From: an uncultured virus (IMG/VR IMGVR_UViG_3300034021_000643)
Taxonomy: Duplodnaviria > Heunggongvirae > Uroviricota > Caudoviricetes
Length of the DNA stretch: 58,817 nucleotides
Reading direction: 5' to 3' (one strand)
Virus record (IMG/VR): IMGVR_UViG_3300034021_000643
Position 1 is the first letter of the stretch, and the number at the start of each line of letters is the position of its first letter. Of the stretch, positions 1 through 58,817 are shown one piece after another. The notes under the pieces are model-generated. The model did not search any database, had not been told where the DNA came from, and saw only the letters and a list, made by a program, of their open reading frames with translations. The translations under genes were made by a program, and so were the position numbers.

Positions 1-2
1 TC

Positions 3-575
3 TACGAAATGCCTGAAATGATACAAGTAGCAGAGTGGCATCACAATACCACGCCTGTGCAGCAACAGGTCAGAGTCTTGAGAGAAATACTAAAATACAT
101 ACATGACAGAGGCGAAGAACGAGGCGGTGCACCTATCATGTATTACAGTGTTGAAAATAATACAATAGGTGAATCTGCTCTGATAGTTATCAACGATATA
201 GGCGAAGAAAACTTTCATGGACTGTTTCTTAGTGAGCCCATCCGCAAAGGACACATACGCAAGTTCCGTAAAGGATTTAATACCACGCACAGAAGTAAAA
301 TATCTGCTTGCAGTCAACTAAAAAACATGATCGAAAATCACAAGATGACTATCAACAGCAAACCGTTGATATCTGAGCTAAAAACATATATTGCTTCAGG
401 GCTGGGTTTTAAAGCCAAGAGTGGAGAACATGACGATTTAGTCAGTTCAACACTGTTAATCATGCGCATGGCAGATGTGTTAGCGGACTGGGATCCGCAG
501 ATCTACGATAAAATGACAGAAAAAATCACCGATGAATCCATGCCTATGCCGATCTTTGTCAGTATGGGTCTTTGA
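3..575 (+). CDS. gp17: Terminase large subunit, C-terminal RNase H-like nuclease domain (5'-truncated by window)
   Basis: VENNTIG motif and C-terminal 'KAKSGEHDDLV' typical of T4-like gp17; frame is open to the window edge. Confidence 0.88.
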   Translation, partial: YEMPEMIQVAEWHHNTTPVQQQVRVLREILKYIHDRGEERGGAPIMYYSVENNTIGESALIVINDIGEENFHGLFLSEPIRKGHIRKFRKGFNTTHRSKISACSQLKNMIENHKMTINSKPLISELKTYIASGLGFKAKSGEHDDLVSSTLLIMRMADVLADWDPQIYDKMTEKITDESMPMPIFVSMGL

Positions 576-581
576 TAAATA
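576..581 (+). promoter_or_regulatory. T4-like late promoter core (TAAATA)
   Basis: gaTAAATA 5 nt before ATG 587; the same core lies before genes at 6149, 12398, 17066, 27181, 32595, 33674, 35817, 55752, 56071, 58079 (+) and 12428, 36500, 37783, 41591, 55704 (-). Confidence 0.7.
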
Positions 582-586
582 TACTT

Positions 587-2479
587 ATGGACGCAACAAA
601 CAACATAGCCACCGATTTATTCTACAAAGTACGCAGCCGCTTCTCTGGGCTGAAATTAGGTGCCGAAACCGGTGAGATAACCATCAATCCGGAACAGGCA
701 AGATTCTTTGATTTTGACTACACAGAAGGCCAGAATCCCATAGGGCATGTCAGCATCAGTCTTGCTGAACCCAACTCCATGAAAGTGTATTTTTCCAATG
801 GAATTACCGAAGGCATGGATGATGGACAAAAAACAAATTGGTACGGATTCTTAAAAGAACTGCGTCAATTTGCCAAACGCAGATTATTGAGTTTTGACAC
901 CAGAGACATTGCCAAAGACAATCTTGACAAACGAGATTATCAATTCCTTAGTCAGAACGCACAACCTAAACCACAGACAAATACGATACAAAAACCAGTT
1001 GGAGAAAGCACAATGAGTGAAAACATAATGAGCGAAAGCTCAATGTATGGTAGCAAAACAATGAGCTATCAAAAATTAATGGACACACGTTTGATCATTA
1101 AACATAATCAAGCAGTGATGGATGACACACAACCAGGTTCTAGAACCAGAAATATCGGTGCCTTGTTTGTAGAAAATCAAGACGGTGAAAGATTCAAATA
1201 TCCATTTATTCATCTAGCTGGTGCTAGAGCCATGCAGCGCCATGTGGCCAATGGCGGCCTGCCTTACGATGATCTAGGCAAAAGTATTACGCAAATGAGC
1301 GAAGAAATTGCACAGTTGAAAAGTTTTGGTAACTATGTGGTCCGTAACGATCTAATGAATTCCGAAACCAACTCAGTGGTCGAAAGAAGCACAGAATATC
1401 TAAATCATCTTAGAGAACAGATCAAGGCATTGAGCAAACAAAGTCACTACGAGGCTTACAGAGAATCATTCCAGGCAAACCCCAACGAGGAAATACCTCA
1501 AGACGTGGTAGAAGATTTTAAACAAAAATTCACAGTCAGATCGTTTAAAGAAGATATTGCAACTGTGTTTCCGGTCTTATACAGACTAATGAAAGAAGGA
1601 AGCACTATAGGCTATGACGACATAGTCGCTATGACACAAGAAGAAATCAACAACGAAGACCTTACAGTTGAAACAGAAGACAATGACCCATTTGCTCAAT
1701 TTGAAAATTGGGTAATGGCACTAGGCGAAGAAAGTGCGGTAACCAGTGAAGATCCTGAAGAGCAGGCAGCAGCATTACAGGGACTACAAGAACTTGTAGG
1801 ACAACACTTCCCAGCAGGTGTCGATGGAACCAACGCCATTGAAAGTCTTAAAGGATTAATCGAAGATCCAGAATTGTATAAAAGAATCAAAGAACAGGCA
1901 GCACAAGATCCAGATGCATGTGTAAGACCATTGGTCAAAGATTGGTTGGAATTCAATGCACCTGAAACACTAGAACAGTTGGATTTTGGCGATATGGTAG
2001 ATGACCCGGAAGCGACCCAGGGAGTTGATCAAACTGCTCCGGAAGCGGAACCAGCACCAGTTGATCCAGCGGCAGCGGTTGCGCCTGCACAAGAGCCATT
2101 GCCGCGAGAAGCTGTGGATCCCGACAATCCAAGAGACTACGAAAGACCAGCAGTAGATAGAAAAAAAGCAGGCCAGTCACCGTTAACTATGAAAGATGTA
2201 GAATACAAAGACGACAAACCCAAACGTGATTTTGAAAAGAGAAAAGAAAGATTAAACACCGAAGAGTTAGCAGAGTTTATCACATCATTTTATGATCGTG
2301 ACACAGGCACATTTCCCAAAGGCCCAGAAGGTGTTGCTATTATGGTAGGCAAGAAGTTTGGCGAACAGGCAGAACAAGTTGCTCGTAAATTTGTAGAACG
2401 TATGGCACCACAGCAGAGTACCGATCAAAATCCAGAACTTCAAGAACTATCACGCATTAGAGAATTAGCAGGCTATTAA
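587..2479 (+). CDS. Large acidic phage protein, possibly head-associated
   Basis: 630-aa ORF after a late promoter; acidic; ends ELSRIRELAGY; followed by a terminator. Confidence 0.7.
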   Translation: MDATNNIATDLFYKVRSRFSGLKLGAETGEITINPEQARFFDFDYTEGQNPIGHVSISLAEPNSMKVYFSNGITEGMDDGQKTNWYGFLKELRQFAKRRLLSFDTRDIAKDNLDKRDYQFLSQNAQPKPQTNTIQKPVGESTMSENIMSESSMYGSKTMSYQKLMDTRLIIKHNQAVMDDTQPGSRTRNIGALFVENQDGERFKYPFIHLAGARAMQRHVANGGLPYDDLGKSITQMSEEIAQLKSFGNYVVRNDLMNSETNSVVERSTEYLNHLREQIKALSKQSHYEAYRESFQANPNEEIPQDVVEDFKQKFTVRSFKEDIATVFPVLYRLMKEGSTIGYDDIVAMTQEEINNEDLTVETEDNDPFAQFENWVMALGEESAVTSEDPEEQAAALQGLQELVGQHFPAGVDGTNAIESLKGLIEDPELYKRIKEQAAQDPDACVRPLVKDWLEFNAPETLEQLDFGDMVDDPEATQGVDQTAPEAEPAPVDPAAAVAPAQEPLPREAVDPDNPRDYERPAVDRKKAGQSPLTMKDVEYKDDKPKRDFEKRKERLNTEELAEFITSFYDRDTGTFPKGPEGVAIMVGKKFGEQAEQVARKFVERMAPQQSTDQNPELQELSRIRELAGY

Positions 2480-2500
2480 AAGTTTCGTCGCAGTTAGATT

Positions 2501-2525
2501 GGGCACTTAGGTGCCCTTTCTTTTT
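2501..2525 (+). terminator. Rho-independent terminator
   Basis: gggcac-ttag-gtgccc followed by a T-run. Confidence 0.85.
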
Positions 2526-2631
2526 GGCGAAATGAAATCAAACTTTTATGTAAACGTTTAGTCTTATTAAAGCGTTATATATATACGTAGGGAATATTCT
2601 TTGCGTAAAACAACCTAAAGGAAACTTTAAA

Positions 2632-2829
2632 ATGAAATCAGTAATCGCAATCATTGTATCAGCATTTGCAGTATCAGCATTTGCACAAGCACCTGCTGCA
2701 CCTGCTAAGAAAGAAGAAGCTAAACCAGCTGCATCTGCTCCTGCAAAGGCAGCAACGCCTGCAAAAAGTGAACCTGCTAAGAAAGAGCCAGCTAAAGCAG
2801 ACGCAAAAGCCGCTACTCCAGCGAAGTAA
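2632..2829 (+). CDS. Small secreted Ala/Pro/Lys-rich protein with signal peptide
   Basis: RBS aaagga; MKSVIAIIVSAFAVSAFA-Q signal peptide; low-complexity mature part. Confidence 0.75.
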   Translation: MKSVIAIIVSAFAVSAFAQAPAAPAKKEEAKPAASAPAKAATPAKSEPAKKEPAKADAKAATPAK

Positions 2830-2987
2830 TTTCGGGTTAGACGATAGTGACTTCGTTGTTGATGATGAAGTCACATTTGGTCGTAATCTAAAGGCTCGAG
2901 ACTTTGGTAAGGTAGTTGATGATGACTTATCAGAGTATGTAAAATTTAGATTATGGCTAGCTAGGCAACGAGCCATGGCAGCATATA

Positions 2988-3019
2988 AGAAAAAGTGGGC
3001 CTGACCCGCTTTTTCTTTT
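2988..3019 (+). terminator. Probable bidirectional terminator
   Basis: aagaaaaagtggg-cctga-cccgctttttctt inverted repeat with A/T tails. Confidence 0.65.
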
Positions 3020-3138
3020 GGTAAGATAAATCAAAAAATACGTAGATAATCGTTGACCTTGATAAATAAAAAGCGCATAATAAAACATGTGCATAAGGCA
3101 TATAAACATTTTAGGCATAACACAAGGAGGCATTTAAA

Positions 3139-4107
3139 ATGGCAACATTATCAGAAATCCGTGCTAAACTTCAAGAAGCACAATCAAAGTCCACAGGACA
3201 ATCCACTGGCGGTGGAGACAACGCAATTTACCCACACTGGAATATGCAAGAAGGCAAAGAAGCCGTTGTACGTTTCTTACCTGATGGCAATCCTAACAAC
3301 ACATTCTTCTGGGTAGAACGTGCGATGATCAAATTGCCATTCGCTGGCATCAAAGGTGAAACAGACAGCAGAGCAGTGCAGGTACAAGTTCCCTGTGTGG
3401 AAATGTATAACGACGGCACAGCATGTCCAATCCTATCAGAAGTGCGTGGTTGGTTTAAAGATAAATCATTGGAAGAAATGGGTCGTAAATATTGGAAAAA
3501 GCGTTCATACATTTTCCAAGGCTTTGTGGTTGAAGATCCACTCAAGGAAGATAAACTTCCAGACAACCCTATCCGTAGATTTATTATCGGACCTCAGATC
3601 TATGCTATCATCCGTTCAGCGTTGATGGATCCGGAATTGGATGAGTTGCCAACAGACTATCTGAAAGGTCTCGACTTCCGTATTGCCAAGACATCAAAAG
3701 GTGGCTTTGCTGACTACTCTACATCAAAGTGGAGCCGACGTGAGCGTTCACTGACAGATGTTGAATCAGCGGCAGTAGAGTCACATGGTCTTTTTGATCT
3801 CAGCGGCTTCTTGCCAAAGAAACCCACTGATGTTGAACTTAAAGTCATGAAAGAAATGTTTGAAGCTTCTGTAGATGGTGAAGCCTATGACATGGAACGT
3901 TGGGGACAATATTTTAAACCAGCAGGCATGAGCCAAGCCACTGGTGATCCTAATAGACCAACGGCTGTTGCTGCTCCTATTGCAGATGCAGATGACGAAC
4001 CAGCTCCTGTAGTTAAGGCCGCTCCAGCAGCCGCTCCGGCAGCTTCAACAGAATCTGCTAGTCGTGCGCAAGACATTCTTGCCATGATTCGCAATCGTCA
4101 GAAGTAA
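3139..4107 (+). CDS. gp32: Single-stranded DNA-binding protein (T4 gp32-like)
   Basis: AVVRFLP, CPIL, YWKKRSY motifs; strong RBS aaggagg; upstream TTGACC-N17-CATAAT (3053-3081); next to UvsX. Confidence 0.88.
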   Translation: MATLSEIRAKLQEAQSKSTGQSTGGGDNAIYPHWNMQEGKEAVVRFLPDGNPNNTFFWVERAMIKLPFAGIKGETDSRAVQVQVPCVEMYNDGTACPILSEVRGWFKDKSLEEMGRKYWKKRSYIFQGFVVEDPLKEDKLPDNPIRRFIIGPQIYAIIRSALMDPELDELPTDYLKGLDFRIAKTSKGGFADYSTSKWSRRERSLTDVESAAVESHGLFDLSGFLPKKPTDVELKVMKEMFEASVDGEAYDMERWGQYFKPAGMSQATGDPNRPTAVAAPIADADDEPAPVVKAAPAAAPAASTESASRAQDILAMIRNRQK

Positions 4108-4120
4108 TTAGACTAAACAT

Positions 4121-4150
4121 AGAGTGCGAGGCAATCTCGCACTCTCTTTC
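4121..4150 (+). terminator. Hairpin/terminator after gp32
   Basis: agagtgcgag-gcaat-ctcgcactct 10-bp perfect stem, followed by ctttc. Confidence 0.65.
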
Positions 4151-4168
4151 ATTTCTAGGAAAATAATA

Positions 4169-4360
4169 ATGGCAAAACTAACTAAATTAACAAAAGTGAG
4201 CGAATCAATCACGATCAATCGTTATGATAATGCTTGGATGGTTGAAATTAGCGGGCGTGATAAAAAAGAAGAATGGAAGAATTCTAAAACAGTCTGCAAC
4301 ACAGAAGAAGAATTAATTGCGTTAATCAAAGAATACAACGCAATGGACCTGGACAATTAA
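4169..4360 (+). CDS. Hypothetical protein
   Basis: RBS agga then ATG 4169; abuts uvsX. Confidence 0.7.
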   Translation: MAKLTKLTKVSESITINRYDNAWMVEISGRDKKEEWKNSKTVCNTEEELIALIKEYNAMDLDN

Positions 4361-4361
4361 T

Positions 4362-5441
4362 ATGGCAAAAGCATTTGATATTTCTAAATTTAGAAAGTCA
4401 ATTACTAAATCTATTGACGGTTTAAGTATTGGCTTTAACGACCCAACTGATTGGGTCAGTACAAACAACTATGCATTAAATTATCTTATTAGCGGAGACT
4501 TTAAACGTGGTATTCCGCTAGGTAAAGTTACAGTATTTGCAGGCGAAAGTGGCGCAGGTAAGAGTTTTATCTGTTCAGGCAATCTAGTTAAGAATGCACA
4601 AGCACAAGGTATCTTTCCGATCTTGATTGATACAGAAAATGCGCTTGACGAGAAATGGTTACACGCACTTGAAGTTGATACAAGTCCAGATAAGTTGTTG
4701 AAACTTAACATGGCCATGATTGACGATGTGGCAAAAACTATTACAGAATTTGTTGCAGAATACAAGACAATGCCAGAAGACGAGCGTCCTAAAGTATTGT
4801 TCATCATTGACAGTCTTGGAATGTTACTGACTCCCACTGATGTTAACCAGTTTCAAGCCGGGGATCTCAAAGGTGACATGGGCCGTAAACCTAAAGCACT
4901 CACAGCACTGGTTCGTAATTGTGTAAACATGTTTGGTAGTCTAGGTATTGGTCTAGTCGCAACCAATCACACATACGCAAGCCAAGACATGTTTGATCCA
5001 GACGACAAGATCAGTGGCGGTCAAGGCTTTATCTACGCCAGTTCAATCGTGGTTGCCATGCGTAAATTGAAACTGAAACTCGATGCTGATGGCAACAAGA
5101 CCACAACTGTGCAAGGTATTCGTGCTGCTTGTAAGATCATGAAAACTCGTTATGCAAAGCCGTTTGAAAGTGTGCAGGTCGAGATTCCTTATGAAACAGG
5201 TATGAGTCCATATAGTGGATTAGTCGACCTGTTCGAAGCCAAAGGCATGCTCAAGAAAGAAGGTAACAGCCTTGTCTACACTACCAAAGACGGCGAGATC
5301 ATCAAGCAGTTCCGCAAGGCTTGGGAACGTAATGAGAAAGACGGCCTAGACATTGCCATGGAAGATATTTCCAAACATGGTGAAATTTCCACATCTGAGA
5401 TAACTACTACAGTTGAACCAGACTTGGAGGAAGCACAATGA
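4362..5441 (+). CDS. uvsX: RecA-like recombinase UvsX
   Basis: Walker A GESGAGKS, IDTENALD, IIDSLG, SGGQG motifs. Confidence 0.93.
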   Translation: MAKAFDISKFRKSITKSIDGLSIGFNDPTDWVSTNNYALNYLISGDFKRGIPLGKVTVFAGESGAGKSFICSGNLVKNAQAQGIFPILIDTENALDEKWLHALEVDTSPDKLLKLNMAMIDDVAKTITEFVAEYKTMPEDERPKVLFIIDSLGMLLTPTDVNQFQAGDLKGDMGRKPKALTALVRNCVNMFGSLGIGLVATNHTYASQDMFDPDDKISGGQGFIYASSIVVAMRKLKLKLDADGNKTTTVQGIRAACKIMKTRYAKPFESVQVEIPYETGMSPYSGLVDLFEAKGMLKKEGNSLVYTTKDGEIIKQFRKAWERNEKDGLDIAMEDISKHGEISTSEITTTVEPDLEEAQ

Positions 5442-5671
5442 AAGAAGATTTAATCGCTGACCTGTGGCACGTGGTAATTGGACATATTCCTGAAAAACAA
5501 AGACCGGATGTGGCCACTGATTTTGTAAACACATTGCTTGACTACGGTATCAAAGAAAGTGTGTTAGACAGTTTGCAAGGAGTAGATCCTTTTCTTGACG
5601 AAGCTATCACATACGCCATCGACGGTGAAGAGATCGAAGAAGATGTAGACAGCTACGACGAAGAGGAATAA
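5438..5671 (+). CDS. Hypothetical acidic protein
   Basis: ATGA overlap with uvsX. Confidence 0.7.
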   Translation: MKEDLIADLWHVVIGHIPEKQRPDVATDFVNTLLDYGIKESVLDSLQGVDPFLDEAITYAIDGEEIEEDVDSYDEEE

Positions 5672-6127
5672 ATGAATTGGTACGACAAGGTTAGTAAAGA
5701 TATAAGCAACATTCCAGATGCTGCGGCCTATTATGAAGCTGAGTTAATCGAAGCAAAACAAGATGTCCGCATAGCGGGTAACATCGAGAAGGCAAGTTCG
5801 CAGATGCCCGGCATTGTGGAAGAACGCTTTAATCAACTTCAAGAAATTGAAGGTATCCTTGAATACTTAAATATTGAACTTCGTAGACTTCGCAGTCAAC
5901 ATTTTCGCAAGTATCTCGAAAATTATCAACGAGCTTTATCTTCAAGGGACTGTGAAAAGTTCGTTGAAGGTGAAGCTGACGTTGTAGACTTTGAAAAAAT
6001 TATCAACGATTTCGCTCTTCTACGCAACAAATGGCTGGGCATTATCAAAGCACTTGACCAAAAACAATGGCATCTCAGCAACATTGTTAAACTACGAGTA
6101 TCTGGACTAGAAGACGCCAGTCTTTAA
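5672..6127 (+). CDS. uvsY: Recombination mediator UvsY-like
   Basis: Helical 151 aa ending 'IIKALDQKQWHLSNIVKLR', similar to the UvsY C-terminus; near uvsX. Confidence 0.7.
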   Translation: MNWYDKVSKDISNIPDAAAYYEAELIEAKQDVRIAGNIEKASSQMPGIVEERFNQLQEIEGILEYLNIELRRLRSQHFRKYLENYQRALSSRDCEKFVEGEADVVDFEKIINDFALLRNKWLGIIKALDQKQWHLSNIVKLRVSGLEDASL

Positions 6128-6159
6128 ATACTAGATAATATACGCAGATAAATATCTGC

Positions 6160-6921
6160 ATGAAAATCGTTTTAATTACTGGTGGATTTGATCCCCTACA
6201 TTCCGGGCACATTGCCTACTTCAAAGCTGCAAAAACTCTAGGAGACATGTTAATTGTTGGATTAAATTCTGACGATTGGCTTGTCCGTAAAAAAGGCGCG
6301 GCCTTTATGCCGTGGAACGAACGACTGTGCATCATCAATAATCTATCGATGGTTGACGAAGTTTATACCTTTAATGACGATGACGGATCAGCAAAACATT
6401 TTATTCAACAAGTGCGAGCACATTATCCCGATGCCAAACTGATATTTGCCAATGGCGGCGATAGGACCAAAGATAACATTCCAGAGATGGATGTTGTAGA
6501 TTCCAATTTGTCATTTGTATTTGGTGTGGGCGGCGAAAATAAAATGAATTCTAGTTCGTGGATTCTTCAAGAATGGAAGGCTCCTAAGACCGGTAGGGCC
6601 TGGGGATACTATCGTGTCTTGCATGAACAAGGTCAAGAAGTCAAAGTCAAAGAACTTACGGTATTACCTAAAACCTGTCTCAGCATGCAACGCCATCAAA
6701 ATCGAGCAGAACATTGGTTCGTGTCTGAAGGCATCGCTACAGTCTATACTGTTGACCAATCTACAGACATGGATCTGCTAGGTGAATTTACTCGATTTCA
6801 ACATATACACATCAACAAGCATCAATGGCATAAGTTATGCAACGAAACCGATCAGCCTCTGAAAGTTGTAGAAATACAATACGGAGATCAGTGCATAGAA
6901 GAGGATATAGAAAGAAAATGA
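6160..6921 (+). CDS. Cytidylyltransferase (RfaE/TagD-like) fused to a mannose-6-P-isomerase-type cupin
   Basis: GGFDPLHSGH (HxGH) N-domain; C-domain 'RAWGYY..LSMQRHQNRAEHW..VEIQYG..EEDIER'. Confidence 0.85.
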   Translation: MKIVLITGGFDPLHSGHIAYFKAAKTLGDMLIVGLNSDDWLVRKKGAAFMPWNERLCIINNLSMVDEVYTFNDDDGSAKHFIQQVRAHYPDAKLIFANGGDRTKDNIPEMDVVDSNLSFVFGVGGENKMNSSSWILQEWKAPKTGRAWGYYRVLHEQGQEVKVKELTVLPKTCLSMQRHQNRAEHWFVSEGIATVYTVDQSTDMDLLGEFTRFQHIHINKHQWHKLCNETDQPLKVVEIQYGDQCIEEDIERK

Positions 6922-7598
6922 TTCCAATTTTTATTGGGTATGATCCCCGAGAAGCCATAGCATACCATGTGTGTTCAAACAGTATTATTAGACATTCTAG
7001 TCATCCAGTGAGTATTAACCCGTTGGCATTGAACATATTAAAAGACTACGAAGAAAAACACACCGACGGTAGTAATCATTTTATCTACAGTCGCTTCCTT
7101 GTTCCACACTTAATGCAATATAAAGGTTGGGCAATATTCATGGACGGCGATATGTTATTGCGTGACGACATTGAAAAACTATGGGCATTAAGAGATAATT
7201 CAAAAGCAGTTATGGTTGTTAAACACGACTACAAAACTAAAATGTCTGAAAAGTATCTTGGTGCCAAGAACGAAGACTATCCTTGTAAAAATTGGTCTAG
7301 TGTGATACTTTGGAACTGTGGGCACCCTGCCAATGCTGTGGTTACTCCGGAGTTTATACAAAATGCCACTGGAGCACAGGTACATAGATTTACATGGCTT
7401 ACTGACGACTTAGTCGGCGAACTTCCAGTAGAATGGAACTGGCTGGATATTGAATACGAGTGGAACCCTCAAGCAAAATTAGTTCACTATACCCTAGGAA
7501 CACCTTGCTTCCATGAATTTTCAGACCAGGGTGATTTCTCCAACGAATGGCATAGAGAAAAAATTTACGTAGATTATTGTCTACAGCACGGTCTATGA
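6918..7598 (+). CDS. Glycosyltransferase (GT-A, GT8-like)
   Basis: IFIGYDPRE, FIYSRFLVP, FMDGDM (DxD), KNWSSV, HYTLGTP. Confidence 0.8.
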   Translation: MIPIFIGYDPREAIAYHVCSNSIIRHSSHPVSINPLALNILKDYEEKHTDGSNHFIYSRFLVPHLMQYKGWAIFMDGDMLLRDDIEKLWALRDNSKAVMVVKHDYKTKMSEKYLGAKNEDYPCKNWSSVILWNCGHPANAVVTPEFIQNATGAQVHRFTWLTDDLVGELPVEWNWLDIEYEWNPQAKLVHYTLGTPCFHEFSDQGDFSNEWHREKIYVDYCLQHGL

Positions 7599-8389
7599 TC
7601 TTTTTAAGCAAAGACGGCAAAGATCCATATATTAACATGTTTGCACAGGGGTGCAACACTAGAACAACTTCAACTGAAGATTTTAATTACAACGACAGTA
7701 TTGATCCTATTGTATTAAGAGGTATACTTAAGAAAAAGTGGATACACCAATGTTGGGAAGATAGTCGTGATTTCTATTATATAGACACGGGATATTTTGG
7801 CAATGAGAGAACTGATTCAAATCCCAATGGTTGGAAAAATTGGCATCGTATAGTAAAGAACAATCTACAACATGGCGAGATCGTGCCAAGAAAAGATGAT
7901 AGATTTAAACATTTTAATAAAAAGTTTCAGCCCTGGAAGAAAGATGGAAGAAAGATACTAGTAGCGAAACCAGATGAAAAACCCATGCGATTCTATGACT
8001 ACAATCTAGATATTTGGTTAGAACATACAGTAAATGAAATAAAAAAATACACAGATAGACCTGTGGTAGTTAGAGAGCGGGCACCTAAAAGATTAGATAG
8101 AACAGTTAACGATACACTAGAACAGGCCCTCAATGATGATGTATTTGCATTAGTTACATTCAACAGTGTAGCAGCTACAGAAGCTGTATTCCTTGGAATA
8201 CCTGCATTTACTCTAGCACCGGCTAATGCAGCTAGTCCTGTTAGTTTGCAGGATCTATCTAAAATAAACGAACCTTACTATCCCGACCAAGATAAATTAT
8301 ATGCGTGGGCCTGTCATTTGTCATACGGGCAGTTTCATAATTCAGAATTGAGAAACGGCAAAGCCATGGAGATGTTATTAACATTATGA
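7595..8389 (+). CDS. Putative GT-B/capsule-biosynthesis-like protein (paralog 1)
   Basis: YYIDTGY..WHRIVKN..NSVAATEA..GIP..QF...EL..G motif set shared with 4 neighbours. Confidence 0.6.
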   Translation: MIFLSKDGKDPYINMFAQGCNTRTTSTEDFNYNDSIDPIVLRGILKKKWIHQCWEDSRDFYYIDTGYFGNERTDSNPNGWKNWHRIVKNNLQHGEIVPRKDDRFKHFNKKFQPWKKDGRKILVAKPDEKPMRFYDYNLDIWLEHTVNEIKKYTDRPVVVRERAPKRLDRTVNDTLEQALNDDVFALVTFNSVAATEAVFLGIPAFTLAPANAASPVSLQDLSKINEPYYPDQDKLYAWACHLSYGQFHNSELRNGKAMEMLLTL

Positions 8390-9156
8390 AAGAACTATCT
8401 TTAGAAGAATCTCTGGTCGTAGGGTCGAATCATTTTTGTACTACGGATATGTCCAACATTGATAACCCTATGGTTGTTCGTGGGGTAACAAGCAAAAGCG
8501 AAATAGTAGAGTGCAAAAAGACGAACAGAGATTTTTATTACATAGATACTGGTTATGTAGGTAATTTTCCAAGTGTAGGAAACAAGTCAGGTAAAAAATG
8601 GTGGCACCGAATTGTAAAAAATGATCTACAACATATTACCCCTCAATCAGTTCCCGCCGATCGATGGATCAATCTTCTTAACCAAGATCCTAGATTGAGT
8701 TGGAAAGGCTGGAAACCTTTTAATAAAAAGATATTATTGGTATTGCCGAATCCCAAAGCCTGTAGATATTTTGATATTGATTGTGATACATGGATTAAAG
8801 AAACTACTGAAAAAATAAAAACATATTCTAATTTGCCGATTGAAATCAGGGCGAAAGGATCAAGAAGTGAAAGGGGACATGGATATTCAATTTACGACGC
8901 ATTTAATTCTGGAGTTTACGCCACGGTGTCATTCAACAGCATAGCATCATTGGAAAGTGTGCTATACGGCATCCCGGCATTTGTTTCGGTGCCTTGCGCA
9001 GCCAGCACTCTGGCATCTACCGATCTATCCACACTCGGAAATCCATTCAAACCTTCGACAGAAAATATAACCGAAATGTGTAAGACCTTGGCGTATGGCC
9101 AGTTCACCCAAGAAGAAATTACCAACGGTACAGCCTGGAAAATATTAAATCAATGA
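8386..9156 (+). CDS. Putative GT-B/capsule-biosynthesis-like protein (paralog 2)
   Basis: Same motif set (YYIDTGY, WHRIVKN, NSIASLES..GIP). Confidence 0.6.
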   Translation: MKELSLEESLVVGSNHFCTTDMSNIDNPMVVRGVTSKSEIVECKKTNRDFYYIDTGYVGNFPSVGNKSGKKWWHRIVKNDLQHITPQSVPADRWINLLNQDPRLSWKGWKPFNKKILLVLPNPKACRYFDIDCDTWIKETTEKIKTYSNLPIEIRAKGSRSERGHGYSIYDAFNSGVYATVSFNSIASLESVLYGIPAFVSVPCAASTLASTDLSTLGNPFKPSTENITEMCKTLAYGQFTQEEITNGTAWKILNQ

Positions 9157-10247
9157 AATTACTAGTAAACGACAAAGAACTTGCACACTATCTTATCAGT
9201 CTGATAGATTTAAAAGATCATTGCGCACACATTGAGTTAGATGAGCGTAAAACTGCAGAAGCTATACACTTTATCATCGAAAAAAGAGATCATCATAAAT
9301 TTGATATTGAAAAATTCCGTGATAAGTTTAAAGAAAAACTATGGCGGGGAGTCTCTGCGGATGCTATAGAATGGCGCAGTAAAGTCAACACAGTTTTAGA
9401 AAATTACAGAAAAAATTATTTCGGCCAAATACACAAAAAGGCTGAATACGTGATAGAAAAATTAGGTGCTGAAAATATCATTGACGCCTATATGAATAGT
9501 GATCAACAATATTTTATCAAAACCGTTGGACTACAAATTGATCCCACAGCAACTATGATTCGTCGCAGAGATTTCTTGAACAGCGCAGAAGACTGTCTAT
9601 TACGAAACACAGTAGGCAATGAAAATATCATTGTAGATAAAATTGATAATCATCTTCCGTTCTGGTTCATAGATAGCGGGTATACTAATTTTGTTGAATC
9701 TAATAAAAAATGGCATAGGCTTACAAGAAATCACCTGCATTTTAATAATCAATTTGTTGCACCTGCAGATAGATTGAAAAATTTCACAGAATTTCCTAGA
9801 CCTTGGCGTAACACTGGCAAAAAAATATTAGTGGTAGAGCCCGGCGAGTTTGCAGCCAGCATCATGCATGTAGATGTGGAATCTTGGACCAAACAAATCG
9901 TCGATGAACTGAAAAAACACACAGATAGACCTATAGAAATTAGATCTAAAACTAATAAGAAAACACGCACTAGTCTTTATCAAACACTGCTAGATGGAGA
10001 CTACTATTGCACGGTTAGTATCAATTCAAACAGTGCTGTGGAATCTATCTGGGCAGGCATTCCTGCTATCACTCTTGACAAACATGTTAGTAACTCTGTT
10101 ACTAGAAATAATCTAGCACAGATCAATGATTTATATTATGGCCCGCTTGGCGATTGGCTAGCATGGCTTAGTTATTGTCAGTTTACCTACAATGAACTCA
10201 TGGACGGAACTGCATACAATATAGTAAAGGAATATCACAGTGTCTAA
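9153..10247 (+). CDS. Putative GT-B/capsule-biosynthesis-like protein (paralog 3) with N-terminal extension
   Basis: FIDSGY, WHRLTRN, NSNSAVES..GIP, W..WLSYCQF. Confidence 0.6.
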   Translation: MKLLVNDKELAHYLISLIDLKDHCAHIELDERKTAEAIHFIIEKRDHHKFDIEKFRDKFKEKLWRGVSADAIEWRSKVNTVLENYRKNYFGQIHKKAEYVIEKLGAENIIDAYMNSDQQYFIKTVGLQIDPTATMIRRRDFLNSAEDCLLRNTVGNENIIVDKIDNHLPFWFIDSGYTNFVESNKKWHRLTRNHLHFNNQFVAPADRLKNFTEFPRPWRNTGKKILVVEPGEFAASIMHVDVESWTKQIVDELKKHTDRPIEIRSKTNKKTRTSLYQTLLDGDYYCTVSINSNSAVESIWAGIPAITLDKHVSNSVTRNNLAQINDLYYGPLGDWLAWLSYCQFTYNELMDGTAYNIVKEYHSV

Positions 10248-11166
10248 CATCACCGCTGTGGCCTATTATGGTGGAATCCCGCCTACAAACAAGAATCCAG
10301 AAAAACCTTTGATCTTGGATAATTTTTTGCAGGGAGTGAAATCGTCCGGGGATCATGCCATTGCACACACTGGGATGAATGCTGTGCCTTGTGATGTAGC
10401 ATTGATACAGGGGTTTGTTCACGAACATGGTAAATCGGCTCCTCATCTTCAATTGAGACAAGATGCCGTTGCATTGCAGAAAGAAAACAATCGGAGAAGT
10501 TTAATCGTAGACAGCAATTTGTTTTTATATGCTGATCCGAATAATACCAAAACCTATCTGAGATACAGTTTTGATGGAGTTTTTCCTACTACTGGATTTT
10601 ACTTTGATCGAGATATCGATCCTGGACGTTGGCAAAAAATTAGTCACGATTTACGCATAAGTTTGCAGCCTTGGAGAACACAGGGAGAGCACATATTGAT
10701 TTGCCTACAGCGACACGGTGGGTGGAGCATGGGTGGGCTAGATGTTCAGACATGGTTAGATCAAACTATTGCACAAATTAGACAGCATAGTAGAAAACGT
10801 CAGATTGTTGTTCGAACACACCCCGGAGATAAAAAAATTAAATCAATTTTAAAAATTTACGGCAAAGGTGTACGATTAAGTGTTAATGAAAGATTAGTCG
10901 ACGATTTAAGAGGTGCATGGGCCACAGTAGTATACAACAGTAGTCCAAGCGTGGCTAGTATTATTGAAGGAGTTCCGGCATTTCTTACAGATCATAATCC
11001 ACAGCGTAGTCAAAGTTACCAAGTAGCGAATACAGATTTAAGTCGATTAGAAAATCCCGAGATGCCCGAGAGAAAATCATGGATTGAACAGATATCTATG
11101 TGCCATTGGAATTTTAATGAACTTCGATCCGGAGAAGCTTGGCAATTTTTCAAACAGTATCTCTAA
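10240..11166 (+). CDS. Putative GT-B/capsule-biosynthesis-like protein (paralog 4)
   Basis: VRTHP, NSSPSVASIIEGVP, HWNFNELRSG. Confidence 0.6.
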   Translation: MSNITAVAYYGGIPPTNKNPEKPLILDNFLQGVKSSGDHAIAHTGMNAVPCDVALIQGFVHEHGKSAPHLQLRQDAVALQKENNRRSLIVDSNLFLYADPNNTKTYLRYSFDGVFPTTGFYFDRDIDPGRWQKISHDLRISLQPWRTQGEHILICLQRHGGWSMGGLDVQTWLDQTIAQIRQHSRKRQIVVRTHPGDKKIKSILKIYGKGVRLSVNERLVDDLRGAWATVVYNSSPSVASIIEGVPAFLTDHNPQRSQSYQVANTDLSRLENPEMPERKSWIEQISMCHWNFNELRSGEAWQFFKQYL

Positions 11167-11996
11167 CGCCAATACGCTTCTGTTCTTTGAACTTTTAGAT
11201 CTTCAGGTTTACTACGACCTAATTTCTTTCTACCACCCTTGAGGTGATCCAGCCATGCGCCCCATTGGCTATTAATTAATGGGTGTCCTTCGCCCGACGT
11301 CATTCCTGGTGCTGGACGTAGGTCATGCAAGTGTGCTGCCCAATCTAGTTGTCGCATCTGCGGAAATTTTACTCGTACCGCATCAAACACAAAACTGTCA
11401 TGCCACTCAGCTAACTGAAAAATTCCTTGTTCGGCTTGATCATAGACTCTTTGAAATTCTTTGAGAAAAAGTTGAATGTTAGGCGATCGTAGATTCATTG
11501 CATACAAACCACACTCTGAATATTTGCCCCTTCGACCCAGATAGCACAGCTCACTATCAGTGGGAATCATCTTGTATAGATCGGTCATGGTGATAGGACT
11601 GTGGCAAATAGTATCTGCATCCATCCATATTAAAATATCCGCATCTGTTTCTTTGACACAATCAAATATGGCATAAACTTTATGTGCAAATCTCACAGCA
11701 TGCCATTTGAATCCTTTGCCTGAATCTTTTCTTAGAGATCTCACAGGATCCGCCGACACATCGCCGTTGGCCTTAGGCACATCTTTCCATGTGTTTTTAA
11801 AAGTCATTAGTTCTGCAACTTCTTCTAGACGTTTCAGTGTGACACGACTGTGATCACGGATCGCAGGGTTGCACTTTTCGGGATATAAATGAAGTATGAC
11901 CTCAGTAGGCCAGTTCTCGCAGAAGGTGTTGATCATACGCTGTGCATATTTGTTAAGTCCGTCTTCGTGAAAGGTTGTTACTACTGCTATTTTCAT
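11163..11996 (-). CDS. Glycosyltransferase-like protein (GT-A)
   Basis: RFAHKV, WMDAD (DxD), EWHDSFVFD, HLKG. Confidence 0.7.
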   Translation of the reverse strand: MKIAVVTTFHEDGLNKYAQRMINTFCENWPTEVILHLYPEKCNPAIRDHSRVTLKRLEEVAELMTFKNTWKDVPKANGDVSADPVRSLRKDSGKGFKWHAVRFAHKVYAIFDCVKETDADILIWMDADTICHSPITMTDLYKMIPTDSELCYLGRRGKYSECGLYAMNLRSPNIQLFLKEFQRVYDQAEQGIFQLAEWHDSFVFDAVRVKFPQMRQLDWAAHLHDLRPAPGMTSGEGHPLINSQWGAWLDHLKGGRKKLGRSKPEDLKVQRTEAYWR

Positions 11997-12391
11997 TGTT
12001 GTTTTTCCCATACGTGAAATGCTCCTTGGAGACTGGTGCATCGCCACCCTGAATCGTATAACGGCGTTGATAGATCCCTAGGCAAAGCGTCGCCGCCTTC
12101 AATGAATATCAACGAATTATTTTTCTTCCAAAATGTTTGCAGACTTTCTAATTTAGAGATGTGTTTGATGTCAAAAAATACTGCCCTGACATTTACAATG
12201 CTATCTAATCTGTCAATGCTTTGTCTATAAATGAGATTTTTTGCTTTTAGTTCTGTGTTGTCTTCGTTCACAACAAAAATTGTTGAATATAAGTCTAACA
12301 GTTGTTCTAATTGACCAAATGCGGCACCAATTACCAACGCATTGTCTGCGTTTTTTGACAATTTACTCAGTCTTTTTTTAATCTTATTCAT
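11993..12391 (-). CDS. Hypothetical protein (degenerate Rossmann/methyltransferase-like)
   Basis: ALVIGAAFG; coupled to the downstream GT gene. Confidence 0.6.
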   Translation of the reverse strand: MNKIKKRLSKLSKNADNALVIGAAFGQLEQLLDLYSTIFVVNEDNTELKAKNLIYRQSIDRLDSIVNVRAVFFDIKHISKLESLQTFWKKNNSLIFIEGGDALPRDLSTPLYDSGWRCTSLQGAFHVWEKQQ

Positions 12392-12441
12392 GATCTATAA
12401 ATATATGGCAGTATTAACTACGTAGATTATTTATCAACATT

Positions 12442-13266
12442 ATGCGCTTCAAATTATATCGAGAATACGGTGCGTTAAACAGTCCTCCTGTGTTTGACGC
12501 TCTAGAACAAGGTTTAAAACAACTAGGGCATACCATTGTGCATGACAACGAAGACGTGTCTGTGATTTGGTCTGTGCTATGGGCCGGTAGAATGCGTTCA
12601 AATAAAACAATCTACGAACAGTGTCGACAATCAGGCAAATCTGTGATGATCATAGAAGTAGGAAATCTGAAAAGAGGCGAAACTTGGCGCATCAGTCTCG
12701 ACCATATCAACAATCTTGGCAGATTCGGCAACGATATCAATCTCGATCCAACTAGACCTGAAAAATTAGGTGTTAAATTGCAGCCAATTGCCACCACACG
12801 TCGTGGCGAAATATTAATAGCCTGCCAACATCAAGAAAGTCTACAATGGCAAGGAATGCCTGCCATGAAAGACTGGGTAGCAGACACCATTGGAAAAATA
12901 AAACAACATACTCATAGAAGAATCCGTGTGAGATATCATCCTCGGTCAGCATTTCCGTTCAAGCAATCTGGGGTGGAGGTAGAAAGACCCGTGCTTATAC
13001 CCGATACCTATGACAGTTTTGATATTTTTTACAATTATCATTGCGTGATCAACCATAACAGCGGACCAGCTATTCAAGCAGCCATAAATGGTGTTCCTAT
13101 AATGTGTGATTCGTCTAGTCTAGCTGCAGATCTCAGCATCAAATGGTCAGAATTAGACAGTCCCTATGTGCCAGACAGAACTGAATGGTTTTTAAAACTA
13201 TGTCACACCGAGTGGACCGTGGACGAAATACGTCAAGGCATACCAATTTCTAGATTATTCAGTTGA
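12442..13266 (+). CDS. Putative GT-B/capsule-biosynthesis-like protein (paralog 5)
   Basis: VRYHP, NSGPAIQAAINGVP, EWTVDEIRQG. Confidence 0.6.
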   Translation: MRFKLYREYGALNSPPVFDALEQGLKQLGHTIVHDNEDVSVIWSVLWAGRMRSNKTIYEQCRQSGKSVMIIEVGNLKRGETWRISLDHINNLGRFGNDINLDPTRPEKLGVKLQPIATTRRGEILIACQHQESLQWQGMPAMKDWVADTIGKIKQHTHRRIRVRYHPRSAFPFKQSGVEVERPVLIPDTYDSFDIFYNYHCVINHNSGPAIQAAINGVPIMCDSSSLAADLSIKWSELDSPYVPDRTEWFLKLCHTEWTVDEIRQGIPISRLFS

Positions 13267-13291
13267 CAACCAGAAATCAAGGCTGTATACT
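13263..13291 (+). promoter_or_regulatory. Sigma70-type promoter, leaderless start at 13298
   Basis: TTGACA-N17-TATACT; ATG 6 nt downstream. Confidence 0.75.
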
Positions 13292-13297
13292 TGAATA

Positions 13298-14482
13298 ATG
13301 TTACCATCAGAATTTGCCGAAGACATATTTGTTGAGTTTTATAAACTTGTTGCTCAACAAAAAATCTCCATACAAGGTCAAGATTTTTCACCCATCTCAA
13401 GTTTTCATGAAAAAATTATCAACAGCGGTGAGCTGACCAAAAATCAGGCGAATTTTCTCATAAAATTATTGGAAAAATACAAGATTGTATCTGCTCAGGC
13501 AGGTTTTGATTATAGGTCGCAACTACAAGATCTCAAATGGCGCAAGCCGTTTAGAGTGTTGGATCTCAGTAAAAAAATATATGTAGAACTGCGTGAAAAC
13601 AAACTGGAAATTTGTCTAAAATTTCCGTATCAGCTGAAAAAAGAATTTGAAGATGAGATTGAACGTCGAGAAACTCTTTACGCTTACAGCTTTTGGGATC
13701 CCGATGATAAGGTAAGACGCTTAGATTTGTATCAGTATAACTTAATCACATTATATGAATTTGTCTGTAAGCATAATTTTGAAATTGACGATACTTTTAT
13801 GAACGTGTTGTCGGATGTAGAAGAAATTTGGCAAAATTCTGAGGATGCTACACCTTACAGCGAAGTTGATATAAATGGCGTTCAATTGAAAAACGCCAGT
13901 GACGAAACAGCGGAGTGGTGGCAAAGTAATAAAACTAGTAACATCAGCAAAGATTTGTTATTAGCTAAAAGTATGGGGTTTTTATACCAAGAAAAACCAC
14001 ATACTTTAGTGGAAAAAATCGCAGCCAGCCAAGAAAACAGCTTCTGGTTGAAAACCAATCAAGATTTTTTTGAGTTATCTAAATCTTTTTCCGGACAAAT
14101 ATGTATATTGCTAGATCGAAGCAGCGCCACATTGCCGTGGCTGCAAAGTTTTGTAGCCGATGCTGAAAAAAGTGGAGTTGATCGTGAAGAAATCAAGGTG
14201 TGTTTTAGAGAAAACAAAGAATCCACTACTGGGCTGAATGACTGGATCAAGGTTGCAGGAGTTGGCGGCAAAGTCGAAACTGGTAGGATATTAATTTTTG
14301 AATCAAAGCCGGCTAAGTGGTTGTTTAAGACAAGCAATGATGTTACACTAGTAGTAACAAATAACATTTTCCCACCAACAAATACCATGGCACGGGATTG
14401 GTTTATGTGTCATCCCTGTGTGATATATCTTGGTGATACTAGACCAACAGAAACCAAAGGACAAAAAATTGTTGAACTGTAA
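13298..14482 (+). CDS. Hypothetical protein upstream of UvsW
   Basis: 394-aa ORF with its own promoter; overlaps uvsW start. Confidence 0.75.
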   Translation: MLPSEFAEDIFVEFYKLVAQQKISIQGQDFSPISSFHEKIINSGELTKNQANFLIKLLEKYKIVSAQAGFDYRSQLQDLKWRKPFRVLDLSKKIYVELRENKLEICLKFPYQLKKEFEDEIERRETLYAYSFWDPDDKVRRLDLYQYNLITLYEFVCKHNFEIDDTFMNVLSDVEEIWQNSEDATPYSEVDINGVQLKNASDETAEWWQSNKTSNISKDLLLAKSMGFLYQEKPHTLVEKIAASQENSFWLKTNQDFFELSKSFSGQICILLDRSSATLPWLQSFVADAEKSGVDREEIKVCFRENKESTTGLNDWIKVAGVGGKVETGRILIFESKPAKWLFKTSNDVTLVVTNNIFPPTNTMARDWFMCHPCVIYLGDTRPTETKGQKIVEL

Positions 14483-15923
14483 GTTAACAATCAAAGACGA
14501 AGTAAACATCAAGGTAGAAGGGCTACGAGTTGAAACACGACGGAAAATTGTCAATAAATTAAAGTTCGATTTACCTTATGCCCGACACATGCCGGCCTAT
14601 AAACTAGGACGTTGGGACGGAACTAAAACTTATTTTAACATTGGCGGCAGTGGATATCTTGCACACCTTGATGTGATTCTAGCAGTAATTGATGATGAAG
14701 GTTATGACATCGAAGTCGAAGATCTTAGACCGCATCAGGAATTAAAATTTGCTGCTATCGATGAAAATTACTGGGCCGACAAAGGCAAAGTCTGGCCCAA
14801 AGGACATCAACAGGCAGGAGAACCTATTGTTCTAAGAGACTATCAGTATGAGGTAATCAACAAGTTTTTAGAGAATCCTCAGGCCTTGCAAGAAGTAGCC
14901 ACTGGTGCTGGAAAAACAATTACCACAGCAACTTTAAGCCATCTATGCGAACCTTATGGTCGCACAATGGTAGTTGTTCCTAATAAATCGTTGGTGGTTC
15001 AAACTGAAGAAGATTACAAGAACCTAGGCCTGGATGTTGGTGTTTACTTCGGAGATAGAAAAGAATTAGGTAAGACACATACCATATGCACCTGGCAAAG
15101 TTTGAATGTGTTAGACAAGAAAAGCTATGACAACGACACCATGACATTGGCAGAATTCTGTGAAGGAGTCTGCGCGATCATTGTTGACGAAGTGCATCAA
15201 GCCAAGGCAGAAGTATTGACCAAACTACTGACACAAAACTTTCGTAACTGTGCCATACGCTGGGGACTCACCGGAACTGTGCCTAAAGAACAGTGGGAGT
15301 TTCAAGGTATATTGGCCAGTATAGGTCCTGTGATAAATCAAGTATCTGCGTATGATTTACAGGAAAAAGGTGTGTTAGCACAATTGAATATCAATGTGTT
15401 ACAGACCACAGATGTGCAGGTGTTTAATTCATTCCAGGACGAATACTCATTTCTTGTCACAGACGATAATCGGCTACAATGGATCGCCGGTAAGATCACT
15501 GCGTTATCTGCTACCGGTAATACTCTGGTGTTAATTAACAGAATCGATACAGGAAAAAAATTAATTGACTTAATACCAGAGGCAGTGTTTGTCAGCGGCG
15601 GTATGAAACTCGATGATCGCAAGGAAGAATATGATGAAATTAAAACAAGTGATGGCAAGATTATTTTGGCGACTTATGGTGTGGCCGCTGTGGGTATTAA
15701 TATTCCACGTATTTTTAATTTGGTTCTTCTTGAACCCGGAAAGAGCTTTGTCCGTGTTATACAAAGCATTGGGCGAGGCATTAGAAAAGCAGAAGACAAA
15801 GATCACGTAGAGATCTGGGATATTACCAGCACCTGCAAATATGCCAAGCGGCACCTAACAGAAAGAAAAAAGTTTTATAAAGAGGCCAAATACCCCTTTA
15901 CCATTACCAAGGTTAATATATGA
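14472..15923 (+). CDS. uvsW: SF2 DNA helicase UvsW
   Basis: LRDYQ, ATGAGKT, DEVH, GLTGT, QSIGRGIR; start uncertain (TTG 14472). Confidence 0.9.
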   Translation: MNCKLTIKDEVNIKVEGLRVETRRKIVNKLKFDLPYARHMPAYKLGRWDGTKTYFNIGGSGYLAHLDVILAVIDDEGYDIEVEDLRPHQELKFAAIDENYWADKGKVWPKGHQQAGEPIVLRDYQYEVINKFLENPQALQEVATGAGKTITTATLSHLCEPYGRTMVVVPNKSLVVQTEEDYKNLGLDVGVYFGDRKELGKTHTICTWQSLNVLDKKSYDNDTMTLAEFCEGVCAIIVDEVHQAKAEVLTKLLTQNFRNCAIRWGLTGTVPKEQWEFQGILASIGPVINQVSAYDLQEKGVLAQLNINVLQTTDVQVFNSFQDEYSFLVTDDNRLQWIAGKITALSATGNTLVLINRIDTGKKLIDLIPEAVFVSGGMKLDDRKEEYDEIKTSDGKIILATYGVAAVGINIPRIFNLVLLEPGKSFVRVIQSIGRGIRKAEDKDHVEIWDITSTCKYAKRHLTERKKFYKEAKYPFTITKVNI

Positions 15924-16561
15924 TACATCCTCTTGAACCTACTCAGTTTTCTGAAAACACATTTAACTGGGATTTTTACGATACTGATTTTTTCTTTAGC
16001 CCAGATGGCACACAAGAATTCCCTAATCACCATTGTAAAAAAACGTGGGTAGCTAGTCTTCCTTTTATTACAGAAAAAAGAAATGCTATAGATGTTGGTT
16101 GTAGAGACGGCGAATATACAAGATATCTTCACAAAGATTTTAATCATGTTTTTTGTTTTGATTATCGAAGAAGAAAATTATTTCATAAAAATGTTGACCT
16201 ATCTAAAATTACACATTTTAAATGTGCGTTGGGTGAAGAACATAAAATTATAAAGGTAAGCGGTGGTGGAAGTATAACTGCTGGAAAAGTACCGCAAGAA
16301 AAGTGGTATGATGAACAGCTATACACTATAGATGAATTTAATTTTTCAGATATTGATTATATTAAAATTGATGTAGACGGATACGAATTAAATGTTTTAC
16401 AAGGTGCAGTTAACACCATTAAAAAATACAATCCTCTGTTGGTTGTAGAACAAGAAAACAGTGATACTAGAGCAATTGATTTCTGTAAGATCAATTTTAA
16501 CTATGACATTTTAGCATGGGATGCTGATCACCGAAACGTAATACTAGGAAAATTAAAATGA
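15920..16561 (+). CDS. FkbM-family SAM-dependent methyltransferase
   Basis: IDVGCRDG; IKIDVDGYELNVLQGA. Confidence 0.85.
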   Translation: MIHPLEPTQFSENTFNWDFYDTDFFFSPDGTQEFPNHHCKKTWVASLPFITEKRNAIDVGCRDGEYTRYLHKDFNHVFCFDYRRRKLFHKNVDLSKITHFKCALGEEHKIIKVSGGGSITAGKVPQEKWYDEQLYTIDEFNFSDIDYIKIDVDGYELNVLQGAVNTIKKYNPLLVVEQENSDTRAIDFCKINFNYDILAWDADHRNVILGKLK

Positions 16562-17064
16562 GAATACTCACACTAAACAATGAAGCATTTGATCTAAACG
16601 AATTGCCGGATCAAGTAGACGAAGATACAAGATTTTCGGTGCTGGATAATTCAAATCCACAGGATCCAGATTTTTATTTCATGCCTTTGATATTTTTAGA
16701 ATCGTTTAATTCACCGGCTATAGTGCTGAACATAGGAGGCTATGAAGTGCAAATGCCTTTGGATTGGTGCATGGTAGTAGGTGACAAAGATTGTGGGCTT
16801 GATCCCGAAGTGTTACCGTTGACTAGTATCAATGAGCGTGGATTTGACGCACTAGTGTTTAATCCGATCAAAGGCTTTAGAGCAGAATATATGCCTATAG
16901 AAATTGTTAATATCTATCAGGATGTGCGTTGGTATTTTCCTAAGATGAAAAACGGACAATTATTAACTGTGCCGCTCAGCGAGGAGGTCAATCCACCTTG
17001 CGTGTTCTTTGTCAAAGAAGTTTCAAGACAAAGCGAAGTTTTGCAATTACATAAATTGATCTGA
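16558..17064 (+). CDS. Hypothetical phage protein
   Basis: ATGA-coupled 168-aa ORF. Confidence 0.7.
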   Translation: MRILTLNNEAFDLNELPDQVDEDTRFSVLDNSNPQDPDFYFMPLIFLESFNSPAIVLNIGGYEVQMPLDWCMVVGDKDCGLDPEVLPLTSINERGFDALVFNPIKGFRAEYMPIEIVNIYQDVRWYFPKMKNGQLLTVPLSEEVNPPCVFFVKEVSRQSEVLQLHKLI

Positions 17065-17090
17065 TTAAATACACACATTAAGGAGATAGC

Positions 17091-17435
17091 ATGAAAGCAG
17101 GAAAAGTATGGGGACAGACAGAATTGTTAGAAGCCAACGGTGTATTAGAATTTCATCGTATTGAAGCCAACGCCGGTGGAGTATGTTCTAAGCATAAACA
17201 CAAATACAAGTGGAATGGATTCTTTGTCGAGTCCGGTGAAATGATTATTCGTGTATGGAAAGGCAATTATGATCTCGTAGACGAAACTTTGTTAAAGGCA
17301 GGCGAATATACAAAGGTTGCTCCGGGCGAATATCATCAATTTGAAGCAGTCACAGACTGTGTAGCATTTGAATTATATTGGGCAGAATTTGATCACGATG
17401 ACATTGAGCGTGAAACTGTGGGGTATTCAAAATGA
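17091..17435 (+). CDS. Cupin-domain protein
   Basis: CSKHKH..F.VESG..PGEYHQF cupin motifs; RBS aaggag. Confidence 0.8.
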   Translation: MKAGKVWGQTELLEANGVLEFHRIEANAGGVCSKHKHKYKWNGFFVESGEMIIRVWKGNYDLVDETLLKAGEYTKVAPGEYHQFEAVTDCVAFELYWAEFDHDDIERETVGYSK

Positions 17436-18031
17436 CAAAACAGTGGTTAGGCAGTGGCGGGCTCTGGGAAACAGAATTATATCAAAGCCACAAGAAAGAA
17501 AATTTTGAAATTCTAGATAAATTCTTAGGCAGCGCACCAATGAAGATTTTAGATATTGGCTGCGGGCTTGCTTGGGAATCGAGAATGTTCAATGAAAAAT
17601 ATAATTCCGAGCTGTGGTTGTTAGACGGCGATACTAAAGATAACGACTCTAAATCTCCCGAAGCATCAACTGGAAAATATAATAAGACAGCTAACGATTT
17701 CTTATTCTATCATCCATTGTCAGAGGTAGACGCAGAATTAAAAAAATTAGGCACTAAAAAATATCATTTAATTGATTGCAATAATATTAATATTCCAGAA
17801 GATGTTAAATTTGATTTGATTACGTCGTGGGTGTCTTGTGGTTTTCACTATCCTGTAAACACTTATAAAGATTTGATATTAAAACATTCACATGCAAATA
17901 CGAGAATTATAATGGATTTGCGAGTGATATACAAAAAGACTAATATGCCCGAGCAAGAAGACGGCGTAGAAATTGTTAATGTGATTAATCAACGAAACAA
18001 ATATATAATGGCTGAGGTAAAACTATCATGA
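17432..18031 (+). CDS. Class I SAM-dependent methyltransferase
   Basis: ILDIGCGLA; SCGFHYP. Confidence 0.8.
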   Translation: MTKQWLGSGGLWETELYQSHKKENFEILDKFLGSAPMKILDIGCGLAWESRMFNEKYNSELWLLDGDTKDNDSKSPEASTGKYNKTANDFLFYHPLSEVDAELKKLGTKKYHLIDCNNINIPEDVKFDLITSWVSCGFHYPVNTYKDLILKHSHANTRIIMDLRVIYKKTNMPEQEDGVEIVNVINQRNKYIMAEVKLS

Positions 18032-18798
18032 TATCAATAGTAATGGCATATTATAATCGATTAGAATTATTAAGACATACTCTAAAAACATTTATTCAAA
18101 GTCGGGAAAAAGACTTTGAAGTAATAATTGTAGATGATTTTAGCAATTTAGAAAACAGTTTAGATACTGTTCCTAGTGAATTTCCGTCGCTGAATATTAA
18201 AATAATTAAAATGTCAGATCGAGGATCTAAGACTTGGTTTAATCCCTGTGTGCCGTATAATGTTGGATTCCGTGAAAGTTCTGGTGACAAAATTATTATT
18301 CAAAATCCAGAGTGCTGTCATCAAGGCGATGTAATCTCATATGTGAATCAAACATTAACTGATGACAATTATCTAACCTTTCATTGCTGGGCATGTAACA
18401 AAGGCGATGTAAGAATTCTACATCAAGGCGGTACAATAGATGTAGGCGGAACAAAATCTAGTAAAACAAAATGGGTTAATCATAGTGTTCACCATCCAGT
18501 GGGATATCACTATACCTCGGCAATTACTAGGAAGAACTTGTGTGAATTAAATGGTTTTGACGAAGAATTTGCTTTCGGTCATAGTTATGATGACGACGAA
18601 TTTTTACAAAGAATTAAAAATAAAAAATTAAATGTAACGTTTGTTGAAGCACCGTATGTTATACATCAATGGCACCCTAAAATGTATAATAACCCGCTGG
18701 CGCCGCCAGCAACTGTTAATAATCAACAATTACTTGCCAAATTGCAAGCATCTGTTCCCCCCACTATTAGAGCTAATAATAAGGACAATATTAAATGA
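18028..18798 (+). CDS. Glycosyltransferase family 2
   Basis: ISIVMAYYNR, EVIIVDDFS, GFDEEF..YDDDEF. Confidence 0.9.
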   Translation: MISIVMAYYNRLELLRHTLKTFIQSREKDFEVIIVDDFSNLENSLDTVPSEFPSLNIKIIKMSDRGSKTWFNPCVPYNVGFRESSGDKIIIQNPECCHQGDVISYVNQTLTDDNYLTFHCWACNKGDVRILHQGGTIDVGGTKSSKTKWVNHSVHHPVGYHYTSAITRKNLCELNGFDEEFAFGHSYDDDEFLQRIKNKKLNVTFVEAPYVIHQWHPKMYNNPLAPPATVNNQQLLAKLQASVPPTIRANNKDNIK

Positions 18799-19328
18799 AA
18801 CACAATATAAACGGAAAACGAGCTTCATCGAACGACGAGCTAATGAGATATCTACACTCCGTTGTTAAAGAAGGAGATTCTATTTTAGATCTCGGATGCG
18901 GTCCGAAATTATATTCAGATCCATTTAAAGACAGATGTAGCAAAATTATCACAATTGATGCATGGGAGTCAGTGAATCCAGATTTTGTAGCAGACCTAGA
19001 AACTGTTGATCTAAACACCTTATTAGGCGGTGAGAAATTTGATTATGTTTTAATGATAGATTTTATCGAACACCTTGATAAAGATGCAGGCATTCGTCTT
19101 TTAGATTCTGTGAAAACTCTTACCACTAAAAAAATTGTATTATTGACTCCGTTAGAAGAAATTTGGGATGATAATCATAAAAATGTAAATGATCCAAGAT
19201 TATGGTGCTATGGTAATACTTTTGACATACATAAAAGTCTTTGGCATAAAGAAGATTTTACAGACTGGACACCATTAGACTTACCTAGTCTTTGCCATTA
19301 TTTTGTTGGGGTATTTCCAAATGACTAA
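18795..19328 (+). CDS. Class I SAM-dependent methyltransferase
   Basis: ILDLGCG; DFIEHL. Confidence 0.85.
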   Translation: MKHNINGKRASSNDELMRYLHSVVKEGDSILDLGCGPKLYSDPFKDRCSKIITIDAWESVNPDFVADLETVDLNTLLGGEKFDYVLMIDFIEHLDKDAGIRLLDSVKTLTTKKIVLLTPLEEIWDDNHKNVNDPRLWCYGNTFDIHKSLWHKEDFTDWTPLDLPSLCHYFVGVFPND

Positions 19329-20394
19329 GGTTCTAACAATTTTAGGAACAAGACCTGAGATTATAAGACTATCTAGAATTATTCCTAAACTTGATAACAT
19401 TGTTGATCATAAAATATTGCATACCGGTCAAAATTATGATAAAAATTTAAATGATGTATTCTTCAAAGAATTGAGTTTAAGAAACCCAGATTATGTAATT
19501 GACAATAAATCTGTATCCTTTGCAGAACAAATTGGTAATACATTTGTAGGTGTTGAAAAATTTGTAAACGAATTTAAGCCTGATAAAGTTTTGATATTGG
19601 GCGACACCAATTCAGGCCTAGCAGCAATTATATGTGAAAGATTAGGCATTCCGGTCTATCATATGGAAGCTGGCAATCGTTGTTATGATCTTAAAGTTCC
19701 TGAAGAAAAGAATAGAAAAATTATTGATGCCGTGTCTAGTATAAATTTACCTTATACTGAGTTAAGCCGTCAAAATTTATTGCGTGAAGGTGCTGCAAAC
19801 AACAAAGTATTTGTCACGGGGAATCCAATTAAAGAAGTAATAGATTTTTATGCAAATGAAATAGACAGTTCTCCTATATTATCAGCACTTAATCTTGAAA
19901 AAAATAACTACATTATAGCCACAGCGCATCGAGCAGAAAATGTTGATGTTAACGATCGGTTGATTAATATTTTTGAAAGTTTTGAAGAAATATCTAAAGA
20001 ATATAAGATAGTGTTTAGTTGTCATCCTAGAACCAAACAAAAATTAGCAAAGTTTAATATTTTAGTTGATAATCCAAACATTATAATAACGGAACCTTTG
20101 GGGTTTTTTGATTTTGTCAACTTAGAAAAAAATGCACATATGGCAATTAGCGATTCAGGAACGGTTCAAGAAGAAATGTGTTTATTCGGTATACCAACAA
20201 TTACCATTAGAGATACAACAGAAAGACCAGAAACAGTTTGGTGCGGCTCTAACGTAATTAGCGGCTTGGATAAAGAAAATATTGTTGCCTGCTTTAACAG
20301 AATGAAGTCAGCTGACAGGAACTGGAAAATACCTGAAGAGTACAATCAAAATAATGTATCAGACGTAGTTGTTAACATACTACTGTCGAACTAA
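19321..20394 (+). CDS. Non-hydrolysing UDP-N-acetylhexosamine 2-epimerase (WecB/FnlC/WbvD type)
   Basis: GTRPEIIRLS, HTGQNYD, HMEAGNRC, SDSGTVQEE, TERPE. Confidence 0.92.
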   Translation: MTKVLTILGTRPEIIRLSRIIPKLDNIVDHKILHTGQNYDKNLNDVFFKELSLRNPDYVIDNKSVSFAEQIGNTFVGVEKFVNEFKPDKVLILGDTNSGLAAIICERLGIPVYHMEAGNRCYDLKVPEEKNRKIIDAVSSINLPYTELSRQNLLREGAANNKVFVTGNPIKEVIDFYANEIDSSPILSALNLEKNNYIIATAHRAENVDVNDRLINIFESFEEISKEYKIVFSCHPRTKQKLAKFNILVDNPNIIITEPLGFFDFVNLEKNAHMAISDSGTVQEEMCLFGIPTITIRDTTERPETVWCGSNVISGLDKENIVACFNRMKSADRNWKIPEEYNQNNVSDVVVNILLSN

Positions 20395-20403
20395 GGACAA
20401 TTG

Positions 20404-21159
20404 ATGAAAAAGAAATATGTAGAATTTGACAAATTTGATCTAGAAGATCTTTCTAACGAATTTCAATCTAAGCAACCGTTTAACTATATTGCTATAGATG
20501 ATTTTTTTACAGAAAAAGTTATTAATGAAACACTAACTGACTTCAACAATGAAAATTTTGAAAGTTGGGACAAGCGTAATCACGATAAGATTCAAATTAA
20601 ATGGCGTAGTGATTGGAAAGACGATAGTGATGTTCCTGCTAACACATTGGATTTAATTAATTTTTTAAATGGTGGAACATTTTTAAGATTCTTATCTAAG
20701 CTAACTGGAATTAATGGGCTTATTCCTGATCCCTATCTAACAGGCGGCGGATTTAACCAGATCAATACAGGCGGCACACTAGCAGTACACGCAGACGGCA
20801 ACTGGCACGATCTAATGGGAGTACACAGAAGATTAAATGTTATCCTATACTTAAACGATAATTGGCAAGAAGAATGGGGAGGCCATTTAGAAATGTGGTC
20901 TAGAACCCCCGACAACAAACCAGGAGTATGCGTTGATAAAATTAGTCCATTACTTAACAGACTGGTTGTATTTAGAACTGACGATTTTAGTTTTCACGGT
21001 CATCCTACTCCGTTAAAATGCCCCGAAGATAGAAGTCGTAGATCATTAATTTTGTATTACTATACAAATACAAGACCTGCAGAGGAAGTGGAATCTTTGG
21101 ATAACAAACATAGAGCATTATTCCACAACCCAGATGACATCGGAGTAAAATATGAATGA
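20404..21159 (+). CDS. 2OG-Fe(II) oxygenase
   Basis: HAD (HxD), RRLNVILYLN, GGHLE, HGHP, R.SL. Confidence 0.88.
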   Translation: MKKKYVEFDKFDLEDLSNEFQSKQPFNYIAIDDFFTEKVINETLTDFNNENFESWDKRNHDKIQIKWRSDWKDDSDVPANTLDLINFLNGGTFLRFLSKLTGINGLIPDPYLTGGGFNQINTGGTLAVHADGNWHDLMGVHRRLNVILYLNDNWQEEWGGHLEMWSRTPDNKPGVCVDKISPLLNRLVVFRTDDFSFHGHPTPLKCPEDRSRRSLILYYYTNTRPAEEVESLDNKHRALFHNPDDIGVKYE

Positions 21160-22144
21160 TAGTATTTTTGACAACGCACGAATTTTAATTACAGGCGGCA
21201 CTGGCTCGTGGGGGCAAACACTGACTCGATTAATGCTTGAAAAACACAACCCTAAAGAAATTATTATTTTTTCAAGAGGTGAACTTCAGCAGGTATTAAT
21301 GCAACGTAAGTTTAAAAATCTCAATATCAAATACATCATAGGAGATGTTAGAGACTACGAAGCAGTTAAGTTTGCTACTAAGAATGTTGATTATATTTTT
21401 CACATGGCTGCTCTTAAACACGTACCTATCTGCGAAGATCAACCTCAGGAAGCTATTAAAACAAATGTAATAGGTACAACAAATGTTGTTAATGCTGCGA
21501 TTGAAAATCGTGTTAAAAAAGTCATCGATGTATCCACCGACAAGGCAGTTGAGCCATTGAACTTATACGGAATGACTAAAGCTGTGGGTGAAAAGTTGAT
21601 TATTCAAGCCAACGATCTAACCGATCATACTAGATTTGTCTGTGTACGTGGAGGCAATGTTATGGGATCTAATGGCAGTGTTATTCCATACTTTATAGAA
21701 CAGATCCGTAACGGTGGACCGGTTACTATCACTGATCTAAGAATGACTCGATTCTTCTTAACACTCGAAGAAGCTATTGGTTTACTATTTAAAGCTGCCG
21801 AAGAAAGTATAGGTGGTGAAACATTTGTAATGAATATGCCAGCGGCATACATCAAAGATATCGCAGACATTTTGATAGATGTCTACGGCGATGCAGAAAT
21901 TACAGAGATGGGGAGTAAACCCGGTGAAAAATTAGATGAGATGCTGATATCAAAACACGAAGCAGTAATGTCATACAAATATGACGATGCATATTTTGTG
22001 ATACTACCATTTAATCCTAAACAAACATTAATAGACAAGTATAGCAGCTTAGAGAAGTTTTCAGAAGAAGAGTTTAGTTCTAAAACATTTATTATGCAAC
22101 GCAATGCCATTAAAGAAATGCTTAAGAAAGGCAATTTTATATGA
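21152..22144 (+). CDS. UDP-GlcNAc 4,6-dehydratase (FnlA/WbvB/PseB family)
   Basis: TGGTGSWG, AALKHVP, STDKAV, YGMTK, GNVMGSNGSVIP, MTRF. Confidence 0.9.
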   Translation: MNDSIFDNARILITGGTGSWGQTLTRLMLEKHNPKEIIIFSRGELQQVLMQRKFKNLNIKYIIGDVRDYEAVKFATKNVDYIFHMAALKHVPICEDQPQEAIKTNVIGTTNVVNAAIENRVKKVIDVSTDKAVEPLNLYGMTKAVGEKLIIQANDLTDHTRFVCVRGGNVMGSNGSVIPYFIEQIRNGGPVTITDLRMTRFFLTLEEAIGLLFKAAEESIGGETFVMNMPAAYIKDIADILIDVYGDAEITEMGSKPGEKLDEMLISKHEAVMSYKYDDAYFVILPFNPKQTLIDKYSSLEKFSEEEFSSKTFIMQRNAIKEMLKKGNFI

Positions 22145-22956
22145 AAATCTTAGTAGTTGGCAGTAACGGTATGGCCGGTCATGTTATCACTCGATATCTC
22201 AAACAACAAGGCCACGATGTAAGCACACTGGCAAGATCTAATGCAGATCTTATTATAGATGTTGAGAATTTTGCAGAAATACAACGCCTCGGTGAAGTTA
22301 CAAATATTTTTGACTTTGTGATCAATTGTGTGGGATTGTTAGTTAAAGATAGTAACGATCGTCCGGATCGTGCTGCATTGATCAATGGTTGGTTTCCACA
22401 CTTTTTAGAACATACCTTTTTAAAAAGCAAAACACGAGTGGTTCACTTATCAACTGATTGTGTGTTTGATGGCAAGAAAGGAAACTATGTTGAATTAGAT
22501 ACACACACCGAAACTAACTTGTATGGCAAGTCGAAATCTCTAGGTGAAATTAACAACGATAAAGACGTTACTTTTAGAATGAGTATCATCGGACCTGAAA
22601 TAAAATCAAATGGCACAGGACTCTTTAATTGGATTGTCAATAATTCTGCAAGTGAATTGCAAGGATGGAACAATGCTTGGTGGAACGGCATCACTACCTT
22701 ACAGTTGGCAAAATGCATTGATCAATACATGCAAACTCCGGTAATTACGGGAGTGTATCATCTTGTTAACAATGATAATAAGATTAACAAATATGACTTG
22801 TTGTGTAAAATAAACGATATATTTGCTCTTAACAAAACCATTATACAAACACAAGGTCCAAAGCCCGTAAACAAAATCTTAATTGACACACGTAAATTAT
22901 TAGAGTTTAATATTTCCGATTACGATCAAATGCTTATTGAATTAAAAAATCTATGA
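22141..22956 (+). CDS. RmlD-like NDP-4-keto-6-deoxyhexose reductase
   Basis: GSNGMAG, STDCVFDG, YGKSK, RMSIIGPE. Confidence 0.85.
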   Translation: MKILVVGSNGMAGHVITRYLKQQGHDVSTLARSNADLIIDVENFAEIQRLGEVTNIFDFVINCVGLLVKDSNDRPDRAALINGWFPHFLEHTFLKSKTRVVHLSTDCVFDGKKGNYVELDTHTETNLYGKSKSLGEINNDKDVTFRMSIIGPEIKSNGTGLFNWIVNNSASELQGWNNAWWNGITTLQLAKCIDQYMQTPVITGVYHLVNNDNKINKYDLLCKINDIFALNKTIIQTQGPKPVNKILIDTRKLLEFNISDYDQMLIELKNL

Positions 22957-23636
22957 TTCTTCCTTCTTTGAATATACCGGCTCGATTAACGGGTAACTTT
23001 TTTTATTTTGCGGCAGATTCAAAATATTTTGATCTATATGGTAAAGCACTGGCCTTAAGTTTACTACAACATGCGCCGTGGGCAAAAGTTCATGTTCACT
23101 TGTATAATCCAACAGACAAACAACTAGAATGGTGTTCTCAAAAAAATATAAGTTACACCAACGAATTACTAGATGTTGATGATAAAGAATTTAATACCCT
23201 ATGTGCCTGCATTCGATTTATACGAATTCCGGAAATATTTGATCCAGCTGCAAAAATTATAAGTTTTGATTGTGATGTGATTGCCAATAAAACAATTCCA
23301 TTAATTAAATTTTTAGAGGCAACTAACATTAGTAAAATTACTATTAGAAAAGGTGGCAAATCGTTAGCCAGTGCAATATCGTTTGGAGATGATGATTTTA
23401 GAAATACTTATAGCACTAGATTACAAGAAAGTTTCAAACAAGGAAACATTTATTGGTTTTTAGATCAAGATATATTAGATGCTATGATGATAGAAAAATC
23501 AATACCTCGATTAAGTTCTGAATGGACCGGTACAAAAATGACCCCCGAACGAATGATATGGACTGCTAAAGGATCTAGAAAACATGAAAACGAACAGTAT
23601 GTAAACTTATTAAATTTTTATAATTCGCAGGTATAA
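22953..23636 (+). CDS. Putative glycosyltransferase-like protein
   Basis: HVHLYNP, FDCD (DxD), WFLDQ; resembles 26060..26821. Confidence 0.55.
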   Translation: MILPSLNIPARLTGNFFYFAADSKYFDLYGKALALSLLQHAPWAKVHVHLYNPTDKQLEWCSQKNISYTNELLDVDDKEFNTLCACIRFIRIPEIFDPAAKIISFDCDVIANKTIPLIKFLEATNISKITIRKGGKSLASAISFGDDDFRNTYSTRLQESFKQGNIYWFLDQDILDAMMIEKSIPRLSSEWTGTKMTPERMIWTAKGSRKHENEQYVNLLNFYNSQV

Positions 23637-23689
23637 AAAGGTTAGCAGGGTTCGAAATTTGTGTTAAAATTTATAGATTAGGAAATAAA

Positions 23690-23950
23690 ATGGGAAAATT
23701 AACACCAAGTGCTACATATATCTACGAACGCAACGGCGAAGAAATCTATGCCAGAGAAGTTGGTAAATTAGAACGAACGATGATTGGAAAATATATCGAC
23801 CCATTTAACGAAAATATAACCATCAATTATGAGTTAGAAAATACTTGGAAAGATATTTTAAGAGAATCTCGGACGAATCCCACTTTACAAGAAGCCCTAG
23901 AACGTGTTAAAATATTGTATCACTTGAGCAAAGACCATGGCCAAAAATAA
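23690..23950 (+). CDS. Hypothetical protein
   Basis: RBS agga; 86 aa. Confidence 0.7.
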   Translation: MGKLTPSATYIYERNGEEIYAREVGKLERTMIGKYIDPFNENITINYELENTWKDILRESRTNPTLQEALERVKILYHLSKDHGQK

Positions 23951-24416
23951 ACACGTAGATCTATTCAAAGATATCATACCCTGTGTTGATCAGGGAATCA
24001 AAGAACTCTGGGACGCTGCCACAGAAGAAGGCCGAAAAGAAATCAAAGGAGATCTATGGAATCTCAATAGATATATCAGCAGTGTATCGGGCTCTGATAG
24101 AGAAATACAAGAACACTATCTGCTCACTGTAAATCAATACTACAACAAAAACTGGGCCAACATTAGCCAACACCCTAAACTGCAATGGCTGACATTAGTG
24201 GCTTGCAGTCACGAATCTAAAGCCAAACAGTTTCATGAATGGATTCCTCTGAAAAAAGAAAAGAACAGGAAAGAAGAATTTCTTGCCACGATATTTCCAA
24301 CTATGAAAAGGGCAGACATTGCTACACTTGCAGCCATCACTACAGATCGAGAAATCAAAGACTATTGTCAAACCCTTGGATGGGACAAAAAAGAAGTCAA
24401 TGCAATTAAATTTTAA
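23937..24416 (+). CDS. Possible clamp-loader small subunit (gp62-like)
   Basis: LWNLNRYISS..HPKLQW..FHEWI pattern resembles gp62; replication context. Confidence 0.45.
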   Translation: MAKNKHVDLFKDIIPCVDQGIKELWDAATEEGRKEIKGDLWNLNRYISSVSGSDREIQEHYLLTVNQYYNKNWANISQHPKLQWLTLVACSHESKAKQFHEWIPLKKEKNRKEEFLATIFPTMKRADIATLAAITTDREIKDYCQTLGWDKKEVNAIKF

Positions 24417-25083
24417 GTGCGAACATTGCAATAAATTATTTGCCAAAGAAAAAACTTTGGTAGTGCATATTTGTGAACAAAAGCGTCGCCATCTTAGCCG
24501 CAATGAAAAACATGTGCTAATGGGATTGTTGACATTCCAAAGATTCTATCAGCTCACACAAAAAGCACAACAGCCCAAGACCTTTGAAGAGTTTGCCACT
24601 TCTAGTTTCTATACAGCCTTTGTGAAATTTGGCAGTTTCTTGGTTAATACAGCGCCTATATATCCTGAGCGATTTGTAGACTACGTGGTCAAGAGCGGAG
24701 TTAAACTAGATCATTGGTGCAGAGATGAATTGTATCAAAGCTATATCGCAGATTTAATCAAAGTAGAGCCTGCTGATGGTGCCATACAACGCAGTATCAT
24801 GACCATGATGTCATGGGCGGAATCAAACTCTGCAGCATGGGAACATTATTTTGCCTATGTAAATCTAAACAGAGCCACTCATGATATCAAAGAAGGATTA
24901 GTAAGTCCTTGGATGATATTGAATACTCGATCAGGCAAAGAAATGTTGACCCGCATGAACGATGAACAATTAGAAATCATCGGGCCTATGATAGATCCTC
25001 AGTTTTGGTTGCGTAGATTTAAAGCTCTGCCAGCAGATCATGAATTAGTAAAAGATGTCATCAAGGAGGCCAAAATACTGTGA
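24400..25083 (+). CDS. Hypothetical protein with N-terminal C2H2-like zinc finger
   Basis: FKCEHCNKLFAKEKTLVVHIC. Confidence 0.7.
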   Translation: MQLNFKCEHCNKLFAKEKTLVVHICEQKRRHLSRNEKHVLMGLLTFQRFYQLTQKAQQPKTFEEFATSSFYTAFVKFGSFLVNTAPIYPERFVDYVVKSGVKLDHWCRDELYQSYIADLIKVEPADGAIQRSIMTMMSWAESNSAAWEHYFAYVNLNRATHDIKEGLVSPWMILNTRSGKEMLTRMNDEQLEIIGPMIDPQFWLRRFKALPADHELVKDVIKEAKIL

Positions 25084-25277
25084 CTGAAGAAAACAAACAA
25101 GAATTAATTTCTAGTGATGACATAGATATAGAAGTAATGACTACAGAAGAAGATAGTGAACACTGTGTATATGTTAAATTTTCAAACTTTGCAGATGAAG
25201 AATCTGCAGAAGAATATGCAGCATTTTTAGCAGAGACACTTCCGTTGTTGCTATTCGAAACAACAAGGATGCAGTAA
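25080..25277 (+). CDS. Hypothetical acidic protein
   Basis: GTGA-coupled ORF. Confidence 0.6.
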   Translation: MTEENKQELISSDDIDIEVMTTEEDSEHCVYVKFSNFADEESAEEYAAFLAETLPLLLFETTRMQ

Positions 25278-25489
25278 TGTCAAGACAACTCATAGACGGA
25301 ACCACAGTTCAAGAATACAATACGGCAGTAGAATTAACAATTACAACTAAATGCCCAGAGAAATGGTTGTTGGTTGATAGAGAGACTGGCGAGATATATA
25401 CTCCTTACACCACACCCGGGCCTAGACAGTGGAAGAAGATAGACTATGCTACATGGACTCCACCCGCAGAGATCAAAAACAATGCCTGA
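25277..25489 (+). CDS. Hypothetical protein
   Basis: TAATG-coupled; ITTKCPEKWLLVDRETG. Confidence 0.65.
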   Translation: MSRQLIDGTTVQEYNTAVELTITTKCPEKWLLVDRETGEIYTPYTTPGPRQWKKIDYATWTPPAEIKNNA

Positions 25490-26060
25490 TATCGACATAG
25501 ACTTTGTAGACAGAGCCCATGCTCTAAAGTTATTCAAGCATGTGCCAGCCAGCCGTGTTGACAACGAAACTCTGACCAAACACAACACCGGTGTGTATTT
25601 ACATAGTGTTCCAATGAATGCTGAGAAAGCTGTGTGCAGTATACCATACGATCATGCAGCAGCCGAAGAATATTTCAAGATTGATTTTTTAAATGTTGGC
25701 ATTTACAAAGGTGTTCGAGATGAGGCGCACCTTATTCAACTCATGGAGACTGAGCCATTATGGGATCTACTACAAGACGAAGAGTTTATCCAGAATCTGT
25801 TTCATGTGAACGGTCATGGATCTATACTAAGAAAGATGGAACCAAAATCTATCGAACAACTAGCAGCCGTTTTAGCGATGATCCGACCAGCGAAACGTTA
25901 TCTGATTGGGAAAGAATGGACCACGGTGATGACGGAAGTTTGGACGAAACCCGACAATGAAGAATATTTCTTCAAACAATCGCATGCCACTGCCTATGCT
26001 GTAGCTATTGTGGTGCAGATGAATTTGATCTGTGAGCAGATCAGTTACGGGTATAGTTAA
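25482..26060 (+). CDS. Miniature DNA polymerase III alpha (DnaE, family C)-like protein
   Basis: PDIDIDF, KHNTGVY, FKIDFL, LAMIRP, FKQSHATAYA correspond to DnaE motifs in 192 aa. Confidence 0.8.
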   Translation: MPDIDIDFVDRAHALKLFKHVPASRVDNETLTKHNTGVYLHSVPMNAEKAVCSIPYDHAAAEEYFKIDFLNVGIYKGVRDEAHLIQLMETEPLWDLLQDEEFIQNLFHVNGHGSILRKMEPKSIEQLAAVLAMIRPAKRYLIGKEWTTVMTEVWTKPDNEEYFFKQSHATAYAVAIVVQMNLICEQISYGYS

Positions 26061-26821
26061 TGTTTTTTCAAGATGTAGAATTAATTTCTAGACCAAACGG
26101 TAGAGAAAAAGTAATTTTTCAATGTGATGAGAATTATTTTATAAATTATGGAATTTATAATTTATTTTCTTGCGACAATCACGGTCACGACGTTCATTTA
26201 CATTTAATAAATCCTTCCGATTTACTACTTGAGCAAATTAAAAATTTAAAATTATCAATCGATCTTTCAATTAGTAAAGAGAAGTTAACAACTACAAATA
26301 TTAATTTTTATAAACTAAAAAGTTATTATTTTTGTTCGAGATATTTTATTTCTAATCTATTGTTCGAACAAAATTTAATTTCTAAAGCATACATAGTAGA
26401 CGCAGATATTATTTTTAATGAAAGAATAAATTTTGACAATAGCGTAGAGTTGGGTATTCTATATTATCCACAGTATGATACTTTGTGGAAGAAAACCGGA
26501 GCTAATTTTCTTTATGTTACTGACAAAAGAAAAAACTTTATAAAAAATATTGTAAATTTATACAACGAAAAAATTCAACATATTCCGTTTGAAACTATTA
26601 CCGAAAATATGGAAAAACTGCAAAGAGCGAATATGTATGGATTAGATCAGGTCTGCATGTCGGAACTAATAACTCAAGAACACGATTTTTTTAATTTGTG
26701 CAATTTAGAAAATTTTGTAACTAAAAAGCAAGATTCTAAGATTTGGTCTCTAACAGGTCCTTGGAAAAAGAATCCCGATATAAAAAAATTATTAGAAAAA
26801 CAAGTTAACCGATCTTTCTAA
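26060..26821 (+). CDS. Putative glycosyltransferase-like protein, very AT-rich
   Basis: HLHLINP, VDAD, GLDQ; paralog-like to 22953..23636. Confidence 0.55.
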   Translation: MFFQDVELISRPNGREKVIFQCDENYFINYGIYNLFSCDNHGHDVHLHLINPSDLLLEQIKNLKLSIDLSISKEKLTTTNINFYKLKSYYFCSRYFISNLLFEQNLISKAYIVDADIIFNERINFDNSVELGILYYPQYDTLWKKTGANFLYVTDKRKNFIKNIVNLYNEKIQHIPFETITENMEKLQRANMYGLDQVCMSELITQEHDFFNLCNLENFVTKKQDSKIWSLTGPWKKNPDIKKLLEKQVNRSF

Positions 26822-27176
26822 CTAGAGTAATCGACTTACGCTTGATTCGTTTGACAATAATGTCATTTAAACTAGTGCAGGGACCGTGCATGAGTTTGAC
26901 ATCTTTAGTTGAAAAATTTCTAATTACGTATCGAAATTCAATGATTTCTCTGGCCAAGAAAATGTTGATAGGAATTTGCCTGTTCGACTCCCACCACCAG
27001 GCTTCGCCTAGTTCTAGAAATCGCTGTTTTTCCTCGTCTGTTTTTATCATAGAATAGTCATACATACTAGTGACTTGAGCATCTTGGTTAATAATGATGC
27101 CCACATATTCATGGTTAACATGCACTATAACACTGATAAAGGGAAAATTTTCTTGTAGGTTAGTTGTTATTCTCAT
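26805..27176 (-). CDS. Hypothetical phage protein
   Basis: 123-aa ORF, YVGIIIN..WWWESNRQIPI. Confidence 0.7.
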   Translation of the reverse strand: MRITTNLQENFPFISVIVHVNHEYVGIIINQDAQVTSMYDYSMIKTDEEKQRFLELGEAWWWESNRQIPINIFLAREIIEFRYVIRNFSTKDVKLMHGPCTSLNDIIVKRIKRKSITLVRKIG

Positions 27177-27207
27177 TCGATAAATACTGCTAAAGGTCCG
27201 TTAGTGT

Positions 27208-28290
27208 ATGCAATTTAATCCTGTTTATTTATATGTCAACAAACTCGATGTATTTACCACCCCGGCGGACACTTGGTCAACTGAGAGGTATCGCAGAGTG
27301 TATAACAGAAATCTAAAAATATTTCGAGGTGTTGATAATCGCATTGACATCCAAGTTCGTAATAGTGATCAAAAGGCCAGCAACATTGCGGGCAGCACTT
27401 TGGTATTTAATCTCGTCAGTCAAGACACTAAAGATTTAGTGCTACAAAAAGACTTCACTGCTATGGATCTTGCTACCGGCAAGGTCACTGTGATTGTTAC
27501 TGCCGACGAACTGCTGGATCTTAATACAGGATTCTATAACTACAGCATAGTCAAAGAAGTTCGATCTACAGTAGACAGCACAGACTATATAGTAAATTCT
27601 AAAATGCCTTTATATATGGACAGCCAATATGATACTATAGGCACCTTAGAAATCACTGGCGATGTATACGGCGGGGTAGCAGACAGTGTAATAGTAGACA
27701 CATTTAATTATACCAATCCTTTCACTCAAGGTGCCACTGATCCTCAACCATTTTACACCAGTGCTATTATAGATGCTCGTCCTAAAACATCGCCAGCCTA
27801 TCCTATTCACACATTTCAATTTTACTCTACTAATTACAAAGGCACAGTAGAGATACAGGCCAGTTTAGACGATCAAGGAGCCACACCAAGAGAGACTAAA
27901 TGGATCACAGTGTCTACCGTGGATCTTGATACCGAACAGTATAAAAACGTCACAGGCAAGTATAATTGGTTTAGAATCAAACACACTCCAGGCGAAATTT
28001 CCAGCGTCGCAAGATTTACCATAGCTCAAACTCTTCTACTAACATATAATGTTACTATTGGTGAGATTGGCAAAGGTTATGATGTAGGTGATATTATTGT
28101 CATCACAGGTAATAAATTGGGTGGAGAATTGGGAACCAATGATCTCACTATCACGGTTTCTGCTGTTAATGCAGACGGCGGCATTACTGGATTTACATAT
28201 ACCGGCCTTTCATATAATGGAGTCAAAACATTTGTGTTAAATGACTCTAATATTCCTGTTGGAACCATTGACAAGATACTGTATAGATAG
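27208..28290 (+). CDS. Probable virion structural protein (tail/baseplate-type)
   Basis: Beta-rich, Thr/Gly-rich; 'GKGYDVGDIIVITGNKLGG' typical of tail proteins; late promoter at 27181. Confidence 0.6.
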   Translation: MQFNPVYLYVNKLDVFTTPADTWSTERYRRVYNRNLKIFRGVDNRIDIQVRNSDQKASNIAGSTLVFNLVSQDTKDLVLQKDFTAMDLATGKVTVIVTADELLDLNTGFYNYSIVKEVRSTVDSTDYIVNSKMPLYMDSQYDTIGTLEITGDVYGGVADSVIVDTFNYTNPFTQGATDPQPFYTSAIIDARPKTSPAYPIHTFQFYSTNYKGTVEIQASLDDQGATPRETKWITVSTVDLDTEQYKNVTGKYNWFRIKHTPGEISSVARFTIAQTLLLTYNVTIGEIGKGYDVGDIIVITGNKLGGELGTNDLTITVSAVNADGGITGFTYTGLSYNGVKTFVLNDSNIPVGTIDKILYR

Positions 28291-28296
28291 TATACT
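28268..28296 (+). promoter_or_regulatory. Sigma70-type promoter, leaderless start of primase
   Basis: TTGACA-N17-TATACT; ATG 6 nt downstream. Confidence 0.75.
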
Positions 28297-28302
28297 TGTA
28301 GT

Positions 28303-29322
28303 ATGACTCTTGTCGTTGATAAATTTCGAACACTGCTCCCACCTCGTGCTAAATCGAGCCCATCAGGATGGACATCATTCAATGCACCCTGCTGTCAACA
28401 TCGAGGGCATAGTCCTGATACTCGCAAACGTGCCGGCATAAGATTTGACGGTGATGGTGTAATCTATAACTGTTTCAATTGCAAATTTACCACAGGGTGG
28501 CAACCTGGTAGCACCATAGGCGAAAAGATGAAAACGCTGTGCAGATGGTTAGGCGCCAGCGAAGACACTATTAAAGAACTAGTGTTCGAAGCCATGAGAA
28601 CAGAAGGCGATGATTACCGCCCAGAACACCAGGAAATCAAGCTAGAATTCACAGACAAACAATTACCAGAGGGTGCAATGCCTTTGTTAGAATGGCTAGA
28701 TGCTAAATTAACTACTGAAGAAGAGCAAAAGTTAGTAGAAGTTGTTGAATATGTAGTTAGTAGAGGATACGATCCCACTAGCGAAAACTTCTACTGGAGT
28801 CCCGCACCAGGATATGTTGATAGAGTAATTATTCCCTTTAGGTGGCAAGGACGTATTGTAGGTAATACTGCAAGAAAAGTAACTGCCGGAAAACCTAAAT
28901 ATCTATCAGATCAGCATCCTCATTTTGTTTTCAATTTTGATCAACAAAAAGAAAATCAGAAGTATATATTTGTGTGTGAAGGCCCGTTTGATGCCTTGGC
29001 CATTGACGGTGTAGCCCTTCTTACCAACGAGATTGCCGAACAACAAAGTAGAATAATTAACAGTCTAGGTGCAGAAGTTATTGTGATCCCAGACCAAGAT
29101 CGAGCAGGATTGGTGTTGTATGATCGTGCAGCAGAACTTGGTTGGTCAGTGGCTATACCAAATTGGGATGCCGATGTCAAAGATGTAGCAGATGCAGTAT
29201 ATCGTTATGGGAAGTTATTTGTGCTTGTAGATGCAATAAAAACAGCACAACAAGGACAGATTAAAATTAACATGGCCAAGAAACAACAAGAACATAAATT
29301 AGAAAGGTTAGAAAATGTTTAA
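28303..29322 (+). CDS. gp61: DNA primase
   Basis: Zn-binding PCC..YNCFNC; TOPRIM CEGPFDA, PDQDRAG, KDVAD. Confidence 0.9.
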   Translation: MTLVVDKFRTLLPPRAKSSPSGWTSFNAPCCQHRGHSPDTRKRAGIRFDGDGVIYNCFNCKFTTGWQPGSTIGEKMKTLCRWLGASEDTIKELVFEAMRTEGDDYRPEHQEIKLEFTDKQLPEGAMPLLEWLDAKLTTEEEQKLVEVVEYVVSRGYDPTSENFYWSPAPGYVDRVIIPFRWQGRIVGNTARKVTAGKPKYLSDQHPHFVFNFDQQKENQKYIFVCEGPFDALAIDGVALLTNEIAEQQSRIINSLGAEVIVIPDQDRAGLVLYDRAAELGWSVAIPNWDADVKDVADAVYRYGKLFVLVDAIKTAQQGQIKINMAKKQQEHKLERLENV

Positions 29323-29431
29323 AAAAATTATAGATTTTCTGCTCTACCCTTGGAACAGATATCAAGAACACCGAAGATTCAAACGTAGATTAAAAGAGCT
29401 ACGTAAACGTGATCCTTTTATCTACAAATGA
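29315..29431 (+). CDS. Small basic protein (38 aa; not in ORF track)
   Basis: MFKKIIDFLLYPW...KRRLKELRKRDPFIYK; overlaps primase stop and next ATG (ATGA). Confidence 0.6.
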   Translation: MFKKIIDFLLYPWNRYQEHRRFKRRLKELRKRDPFIYK

Positions 29432-30897
29432 TTACCTGGGGAATTTCTGCCGCTAGTCACAACGCTGCATTAGCAGTGTTTGAAGACGACAAATTGATTT
29501 TCGCTAGTGAAAGCGAAAGATTCAGCGGAATAAAAAACGATGCCGATCTAGATCAAAAACTAGTAGATCATGCACGAACGTTTGGCGAGCCTGATCTTGT
29601 GTGTTGGTATGAACGTCCTTGGTTAAAAACCCTAAGACAGCTCACTGCCGGGCAAGGATGGCAGAATAATAATGTAAAAGATTATCTTAGAAAGTTTAAC
29701 ATTCGAGCACCAATCAAAACTTTTGGACATCATCAAACACATGCCGCCGCAGGATATTATACCAGCGAATTTGACAATGCCTGTGTGCTAGTAATCGATG
29801 CCATTGGTGAATTTGAATGCCTAACACAATGGGATGCTGTTGGTAATAACTTACATAAACGGTATAGTCTAGAATATCCAAATAGTCTAGGATTGTTTTA
29901 TTCCGCAATGACACAACGCTGCGGACTAAAACCCAACGAAGAAGAATATATCTTAATGGGCATGGCAGCATTGGGAAATCCAAAAAGATTTCTCAGAGAT
30001 CTACTAGATGATTTTGTTAGTTTACCCAATGACGATTATGAGCATGTTTACAGGATCAAACAAAATCTACATCGTGGATGCACATGGTGGCGACCTGAAT
30101 TAACAACACAGCAAGATTTTTACGATATAGCAGCAGCCACACAAGCTGTGTATGAAATGGCATTTGAGAGAGCGTTGCAGCAGGCCGTAAGATCTAGTTC
30201 AAGTAGAAATCTAGTGTTGATGGGCGGTTGCGCTCTAAACTGTGCAGCTAATCCCATAGCCTACAAATATTTTGATCGAGTTTGGATCATGCCTGCACCC
30301 GGCGACAGTGGCAGCAGTATTGGTGCAGTATTGGCACATAAGAAAAAACACATAGAATGGACTGGTCCGTATTTGGGATATGACATGGGGTATATCTCCA
30401 GCAACGAAGATATCGTGACACATTTACTCGAATACAAGATGTGTGGTCTTGCTCGAGGCCCTGCAGAGTTTGGGCCCAGAGCGTTGGGTAACCGCAGTTT
30501 GATAGCCGATCCACGTGGTTCGGAAATCAAGGTCGCAATTAACCAGATAAAGCATCGTGAGCAGTTCAGACCCTTCGCTCCTGCAATATTAGAAGAATTC
30601 GCAAATCAGTACTTTAAAATGCCAACAGAATCAACGACTTACATGCAATATATTTCGCCTTGTTTGAAATCTGAGTCTTTTCCGGCCATAGTGCATCTAG
30701 ACAATACCAGCCGTGTGCAGACGGTTAATAAGACTGATAATCCTCAGTTCCGCGCCTTGTTAGAGCTTTGGTATGCAAAGACTGGTTGTCCTATGTTGTT
30801 GAATACCAGCCTAAACATCAAAGGCAAGCCTATGGTTAATGATGCTGCTGATGCAGAAAGCTGGACCCAACTGCATGGTTTACCTGTGTTCAACTAG
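29428..30897 (+). CDS. Carbamoyltransferase (NodU/CmcH/TobZ family)
   Basis: SERFSGIKN, HHQTHAA, DAIGE, GGCALNC, PGDSGSSIG, EFGPRALGNRS, RPFAP, NTSLN. Confidence 0.93.
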   Translation: MITWGISAASHNAALAVFEDDKLIFASESERFSGIKNDADLDQKLVDHARTFGEPDLVCWYERPWLKTLRQLTAGQGWQNNNVKDYLRKFNIRAPIKTFGHHQTHAAAGYYTSEFDNACVLVIDAIGEFECLTQWDAVGNNLHKRYSLEYPNSLGLFYSAMTQRCGLKPNEEEYILMGMAALGNPKRFLRDLLDDFVSLPNDDYEHVYRIKQNLHRGCTWWRPELTTQQDFYDIAAATQAVYEMAFERALQQAVRSSSSRNLVLMGGCALNCAANPIAYKYFDRVWIMPAPGDSGSSIGAVLAHKKKHIEWTGPYLGYDMGYISSNEDIVTHLLEYKMCGLARGPAEFGPRALGNRSLIADPRGSEIKVAINQIKHREQFRPFAPAILEEFANQYFKMPTESTTYMQYISPCLKSESFPAIVHLDNTSRVQTVNKTDNPQFRALLELWYAKTGCPMLLNTSLNIKGKPMVNDAADAESWTQLHGLPVFN

Positions 30898-30914
30898 AGT
30901 GTATAATATAATAT

Positions 30915-32372
30915 ATGATAAAAACATACGATTACGAAGTGCAAAAATTATATCTTGAACTCATGCTGGCAGATGCAGAAGTATTTGTTCGATGTCAAGG
31001 TATTTTTGATCACAGCCTGTTTGATCGCAAACTACAAGATGCAGCAGAATTCATAAATGAATATGCCAAGGGCTATAATGTATTGCCAGACTATGAAATG
31101 GTCAATGCCACCTGTAGAACTGAACTTAAACGACCCGACGATCTCAAAGATGGTCATATGGATTGGTTCATGGACGAATTCGAAAAGTTCACTCAACACA
31201 AGGCATTAGAACGTGCTATTATTGAAAGTGCTGATTTATTAGAAAAACATGACTACGGAGCAGTAGAAGTATTGATCAAAGAAGCTGTGCAGATTGGTCT
31301 TGCTCGAGACATGGGCACAGACTATTTTGCTGATCCCCGTGGAAGATTGATGGGCATCAAAGACAAAAACGGTCAAGTGAGCACAGGATGGCCCTGTATG
31401 GATCGTAAACTGTTTGGCGGAATGAATCGAGGAGAGTTGAACATCTTTGCAGGCGGGTCAGGTGCAGGTAAATCCTTATTCTTGGCTAATCTAGGCGTGA
31501 ACTGGGCATTGGCAGGATTAAATGTGGTATACCTAACTCTTGAACTTTCAGAAGCACTAGTTAGTATGCGTATTGATGCAATGATCACCGGAACGTCAAC
31601 CAAGGATATTTTCAAAGAGCTAGATGATGTTGAAATGAAAGTTAAAATGATTGGCAAGAAGTCAGGTATGTTGCAGATCAAATACATGCCTAGCGGCAAG
31701 ACTGCCAACGACATTCGTGCATATTTGAAAGAATATGAAATCAAAGTAGGCAAGAAAGTCGATGTGCTGTTGGTTGATTATTTGGACTTGTTGATGCCAG
31801 TGAGCAAGAAAATTAGTCCAGCAGACTTGTTTATCAAAGACAAGTATGTGTCAGAAGAACTTCGTAACCTAGCAGTAGAAAAGAACTGTGTATTTGTCAC
31901 CGCGGCACAGTTGAATCGAGGCGCTGTTGAAGAAGTTGAATTTGATCACAGTCACATTTCAGGCGGTTTGTCAAAGATTCAAACTGCGGATAACGTGTTT
32001 GGTATCTTTACAAGCCGTGCCATGCGTGAGCGTGGTCGTTATCAAATACAGTTAATGAAGACACGCTCATCGAGTGGCGTGGGCATGAAGATTGATCTAG
32101 AGTTTAATCTTGAAAGTCTGCGAATCAGTGATCTTCCAGAAGATGAACAAGAAAGTCACAACGGCGCAGGACGCGGTGGATCCAGCATTATTGAACAGAT
32201 CAAACGCAAGACCGAACTTACTTCACGTGAAGAGCCCGGTGACAGCAAACCTAGTTGGGAACGTGCTGAACCCAAAGACGGATTCAGCCTAGATAAACCC
32301 AAGGTGCGAGCACAGGTAGAAAGCACCAAACTACGTGAAATATTAAACAGCATGAACACAGATGAAGAGTAG
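30915..32372 (+). CDS. gp41: Replicative DnaB-like helicase
   Basis: GGSGAGKS Walker A, LVDYLDL, AAQLNR, MKTR. Confidence 0.92.
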   Translation: MIKTYDYEVQKLYLELMLADAEVFVRCQGIFDHSLFDRKLQDAAEFINEYAKGYNVLPDYEMVNATCRTELKRPDDLKDGHMDWFMDEFEKFTQHKALERAIIESADLLEKHDYGAVEVLIKEAVQIGLARDMGTDYFADPRGRLMGIKDKNGQVSTGWPCMDRKLFGGMNRGELNIFAGGSGAGKSLFLANLGVNWALAGLNVVYLTLELSEALVSMRIDAMITGTSTKDIFKELDDVEMKVKMIGKKSGMLQIKYMPSGKTANDIRAYLKEYEIKVGKKVDVLLVDYLDLLMPVSKKISPADLFIKDKYVSEELRNLAVEKNCVFVTAAQLNRGAVEEVEFDHSHISGGLSKIQTADNVFGIFTSRAMRERGRYQIQLMKTRSSSGVGMKIDLEFNLESLRISDLPEDEQESHNGAGRGGSSIIEQIKRKTELTSREEPGDSKPSWERAEPKDGFSLDKPKVRAQVESTKLREILNSMNTDEE

Positions 32373-32601
32373 TAGGTTTGAACTTTATCATTGGCACACA
32401 CGCAACGGTAAAGATATAATAGAAGTAGACTGGCCCAAAGTACATAAAACTGTAGGAGTAGATCTAATAAATTGGATCAATAAACAGCCCAAAGAAAAAT
32501 GTCAGTTAGTTGTAGATAAACTCAACGACGATTTCAAGCTCGTAGCAGAATTCTACGATCAGCAAACACTATTAGCTTATCACTTAATGTGGGCTAAATA
32601 A
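32362..32601 (+). CDS. Hypothetical protein
   Basis: Overlaps helicase end. Confidence 0.6.
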   Translation: MKSSRFELYHWHTRNGKDIIEVDWPKVHKTVGVDLINWINKQPKEKCQLVVDKLNDDFKLVAEFYDQQTLLAYHLMWAK

Positions 32602-32604
32602 TGG

Positions 32605-32964
32605 ATGCGAGCAAAAGAGTTTATCAATGAGACTACAAAACCCTTACGTAAAAGTGCTAAGGCTAGTATCAGCAGTCTCCGTAAAAACACATATCTAGAC
32701 AACAATAATAATCCCTATCTAGCCTATAGAATGGGTGTGGCTATGGCTGGCAGTCCAGGATCCACGATGGATCAGGAAGGTCCTCTAGGCAGTAACTTTA
32801 TCACGGTGGACTATTCAGAAGGCGACGCAGCAATTCGACGCAGCGCCGAAAAACTAATGGGTGCACCTAGTCAAGAAGTCACTGGTAAAGGCTCAGAAGA
32901 AACAAACAATGTTAATACACAGAGCACAGTAGCTGTGGTTAAACGTAATCGCTACGGAGTTTGA
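32605..32964 (+). CDS. Hypothetical, possible head-internal protein
   Basis: N-terminus MRAKEFINE resembles a capsid-targeting sequence; late promoter. Confidence 0.65.
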   Translation: MRAKEFINETTKPLRKSAKASISSLRKNTYLDNNNNPYLAYRMGVAMAGSPGSTMDQEGPLGSNFITVDYSEGDAAIRRSAEKLMGAPSQEVTGKGSEETNNVNTQSTVAVVKRNRYGV

Positions 32965-32965
32965 T

Positions 32966-33676
32966 ATGCGACTGCGAGAATTTTCCCAAACAGATTTTGT
33001 CACGGTAAACTCAGAGCTGAATCCCAAGCTATGGCAAGGCGGGAGACTGGACGGTGAAGTTCGTCTTAAACTCTTGCAGATTGCTCGTGCATTTGTGGAT
33101 TTTGTGGGTGTAGATCTAGATGTCAAAGACTACACCATAACTGGATCAAATGCCAATTATACCTGGAGCAAATACAGCGACCTTGATCTACATGTGATCA
33201 TTGAAGGTGAAGTCTCAGATGCACAAAGAGAGCTGTTTTCAGCAAAAAAGGCACTGTGGGCAGAATACCATGATATCACTGTCAAAGGCCTGCCTGTGGA
33301 ATGTTATGTGCAAGGTGAATCAGAAACACATCACAGCACAGGTGTCTACAGCGTGGTCAATAACACATGGATTCTCAAGCCTCAGAAGACAGAACCTGAT
33401 CTAGACGATCAAGCAGTGGAAGCTAAAAAAGACAGCATGCTCTCGCAGATAGAACAGGCTCTGCTGTCAAAAGATCTCGACAAGCTGAGAACCGTCAAAG
33501 ACAAGATTACTACCATGCGCCGAGCTGGGCTTGATCGTGCTGGGGAATACTCGGTGGAAAATGTGGTGTTTAAGATCCTGCGCAATCTAGGACTGATAGA
33601 TCAAATCACAGACAAGATCCGTGAATTGGAAGATCAAGAACTCAGTTTAGAACAGCAGACTAATATACTCGACTAA
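32966..33676 (+). CDS. Pol-beta-superfamily nucleotidyltransferase
   Basis: TGSNANYTWSKYSDLDLH (GS-x-DxD), PVECYVQ. Confidence 0.75.
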   Translation: MRLREFSQTDFVTVNSELNPKLWQGGRLDGEVRLKLLQIARAFVDFVGVDLDVKDYTITGSNANYTWSKYSDLDLHVIIEGEVSDAQRELFSAKKALWAEYHDITVKGLPVECYVQGESETHHSTGVYSVVNNTWILKPQKTEPDLDDQAVEAKKDSMLSQIEQALLSKDLDKLRTVKDKITTMRRAGLDRAGEYSVENVVFKILRNLGLIDQITDKIRELEDQELSLEQQTNILD

Positions 33677-33734
33677 ATATCCCTGCGTGTGAGGCGATCT
33701 GAGCTAGGCCTAAATCAACCCAAAGGAGATTTAG

Positions 33735-34598
33735 ATGGCCAGAATCAAAAAGCAGGAAGCAGCCCCTGTAGAAAACAAAACGGATCACGACACGATTCGT
33801 GAGCTGCAAGAAGAACTAAAATTCCTACGTATAGAGCGCGAAAGCCGTTCTCAGGATCCTGATCAGATCCGCAGACAGCAAGAACTGGTTGCTCGTAATA
33901 CTCGACGTGCCTGGGATTCAGAAGCTCTGGTACAGTTCAATGTAGCCCAGGTACAAGTAGCACGATCGATTGTCGAAGAAAATGTTACTGATGCTATGCA
34001 GAGCTATACCATCAATGCTGGCGGCAATCGTGAGCTGATTATGCGTACCACAGACGATGTCTATCGTAATCGCATGATGATGTTGACACAGCTACAACCA
34101 CAGAATCCACAACAGGCATTGTTCCAGGATTCGATGATTACCAAAACTAAACTGGATTATCTACATCATCGTAATCATGTCAATCAAGAAATGGTAGAGA
34201 TCATCAAAGAAATGGCAGCAGCTATCCGTGCTATTGGAGATGTGTCAGAGCGTTTCTATGCTGTCAACGAGCTGATGGTAGAACACTGTGATGACATCAG
34301 CAACGAGAATGCAGTCTGGTTTGATGGCGAACTAGATCGCACGATGAAGGCATCTACCGCAGACGGTAATGCAGAGCGTGTAACCGCATCGGAAACTGAA
34401 ACCGATATTCTACTCAAAGCAGCAGAAATCAACAAGTTAGAAATCCGTGCTCTAGCAGGACTAGCAGACAGCCTAGGTGATCATCTACAAGAATGCCAGG
34501 ATCACGGCAATGAACTCCGAGACGAAGTTATTAATCTCAGAGAAAAAGTAGACGGTACACAGAAGCGCATTGCTAATCGTATCGCTCCCGGGAAATGA
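33735..34598 (+). CDS. Coiled-coil hypothetical protein
   Basis: RBS aaggag; helical heptad-like 287 aa. Confidence 0.75.
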   Translation: MARIKKQEAAPVENKTDHDTIRELQEELKFLRIERESRSQDPDQIRRQQELVARNTRRAWDSEALVQFNVAQVQVARSIVEENVTDAMQSYTINAGGNRELIMRTTDDVYRNRMMMLTQLQPQNPQQALFQDSMITKTKLDYLHHRNHVNQEMVEIIKEMAAAIRAIGDVSERFYAVNELMVEHCDDISNENAVWFDGELDRTMKASTADGNAERVTASETETDILLKAAEINKLEIRALAGLADSLGDHLQECQDHGNELRDEVINLREKVDGTQKRIANRIAPGK

Positions 34599-34792
34599 TT
34601 TTTCCAGATAAACCTAGACCGCCTTGGACTAAGAGCCAGCCCTTAAAGCTGGCGCAGCAACGTCCAGAACCTCAACCTGCGACAGTAGAAAAATCACAGC
34701 GTCCTAGAGGATATTGGCGTGAGCGTATAGAGTTTGCTGTGATAGTCATCGGCATGTATTTTTGGATACAATTTTGGACTCAGTATCAATAG
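34595..34792 (+). CDS. Small membrane protein
   Basis: ATGA-coupled; C-terminal hydrophobic segment. Confidence 0.55.
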   Translation: MIFPDKPRPPWTKSQPLKLAQQRPEPQPATVEKSQRPRGYWRERIEFAVIVIGMYFWIQFWTQYQ

Positions 34793-35015
34793 TTTTCAAT
34801 CCTAGAACCACGGACTTGATCTTGCCTCATCGACGGTGGAGTAGGATCAAGAGAATCAGGTCAGGATTGAGATCTATACGGCGCTGTTATCCTTGGATTA
34901 GATTTACAGAAACCAGACAACATAATATCATTACTGTGGTTTTTGAAACTGGGTCGATGTTGACCCAGTTTGCTCTGATATGGCGTTCAACGTGGCCCGA
35001 TTGGCACAGGCTGGA

Positions 35016-35714
35016 CTAGTCTTTTCTATCGCCGAACAACTGCAAGAGATTTAGGAACAGGTTGATAAAGTCCATGTAAAGGGTCAATGCACCCGATACT
35101 TCTACCGCATCACTGGTATCCACTGAAACCATTTCACGTATCTTTTGTGTGTCGTAGGCAGTTAGTCCAAGGAAGATGACAATTGCCAATGCTGAGATCA
35201 CCATCTGCATGACTGTGCTACCAATAAAGATATTAACAATGCTGGCAATGATGATGGCTATCAAACCCACAAACATGAACTTGCCCATGCTGTCTAGATT
35301 CTGTTTGGTAAAGTATCCATATCCGCTCATCACGGCAAACAAGACGGCTGCTCCCATGAATGCACTAACAATGCTGCCCATGGTAAACACTGCAAAAATC
35401 ATTGCAAAGCTCAAGCCCATCAAGGCCGCAAAACCATGTAGGCATAACTGCGCTACACCTTTGCTGGGATTGTTACCTAGCACATAGCTGACGCCAAATA
35501 TGGCGGCCAGGGGTGCAAAGATCACGATCCATTTTAGCACACCTGTGAAGAAGAATTGCAGCAGCTCAGGTGTGGTGCCCACCCAAAAACTCACCAACAT
35601 TGATACTATGACTGCTAGACTCATGTGTCCGTAGACACGGCCCATGGCTGCGTTGACTTGTTCTGCTGAGCGGTAACTTAATACGTCCCCGCCTGTGTAA
35701 TTTGTTCCGAACAT
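35016..35714 (-). CDS. Bax inhibitor-1/YccA family membrane protein
   Basis: About 7 TM segments; YDTQKI, GALTLYMDFINLF; RBS aaggag; TTGACT-N17-TATAAT promoter (35746-35774). Confidence 0.9.
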   Translation of the reverse strand: MFGTNYTGGDVLSYRSAEQVNAAMGRVYGHMSLAVIVSMLVSFWVGTTPELLQFFFTGVLKWIVIFAPLAAIFGVSYVLGNNPSKGVAQLCLHGFAALMGLSFAMIFAVFTMGSIVSAFMGAAVLFAVMSGYGYFTKQNLDSMGKFMFVGLIAIIIASIVNIFIGSTVMQMVISALAIVIFLGLTAYDTQKIREMVSVDTSDAVEVSGALTLYMDFINLFLNLLQLFGDRKD

Positions 35715-35846
35715 TTTGAACTCCTTTGTGGTTGCTGTATATTTAATTATACTGTATAATATACTAACAGTCAACATGTGATTTTGACAAAAACCGCCAA
35801 ATCACACCGATATCAATAAATACGCATATAATAGGAACCACCCATC

Positions 35847-36284
35847 ATGCTACACATCATCACAGACCTTAGAGATAACCTGCTTGATCTAATCAAAGAC
35901 GATCCAGTAAGACCCGAACTGCCTGCAGAGTTTCGAGTCAACAACAATTCTCGAATTTTTGTGCTGAGGGATGATCAAACACAACAACCCCTAGCAGTGA
36001 CCTGTGTGAAGTTTCTCAGTGAGATTCCGCAGGATGTCGATGATCTAGCAGATCTTGCAGTAAACACCAATACTGCTGTGTTCTATACCATATGGTCATA
36101 TGCTGCAGGTGCAGGGCGTAGATTGATTCAAGAAGCACAGCGGGAAATCCAACGTGAGCAGCCTGAGATCAATACCTATGTGACTCTGAGTCCCAAGACT
36201 GAAATGGCTCGTAGATTCCACTTGAAAAACGGTGCAGAAGTTTTTAGAGAAAACGCTGATACAGTGAACTATCTCTACAGATAA
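35847..36284 (+). CDS. GNAT-fold protein resembling the malonyl-CoA decarboxylase catalytic core
   Basis: TAVFYTIWSY..GAGRRLI..YVTLSP. Confidence 0.55.
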   Translation: MLHIITDLRDNLLDLIKDDPVRPELPAEFRVNNNSRIFVLRDDQTQQPLAVTCVKFLSEIPQDVDDLADLAVNTNTAVFYTIWSYAAGAGRRLIQEAQREIQREQPEINTYVTLSPKTEMARRFHLKNGAEVFRENADTVNYLYR

Positions 36285-36494
36285 TCAACTGCGAACTGAT
36301 GGGGTATACAGTTTTACAAAGCCCTGCCACGTTTCACCGGTTCTAGCTGTCATTCGTTGCGCCAACTGCGCAGCCATGTCTTCGGCTAACACACGTTGAC
36401 GCTGCGTGAATCTGTCGCCAGTGAGATCTTGATTTTTCACAGTTTGCCCGGTAATCATGTTGCGGGCCATGGGTAATAGGAATTGTTCGCTCAT
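36285..36494 (-). CDS. Hypothetical protein
   Basis: TAAATA 5 nt upstream of ATG. Confidence 0.65.
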   Translation of the reverse strand: MSEQFLLPMARNMITGQTVKNQDLTGDRFTQRQRVLAEDMAAQLAQRMTARTGETWQGFVKLYTPSVRS

Positions 36495-36528
36495 ACAGAT
36501 ATTTATCTTCTAGAATCAACTATACAGG

Positions 36529-37137
36529 TCATTTGATATTCAACCATTTTAGATCGCTTCTACTGCCAATCTCCCCTCGAACAAACACATTAAATGCTAG
36601 ACTGACGCGAGTGTGATCGTTGTTTGTTGGTATAACACCGTGACACAACGACGACGGGAATATAACAATGTCTCCTGTGCCCACAGGAACCCACCAAGTT
36701 TCTGAATTAAACGGATTATAACTAGTTGATCCTAGGTCAATGGCCACGTATCGATCTTTGAAAAAATGAATCTTGTCCATGTCTTTTTTGGCATGGATAT
36801 AAAACACTCCGCTCAAAATGCTGTTGCTGTGAGCATGCCTATGGTGCTGTTGACCTTTGTTGGTAAAATTCAACCAGCTCAGTGTGATGTAAGGTTCCAC
36901 AGTATCCGGCACAGCAAGGATGTTTTTCATGTAGAACTTGGTCTTGTCTAAACAAAACTGTTTTAACGCTGCAAATTCAGGACGTTCTAAAATTTCAGAA
37001 CTAATGCTGGTGGTGTTTTCAGCATTGCCTCTTGTTTGGGACTGAAGTTTAGAAAACGATGCCTGCTCAGCATCAGTGAAATCTTTGCCTAGATTATCTT
37101 GTAAAACTGCTGTGGGGAATAAATTTAAAATTTCCAT
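36529..37137 (-). CDS. Putative 2OG-Fe(II) oxygenase (TIGR02466-like)
   Basis: LFPT, SWLN..HAHSNSILSGVFY, IFPSSLCHGV, RVSLAFN. Confidence 0.85.
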   Translation of the reverse strand: MEILNLFPTAVLQDNLGKDFTDAEQASFSKLQSQTRGNAENTTSISSEILERPEFAALKQFCLDKTKFYMKNILAVPDTVEPYITLSWLNFTNKGQQHHRHAHSNSILSGVFYIHAKKDMDKIHFFKDRYVAIDLGSTSYNPFNSETWWVPVGTGDIVIFPSSLCHGVIPTNNDHTRVSLAFNVFVRGEIGSRSDLKWLNIK

Positions 37138-37583
37138 TAACGATCCTTGCTACGCTTAATTATCCATAGGGATCAAGGTGGAGATTATTCCTTGCGAAGC
37201 GCAGCGCAAAATTTTTTTTGTGCAAAGCACACAGCGCAAGATTTTTTACAGTCTATGTTTTGGGCTCTACCTGCTCTATGTGCCCGCCCAAAGCACGACG
37301 ATATATTTCAGCACAGCTCAGCAGATTAAATGAAATAATCGCACCACTGGGCAATATCAAATTATAGCGCATGAGTTATTTACGTGACCAGCTATATACA
37401 CATATGCTAACTCTGATTGCCAGCACAGGTGAATACAACACCACAGTGGAAATACAAGGTCCCATGGGTGTGATACGCATACACGATCTAGTATGGTGTC
37501 CCCAAGATAGACCGGACATACTGTCAATATACTACTGGGAATCATGGGCAGTCATACAAGGTGCATATCACTGCTGCTTTAGT

Positions 37584-37778
37584 TTACCTGGTAAAGTTGC
37601 GCTGCTTGAACCATATGAGCCACGGTGTTAGGTGTGCTAGAAACATCACAAACCACATCACTGCCATTTCATAGGGCCAAGAACTGCATATGTGCATGGG
37701 ATTGAAGATGCTGTATATAAACCCTAGAAAGAACAAGGGAGCGGGTGACAGTGATAGAAAGTGATAGATGTTAGGCAT
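37584..37778 (-). CDS. Small membrane protein
   Basis: Two hydrophobic segments; TAAATA 4 nt upstream. Confidence 0.55.
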   Translation of the reverse strand: MPNIYHFLSLSPAPLFFLGFIYSIFNPMHICSSWPYEMAVMWFVMFLAHLTPWLIWFKQRNFTR

Positions 37779-37833
37779 CTTGTATTTACAGCTGAAATGG
37801 GTCTATGCACCTAAAAAAATCCTGCGCAGTTTT

Positions 37834-38103
37834 TTAAATGGCCCCTCGTAGTATGCTCATGGTGATCTCTGTATCAGCAATCTTATACACATTGTAGCAC
37901 TCTCGCCTAATGGGTTTTTGACTGGGTCGGCTTCTACGGCCACCTGCATCACTGGATAATGGCTGTAACTGTAGTTGATTGCTGGCATCATAGAGTTTTA
38001 AGACACGGGCTAGGATGATTCTATTGTGTTCAGTGACTAGGCAATGATCTCCGGGTGAGAGATGATGGCCTGCAAGGTCTCTGTGTTGTAAGGAATGATT
38101 CAT
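37834..38103 (-). CDS. Hypothetical protein
   Basis: 89-aa ATG ORF. Confidence 0.5.
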   Translation of the reverse strand: MNHSLQHRDLAGHHLSPGDHCLVTEHNRIILARVLKLYDASNQLQLQPLSSDAGGRRSRPSQKPIRRECYNVYKIADTEITMSILRGAI

Positions 38104-38260
38104 AGTAGAAAAAGAGTTTGAAGTTGAAAAAAACCAGCTGCGTAAAAAATTTGGGTGAGTTACTTATCATTTCAGGGTGGTGATTTGCTACCACTACTGT
38201 TGCTATTATACAACACTACATGCATAACCGGCCACCCCACCATGACCACCACCTGACCTC

Positions 38261-38473
38261 TCAACACCTCGGCGATTGTCCCGGACCGCAGCTTCGAAGA
38301 TGTCCGCAACATATCTTCTGAGCTGAACCTTCCCAATTGGGGATCTGATCGAACAGGCTCTGACCCCTCCTCAGATTGGGATCCCAAGGCGCATCCCTGC
38401 GATCGTGTGTAGCGCAGCCCGTTACTGTGCTAGCGGCTACTAATATGCTGCAGATAAGCAGTGATATCTTCAT
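38261..38473 (-). CDS. Small lipoprotein
   Basis: Signal peptide with lipobox VTGC. Confidence 0.6.
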   Translation of the reverse strand: MKISLLICSILVAASTVTGCATHDRRDAPWDPNLRRGQSLFDQIPNWEGSAQKICCGHLRSCGPGQSPRC

Positions 38474-38654
38474 CAATGTCCTCTATGGTATCTAGTTGTG
38501 CTGCTGTCATTAGCTCACGCATGGTCACAGCACGTTGTTTATATGCGGCGGGCATGGCGTTGACCAATACCTCTACTGCTTCTACTGTGTCACAGTTCCA
38601 CAACAGTGTGCAGATCTGCACGTCTTGTTTGGATAAGCCTTCTAGCCGGATCAT
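38430..38654 (-). CDS. Hypothetical protein
   Basis: RBS gaggtg; 74 aa. Confidence 0.65.
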   Translation of the reverse strand: MIRLEGLSKQDVQICTLLWNCDTVEAVEVLVNAMPAAYKQRAVTMRELMTAAQLDTIEDIDEDITAYLQHISSR

Positions 38655-38672
38655 GCTACACCTCGCAGGTAT

Positions 38673-38987
38673 TCAATCATGTTGGCCCAAGTGTTTGCAG
38701 GAACCTCTATACGTGAAGCCGGGACAGCTACACGAGTCTTCAGTGACTGTGTATACTTGCCCACTACTACCAATGACTGTTTTTGCATTTGATGCTTTCT
38801 TCGTTGTGAATGGATTGGGTTTTACTGGTTCAAACTTACGGCCTCTCTTGTCAAATCCTTTGATGGGATTCTTGAAGTAGAAGGCTTCGGTTTCGCCCTG
38901 TTTGATATACGATACTAGATTCGTGCCATCTACAAGGTATATGTGGGCGGGGAACTGGCCCCCTGTGATCTCTCTCAGTGCTTCCAT
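38673..38987 (-). CDS. SWIM zinc-finger protein
   Basis: YTV..SCSCPGFTYRGSCKH. Confidence 0.75.
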   Translation of the reverse strand: MEALREITGGQFPAHIYLVDGTNLVSYIKQGETEAFYFKNPIKGFDKRGRKFEPVKPNPFTTKKASNAKTVIGSSGQVYTVTEDSCSCPGFTYRGSCKHLGQHD

Positions 38988-38988
38988 G

Positions 38989-39174
38989 TTAGTCGAAGTA
39001 GTGTGCGTTACGGAAACCCAATGTGCCCGCATACATGCCTAGGAGGCCCAACACTGCCAACAACAATGAACCTGTGAGTTGCTCTGCATCTACGCTGGCC
39101 TCTACACCACCTACTGCACCCAGGGTGAGCAAGAGTCCTGCGATGAATACGAACATTGCTTGATTAGTTGTCAT
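38989..39174 (-). CDS. Small membrane protein
   Basis: Two TM segments; own sigma70 promoter (39206-39234). Confidence 0.65.
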   Translation of the reverse strand: MTTNQAMFVFIAGLLLTLGAVGGVEASVDAEQLTGSLLLAVLGLLGMYAGTLGFRNAHYFD

Positions 39175-39243
39175 TGTGTTTCCTTGTGTGTTTGTGTATG
39201 TGTTAATTATAGCGTCTTTTGGATAACCTGTCAACCACTAGGG

Positions 39244-39591
39244 TTAATCCAACCTACTTCCCGCATAGGCCTCAAAGCCATACTTCTCAAACACACCGGC
39301 TGCTGCTCTAGCACCTGCTTCCAGCGTGTCCACGTTCTGGCATCCAAACTTGGATGGATTCCACATCTCTAAGCCGCCTGAGTATGAAGGACGGATCCCG
39401 GCGGCCTTCAAGGCCCGGCCCAACTTGGTGTTGCCCTTGACACCGTAGATCTTCACCCAGGCAAAGCCGCATGCGAATTGATCCCTGCCGCCCAGCTCTT
39501 GGCGAAAGTATTGATCAGCTGCGGCGTGGGCAGCGAATTCAGCTTCGGCTACGATCATGGGGATCTGCTCTGGAGTTGCTGTGATAGTCAT
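39244..39591 (-). CDS. Hypothetical early protein
   Basis: CGFAWV motif; own promoter and RBS. Confidence 0.75.
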   Translation of the reverse strand: MTITATPEQIPMIVAEAEFAAHAAADQYFRQELGGRDQFACGFAWVKIYGVKGNTKLGRALKAAGIRPSYSGGLEMWNPSKFGCQNVDTLEAGARAAAGVFEKYGFEAYAGSRLD

Positions 39592-39641
39592 ATGTGTCCT
39601 TTGTGTGTATGTGTTAATTATACTACCGTTTTACCAAACTG

Positions 39642-39752
39642 TCAACCAAATATGATAGTGCCTATGCCTGCAGTCCACAGCAGGAGAGCCTGGGCAATGC
39701 CAAAGTGGAACAAGAACCATGTAACAGCGATCCATCCAATCAGTTTAACCAT
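39642..39752 (-). CDS. 36-aa membrane peptide (not in ORF track)
   Basis: MVKLIGWIAVTWFLFHFGIAQALLLWTAGIGTIIFG; promoter plus AGGAGCGG RBS. Confidence 0.6.
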   Translation of the reverse strand: MVKLIGWIAVTWFLFHFGIAQALLLWTAGIGTIIFG

Positions 39753-39865
39753 TGCCGCTCCTTTGTTGCTATGTGTTGATTATACAACCAAAAAGCCTCG
39801 ATGTCAACCCCACGAAGTGCCCAGGCGAGTTGCAGGGTCTAGTGGTAGGGTTGACACGTTGGCAA

Positions 39866-40252
39866 TTAGTCCACCCAGCTTTCTACCATCATCACGGGCT
39901 TTTTCAGCACACGCTTGACGAAATCCTCGGGCTCATCGTCAGTGCGCACTAACACGAATCCCATGCTTTCTACCAGGTCCACAGAGCAGATCTGAAGGTC
40001 CAAGCCTGCGGCCTCAAAGGCAATGTTCATCTTTGTAAGTGCATACTTGACGCCTGCGTCAAAGGCCGCATACTCACCGTCTGCTGTGTCCTCAAAGTCG
40101 AACTCCTGCTCCATAATGTTCACGTAGTCCTGACCGTCTGCTACGATGAACTTGCCGATCTTCTTCCAGTTGCTCTGCTTCTCGCTGTCAAAGTAGTCAC
40201 AGCACTCGTTAATGTCAAACGAGGCAAAGTTGTCATAATTTACTTTAGCCAT
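39866..40252 (-). CDS. Hypothetical early protein
   Basis: Promoter plus AGGAGCGAA RBS. Confidence 0.75.
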   Translation of the reverse strand: MAKVNYDNFASFDINECCDYFDSEKQSNWKKIGKFIVADGQDYVNIMEQEFDFEDTADGEYAAFDAGVKYALTKMNIAFEAAGLDLQICSVDLVESMGFVLVRTDDEPEDFVKRVLKKPVMMVESWVD

Positions 40253-40333
40253 TTGGTTCGCTCCTATTGCTTTGTTACTATGTGTGTATTATAACACCTT
40301 TTGGATAACCCGTCAACCACCCGGGTTATTGGA

Positions 40334-40540
40334 CTAGTAGCTTTGGTGACTGTGACCAATGCGGTAGACTTGTGTGCCCCGGGCAACCTCTTCGTCTTCA
40401 CCTTCTATGGTGTAGGCTTCTGGCAACATGATAGTTGCCAACTCGCCATAGCAGTAGTAACCGCTCTCGGTTACTACCAACTCTGCGTCCTGAGGCAATG
40501 CCTGCAATGCCTGGATCATGTGTGCTACTGTTATTGTCAT
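40334..40540 (-). CDS. Hypothetical early protein
   Basis: Promoter plus AGGAGCGAT RBS. Confidence 0.7.
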   Translation of the reverse strand: MTITVAHMIQALQALPQDAELVVTESGYYCYGELATIMLPEAYTIEGEDEEVARGTQVYRIGHSHQSY

Positions 40541-40638
40541 ATATCGCTCCTACTGTTTGTTTGTTGCTATGTGTGTATTATATGACAGATTGGCTGGGTT
40601 GTCAACCAAATTCAAATATAACCCTAGATCGAGTAGGG

Positions 40639-41586
40639 TTATTCCGTAGCTTCGAAAAACAGGGGATTCAATGGCGCAGATCCCTGGGCCTGATCACGGA
40701 TTCTATCTTGGGCAAACTGGATGTAGTCTGCATCAATGTCAAATCCAATGTAGTCCAAGCCCTGACGCTGCGCGGCCACAGCACTGGTTCCTGATCCCAT
40801 GAATGGATCCACCAACACTCCCGACTTGACTCCGCTGAACCGTATGCACTGTTCGATTAGGGCCACGGGGAACGTGGCGGGATGACTGCCCCTGTGCAGC
40901 TCTCGATTGGCTATGGTATCATAGGGCACATACCAGCTGTTGCCCCGGCATCGAACTGCTGGACGTGGTTTCTGACTAGCCATCTTCTGTGCTAGATCAG
41001 CTGCAAGTTTGGCCTGTTCAGCAGCAGTGGCTCGACGATTGAAGTCTTTGATGTCTGTGAATCCCATCTTCTTGGCCAAACGCCCACGAACGCGGCCGGA
41101 GTTGTCAATGTTGCAGTCCCACATGTAAGGCACTCCAACCGCCAACTTGTCACAGACCACAGCGCCGGTTTTGGTGAAGTGAAACAGATGTTCCCACGTG
41201 GGATTAGCGAATCGTGTGCTGTTGATGGGTTTGAAATGCCCAGAAGTCACGTCATTGACTGCGATGCTCTTGACCCATGTAAAATTGTTCTGCAGGACGA
41301 AATGTCTGCGAGCGATCATGCCCACATCCATGCCCACCCAGGGATCGATGTTGCTGTAGCCCATGTTCAACCAAAAGTGGCCTGTGTCTTTGAGGCAGTG
41401 CTTGACGGCAACAAAAACCCCGTCCAACCATTCTAGATATTCCTGTCTGGGTTTGTTGTCCTGATAGGTGCTGTAGTCGATTCCCAAGTTGTAGGGCGGG
41501 GAAGTTGTGACCATGTCCACACTGGCTGCGGGAAGGGACAGCATGCCTGCCACGCAGTCTTGTAGGTGAATGATGTTGGTCTGCAT
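40639..41586 (-). CDS. DNA methyltransferase, beta class (N4-C/N6-A)
   Basis: TSPPY, HPATFP, DPFMGSGTS. Confidence 0.92.
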   Translation of the reverse strand: MQTNIIHLQDCVAGMLSLPAASVDMVTTSPPYNLGIDYSTYQDNKPRQEYLEWLDGVFVAVKHCLKDTGHFWLNMGYSNIDPWVGMDVGMIARRHFVLQNNFTWVKSIAVNDVTSGHFKPINSTRFANPTWEHLFHFTKTGAVVCDKLAVGVPYMWDCNIDNSGRVRGRLAKKMGFTDIKDFNRRATAAEQAKLAADLAQKMASQKPRPAVRCRGNSWYVPYDTIANRELHRGSHPATFPVALIEQCIRFSGVKSGVLVDPFMGSGTSAVAAQRQGLDYIGFDIDADYIQFAQDRIRDQAQGSAPLNPLFFEATE

Positions 41587-41603
41587 GTGATATTTACGTG
41601 GGG

Positions 41604-41858
41604 TTAGTCCGCATAGATAGAAACGTGAACCGCGTTGCTGCGAAGTGTGGTCTGGCGCATGTGATCGTATCTAGGTCCACGATAGCGCACACGAACACGC
41701 TGCCCGGGACTGGCTCGTTTGACCAAGGCCCTGAAGTATTCAGCTTGGTCTATGGGAACCTGTTTGACCACGCTGAGTTCGTTGACAGGACTGCGATATT
41801 GTTGTATCATTGCTTGTTCGTCTGCGGTCAGCACAGTGAATGCCAAGAATTTGTTCAT
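41604..41858 (-). CDS. Hypothetical protein
   Basis: RBS aaggagc; RVRYRGPR. Confidence 0.65.
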   Translation of the reverse strand: MNKFLAFTVLTADEQAMIQQYRSPVNELSVVKQVPIDQAEYFRALVKRASPGQRVRVRYRGPRYDHMRQTTLRSNAVHVSIYAD

Positions 41859-41874
41859 GATCTGCTCCTTGTTG

Positions 41875-42105
41875 TTATCCAAATGCCTTGTATAGTCCCA
41901 CAAAGCCTATCAGCAGTGCTACCACGTTGACTGTGAACTGAGGTAGGTTACGCACACGCACGGTCCATGCAAGGAATGCCACTGTGCCTATGAATGCTGC
42001 GATGATGTTCCAGGGATATGCTTCTGGACCCATAGCGTTGAGCACATGCATGGCGATAATGGCCGCTGCTCCGGTCCACTGTAAGATGTCATTTGTTCTG
42101 TTCAT
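41875..42105 (-). CDS. Small membrane protein (leaderless)
   Basis: Three hydrophobic segments; ATG 6 nt after -10. Confidence 0.65.
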   Translation of the reverse strand: MNRTNDILQWTGAAAIIAMHVLNAMGPEAYPWNIIAAFIGTVAFLAWTVRVRNLPQFTVNVVALLIGFVGLYKAFG

Positions 42106-42145
42106 GTGTGTATTATAACACTGAACAGCCAGATTGTCAACCAAA

Positions 42146-42535
42146 TTAGGTGTTGTTTTTCTGCAACAGATCAGCGCCGTCCTCTTCGGAGATCACCAAC
42201 CTCACATCCTTCATCCTGTGGGCAATGGCATCTATCAACGTGGCCTTGTCATTTCCCTGTCCAAGGAACGTGGAATCATCCTTGCGGTAAGCGAAGATCT
42301 GATTGCCCTGTTGCTCTAGGGTGATTTCTACCACGGTCAAGTCCTTGGCTTCCTCGACATCTTCCGGCTGCCATCCTGGTGATTGGATCTTGATCATGGC
42401 TCGGAGTAGGTCCTGTTCAGAGACCTTCAAGGCTCGCAACAGTTGCCGGAATCCATCGAGATGCACCTGTCTTGATGCTCTCCATCCTATGAAGATCCCC
42501 ACAGCTGCTGCGATGATTAGTTCTGTCATGTCCAT
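42146..42535 (-). CDS. Hypothetical protein with N-terminal TM anchor (leaderless)
   Basis: ATG 6 nt after -10; FLGQG motif. Confidence 0.7.
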   Translation of the reverse strand: MDMTELIIAAAVGIFIGWRASRQVHLDGFRQLLRALKVSEQDLLRAMIKIQSPGWQPEDVEEAKDLTVVEITLEQQGNQIFAYRKDDSTFLGQGNDKATLIDAIAHRMKDVRLVISEEDGADLLQKNNT

Positions 42536-42632
42536 ATTTATATTATACTGGATTTTGGATCAAAAGTCAACCGTCTAGCAACGGGGCCTGTGGGGTCAAG
42601 AAGAAACCCTACAAGGTGTAGGGTCTTTGCGT

Positions 42633-42779
42633 TTAATAGACAACGTCGTCTAGTTCTATTGCAAGTGCATTAAAAGCATTTTGTATGCGCTCGTGTTCGT
42701 CTAGTCCTACTTGTTCTAGCATGTCTTGCAGTTGCAACATTAAGCTGTCGATTTTTTGTTTAGCTTGTTTGCTTGTCAT
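42633..42779 (-). CDS. 48-aa hypothetical protein (not in ORF track)
   Basis: MTSKQAKQKIDSLMLQLQDML...; own promoter. Confidence 0.55.
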   Translation of the reverse strand: MTSKQAKQKIDSLMLQLQDMLEQVGLDEHERIQNAFNALAIELDDVVY

Positions 42780-42834
42780 CTTTTACTTTCTGTTAAAAAT
42801 GTATTATAGCACAAGTTGTCCAAAATGTCAAGCC

Positions 42835-42910
42835 AAAAAAAAAGACCCTAGGGTTACTAGGGTCTATCAAGGTTGCTGATTACCGAGAGCGAATCGGGTT
42901 ATTCAGCAAC
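42835..42910 (-). ncRNA. Candidate 3'-UTR structured RNA 1: hairpin with loop UUCGCUC plus terminator
   Basis: GUUGCUGA..CCGA-UUCGCUC-UCGG..UCAGCAAC, then AGACCCUAG/CUAGGGUCU stem and U-run. Confidence 0.5.
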
Positions 42911-43210
42911 AGCTTCTGCCTTCGCGACAGTAGTTGTAGTTACCTTGGCAGCTGTGGCCGAAGGGTTCTTCTTGACTACGTAGGCTACAGCAGCTTCGAT
43001 AGCTGCGTTGCCCTTGCCAAAGCCTGTGCTCACCATGTGCGCACCGATCTCCGCTTTGGTCATCTCATGTGGAAGATCCACGAGCTGCACGTCTGTGTGA
43101 CCGTTCTTGGCCAGGATCTTGACACGCATGGTGTCGTTGGCGAAACGAACCTTGGTCTTGCCTTCGTATGTTGAAACGCCTGCTACTGCAAACTTTTTAT
43201 CTGTTGCCAT
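42899..43210 (-). CDS. Hypothetical protein
   Basis: FAVAGVS..KVRFAND; own promoter; RBS gaggt. Confidence 0.75.
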   Translation of the reverse strand: MATDKKFAVAGVSTYEGKTKVRFANDTMRVKILAKNGHTDVQLVDLPHEMTKAEIGAHMVSTGFGKGNAAIEAAVAYVVKKNPSATAAKVTTTTVAKAEAVAE

Positions 43211-43298
43211 GATGTTACCTCTTTCTGTGTGTGTTAAAAATATGCCAATCATTCAGCATGTTATTAGTATAGCATACCAAATTCAAACAGTCAACCAT

Positions 43299-43475
43299 TC
43301 ATTTTACCAAATTAACCTGAATAGTGACACTCTCTTTCTCGTCAAGGGCGGTGATGAACTCATCGTCAAAGACCAGATCCTGCATGCTAAGGTCGATCAT
43401 TTCTTCGACTCTAGCCATATCGGGTGTGCCGTTCCCAGCACAAACCACGTTGAAAACAAATTGATATTCTCTCAT
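43299..43475 (-). CDS. Hypothetical protein
   Basis: Coupled to upstream ORF. Confidence 0.55.
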   Translation of the reverse strand: MREYQFVFNVVCAGNGTPDMARVEEMIDLSMQDLVFDDEFITALDEKESVTIQVNLVK

Positions 43476-43765
43476 AACCATCTATCCTTTGCCAAGGTAA
43501 AGTTAACCAGGGCCGAGTCACGAAAGAACACATTGCCGTCTGTGTCCCAGGCCCATTCCGGCACTGCCCGACCCGCCTTCTTGATAGCCCACGCTTCGTG
43601 AATGAAACAGCCTGGGCCATTCATCTGCGTCATGTAGCATCGCATTTCGTAGAAGGCCATGAGTCCTTGGGCACGAGCTTCTTCACCGTACCAATGACCG
43701 CTATTGGTTCTGTGTGTCCAAACACCGTAGCCACTATAGCGTCGATCAAGTTTGATTACTTTCAT
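43472..43765 (-). CDS. Hypothetical protein
   Basis: ATGA-coupled; MKVIKLDRRY. Confidence 0.65.
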   Translation of the reverse strand: MKVIKLDRRYSGYGVWTHRTNSGHWYGEEARAQGLMAFYEMRCYMTQMNGPGCFIHEAWAIKKAGRAVPEWAWDTDGNVFFRDSALVNFTLAKDRWL

Positions 43766-44379
43766 TCTGCGATCAGCGCCTTCTTCTCGGCACCATCCTT
43801 GATCCAAGCAGTGAGCTCTTCTTCATTCTCAGCCTCGTATTCCCGGATGCTTTCTGCAATGCCAAATGCTTCGTTGATCTCTGGATAGTGCTGTTCGATA
43901 TCATCGGCACTCATGCCTTCGAGGCTGATCTCTTCATCATTGCCATCACCGTAGGCACCAGCAAAAGCCATACCTGATTCGTAATACATAGCGTTGACCT
44001 TGAAGCCCAACTCTTCTAACTTCACATAGGCATTCACAGGAGGAGCCCAGGCTGAATCAAAGTAGGTGTGTAGCATCTTGCCATCTGGATGCACATCAGT
44101 GCTTCCTTCACAGCCTACATCCCATTTGGTTCCCCACTCGCCTACACAGAAGTCATACCAGTTGCCATAACCGTATTTCTCTAGATTCTCAGCGGTCTTG
44201 CGTTCTAGTTCTCTCTGCTCGTCACCGTCACCCAATCGTCCTGCAACGATCTGCAGATCCGTTGGCACTGGAATGAACTCATTCAAGAACTCTCCACGCA
44301 ACAGTGCATCTGCGGCACGCTTGATCATTGCTGGGTCTTCGTGTTCCAGTGTTAGGTTGTTGTTGCACCAATTAGGCAT
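43762..44379 (-). CDS. DUF1281/YubB-like ferredoxin-fold protein
   Basis: MPNWCNN, WYDFCVGEWGTKWD, FDSAWAPP, YYESGM. Confidence 0.75.
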   Translation of the reverse strand: MPNWCNNNLTLEHEDPAMIKRAADALLRGEFLNEFIPVPTDLQIVAGRLGDGDEQRELERKTAENLEKYGYGNWYDFCVGEWGTKWDVGCEGSTDVHPDGKMLHTYFDSAWAPPVNAYVKLEELGFKVNAMYYESGMAFAGAYGDGNDEEISLEGMSADDIEQHYPEINEAFGIAESIREYEAENEEELTAWIKDGAEKKALIAE

Positions 44380-44388
44380 GTTCGCTCC

Positions 44389-44598
44389 TTAAGATGTTGT
44401 TAAAAGATTCATCAGGTTCCGGTTGAGTGTGTCCATCTCACTCTGCTCAACATAGAAGTCTGTGCGTGGATCCCAATACTTGCCCTCTTTGGGATCGTAA
44501 TACAAAACCCTACCAAGGAAGTTGAATGGGCCTTCTAACCCTGGGCGTGGACCATACTTGTCACGCATTGTATCGAATTCAAATGTCTTATAACCCAT
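44389..44598 (-). CDS. Hypothetical early protein
   Basis: GLEGPF..YYDPKEGKYWDP; AAGGAGAGCGA RBS. Confidence 0.75.
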   Translation of the reverse strand: MGYKTFEFDTMRDKYGPRPGLEGPFNFLGRVLYYDPKEGKYWDPRTDFYVEQSEMDTLNRNLMNLLTTS

Positions 44599-44632
44599 TA
44601 CTCGCTCTCCTTAGTATGTGTATATTATACTA

Positions 44633-44863
44633 TCAGTTGCTCAATTTGTCAACCGATTCGTAGTCTTTAACCATACGGTACAAAGGGTCTATGATCTCCA
44701 CGTGCTCAAGCTCGAAATCGTCTGTTGCCCAATCCATCCACTCTTCTGAGAACACTTCCACTTCCCCTGCCTGGAGCATCTCCCGAGCTTCTTCTTCAGT
44801 TGCTGCGTCGACCACGTAGATTTCCGATATGATGGCATTGCGCCAAAATGTGAACTTCTTCAT
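44633..44863 (-). CDS. Hypothetical protein
   Basis: ATGA-coupled. Confidence 0.65.
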   Translation of the reverse strand: MKKFTFWRNAIISEIYVVDAATEEEAREMLQAGEVEVFSEEWMDWATDDFELEHVEIIDPLYRMVKDYESVDKLSN

Positions 44864-45126
44864 CGGTAGTCTTTCTTGTCACCGTAGAGTTCGTTGTGGG
44901 TGTAGCCTCTTTGATACTCTGCTACTTCTTCCTCAGACAACTGATCAACACGCAGACCTGAGTCGCCTCCCACACCGCCGTAGTGTGGATCACGTGATCG
45001 ACCGTAGTAGGAATCAGCACTGCCACGATCAAACAGGCAACCGTGTTGCTTGCGATCGAACTGCCATCCCTTGAGGATCTTTATGATACGCTCTTGTTCT
45101 GTGTCAGATTCTAGTTTAATATACAT
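44860..45126 (-). CDS. Hypothetical early protein
   Basis: FDRGSADSYYGR; AAGGAGCGAA RBS. Confidence 0.75.
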   Translation of the reverse strand: MYIKLESDTEQERIIKILKGWQFDRKQHGCLFDRGSADSYYGRSRDPHYGGVGGDSGLRVDQLSEEEVAEYQRGYTHNELYGDKKDYR

Positions 45127-45180
45127 CTTCGCTCCTTGTTATTCACTATACCTATAGTATAACACCGATGATCCAATCTG

Positions 45181-45630
45181 TCAACCAAAAAGTGTTTTGC
45201 GGGCTTTGAGCGGAATCTTGCCGCTGGGATAATCACGCACTAGATCAGTGCCCTGTTTGAACACTACTCGAACCTTGGGGAACTCTGTAACATCGCTGAT
45301 GATGTAGTCGATGCTCTCGGCGTGCTCGTGTAACACCACTGTGTCGATCTTACGACCCGCCCCTAACATGGTGCTAGGGGCATAGCTGGCTCCACCTTTG
45401 GTAAAGCCTTTGAGATCAAACTTGCGTCCAGTGGTCTTACTCACGTGATCATAGCCCTTGGCGTCCACGAACTCCAAGTCCGGGAACCACGTAGGAATCG
45501 TGTGCTCCAAGAACTTGCTGGCCACACGACCGTCTTGAAACAGAGTGTGCAGTTGCTCCACAGGCATATCTCCAAATTGGATTTTGCCTGTGAAGTCAAA
45601 TTCGTATGTGGTGTTGTATTGTGTGTTCAT
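45181..45630 (-). CDS. Putative PD-(D/E)xK nuclease (restriction-endonuclease-like), leaderless
   Basis: E..(KFLE)..KGYDHV..KFDLKGF pattern; ATG 6 nt after -10. Confidence 0.45.
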   Translation of the reverse strand: MNTQYNTTYEFDFTGKIQFGDMPVEQLHTLFQDGRVASKFLEHTIPTWFPDLEFVDAKGYDHVSKTTGRKFDLKGFTKGGASYAPSTMLGAGRKIDTVVLHEHAESIDYIISDVTEFPKVRVVFKQGTDLVRDYPSGKIPLKARKTLFG

Positions 45631-45681
45631 GCTTGTATTATAGCAAGGTTTCACCACATTGTCAACCACTTGGGAAAGACC

Positions 45682-46008
45682 CTATCCGCGCCTGGGTTTC
45701 ATCAGAGCCTGTGCCTCTTTGCGCAGTTGTCCCGCTTCCTTGTACCTGCGGTCTGCCTGCTCCTTGAGGTCAGCTGATCGTGCTTTAGCCAGCTTCCCAC
45801 CACCAAACTCACGTTCAATGTAAAAGTAGATCAAGCTGTTCTTGATCATAACAGTAAGGTCACTGCCCGAGTCCTCGGGGCAGATAAAACGCACAGGGCA
45901 TGAACCCCAACCGCCACTTTCTAGGAACTCTGCGTAGTATCGTCTGTGATCTTTGTTGTAAGGATCAAAGGCCACCAAGGGCCTTGCTAGGTATTCTAAT
46001 CTACTCAT
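45682..46008 (-). CDS. Hypothetical protein
   Basis: FDPYNKDHR..WGSCPVRF. Confidence 0.7.
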   Translation of the reverse strand: MSRLEYLARPLVAFDPYNKDHRRYYAEFLESGGWGSCPVRFICPEDSGSDLTVMIKNSLIYFYIEREFGGGKLAKARSADLKEQADRRYKEAGQLRKEAQALMKPRRG

Positions 46009-46175
46009 GCTCCTTGGTAGGGACTATAGATCTCTTCGTCCTCTACATCCTTAACCCCCATGGTCTCAAGTGCACCTAAGACTAGCTCTACAGGGCACTC
46101 TAACAAAGCAGCGATCATCTTGGCACTGTGGCCTTCGATGTATAGTTCTTGGATATCGTAATCCAGATTACTCAT
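46005..46175 (-). CDS. 56-aa hypothetical, possible HTH (not in ORF track)
   Basis: MSNLDYDIQELYIEGHSAKMIAALLECPVELV; ATGA overlap with next gene. Confidence 0.6.
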   Translation of the reverse strand: MSNLDYDIQELYIEGHSAKMIAALLECPVELVLGALETMGVKDVEDEEIYSPYQGA

Positions 46176-46180
46176 TGCGC

Positions 46181-46306
46181 TCATTTAACAGTCTCCTTCA
46201 TTACTTCTTGAGTTTTACCAACGGCCTTATCTACAGCAGATGCTACACCAGAGATTCCCACTGTGGCCACGAACATACCAGCGATGAATGCCAAAATGAT
46301 TTTCAT
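46181..46306 (-). CDS. 41-aa membrane/secreted peptide (not in ORF track)
   Basis: MKIILAFIAGMFVATVG...; GGAGCGAA RBS. Confidence 0.55.
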   Translation of the reverse strand: MKIILAFIAGMFVATVGISGVASAVDKAVGKTQEVMKETVK

Positions 46307-46455
46307 TAGTCTTCGCTCCATTCACGAAAGTTAGGTTTAGGATCATTGCGATGTTTGAAACGATACCACAACATCTGAGGAATGCCCATGCGCCAGGCAT
46401 ACATAAAGTCCATTACAATCATACCTGCTACGAAAGCTAAAATCAGTTCTATCAT
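46306..46455 (-). CDS. 49-aa membrane peptide (not in ORF track)
   Basis: MIELILAFVAGMIVMDF...; promoter plus AAGGAGCGG RBS. Confidence 0.55.
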   Translation of the reverse strand: MIELILAFVAGMIVMDFMYAWRMGIPQMLWYRFKHRNDPKPNFREWSED

Positions 46456-46643
46456 TACCGCTCCTTCCTTGTTAATATGTCTATATTATAACACCAATCT
46501 ATCCAGATGTCAACACCTAGATTACACGCACACGTAAGCAGCGGGGCCTGTGGCATTTGTGCCACAACCCCTGGCACTTCAGTCTGAGTGTGGTGGTAGA
46601 TCATAGTCCATAGGATCGTTAGGGAACCTAGGTGTGGTAGGGC

Positions 46644-47849
46644 TCATGCAGTCTCCTTCTCATAGATCACAGTCTGACCAAACGGTGCGTTGGCCTGTGT
46701 ATTGCCTTTGACGATAAAGATTGTATCGCAGTAGTCCTCGTCACCCCAACCACCGCATGGGTAGCCGTCTGTGAACATAATAAACTTCTTGGGCTGGATA
46801 CCGTTCTCTTCCATGAATGTCCAATTGACTTCAAAGTCTGTGCCACCGCCACCCTGTGGTTCATACTCTTCTAACTCGTGACCTTCGTCGTGTGTGATGG
46901 TCTTCCAGTTGTAGATGTCTGTGTCAAAGCACCACAAGTTAATGCGGAAGTCCTCATACTGATCCATGATGCCTTTGATCTCGCTGAGGAATGCAGTTGC
47001 ATCTTCGTCACCAATTGAACCTGACATATCAATGCTGATTGCCACGTCGATAGTAGTTGCTTCTTTCATGCCCGGCAGTATGGCACCTGAGTGCATACTC
47101 TTGCGATTCACACGCTGAAAGGAGTAGTCGTTGCGAACGATGCTTTGGATCTCTTGTTGCACCAACTGGCGCCAGTCCATCTTAGGCTCAGTCATGTTCT
47201 TGATCATACGCATGATGCCTGCAGGAGTCTTGCCTGCACCTGCGGCCGCGGCACTTTGGATCATTGCGTCTTTGACCTCTTGCTTGATCTTTTCTGCTTC
47301 TTCTTTGGTAAGGCTAGGCTTGCCCTTGCCGTCTTTGGTCTTGTCGCCGCCAGCACCAGCACCTTCTTCTTCTTTGATGTGCTCGTCTAAGAGATCGCCC
47401 AATTGCTTGAGCAATTGATCCATAGGGATCTTCTCTGCCTGCTCATACAATTGATCGTAGATCTCTTCCCAAGCCATGCCGCGATACTTTGGATCATAGC
47501 AGATCTTAACTTCAGTGATCTTCTCACCAATGCGTTCGTCTACAAGGATCTGGTTGACAGCGTAGTCTTGTGCGATGTTCGCCAGCATACGATCTCTGCT
47601 ACCGCAACGACCAAAGTGATCAAAGATAGCATGACAGATCTCATGTGCAAAGAGGAACTCTAGTTTCTTAACACTGAGCTTCTTGACGAACTCTGTGTTA
47701 TACATAAAGTCACGACCGTTAGTGGCCGCAGTCGGGCACCAGTCGTCGCTTTGGATCAAACGCATACGAGTGGCCATGTTGCCAAAGAAAGGCGCTTTGA
47801 GTAGCAGTCCTACTCGTGCAGTTGTTAGTTTCTCTACGATTGGGTCCAT
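46644..47849 (-). CDS. Metallopeptidase-like (HExxH) plus VWA domain protein (DUF2201-type)
   Basis: TAATNG, AHEICH, DYAVN; MIDAS DMSGS, GGGGTDF, FTDG. Confidence 0.88.
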   Translation of the reverse strand: MDPIVEKLTTARVGLLLKAPFFGNMATRMRLIQSDDWCPTAATNGRDFMYNTEFVKKLSVKKLEFLFAHEICHAIFDHFGRCGSRDRMLANIAQDYAVNQILVDERIGEKITEVKICYDPKYRGMAWEEIYDQLYEQAEKIPMDQLLKQLGDLLDEHIKEEEGAGAGGDKTKDGKGKPSLTKEEAEKIKQEVKDAMIQSAAAAGAGKTPAGIMRMIKNMTEPKMDWRQLVQQEIQSIVRNDYSFQRVNRKSMHSGAILPGMKEATTIDVAISIDMSGSIGDEDATAFLSEIKGIMDQYEDFRINLWCFDTDIYNWKTITHDEGHELEEYEPQGGGGTDFEVNWTFMEENGIQPKKFIMFTDGYPCGGWGDEDYCDTIFIVKGNTQANAPFGQTVIYEKETA

Positions 47850-47905
47850 GTGTCGCTCTCCTTAGTATGTGTATATTATAGCATCTATTTACACACCTGT
47901 CAACC

Positions 47906-47943
47906 AAAAAAGGTGGGCGGGCAACTCTGAGAAGCTCCCGCCC
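47906..47943 (-). terminator. Rho-independent terminator after AAA gene
   Basis: GGGCGGG...CCCGCCC stem then U-run on the minus strand. Confidence 0.65.
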
Positions 47944-47960
47944 TTGCTATGGGCGAGGTC

Positions 47961-49046
47961 TTAATTCTCCATAGCACTGAGAACATACTTACCGAAACGC
48001 TTGTGGAACTCATCGAAGCTCTTCATCTTCGTTGCATCCAAAGGCAAGTCATAATTGGTAAGTGCAGTCTTGGCACCCATCACAACCAACTCAGTTGGGA
48101 AATTGTCCATCATGTAGCGGAAGAAGCAGTCTGCCATACCATCCCAACCCTTGGCCTTCTTCTCTGCTTGGTCTTTCAACTCATAGCACAAAGACACGGT
48201 CAATGAATACATGGCTGACACTTCTTTGATCTGCAGGTCCTTGACCTTACCGCTGAGGATGTCCTCTGCCTTAGGCAAGCGTCCTGCAATCTTACGGTGA
48301 GCCATAAACTTGGTAGCCAAGCCATCACCAACCGCACCAGCGATCAGGGTGGCCAGTGTGTCGTTGTCGCAGTCATCGTCCTGCAGGAGTTCGCTGACGA
48401 ACACCCAAGAGCGTGGAGTTGCGAATGACTTTGAAGGGCTCTTAGGATCAAAGTCATACAAGTCTTGCTTGGCAAAACCCACATAACCCAAGACCTCTGG
48501 ATGCACCTTGTTGAGCGTAGCCCAGTCTTGGAAGTCATCAAAGTCTACCTTCATCTCCAAGTGGACGAAACGGTTAGCCAACGGAGCTGGCATACGATAT
48601 GTCACACCACGGTCACCTTCACGGTTACCGGCGGCAACCACGTCAACACCTGCAGGCAATTTGTATGTGCCTACACGGCGGTTCAGGATCAACTGATAGG
48701 CCGCGGCTTGCACGGCTGGGGGAGCGGAGTTCAACTCATCCAAGAAGATGATTGCGGTGCTCTCTGGGTCTGTAGGCAGTTCGCTGGGAGGAGCCCAGAC
48801 CATCTTGCCCTGATCAGCATTGTAGTAGGGGATACCCTTGATGTCTGTGGGTTCCCACAGGGCCAGTCGAACGTCAACCACTTCACGGCCTGCCTGCTCG
48901 CCGATCTGCTTGACAACATCACTCTTGCCAATGCCGGGAGGGCCCCACAGGAATGTAGGACGACGAGTTTGAATCGCCTTACGGATCGCCTTCATAGCAC
49001 CCTTAGGGCCTACTTGACGGACGGAAATATCAGTTTGCTTTGACAT
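47961..49046 (-). CDS. MoxR-like AAA+ ATPase
   Basis: GPPGIGKS, FLDELN, AAGNR, LANRF, TPRSW. Confidence 0.9.
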   Translation of the reverse strand: MSKQTDISVRQVGPKGAMKAIRKAIQTRRPTFLWGPPGIGKSDVVKQIGEQAGREVVDVRLALWEPTDIKGIPYYNADQGKMVWAPPSELPTDPESTAIIFLDELNSAPPAVQAAAYQLILNRRVGTYKLPAGVDVVAAGNREGDRGVTYRMPAPLANRFVHLEMKVDFDDFQDWATLNKVHPEVLGYVGFAKQDLYDFDPKSPSKSFATPRSWVFVSELLQDDDCDNDTLATLIAGAVGDGLATKFMAHRKIAGRLPKAEDILSGKVKDLQIKEVSAMYSLTVSLCYELKDQAEKKAKGWDGMADCFFRYMMDNFPTELVVMGAKTALTNYDLPLDATKMKSFDEFHKRFGKYVLSAMEN

Positions 49047-49122
49047 AAGACCTCGCTAGTTAAAAACGGTTAAAACAATTAATCTCTCAGTATCATAAGT
49101 ATAACACCAATCTGCTCAGTTG

Positions 49123-49752
49123 TCAACCTACGATTTTCACATAATTCAACTGTGTTGTATTATCGCCACGCTGGGCTTTGACTTTGGCTTTGATGCTGAC
49201 TGTGCCCTTAAACTCCTCAGAAGCCCAAAAGTCCACAAAGCTCTCACCCATACGGGCCGTGACACGCCACTTGCCATAGTTCTGGTTCCAGTAGCATTTG
49301 ATCACTTCGATGTCTCCCTGGATGCGATCACCAACAGCAGCAACAAGCTGGGTGCTGAACCTGATCTCAGTTGTGAGTTGGTTCTTGGCTTGATCGCGCA
49401 GCATAGCAGCTGGCAAGCATGAGACCACAGCGAAATCAAACATATCGCGACCTGTGAACTCATCCTTTTGGGCGATCTTCAGGGCCTGACGTTCAAAGTC
49501 GTTGATCTTGCCTGCGATCTCTTTGAGTAGAAAGCCGTTGAAGTAGTTGCGAACCTCACGACCCCTCTCGATATCTGCAGCTGTAACCAGCGAGAAGGAG
49601 TTGCTGCGGAGCCAATCTTTGACCATCTGCTTGTTGGCCTGCTTCTCGATCACATCTAGGTTTTGAGCGTATACAGGCTCTTTGAGATAGCCCCCGTTGA
49701 TACGATCTGCAGCTACCGCGGCACCCCATACTTGATCTGCTGTGAATTGCAT
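49123..49752 (-). CDS. Hypothetical early protein with possible C-terminal OB fold
   Basis: Promoter plus AGGAGCGAG RBS; ends TQLNYVKI. Confidence 0.7.
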   Translation of the reverse strand: MQFTADQVWGAAVAADRINGGYLKEPVYAQNLDVIEKQANKQMVKDWLRSNSFSLVTAADIERGREVRNYFNGFLLKEIAGKINDFERQALKIAQKDEFTGRDMFDFAVVSCLPAAMLRDQAKNQLTTEIRFSTQLVAAVGDRIQGDIEVIKCYWNQNYGKWRVTARMGESFVDFWASEEFKGTVSIKAKVKAQRGDNTTQLNYVKIVG

Positions 49753-49832
49753 ACTCGCTCCTAAGTTCTTACTATGATGCTAGTATACTATCATTTATCC
49801 AATCTGTCAACCTCTTTTGGAGAGTGCCGGCC

Positions 49833-49902
49833 AAAGAAAAAGGGTGTTGCTTTTACACAACACCCTCCAAAGACGCCCCGGGAGCGAATCGGCTTGTCTT
49901 TG
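49833..49902 (-). ncRNA. Candidate 3'-UTR structured RNA 2: hairpin with loop AUUCGCUCC plus terminator
   Basis: CAAAGAC..CCG-AUUCGCUCC-CGG..GUCUUUG, then AGGGUGUUG/CAACACCCU stem and U-run. Confidence 0.5.
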
Positions 49903-49911
49903 AAACCCTAA

Positions 49912-50181
49912 TTAAAGAGTGATGCCCAATGCCTTGGCCTTGTAGCCTAGAGCAACGATTTCACGGCTTGGCTGGCCCATCACGTATTCTGTGACAGTCA
50001 CGCCATTGCCTGCTGTGCGTTGGTTAGCATAAACAGCATAACCATTCTGCTTGATGCGGCTGACTTCTGCTGACAGGTTGCCTACACCCATTTTACGAGC
50101 TTGAGCTGCTGTAAGAGCTGCACCATTGTAGAGTGCGTTGAAGACCTTGAAAGTCTTTGTTTCTGGATTGAAACGTTTCAT
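49912..50181 (-). CDS. Winged-helix/HTH DNA-binding protein
   Basis: LTAAQARKMGVGNLSAEVSRIKQNGYAV pattern. Confidence 0.65.
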   Translation of the reverse strand: MKRFNPETKTFKVFNALYNGAALTAAQARKMGVGNLSAEVSRIKQNGYAVYANQRTAGNGVTVTEYVMGQPSREIVALGYKAKALGITL

Positions 50182-50259
50182 GTTTAAGTTTCCTTTGTTG
50201 TTGAGCTGAACTTCATCAGCGTTTTATTATAATAACAGAACGCTGATCTAAGGTCAAGC

Positions 50260-50460
50260 TCAATCCTTCCGTTTTACAGACACATTCGCTCGAAAGAACG
50301 TGCCCAAGATAACCACAGCACACCATGTCCAAAATGTGAACTGGATAGCCAGCACAGGGAACAGAGTATTCAGGGCCCAAATCACCAACCAGGGTCCAAT
50401 GGCCAATAGCAGGATGATCAGTGCTATGGCCACGGTGACCTTTACGATACTATCAAACAT
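50260..50460 (-). CDS. Small membrane protein
   Basis: IWALNTLFP..FWTW; two TM segments. Confidence 0.7.
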   Translation of the reverse strand: MFDSIVKVTVAIALIILLLAIGPWLVIWALNTLFPVLAIQFTFWTWCAVVILGTFFRANVSVKRKD

Positions 50461-50668
50461 TTTCAATCTCCTCGAGTTCTTGTAGCCGTTTCAGCTCTGC
50501 GATCTCTGCATCAATGGCCTTGGTGTTGGTCTTGAGGTTAGAGCTTCCTTTCTTGTAGACCACCCAATAGTGATCTGCACAATAGCTCTTGCCCTCAAGA
50601 TTCTTTTGTCCACACATAGTGTAGGGCCACTTGGTCTGCTCTGACCCTATGTATTGGCACTCACTCAT
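50453..50668 (-). CDS. Small Cys/His zinc-binding protein (similar to the GcrA C-terminus)
   Basis: CQYIG..MCG..SYCADH. Confidence 0.6.
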   Translation of the reverse strand: MSECQYIGSEQTKWPYTMCGQKNLEGKSYCADHYWVVYKKGSSNLKTNTKAIDAEIAELKRLQELEEIENV

Positions 50669-50669
50669 A

Positions 50670-51770
50670 TTAGGCCATGCCCTTCATAACAGTGACCTTG
50701 GCCATGTTCTGCCAGTTAGTAGGGAAGCTCTTCTTCAAGTCTGCACACTTCAAAACAGTTCGCAGGCTCAGCTCTCGCATGTGGCTACGATTCTCAAGGA
50801 TGAAGTCCACGATCTCGTCCTTAGCAACATCCTCAAGCTCATAGGAGTCCAACATGCCGTCTTTGACGATCTGCTTGATACGCAGAACCTTCTCACGGTC
50901 TGTGTCCATGCGCAGATCGATGAAGTGACAGCGTGACTCCAATGCCGCCAAGTGCTCCTGCAGTTTCTTAGAGCGAACATTCTCAAACTTCAAGTTGGTG
51001 ATAAAGATAGCACCGCCCTTGAAATCAAACTTGTCAGGCACTCCTTCTGAGCGTAGCACACGGCTGTCAGTGTTCCACGAAATGGTACGCTTCTTTGAAG
51101 TGTCCAAAGCGGCCTTGAGAATGTTAAGTGCAACGTCGTCCAAAAGAATGCTGTCGCAGTCATCGAACACAATGATGTTCTTGGGATCACTGTATTTGTA
51201 GAGCTTGCTATACAGGCCAATGGCACTCATAGCACCCTTGACGATCTCATACTTGGGCTTGCGCTGTCCCATGAGATCGAACAGGTCATCTTTGGCTAGA
51301 ACTTCTTCAACACCAAAGCTCTTGCCCACACCTGGAGGGCCTGTGACAATCATAGCACGAACGTCACCAGTCTTGACTGCTTTGGTCATGTCCTTGAGGA
51401 TCTCAAAGCGCAGTCTAGTGCGCTCAATGATCTGCTCATCAGTTTCGTCTGCGACAGCAGAGTCTGGCACTTTGACCTGGCTAAAGTCTGTAACAGTAGC
51501 ATCGTTCTTGCCAGCCTTAGCGGGTTTAGCCAGAGCCTGCAACATGGTAACACCAGCAGGAGCCGCCATGGTAGCAATGTCACTTTGGTTGCACCAGACC
51601 TTACAGGTCTCACCGCCACCCTTGATGTTGTAGCCTGAACGAGCCTTGATGTAGCCTTCCCAACCGTTGTTGGCTTCTGTGACAAAGTCCCCAACCATAT
51701 CCAGCTCAATGCCGGGATAGATCTGATTGCTTTTGGCGCCGTATTGGCCTTGGCTTAGTGTGATACGCAT
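50670..51770 (-). CDS. AAA-family ATPase
   Basis: GPPGVGKS, VFDDCD, FITN, ALESR; AGGAGCGAA RBS before ATG 51770. Confidence 0.85.
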   Translation of the reverse strand: MRITLSQGQYGAKSNQIYPGIELDMVGDFVTEANNGWEGYIKARSGYNIKGGGETCKVWCNQSDIATMAAPAGVTMLQALAKPAKAGKNDATVTDFSQVKVPDSAVADETDEQIIERTRLRFEILKDMTKAVKTGDVRAMIVTGPPGVGKSFGVEEVLAKDDLFDLMGQRKPKYEIVKGAMSAIGLYSKLYKYSDPKNIIVFDDCDSILLDDVALNILKAALDTSKKRTISWNTDSRVLRSEGVPDKFDFKGGAIFITNLKFENVRSKKLQEHLAALESRCHFIDLRMDTDREKVLRIKQIVKDGMLDSYELEDVAKDEIVDFILENRSHMRELSLRTVLKCADLKKSFPTNWQNMAKVTVMKGMA

Positions 51771-51859
51771 GGATTTCGCTCCTGTGTGTGTTGTTAACAT
51801 AGTCTCTATTATGCACTCAAACAGGGGAGTTGTCAACCCCTGTTTGTGGCCTGTTGTTT

Positions 51860-52294
51860 TTATGCCACATCTGCTGCTTCTATCGCAGCAATTGCGTCTT
51901 TGAGTGCTACCAAACCGTTCTTGATCAAGCCCTCAGTTTCGTATACAGCACCCGCATACCATACTCCGTCCCGCATGACATAGTAGTATTCACCATAGCA
52001 ACCCTGGACCTGATCGAGGAACTCTTCGAATGAGTGTGCCACAGCCCAGGGAGTGCTGTTAACAAACTCTTCAACGTCCTCACCCTCAGCTTCCCGATCC
52101 TCGTAGAAGTTCATTTCCTCTAGGGTCTCTTTGACGCCCGAATTGTCCCCACGTGCAATCAGAGCATTTGCTGCTGTGGAATCATAGTGGCTCAACAGAA
52201 TGCGCCCTGTGTAGTCCAGATAGCCGTCGTAGTGGCAGTAGACGCTTTTACAGACATCGCCATGCATGACTGCTACTCTTGATCGTGTGCCCAT
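51860..52294 (-). CDS. Hypothetical phage protein
   Basis: MGTRS..VYCHYDGY. Confidence 0.75.
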   Translation of the reverse strand: MGTRSRVAVMHGDVCKSVYCHYDGYLDYTGRILLSHYDSTAANALIARGDNSGVKETLEEMNFYEDREAEGEDVEEFVNSTPWAVAHSFEEFLDQVQGCYGEYYYVMRDGVWYAGAVYETEGLIKNGLVALKDAIAAIEAADVA

Positions 52295-52563
52295 TATGCA
52301 ATCTCCTCTGAGTATTCGTAGAATGTAACTGACGGATCCAACTTCTTCAACTGCTTGGCAGCTGTCATCAATTCCCTGTAACGGCGCTGGACTTCTGTTC
52401 TGCTCAGCTCACCATCACATGTAAGGTTCTCTGGACTTAGTGCAGAGTCAATCATGTCCGCTACTCGTTGACGACCCTGGGCTGTGGCGATCTCGTATTG
52501 CTCGCCTTTGAAGAATGAGTTCCAGTGATTCTTCTGCTCTATAAACTTCTCTAATGCTTTCAT
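52294..52563 (-). CDS. Hypothetical early protein
   Basis: LSPENLTCDGE; AGGAGCGAA RBS. Confidence 0.75.
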   Translation of the reverse strand: MKALEKFIEQKNHWNSFFKGEQYEIATAQGRQRVADMIDSALSPENLTCDGELSRTEVQRRYRELMTAAKQLKKLDPSVTFYEYSEEIA

Positions 52564-52621
52564 AGTTCGCTCCTATGTTTGTTAGTGTAAGTGTCTATTA
52601 TAGCACCAAACGGCAGTTCTG

Positions 52622-52831
52622 TCAACCTTCAAGCCAACAATCCCTGGCCTGCTCTGTGGTTATTGTTTGCCCACCAATGTAGTCACCGTGGAACCCTGCC
52701 TTGTTCTCTAGGACCAGAGCATGTCCCATGTAGCTGCTCTTGATCTCTATGATCTGCCCACATTGTTCAACATCAGCCTTGAAGCCTACCCAATCACCGA
52801 CCTTGACGGTCTTGCCTTCTACCTGTGCCAT
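52622..52831 (-). CDS. Hypothetical protein (SH3/KOW-like)
   Basis: VKVGDWVGFKADVEQCGQI; RBS aaggag. Confidence 0.7.
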   Translation of the reverse strand: MAQVEGKTVKVGDWVGFKADVEQCGQIIEIKSSYMGHALVLENKAGFHGDYIGGQTITTEQARDCWLEG

Positions 52832-52842
52832 GCTGGGTCTCC

Positions 52843-53013
52843 TTAGGCTGGTTCAAACAATTTTTGGAATTCTGCTTTGACTCTAAAGTAGGCCCTAAGC
52901 TCTGCTAGGGTGAACTCTTCTGAGTTAGCATCAATGTAGATCATGGTCTCCAGCATGCCTGTATTCAAACGGGCTTTGATGCCTTCGATAACGTTAATGT
53001 CTTCTGTAATCAT
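52843..53013 (-). CDS. Hypothetical early protein
   Basis: Promoter plus AAGGAGCGAT RBS. Confidence 0.65.
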   Translation of the reverse strand: MITEDINVIEGIKARLNTGMLETMIYIDANSEEFTLAELRAYFRVKAEFQKLFEPA

Positions 53014-53066
53014 ATCGCTCCTTGTTAACATGTGTGTATTATAGCAGTGTTTTGCCACGCTGTCAA

Positions 53067-53405
53067 TCAGTCCCCACGAACATCCGTGTTCAGTGTAGGG
53101 TTAATTGCGCGACGTAGTTCTACCTCACGCTTGTGGGCAGCTGCCTTGCCGCGCAGTGTTTCATGAACCAACACTTCGATCTCGCTCTTGTCGTTGAGAC
53201 CACGAAGGGCTCTGCACAACAGCCAGTCCTTGTTCTCACGTTTGGCACGATAGAAGTGCTTGGCTGCACGAGCAAGAACTGACTTATTAATAGTAGTCTC
53301 TGTTTTGGCAGTGACTCCTATGTAGTTGTCTCCGTTGACACGTAGCTCATAGATGATATGAGTGCGGTCTACTCGTTTTTTGCGGGTGGGCTTTTCTAAG
53401 TTCAT
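53067..53405 (-). CDS. GIY-YIG-like nuclease (leaderless)
   Basis: IIYEL..NYIGVT..H..E..LN; ATG 6 nt after -10. Confidence 0.65.
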   Translation of the reverse strand: MNLEKPTRKKRVDRTHIIYELRVNGDNYIGVTAKTETTINKSVLARAAKHFYRAKRENKDWLLCRALRGLNDKSEIEVLVHETLRGKAAAHKREVELRRAINPTLNTDVRGD

Positions 53406-53472
53406 GTTATAATTATAGCACCTTTTCACCAAAGTGTCAACCAAAATGTCAAAGCCCTTACGGGCCCTAGGG

Positions 53473-53811
53473 TTATGCGTGTTGCATGTACGTGTTAATA
53501 AACAGCTCCCCCACATCGCAGCTTACGTAGGTGTCCCCCTGCATGCCCTGCTCGCTGTAGCTGACATCGCTAGCATCAAAGCCCATGCTAGTTAACAACT
53601 CTTTAAGCTCTGTCATAAACTGTTTATCTGTGTATATGAGACCCAGCTTGTTGACATCCCAGCTTGCTGCTGTAAAACGCACCCGCAGCTCGCCGAAGTC
53701 CAGCTCATCGTTTGTGTAGCTTAGTTGCAGATGGGTGATGTCTACAGCAGCTTTAGTATTGCTCCAGTAGCCCCCACCGCTTGTGTGCAGTGTTGCGTTG
53801 ACTTTGATCAT
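53473..53811 (-). CDS. Hypothetical early protein
   Basis: GLIYTD..YSEQGMQG; promoter plus AGGAGC RBS. Confidence 0.75.
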   Translation of the reverse strand: MIKVNATLHTSGGGYWSNTKAAVDITHLQLSYTNDELDFGELRVRFTAASWDVNKLGLIYTDKQFMTELKELLTSMGFDASDVSYSEQGMQGDTYVSCDVGELFINTYMQHA

Positions 53812-54107
53812 TGTGTGCTCCTGTTAAAAATGTATTATAGCAGCATTCGAGCATGTTGTCAACCAAACGGGAAAAGACCCTATGACCCTTAGGGTTCCTG
53901 GGTTTCTCAGGATCTCGCTGCGGTCTAAGGGTTCATGGTGACCCACTGGAATGCTAGGTATACAGCTACAGCGCAGCACAGCCACACTCCCACACGCTGC
54001 GCGGGCCATAACCCGCGATACCAACGTTTGACGCCATCAAAGGGATCCATGGGGTTTGGATGCTGATACATGCTAGTTCTCTCTCTGCTGCTGTGCTGCT
54101 GTTGATC

Positions 54108-54184
54108 TGGCCAGCCCTACTGGATTCGAACCAGTGGCCTACAGCTTAGAAGGCTGTTGCTCTATCCAACTGAGCTAAGGGCTG
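54108..54184 (-). tRNA. tRNA-Arg (anticodon UCU)
   Basis: Cloverleaf: CAGCCCT/AGGGCTG acceptor, ACAGC-CTTCTAA-GCTGT, GGTTCGAATCC, encoded CCA. Confidence 0.93.
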
Positions 54185-54189
54185 CTGTG

Positions 54190-54267
54190 TGGTGGGCCCC
54201 CCGAGAGTCGAACTCGGCACCAATGGATTATGAGTCCACTGCTCTAACCAACATGAGCTAGGGGCCC
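54190..54267 (-). tRNA. tRNA with CAU anticodon, Ile2 (lysidine) type
   Basis: GGGCCCC/GGGGCCC acceptor, GTGGA-CTCATAA-TCCAT, GTTCGACTC, CCA; lacks fMet C1:A72 mismatch and GGG/CCC anticodon stem. Confidence 0.88.
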
Positions 54268-54274
54268 GAAACTG

Positions 54275-54556
54275 TTACAACTCTCGGTATCCTCTCAAGA
54301 GTTCCGCTTCGTTGTCCGCTGCTTGACGTGATCCCGCAGCTACGAATCTGTGTAGATCTTCCATGCGTTCCTGGAATATCTCTGGTGCCCCCTCTGCTGC
54401 ACGTTGCATGTCCCAGGTGTTGGGATAGTGTCGCAGCAATGATCGTGCTTCTTCACGAACTGCCTTGGGCACACGTGGGTATTCTCCGGCACTTAACCTA
54501 ATGAGAAACTCCATGGTATTCTTGACTGCACGGTATCTTTCATCTGGTAATGTCAT
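54275..54556 (-). CDS. Hypothetical protein (BPSL0761-like)
   Basis: MTLPDERYRAV..VPKAVREEARSLLRHYP. Confidence 0.7.
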   Translation of the reverse strand: MTLPDERYRAVKNTMEFLIRLSAGEYPRVPKAVREEARSLLRHYPNTWDMQRAAEGAPEIFQERMEDLHRFVAAGSRQAADNEAELLRGYREL

Positions 54557-55527
54557 TTCTCTGCTCCTAGCTAGTGCTCTTTTCTTAAGCATGTGTATAT
54601 TATACGATACTTTTGACAGCGTGTCAATGGTTTTTGGCTATTTTAGTATATACAGCAGCGGGGCCTATGTTAACAGATCACCTAGCTCAAGCGTTATCGG
54701 CGTATGAATAGACTGTTCTATCTCAGTGTAAGAGAAAGCTGGCAACAAGACCACTGTATAGATATGGTAGCACGTAGACTCAGAGTTGATCACGCTACTG
54801 TATATGACATCATACACACATACTACAAGCTAGTGTAGAGCACTATGACACCATAACCCCTGCAGCGGGGCCACTGTATACGAGCTGGTATCCAGTTGAC
54901 GACGCTGATTTCATGGTGGAAGAATGGTTCAAACGGTTCAAACGAGACTGATCCTAGGGTAGAATCTATAGTGTTTGCAGAGTCAAGACCGGTGGTTGGA
55001 GAGGCATTGCTCAAATGGTCACACAATTCCACACTTTATTGCACTTTGTCACACTTTTCCCACCAGTTCTGTCTCCCACGGCTGCTTTAGCGGCCTCTAT
55101 ACGCATTCAGGCCAACAGTAAATCACACTTTTCTGCATTTACTGTGCAATTATGCGTGTAAACGCATATACGCTAATCCATTGCAGCGGGGCCATTGTCC
55201 TGATCTTGTTCCTCAGCCCACATCCACAGCAACAAGAATGAAGGCATCAGTATCAACCACATCCATAGATCACCCTGTCGCATTGTATATACTAGACTGA
55301 TCCAGTATATCAGGAAGATCAGCCATTTCATAATCGTTTCTCCCTGCACTCCGCTCTCAGCTGTGAACCCACTATGTTCAGTCTGCGCTGCCATAAGTGC
55401 TCTGCATCTCTACACTCTCGTTCAGTCTTATACTCTGTATACACTGTGTGATTTTCCGGATACTGCAACCAAAATACCAATAGCCAAGTCGTCATATGCC
55501 AGTCCTTTATGTTGTCTCGTAATTATG

Positions 55528-55698
55528 CTAGATCCCTACCACATCAGGTATCCCACTAGTATCCATCCACATTAGGGGAAACCATTTAGTGATGATGCTT
55601 CTACAGCGAGTGATGATCACCACACGATTGTTCTTCAGCACAGTGTATCGTTCACCATATGCATCCCAATCTGTGCGTATGCTATACTCTGTGCTCAT
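55528..55698 (-). CDS. Hypothetical protein
   Basis: TAAATA 5 nt upstream of ATG 55698. Confidence 0.4.
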   Translation of the reverse strand: MSTEYSIRTDWDAYGERYTVLKNNRVVIITRCRSIITKWFPLMWMDTSGIPDVVGI

Positions 55699-55762
55699 GT
55701 TAATATTTAATTGCCCTTCCTGTTTATGGGCTTCTGCGCTCAGTAAAAACTTAAATACTCTC

Positions 55763-56008
55763 ATGCGCAAACTAACACCATCAGAACGCACAGTGCAAGA
55801 ACCCATGCGCTGTTATGGCATACTCAATGAACACTTGGCGTCGGGCGGTGACTCTGCTTGGTCTTGGGCACAGGCTAATAACCTGCCACAGGAAGTTCAT
55901 TTGAATCGTTGCAGATATTGGATACCCACTGACAGCACATTAGAATCAGAGTTTGTGTTACGCTACTGGGATATCATACATCGTGTTCCTGGCGAGGATT
56001 ATGTGTAA
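55763..56008 (+). CDS. Hypothetical protein
   Basis: TAAATA 5 nt upstream; EVHLNRCRYWIP. Confidence 0.6.
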   Translation: MRKLTPSERTVQEPMRCYGILNEHLASGGDSAWSWAQANNLPQEVHLNRCRYWIPTDSTLESEFVLRYWDIIHRVPGEDYV

Positions 56009-56080
56009 AAATTCTCTGCACAACAATCTCGCGCTGCTGCTTCGCAGCTACAAAATTAACCTGTGTGGTGTAAATACAAG

Positions 56081-56302
56081 ATGAACCGTCAACTCTATGA
56101 TATTCCCCGACATGAAGATCTTGCTGCGATACAAGCATGGGCAGCAGAGCCTGATAATCGCAGCTTGGTGATAACTGTGGGTTCTGCACCCAATGTTCGT
56201 TATCAGCTGGCAGTCTATGATCAACCTCATGATGAGCCCAGTATCCCTCGTGCAGAAGCAGCTTTGGGCGCAATGATAGTGGCCTGCGATTGGCCTGAAT
56301 AA
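56081..56302 (+). CDS. Hypothetical protein
   Basis: TAAATA 4 nt upstream; abuts fibre gene. Confidence 0.55.
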   Translation: MNRQLYDIPRHEDLAAIQAWAAEPDNRSLVITVGSAPNVRYQLAVYDQPHDEPSIPRAEAALGAMIVACDWPE

Positions 56303-58030
56303 ATGAGTCAGACCATTGCTTTTACCAGCACAGAGCTGGCCATACTAGCCAGCTATCTCACTACAGGTAGCAGCAGTATAGCACTGAATCCTCAGGCACA
56401 GAACATCACTGAAGCTGGCCGGTTGGTAAATCTCAAATTCAGCGGAAAAAACTTGATCACACATGATCAGCCACCCCAATTGACTCCACCGCAGCAGATT
56501 CGTCAGATAATCATAGGCAGCACGACCTTGACCAACACCACCGCTTGGACTACAGCTTGGACACAGGCAGTGGCTGTGTTAAGGGCTCAGGGTAGATCCA
56601 TACAGTCAGGCCAACAACCCGTGGACAAAGCTAGACATGTGACTACCGGACAGGGTCAACTGCTGACTGCTGTGATGGGCTCAGCTGGCGCAGCCACTGT
56701 GACCGCTGCCGCTGTTGTGCCACAGACTGTGGTAGGCCCTCAAGGTCCCGTAGGGCCCCAAGGTCCCACTGGTGCTACAGGGCCGCAGGGTGTGGTAGGG
56801 CCACAGGGTCCTGCTGGCCAAAATGCCCTGGACGTGAGTTCTTTTGAAGTAGATGGCTCTGGCGATCTCATAGTCATGTTTGGGGATAGTTCAACAGTGA
56901 ATCTAGGCAATGTCAAAGGACCACAGGGTGTGGCAGGACCCCAAGGCCTCCCAGGGACAAGTCCCTTGAATGTGAGTTCTTTTGAAGTGGATGGCTCTGG
57001 CAATCTCATAGTCATGTTTGGGGATAGTTCAACAGTAAATCTAGGTTCTGTGATAGGTCCACAGGGTCCTACTGGACCGTCAGGACCAGGTTCGGGCGAT
57101 GTTATAAGCCAGGGTGGCAGCTATGTAGACAACAGCGTGGTTCGTTATGATGGCACCAGTGGAACTCTAATACAGGTCAGTGCTGTAACAATATCAGATG
57201 CAGGTCTACTCACAGCCACCAACTTCAGTGGCGACGGCAGCTTAATCACTGCACTCAACGCTGCACAGATAACCACGGGCACTTTGGCTGATGCACGTTT
57301 TCCAGCCACGTTGCCCACAGTGTCGGGGGTGAATTTAACTGCACTCAACGCCACCCAATTAACATCGGGAACAGTGCCCGTGGCACGACTGGGATCCTCA
57401 GGCACAGCCAGTGCCAGCACCTATTTGAGAGGCGACAACACATGGGCCGCAGTAGGAGGATTTGTTTCTGTGCAGTATTTTACCACAGCTGGGGCAATCA
57501 CCTGGACCAAACCCGTGGGAATTAATAAAATATACGTGTATGTTATCGGGGGTGGAGGTGGAGGTGTGGTTTACAACGGTTCATCAGCACCCGGGGGCGG
57601 GGGCGGGGGTTGTGCAATTAAGATGATAGATGTGACATCTATAGCTTCAATTAGTGGAGTTGTAGGTGCAGGAGGAGCAGCAGGGGGGTCTGGAGCAAGT
57701 TCAACTTTTTCTAATCCAGCTGGGACAATAACTGCTGGTGGCGGCAGTCCTGGTAGTAATAGTGGCGGATATCCAGTGGGCGGTGCAGGTGGAACAGCAA
57801 CCGGCGGAGACTTAAACATACCTGGTGGGCAAGCTTCGGGTCTTTCAATTGCTAACAGCATAGGTGGAACTGGGGGTATTCCAGCATTTTTTGGCGTGGC
57901 TGGAGTAGGAGCTGGTTACGTTACAGCAGGAACTGCTGGTATATATGGTGGCGGTGGCGGAGGCGCCGGGTATGTTGCTGCGGCTACTGCTGGCGGTGAC
58001 GGAATTATTGTTGTTTACGAATACTCTTAA
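56303..58030 (+). CDS. Collagen-like / glycine-rich tail fibre protein
   Basis: GPQ/GPT collagen triplets, TYLRGDNTW, C-terminal GGGGGG..GGDGIIVVYEY domain. Confidence 0.8.
   Translation: MSQTIAFTSTELAILASYLTTGSSSIALNPQAQNITEAGRLVNLKFSGKNLITHDQPPQLTPPQQIRQIIIGSTTLTNTTAWTTAWTQAVAVLRAQGRSIQSGQQPVDKARHVTTGQGQLLTAVMGSAGAATVTAAAVVPQTVVGPQGPVGPQGPTGATGPQGVVGPQGPAGQNALDVSSFEVDGSGDLIVMFGDSSTVNLGNVKGPQGVAGPQGLPGTSPLNVSSFEVDGSGNLIVMFGDSSTVNLGSVIGPQGPTGPSGPGSGDVISQGGSYVDNSVVRYDGTSGTLIQVSAVTISDAGLLTATNFSGDGSLITALNAAQITTGTLADARFPATLPTVSGVNLTALNATQLTSGTVPVARLGSSGTASASTYLRGDNTWAAVGGFVSVQYFTTAGAITWTKPVGINKIYVYVIGGGGGGVVYNGSSAPGGGGGGCAIKMIDVTSIASISGVVGAGGAAGGSGASSTFSNPAGTITAGGGSPGSNSGGYPVGGAGGTATGGDLNIPGGQASGLSIANSIGGTGGIPAFFGVAGVGAGYVTAGTAGIYGGGGGGAGYVAAATAGGDGIIVVYEYS
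56834..57045 (+). repeat. 74-bp direct repeat (56834-56907, 56972-57045), period 138 bp
   Basis: Three mismatches; encodes duplicated VSSFEVDGSG.LIVMFGDSSTVNLG module. Confidence 0.9.
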
Positions 58031-58089
58031 GTCATGATACAATCAATGCCGAAATAGCAAAAAGCCTGCACACTCCGCTAAATATCTAC

Positions 58090-58479
58090 ATGCGACTCTT
58101 TACCACACTTATTATTACTGTCATGCTCACAGGCTGTGCTGGCATGCAGACATGGATACCCAGCTTCTGGGACGACAATCAAAGTGCTCGTATTGTGGAC
58201 GTTAGACTGGGCATAGATCGACTCAACTGTGCTGGGGATCAACTGGCTCAGATCACTCGCATACGTGATGACCTGCGTTGGTTTGAACTCTACAGTGCTA
58301 GCAAAGGTGCTTTACAAAAGGATGTGATCCGATTGATCGCACCCATGCAGGCCACAGTGGAAGACATGTATACACGCACATCCAAGGGCCAGGCCAGTGT
58401 CACATACTGTGAACTCAAACGAACCGTCATGCAACAACAGGCCCAGCGAGCAGCTGCGGGCATACTAGGGAGATGGTAA
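58090..58479 (+). CDS. Lipoprotein
   Basis: Lipobox LTGC; late promoter. Confidence 0.75.
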   Translation: MRLFTTLIITVMLTGCAGMQTWIPSFWDDNQSARIVDVRLGIDRLNCAGDQLAQITRIRDDLRWFELYSASKGALQKDVIRLIAPMQATVEDMYTRTSKGQASVTYCELKRTVMQQQAQRAAAGILGRW

Positions 58480-58709
58480 TGCAACAACTACATGAACTAG
58501 CACAATCGGGACCACCATGGGCTCGTGAACGTGCTCAAATGGCTCTGGCCATAATGCAGCAATACGAGGGTGGGGGTCTGAGTCTTGAAGAATATCAAGA
58601 GCTCATGCAGGATCTGGTTAGATCAGATCAACTCAACGCACAAGCAGATGATCAAGACATCAAGAACCTATTGGTATCCTGCGTGATGATTGGAGCACGA
58701 CTAGCATGA
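58473..58709 (+). CDS. Hypothetical protein
   Basis: Coupled to lipoprotein gene. Confidence 0.65.
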   Translation: MVMQQLHELAQSGPPWARERAQMALAIMQQYEGGGLSLEEYQELMQDLVRSDQLNAQADDQDIKNLLVSCVMIGARLA

Positions 58710-58817
58710 AAATACGTGAAATCGTCACTGAGAACATATTCACCTGTGACTACAGATTGGTCATGGATGCAGTTGCTTCCCTATATAAAGAACACTATGA
58801 TGTGGACATTTGGAGCA
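58706..58817 (+). CDS. Hypothetical protein (3'-truncated), capsid-targeting-like N-terminus
   Basis: ATGA overlap; MKIREIVTE. Confidence 0.55.
   Translation, partial: MKIREIVTENIFTCDYRLVMDAVASLYKEHYDVDIWS

Follow-up and report, generated by a model that had tools for sequence, protein, structure and literature searches.

Loops at the 3' ends of two untagged early phage mRNAs as likely partners of a ribosome-binding-site tag on thirteen early genes

Thirteen early genes of an uncultured freshwater tailed phage (IMG/VR record IMGVR_UViG_3300034021_000643) share an extended ribosome-binding site (RBS), referred to here as the tag, and two further early mRNAs that lack it carry hairpins whose loops display its complement. 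Judging from sequence comparisons, we think it probable that these loops pair in trans with the 13 tags and thereby damp the tagged set. Base-pairing between loop and RBS had been proposed in a sequence-only reading of this DNA, and it is now supported by conservation of the loop, covariation of its stems, the strand of the U-tract and the joint change of tag and loop in related phages. It should be noted that the sign of the effect, shut-off or otherwise, is not given by sequence alone. Positions are those of the window, i.e., the whole 58,817-nucleotide stretch that was analysed, while genome-wide counts refer to the 120.8-kb record.

The tag is a GAGCG-extended RBS that lies on the minus strand, 2-7 nt before the ATG of each of the 13 early starts. 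The sites read AGGAGCG, apart from UGGAGCGAA at 46314 and GGAGAGCGA at 44603 and 47854, and all of those in the sequence-only reading, which had counted about 11, are present:

39756..39761, minus strand: tagged RBS GGAGCG(G), ATG 39752, 36 aa
40259..40264, minus strand: tagged RBS GGAGCG(AA), ATG 40252
40545..40550, minus strand: tagged RBS GGAGCG(AU), ATG 40540
44383..44388, minus strand: tagged RBS GGAGCG(AA), ATG 44379
44603..44608, minus strand: variant tag (GG)AGAGCG(AG), ATG 44598
45130..45135, minus strand: tagged RBS GGAGCG(AA), ATG 45126
46314..46319, minus strand: tagged RBS GGAGCG(AA), ATG 46306
46459..46464, minus strand: tagged RBS GGAGCG(G), ATG 46455
47854..47859, minus strand: variant tag (GG)AGAGCG(AC), DUF2201 metallopeptidase/VWA gene, ATG 47849
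49756..49761, minus strand: tagged RBS GGAGCG(AG), ATG 49752
51777..51782, minus strand: tagged RBS GGAGCG(AA), ATG 51770
52568..52573, minus strand: tagged RBS GGAGCG(AA), ATG 52563
53016..53021, minus strand: tagged RBS GGAGCG(AU), ATG 53013

The comparison with background that the same reading had called for places the tag at 12/35 early-block starts vs. 0/109 other starts predicted by a gene caller in the record (Fisher p 8e-9); the 12 omit the tagged 49-aa gene at 46455, missed by the caller, and the total is thus 13. A single extra AGGAGCG, at 30576 on the minus strand, is away from any start. The tags keep their Shine-Dalgarno (SD) spacing on the coding strand only, several are predicted to be partly paired (mean unpaired probability 0.23-0.88), and a similar promoter-leader cassette is found on almost every early gene.

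The complement is displayed at the 3' ends of g43 and of a winged-helix-turn-helix (HTH)-like gene, which are laid out as follows together with a tagged ATPase gene that carries loops in other lineages:

42835..42865, minus strand: intrinsic-terminator-like hairpin and U-tract, closing the g43 transcript
42872..42910, minus strand: hairpin 1, loop AUUCGCUCU at 42886-42894 (U variant), 5' arm overlapping the g43 stop codon
42899..43210, minus strand: g43, a 103-aa conserved phage protein of no known family, RBS untagged, carrier of hairpin 1
43242..43259, minus strand: predicted 5'-end hairpin of the g43 mRNA, sigma70-like -35 box at 43294
49832..49867, minus strand: intrinsic-terminator-like hairpin and U-rich tract, closing the HTH transcript
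49868..49902, minus strand: hairpin 2, loop AUUCGCUCC at 49881-49889 (family consensus)
49912..50181, minus strand: winged-HTH-like gene, 89 aa, RBS untagged, carrier of hairpin 2
50205..50220, minus strand: predicted 5'-end hairpin of the HTH mRNA, sigma70-like -35 box at 50257
50670..51770, minus strand: NrdC.10-like AAA ATPase (phrog_1250), tagged here, loop arrays in its 3' UTR in other lineages

CCGATTCGCTC occurs exactly twice in the record against 0.01 expected under an order-3 Markov model, and the two copies are the two hairpins, each of them single and not tandem. Both hairpins and both terminators fold as had been described, with z-scores of -4.1 for element 1 and only -1.6 for element 2; the carriers do lack the tag (their RBSs read GAAAGAGGU and AAAGGAAAC), and the closing pair of copy 2 is indeed G.U on the plus strand only, being A.C on the transcribed strand. 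The HTH gene matches PF14090 with an E-value of 5e-4, just under the cut-off, and its closest cultured match is Pelagibacter phage HTVC008M (36% identity). The closest for the ATPase is PA5oct (48% identity), in which neither class of tag defined below is present, and g43 has no match among cultured relatives. A role for g43 as an RNA chaperone was considered and dropped: its model reaches a pLDDT of 81, but neither a PDB match nor an RNA-binding fold was found by sequence or Foldseek. Rfam at the gathering score yields only tRNAs in the window, and nothing below E 0.6 in eight related loci or below E 1.1 in the 42.5-50.5 kb region.

In relatives the loop recurs on the 3' side of three genes that are unrelated to one another, in many cases with 2-4 hairpins in tandem followed by a U-tract: it is present in 55/59 distinct 3' flanks of HTH genes, in 15/19 of those of g43 homologues and, as tandem arrays, behind the ATPase. 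It always lies between stop codon and terminator and frequently caps the terminator stem itself. Across the 19 g43 hairpins, the inner stem carries double changes in all four pairs (6 cells, 0/500 shuffles), and the stems co-vary while the flanks diverge. Among 41 pattern-found elements a U-tract follows on the UUCGCUCC strand in 36 and on the opposite strand in none. The 15-nt class-A core is found in approximately 590 IMG/VR stretches, a figure that includes chance matches. The ATPase arrays adjoin a conserved non-coding tract in many relatives, and in a low-GC ATPase group (L307-L349) we found neither a loop 3' of the ATPase nor a clear tag.

Tag and loop change together between lineages. 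In class A, one clade, a GGAGCGA tag goes with a UCGCUCC loop, and in class B, another clade, a GAGGGCA tag goes with UGCCCUC, the loop taking the form (G/A)UGCCCUC. Among 42 lineages, obtained by reducing protein-selected loci, 14 combine tag A with loop A, 13 combine tag B with loop B and none is crossed, while four are tagged without a detected loop and 11 are unclassified; since class A is a single clade (98/96), this table represents one evolutionary switch, not 27. It replaces a first version (tag A: n=129, loop A 104, loop B 14; tag B: n=30, loop A 3, loop B 26), dropped for its redundant and pattern-selected loci. One class-B genome (G001, a 357-kb record) has GAGGGCA tags and three UGCCCUC loops; a pattern demanding TTGCCCTC misses its UGCCCUC hairpin, which reading of the whole record shows. 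A third lineage pairs a GCGAGG tag with CCUCGCUC, and where the loop is AUCCUCGCUCC this tag stands in 14/32 leaders vs. 9/384 in class A. Such joint change argues that the loops base-pair with the tags. The finer proposal that each hairpin matches one RBS class fits hairpin 1 of this genome, which shows its largest gain with the two GGAGAGCG targets, but it is not conserved: the U-variant loop is restricted to the closest relatives, and 26 of 36 loci with the GGAGAGCG tag plus a loop have the C loop alone.

The tag also reaches late genes in relatives, namely csgF and curlin-like genes. The csgF orthologues of G005 and G001 share 74% identity and both lie behind late TAAATA boxes; the G005 gene has tag A and the G001 gene tag B. 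In G001 csgF lies ~300 kb away under a different promoter type, its tag having switched along with those of the early genes. Tag-A early genes and tag-A csgF occur together in four more-complete records (G005, G010, G013, and G016). The csgF leaders are related by descent. Of those with tag A, 11/14 read CCGGGAGCGAA and only two keep the full second arm; they match the 3' arm of the loop hairpin too, even where they are unable to fold a hairpin, an extension seen in 0/212 early leaders. Some late leaders hold a full GAGCGAA-loop hairpin, one of which lies upstream of a second tag (L158).

The carriers themselves avoid the tag, with 0/51 HTH and 0/19 loop-bearing g43 RBSs tagged, and both have their own promoters. 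A 5' hairpin is present in 42/43 HTH leaders vs. 5/206 tagged leaders, and in only 21/38 g43-family leaders. The 5' hairpins on untagged carriers suggest that whole, stable mRNAs may be the regulators rather than a separate excised 3'-UTR RNA. With a 5' hairpin and a terminator, the HTH and g43 mRNAs would be long-lived and would act either intact or through 3' fragments. With a YUNR-type UUCG at its start, the loop would nucleate on the A-rich leader and form 7-9 bp over GGAG and its CGA(A) extension, exceeding the pairing of the host anti-SD, so that ribosome binding would be blocked as carrier RNAs accumulate; the carriers, with no tag in their own RBS, would escape. In csgF and other late targets the duplex would run on into the 3' arm of the hairpin, and repression would be tighter. 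Loop-only duplexes with the tagged starts are calculated at -9.8 to -14.3 kcal/mol, whereas a 9-mer of host anti-SD type reaches -5.6 to -7.9. In co-folding, which was nested and left loop kissing outside the model, hairpin 2 gains 1.6-8.6 kcal/mol with 12/13 targets and hairpin 1 gains nothing with 9/13. YUCG is found at the loop in 91/93 class-A elements, while class-B loops mostly lack the YUNR motif, here taken by its definition as a U-turn motif (PMC6562991).

Pairing might also activate or protect, through ribosome recruitment or hand-over, by shielding the RBS from nucleases or by supplying an extra anti-SD. All of the covariation evidence shows pairing and not sign, the tagged set includes genes whose expression is needed, such as late csgF and curlin-like ones, and the CUCC core of the loop resembles the 16S tail, which has a CUCC core of its own. 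However, we consider activation unlikely: the SD itself lies within the duplex, whose strength exceeds that of a host-type anti-SD by 3-7 kcal/mol, avoidance of the tag by carrier mRNAs fits escape from repression, and SD-covering sRNAs generally repress (PMC4615179; PMC7398697).

Feedback in cis is clearest at the ATPase. Where the 3' flank is non-coding (34 lineages), its longest stretch complementary to the gene's own RBS averages 6.68 nt vs. 5.46 when permuted (0/10000); it remains 6.47 vs. 5.33 (n=19) with classes A and B removed, and is 4.89 vs. 5.10 (n=19) where the flank is coding. Loop-carrying ATPases are themselves tagged (16 A, 24 B), which makes cis pairing possible at these loci. 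This complementarity across deep lineages, together with the similar promoter-leader cassette at almost every early gene, would also suit a system in which only feedback on the own RBS or operon is functional and the tag has spread passively by cassette recombination. That account is quite unlikely here, as the loops follow HTH and g43, two never-tagged genes with promoters of their own, and as the distant csgF of G001, with its other promoter type, switches tag with the early genes. Under trans repression of the tagged set, the likely origin would be the ATPase mRNA, with 3'-UTR feedback on its own RBS later extended to a gene set. More broadly, and as a tentative proposal somewhat short of an even chance, a family of large T4-like phages may run an RNA-addressed regulon, in which a private RBS tag on early and some late genes is read by loops of stable coding mRNAs and has been re-coded several times from single-gene 3'-to-5' feedback.

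The sequence-only reading had offered a plus-strand protein decoy as its alternative, and such a decoy is disfavoured. CsrB/RsmZ-type decoys display the target motif itself in their transcribed loops, whereas the terminator strand here displays its complement (36 vs. 0 of 41). A tag bound by a CsrA-, RegA- or RegB-like protein, with the hairpins as opposite-strand decoys bearing a GAGCGAA loop, would agree with the class-A closing pair (86 A.C, 6 G-C, and 1 A-U), which can pair on the opposite strand in 93/93 elements, and with the full hairpins in some late leaders. Neither folding energy nor the G.U count picks a strand, the transcribed one being lower in energy in only 33/93 class-A and 45/86 class-B elements. 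Against a decoy, class B closes with U.G more often than A.C on the transcribed strand (24 vs. 11 of 86), and the loop often caps a terminator stem. The csgF leaders, moreover, retain the 5' CCG and lose the second arm, and their complementarity to the 3' arm without hairpin folding favours base-pairing. A matching change in protein specificity would also be needed at each tag switch, and g43 is without a detected RNA-binding fold. One precedent is the T4 endoribonuclease RegB, which switches off early mRNAs by reading an extended GGAG consensus in their SDs, although it is described as a protein nuclease with S1 as cofactor and no complementary RNA (PMC3014915). On balance we regard a protein-read tag as very unlikely.

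Equally low is the probability we assign to elements that work only as DNA, be it in recombination, in replication or as operators, or to inverted copies under gene conversion that have no role as RNA. Conversion would likewise make inverted matching copies co-vary, and the ATPase arrays do border a conserved non-coding tract in many relatives. However, the tags keep SD spacing on the coding strand only, stems co-vary as flanks diverge, a 7-9 nt match appears short for conversion, and the loops always lie between stop codon and terminator. A tag that does no more than match an atypical 3' end of the host 16S rRNA is extremely improbable, for although no close cultured relative was found, 0/109 middle and late genes use the tag and the hairpins would be left unexplained. 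When 185,579 GTDB genomes were searched for a 16S tail ending in CGCTCC, a search covering assembled 16S genes and class A only, there were 11 matches, none in 16S context.

What is known of early-gene shut-off in large lytic phages concerns mainly proteins, T4 RegB and RegA among them; if trans pairing of loop and tag holds, it would represent a route that needs only RNA, bears a readable address and is common in freshwater and marine viromes. Phage RNAs that act in trans through loop-exposed seeds are known from c4 of P1 and P7. P22 sar and lambda OOP are antisense RNAs that pair with phage mRNA near the translation start (PMC12197685). These RNAs differ in that each has one target, belongs to a temperate phage and comes from a stand-alone RNA gene; they are not known to share a tag across a gene set. 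The start-associated sequence (SAS) of cluster K mycobacteriophages is an SD-containing repeat, conserved and asymmetric, that stands just a few bases ahead of non-structural gene starts; some of its conserved bases do not pair with 16S rRNA, and an RNA or protein partner was left open (PMC3203893). The tag is likewise an asymmetric repeat that occupies the SD position of non-structural genes and is conserved over more than the bases that pair with 16S rRNA, but it differs in sequence and phage group and shares only the GGAG core with the 13-bp consensus. The passages on SAS describe no partner and no hairpin, and report single opposite-strand copies, whereas here a candidate RNA partner co-varies with the tag, which would be a candidate answer to what reads SAS-type start tags.

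The alphaproteobacterial Cuckoo RNAs (RSs0680/CcsR, ar14) have 2-4 adjacent hairpins with variable stems and a fixed anti-SD-like loop (PMC4615179), much like the arrays behind the ATPase in relatives, though this genome has single copies. They are bacterial intergenic sRNAs with the generic loop CCUCCUCCC, and the word phage is absent from the available text of that paper. The phage loops, being AUUCGCUCC, (G/A)UGCCCUC or AUCCUCGCUCC, do not match it; they are private, change with the phage's own tag, sit in mRNA 3' UTRs and have no Rfam match. OppZ and CarZ of Vibrio cholerae are autoregulatory 3'-UTR sRNAs that pair with their own transcript and inhibit translation (PMC7398697), a scheme that fits the ATPase-type loci, with a seed in an mRNA 3' UTR closed by an intrinsic terminator. 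They are RNase E-processed and act on one operon, whereas the phage loop, on sequence grounds, would address a dozen separately transcribed genes. Our literature search, with supplementary motif tables outside it, found no paper describing the tag-loop element. If the pairing is real, re-coded tag-loop pairs would give related phages in one host orthogonal translation switches and would supply natural, mutually orthogonal RBS/anti-RBS pairs.

Fifteen metatranscriptome runs contain 5-9% of the words, and in the eight of them that were examined the assembled contigs all come from relatives. One contig breaks off in loop 1, at an adapter, and the ends of three others coincide with the HTH 5' hairpin or fall inside it; we gave these ends no weight.

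The tag-and-loop element is real and widespread. In the window, the extended RBS (the tag) and the two hairpins lie where the sequence-only reading had placed them, although 13 tagged starts were counted rather than about 11 (10 with AGGAGCG, one with UGGAGCGAA and two with GGAGAGCGA). By the gene caller, the tag occurs at 12/35 early-block starts vs. 0/109 other starts. The core CCGATTCGCTC is present at the two hairpins only (0.01 copies expected), and both are followed by the proposed terminator. The features of the window are:

42872..42910 (minus strand): hairpin 1, behind g43 (103 aa)
49868..49902 (minus strand): hairpin 2, behind the HTH gene (49912..50181)
50670..51770 (minus strand): NrdC.10-like AAA ATPase gene
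49047-49060 (minus strand): RBS AGCGAGGU of a MoxR-type ATPase, kept in relatives, identical to the tag of a third lineage and partially pairing with the loop (-6.9 kcal/mol)
49815-49825 (minus strand): CCGGCACTC-like element just past the HTH terminator and before the next promoter, found at 64/72 HTH-type loci
50216-50247: inverted repeat ATCAGCGTT...AACGCTGAT, spanning the -10 box of the HTH promoter and overlapping the 5' hairpin; possibly an operator for autoregulation
42140, 42570, 45665, 53440 (minus strand): early promoters, each 6-8 nt upstream of an ATG, which suggests leaderless mRNAs that RBS-directed control would not reach
35016-35777: Bax-inhibitor-1-like membrane protein
54111-54267: two tRNAs

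The loop is conserved in relatives, behind the HTH gene in 55/59 distinct 3' flanks and behind g43 homologues in 15/19, the four exceptions being distant paralogues in loci L073 and L076. A pattern scan located a third site, absent from the window genome, where tandem hairpins lie 3' of the ATPase and the last hairpin often doubles as terminator stem. Across 19 g43 hairpins the stem covaries, with double changes at all four inner pairs (6 cells, 0/500 shuffles), beating every slid control. Folding energies and G.U counts leave the strand undecided; among 41 pattern-found elements within tag-rich loci, a U-tract follows the element in 36 cases on the UUCGCUCC strand and never on the opposite one. 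A conserved non-coding tract of ~250 nt, possibly serving as an origin or for packaging, lies downstream of ATPase arrays where the early block ends (L098, L118-L120, L128, L131, L143, L152, L156, L162, L164, L167, L169) and contains G-runs, CAACAGCGC, AAATCACCA, TAAGTACT, TTTTTTGCGCG and GACCCATT.

Tag and loop also change together. In the related virus G001, early starts carry (A/G)AGGGCA and three UGCCCUC loops lie 3' of its ATPase, a combination repeated at many further loci. When loci fetched by protein homology only (166/174 containing the ATPase) were collapsed to 42 lineages, 14 joined tag A (GGAGCGA) to loop A (UCGCUCC) and 13 joined tag B (GAGGGCA) to loop B (UGCCCUC), with no cross-pairs, four tagged lineages in which no loop was detected and 11 lineages left unclassified. 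Class A forms a single clade, so this tally counts as one switch. In long records (33 examined), one of the two tags predominates. A second change is seen at AUCCUCGCUCC-loop loci (13, seven of them found via the loop pattern), where the tag is GCGAGG in 14/32 distinct leaders vs. 9/384 in class A. A mixed lineage (L073, L275-L277) has GAGGGCA and GGAGC(G/A) starts together with class-B loops and is possibly a transition state. After many class-B loops (e.g., in the arrays of L281, L283, L296 and L304), the 3' stem arm bears CACGCUCU/CC, which includes the class-A core and may be a relic or mark a path of the tag switch.

These comparisons make RNA-RNA pairing of loop with tag highly probable. 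The loops are predicted to be open in full-length transcripts (unpaired probability 0.75-0.99), and computed duplexes of the loop 9-mer with tagged starts reach -9.8 to -14.3 kcal/mol, vs. -5.6 to -7.9 kcal/mol for a host-type anti-SD; among other genes' starts, one gives -10.6 kcal/mol and the rest -8.8 or weaker. Most likely, pairing would start at the loop, cover the SD and its extension, and block the 30S subunit. Repression in trans by loop RNAs is the outcome we would modestly favor, one rival being that the same pairing would activate. Feedback in cis only is another alternative; some feedback in cis is possible at ATPase loci because the ATPase is itself tagged where loops lie behind it (16 in class A, 24 in class B). 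At deeper levels of the family, too, sequence past the ATPase stop, where non-coding, is complementary to the same gene's RBS (228/255 loci usable), with a mean longest match of 6.68 nt vs. 5.46 permuted in 34 lineages (0/10000), and 6.47 vs. 5.33 once classes A and B are set aside (19 lineages); no excess was found in 19 lineages with a coding flank, and common base composition may add a little.

The hairpins could instead be protein decoys, and it is true that in 93 class-A elements the closing pair (86 A.C, 6 G-C, 1 A-U) can always pair on the opposite strand. Against this stand late csgF-like genes which, with curlin-repeat genes, carry the tag outside early cassettes, downstream of TAAATA boxes (tag A in G005, tag B in G001, with CsgF proteins 74% identical). 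Tag-A clusters and a tag-A csgF share a record in G005, G010, G013 and G016, and distant csgF genes (~45% identity) are mostly untagged. The extension CCGGGAGCGAA, the complement of loop plus hairpin 3' arm, occurs in 11/14 distinct tag-A csgF leaders and such an extension in 0/212 early leaders, while the second arm is complete in only 2/14. Keeping the complement and losing the self-hairpin is what base-pairing would predict and a loop-binding protein would not, although these leaders are one line of evidence, not eleven, being related by descent. DNA-level roles are a further rival. An unusual host 16S tail is the least probable; a GTDB scan for such a tail gave 11 matches, none of them a 16S end. 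In contigs of related jumbo phages (L125, L142, L237; L105, L197, L201), the full reverse-complement core also lies upstream of a small membrane protein and a small basic protein, and it overlaps the GTG start of a small unclassified gene.

The proposal that each hairpin serves one RBS class is not supported as a family rule: among relatives, only the nearest share the U-variant loop, and GGAGAGCG-tag loci have the C loop alone in 26 cases and both loops in 10. Local specialization of hairpin 1 for variant tags is possible. In nested co-folding, which cannot model kissing, its largest gains are with the two variant-tag targets (-10.7 and -3.2 kcal/mol), and 9/13 targets bring none, whereas hairpin 2 gains with 12/13.

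The carriers are themselves untagged (HTH 0/51, loop-bearing g43 0/19), and a 5' hairpin with compensating arms begins the leader in 42/43 HTH and 21/38 g43-family genes vs. 5/206 tagged leaders; together these suggest stable, exempt mRNAs that would accumulate. Assembled metatranscriptome contigs of relatives, with strand and ends unreadable, span these genes. For g43, 1,629 homologues were found and the structure model is confident, but neither pointed to a known family or, in the PDB, to a known fold.

P1 c4 and CsrB serve as comparison systems, and the mode of action would resemble an SD-occluding antisense RNA. The architecture is like that of Cuckoo RNAs, with a different loop motif (PMC4615179); the tag recalls the cluster K SAS, for which the authors leave the choice of an RNA or a protein partner open (PMC3203893); ATPase loci resemble OppZ/CarZ (PMC7398697); and the presumed purpose is like that of T4 RegB (PMC3014915). 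The YUNR motif is defined in PMC6562991, and one review lists phage antisense RNAs with a single target (PMC12197685). Neither an Rfam match nor, supplements aside, a printed description of the element was found; it would be a form of antisense control acting on RBSs, for which the comparative evidence is strong.

The window makes up the latter half of a 120,817-base record, probably a fragment because relatives reach ~350 kb (G001, 357,559 bases). It carries genes for a portal of T4 type, a major head protein, sheath, terminase, gp32-like SSB and UvsX; a search for cultured phage relatives gave none close. Short minus-strand genes, the majority of them each behind a sigma70-like promoter, fill the block at 39-55 kb, which is probably the early region. 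A 2OG-Fe(II) oxygenase gene cluster lies at 35-46 kb in record G000. Further ATPase RBS/3'-flank matched pairs, some as long CU-rich loops, occur at L605, L613, L618, L594, L601, L637, L604, L593, L621 and L624. In cultured PA5oct (L269; 19647-19658 and 20821-20843), an 8-nt arm of a hairpin 3' of the ATPase, buried in the stem, complements the gene's own leader, a match that may be chance.
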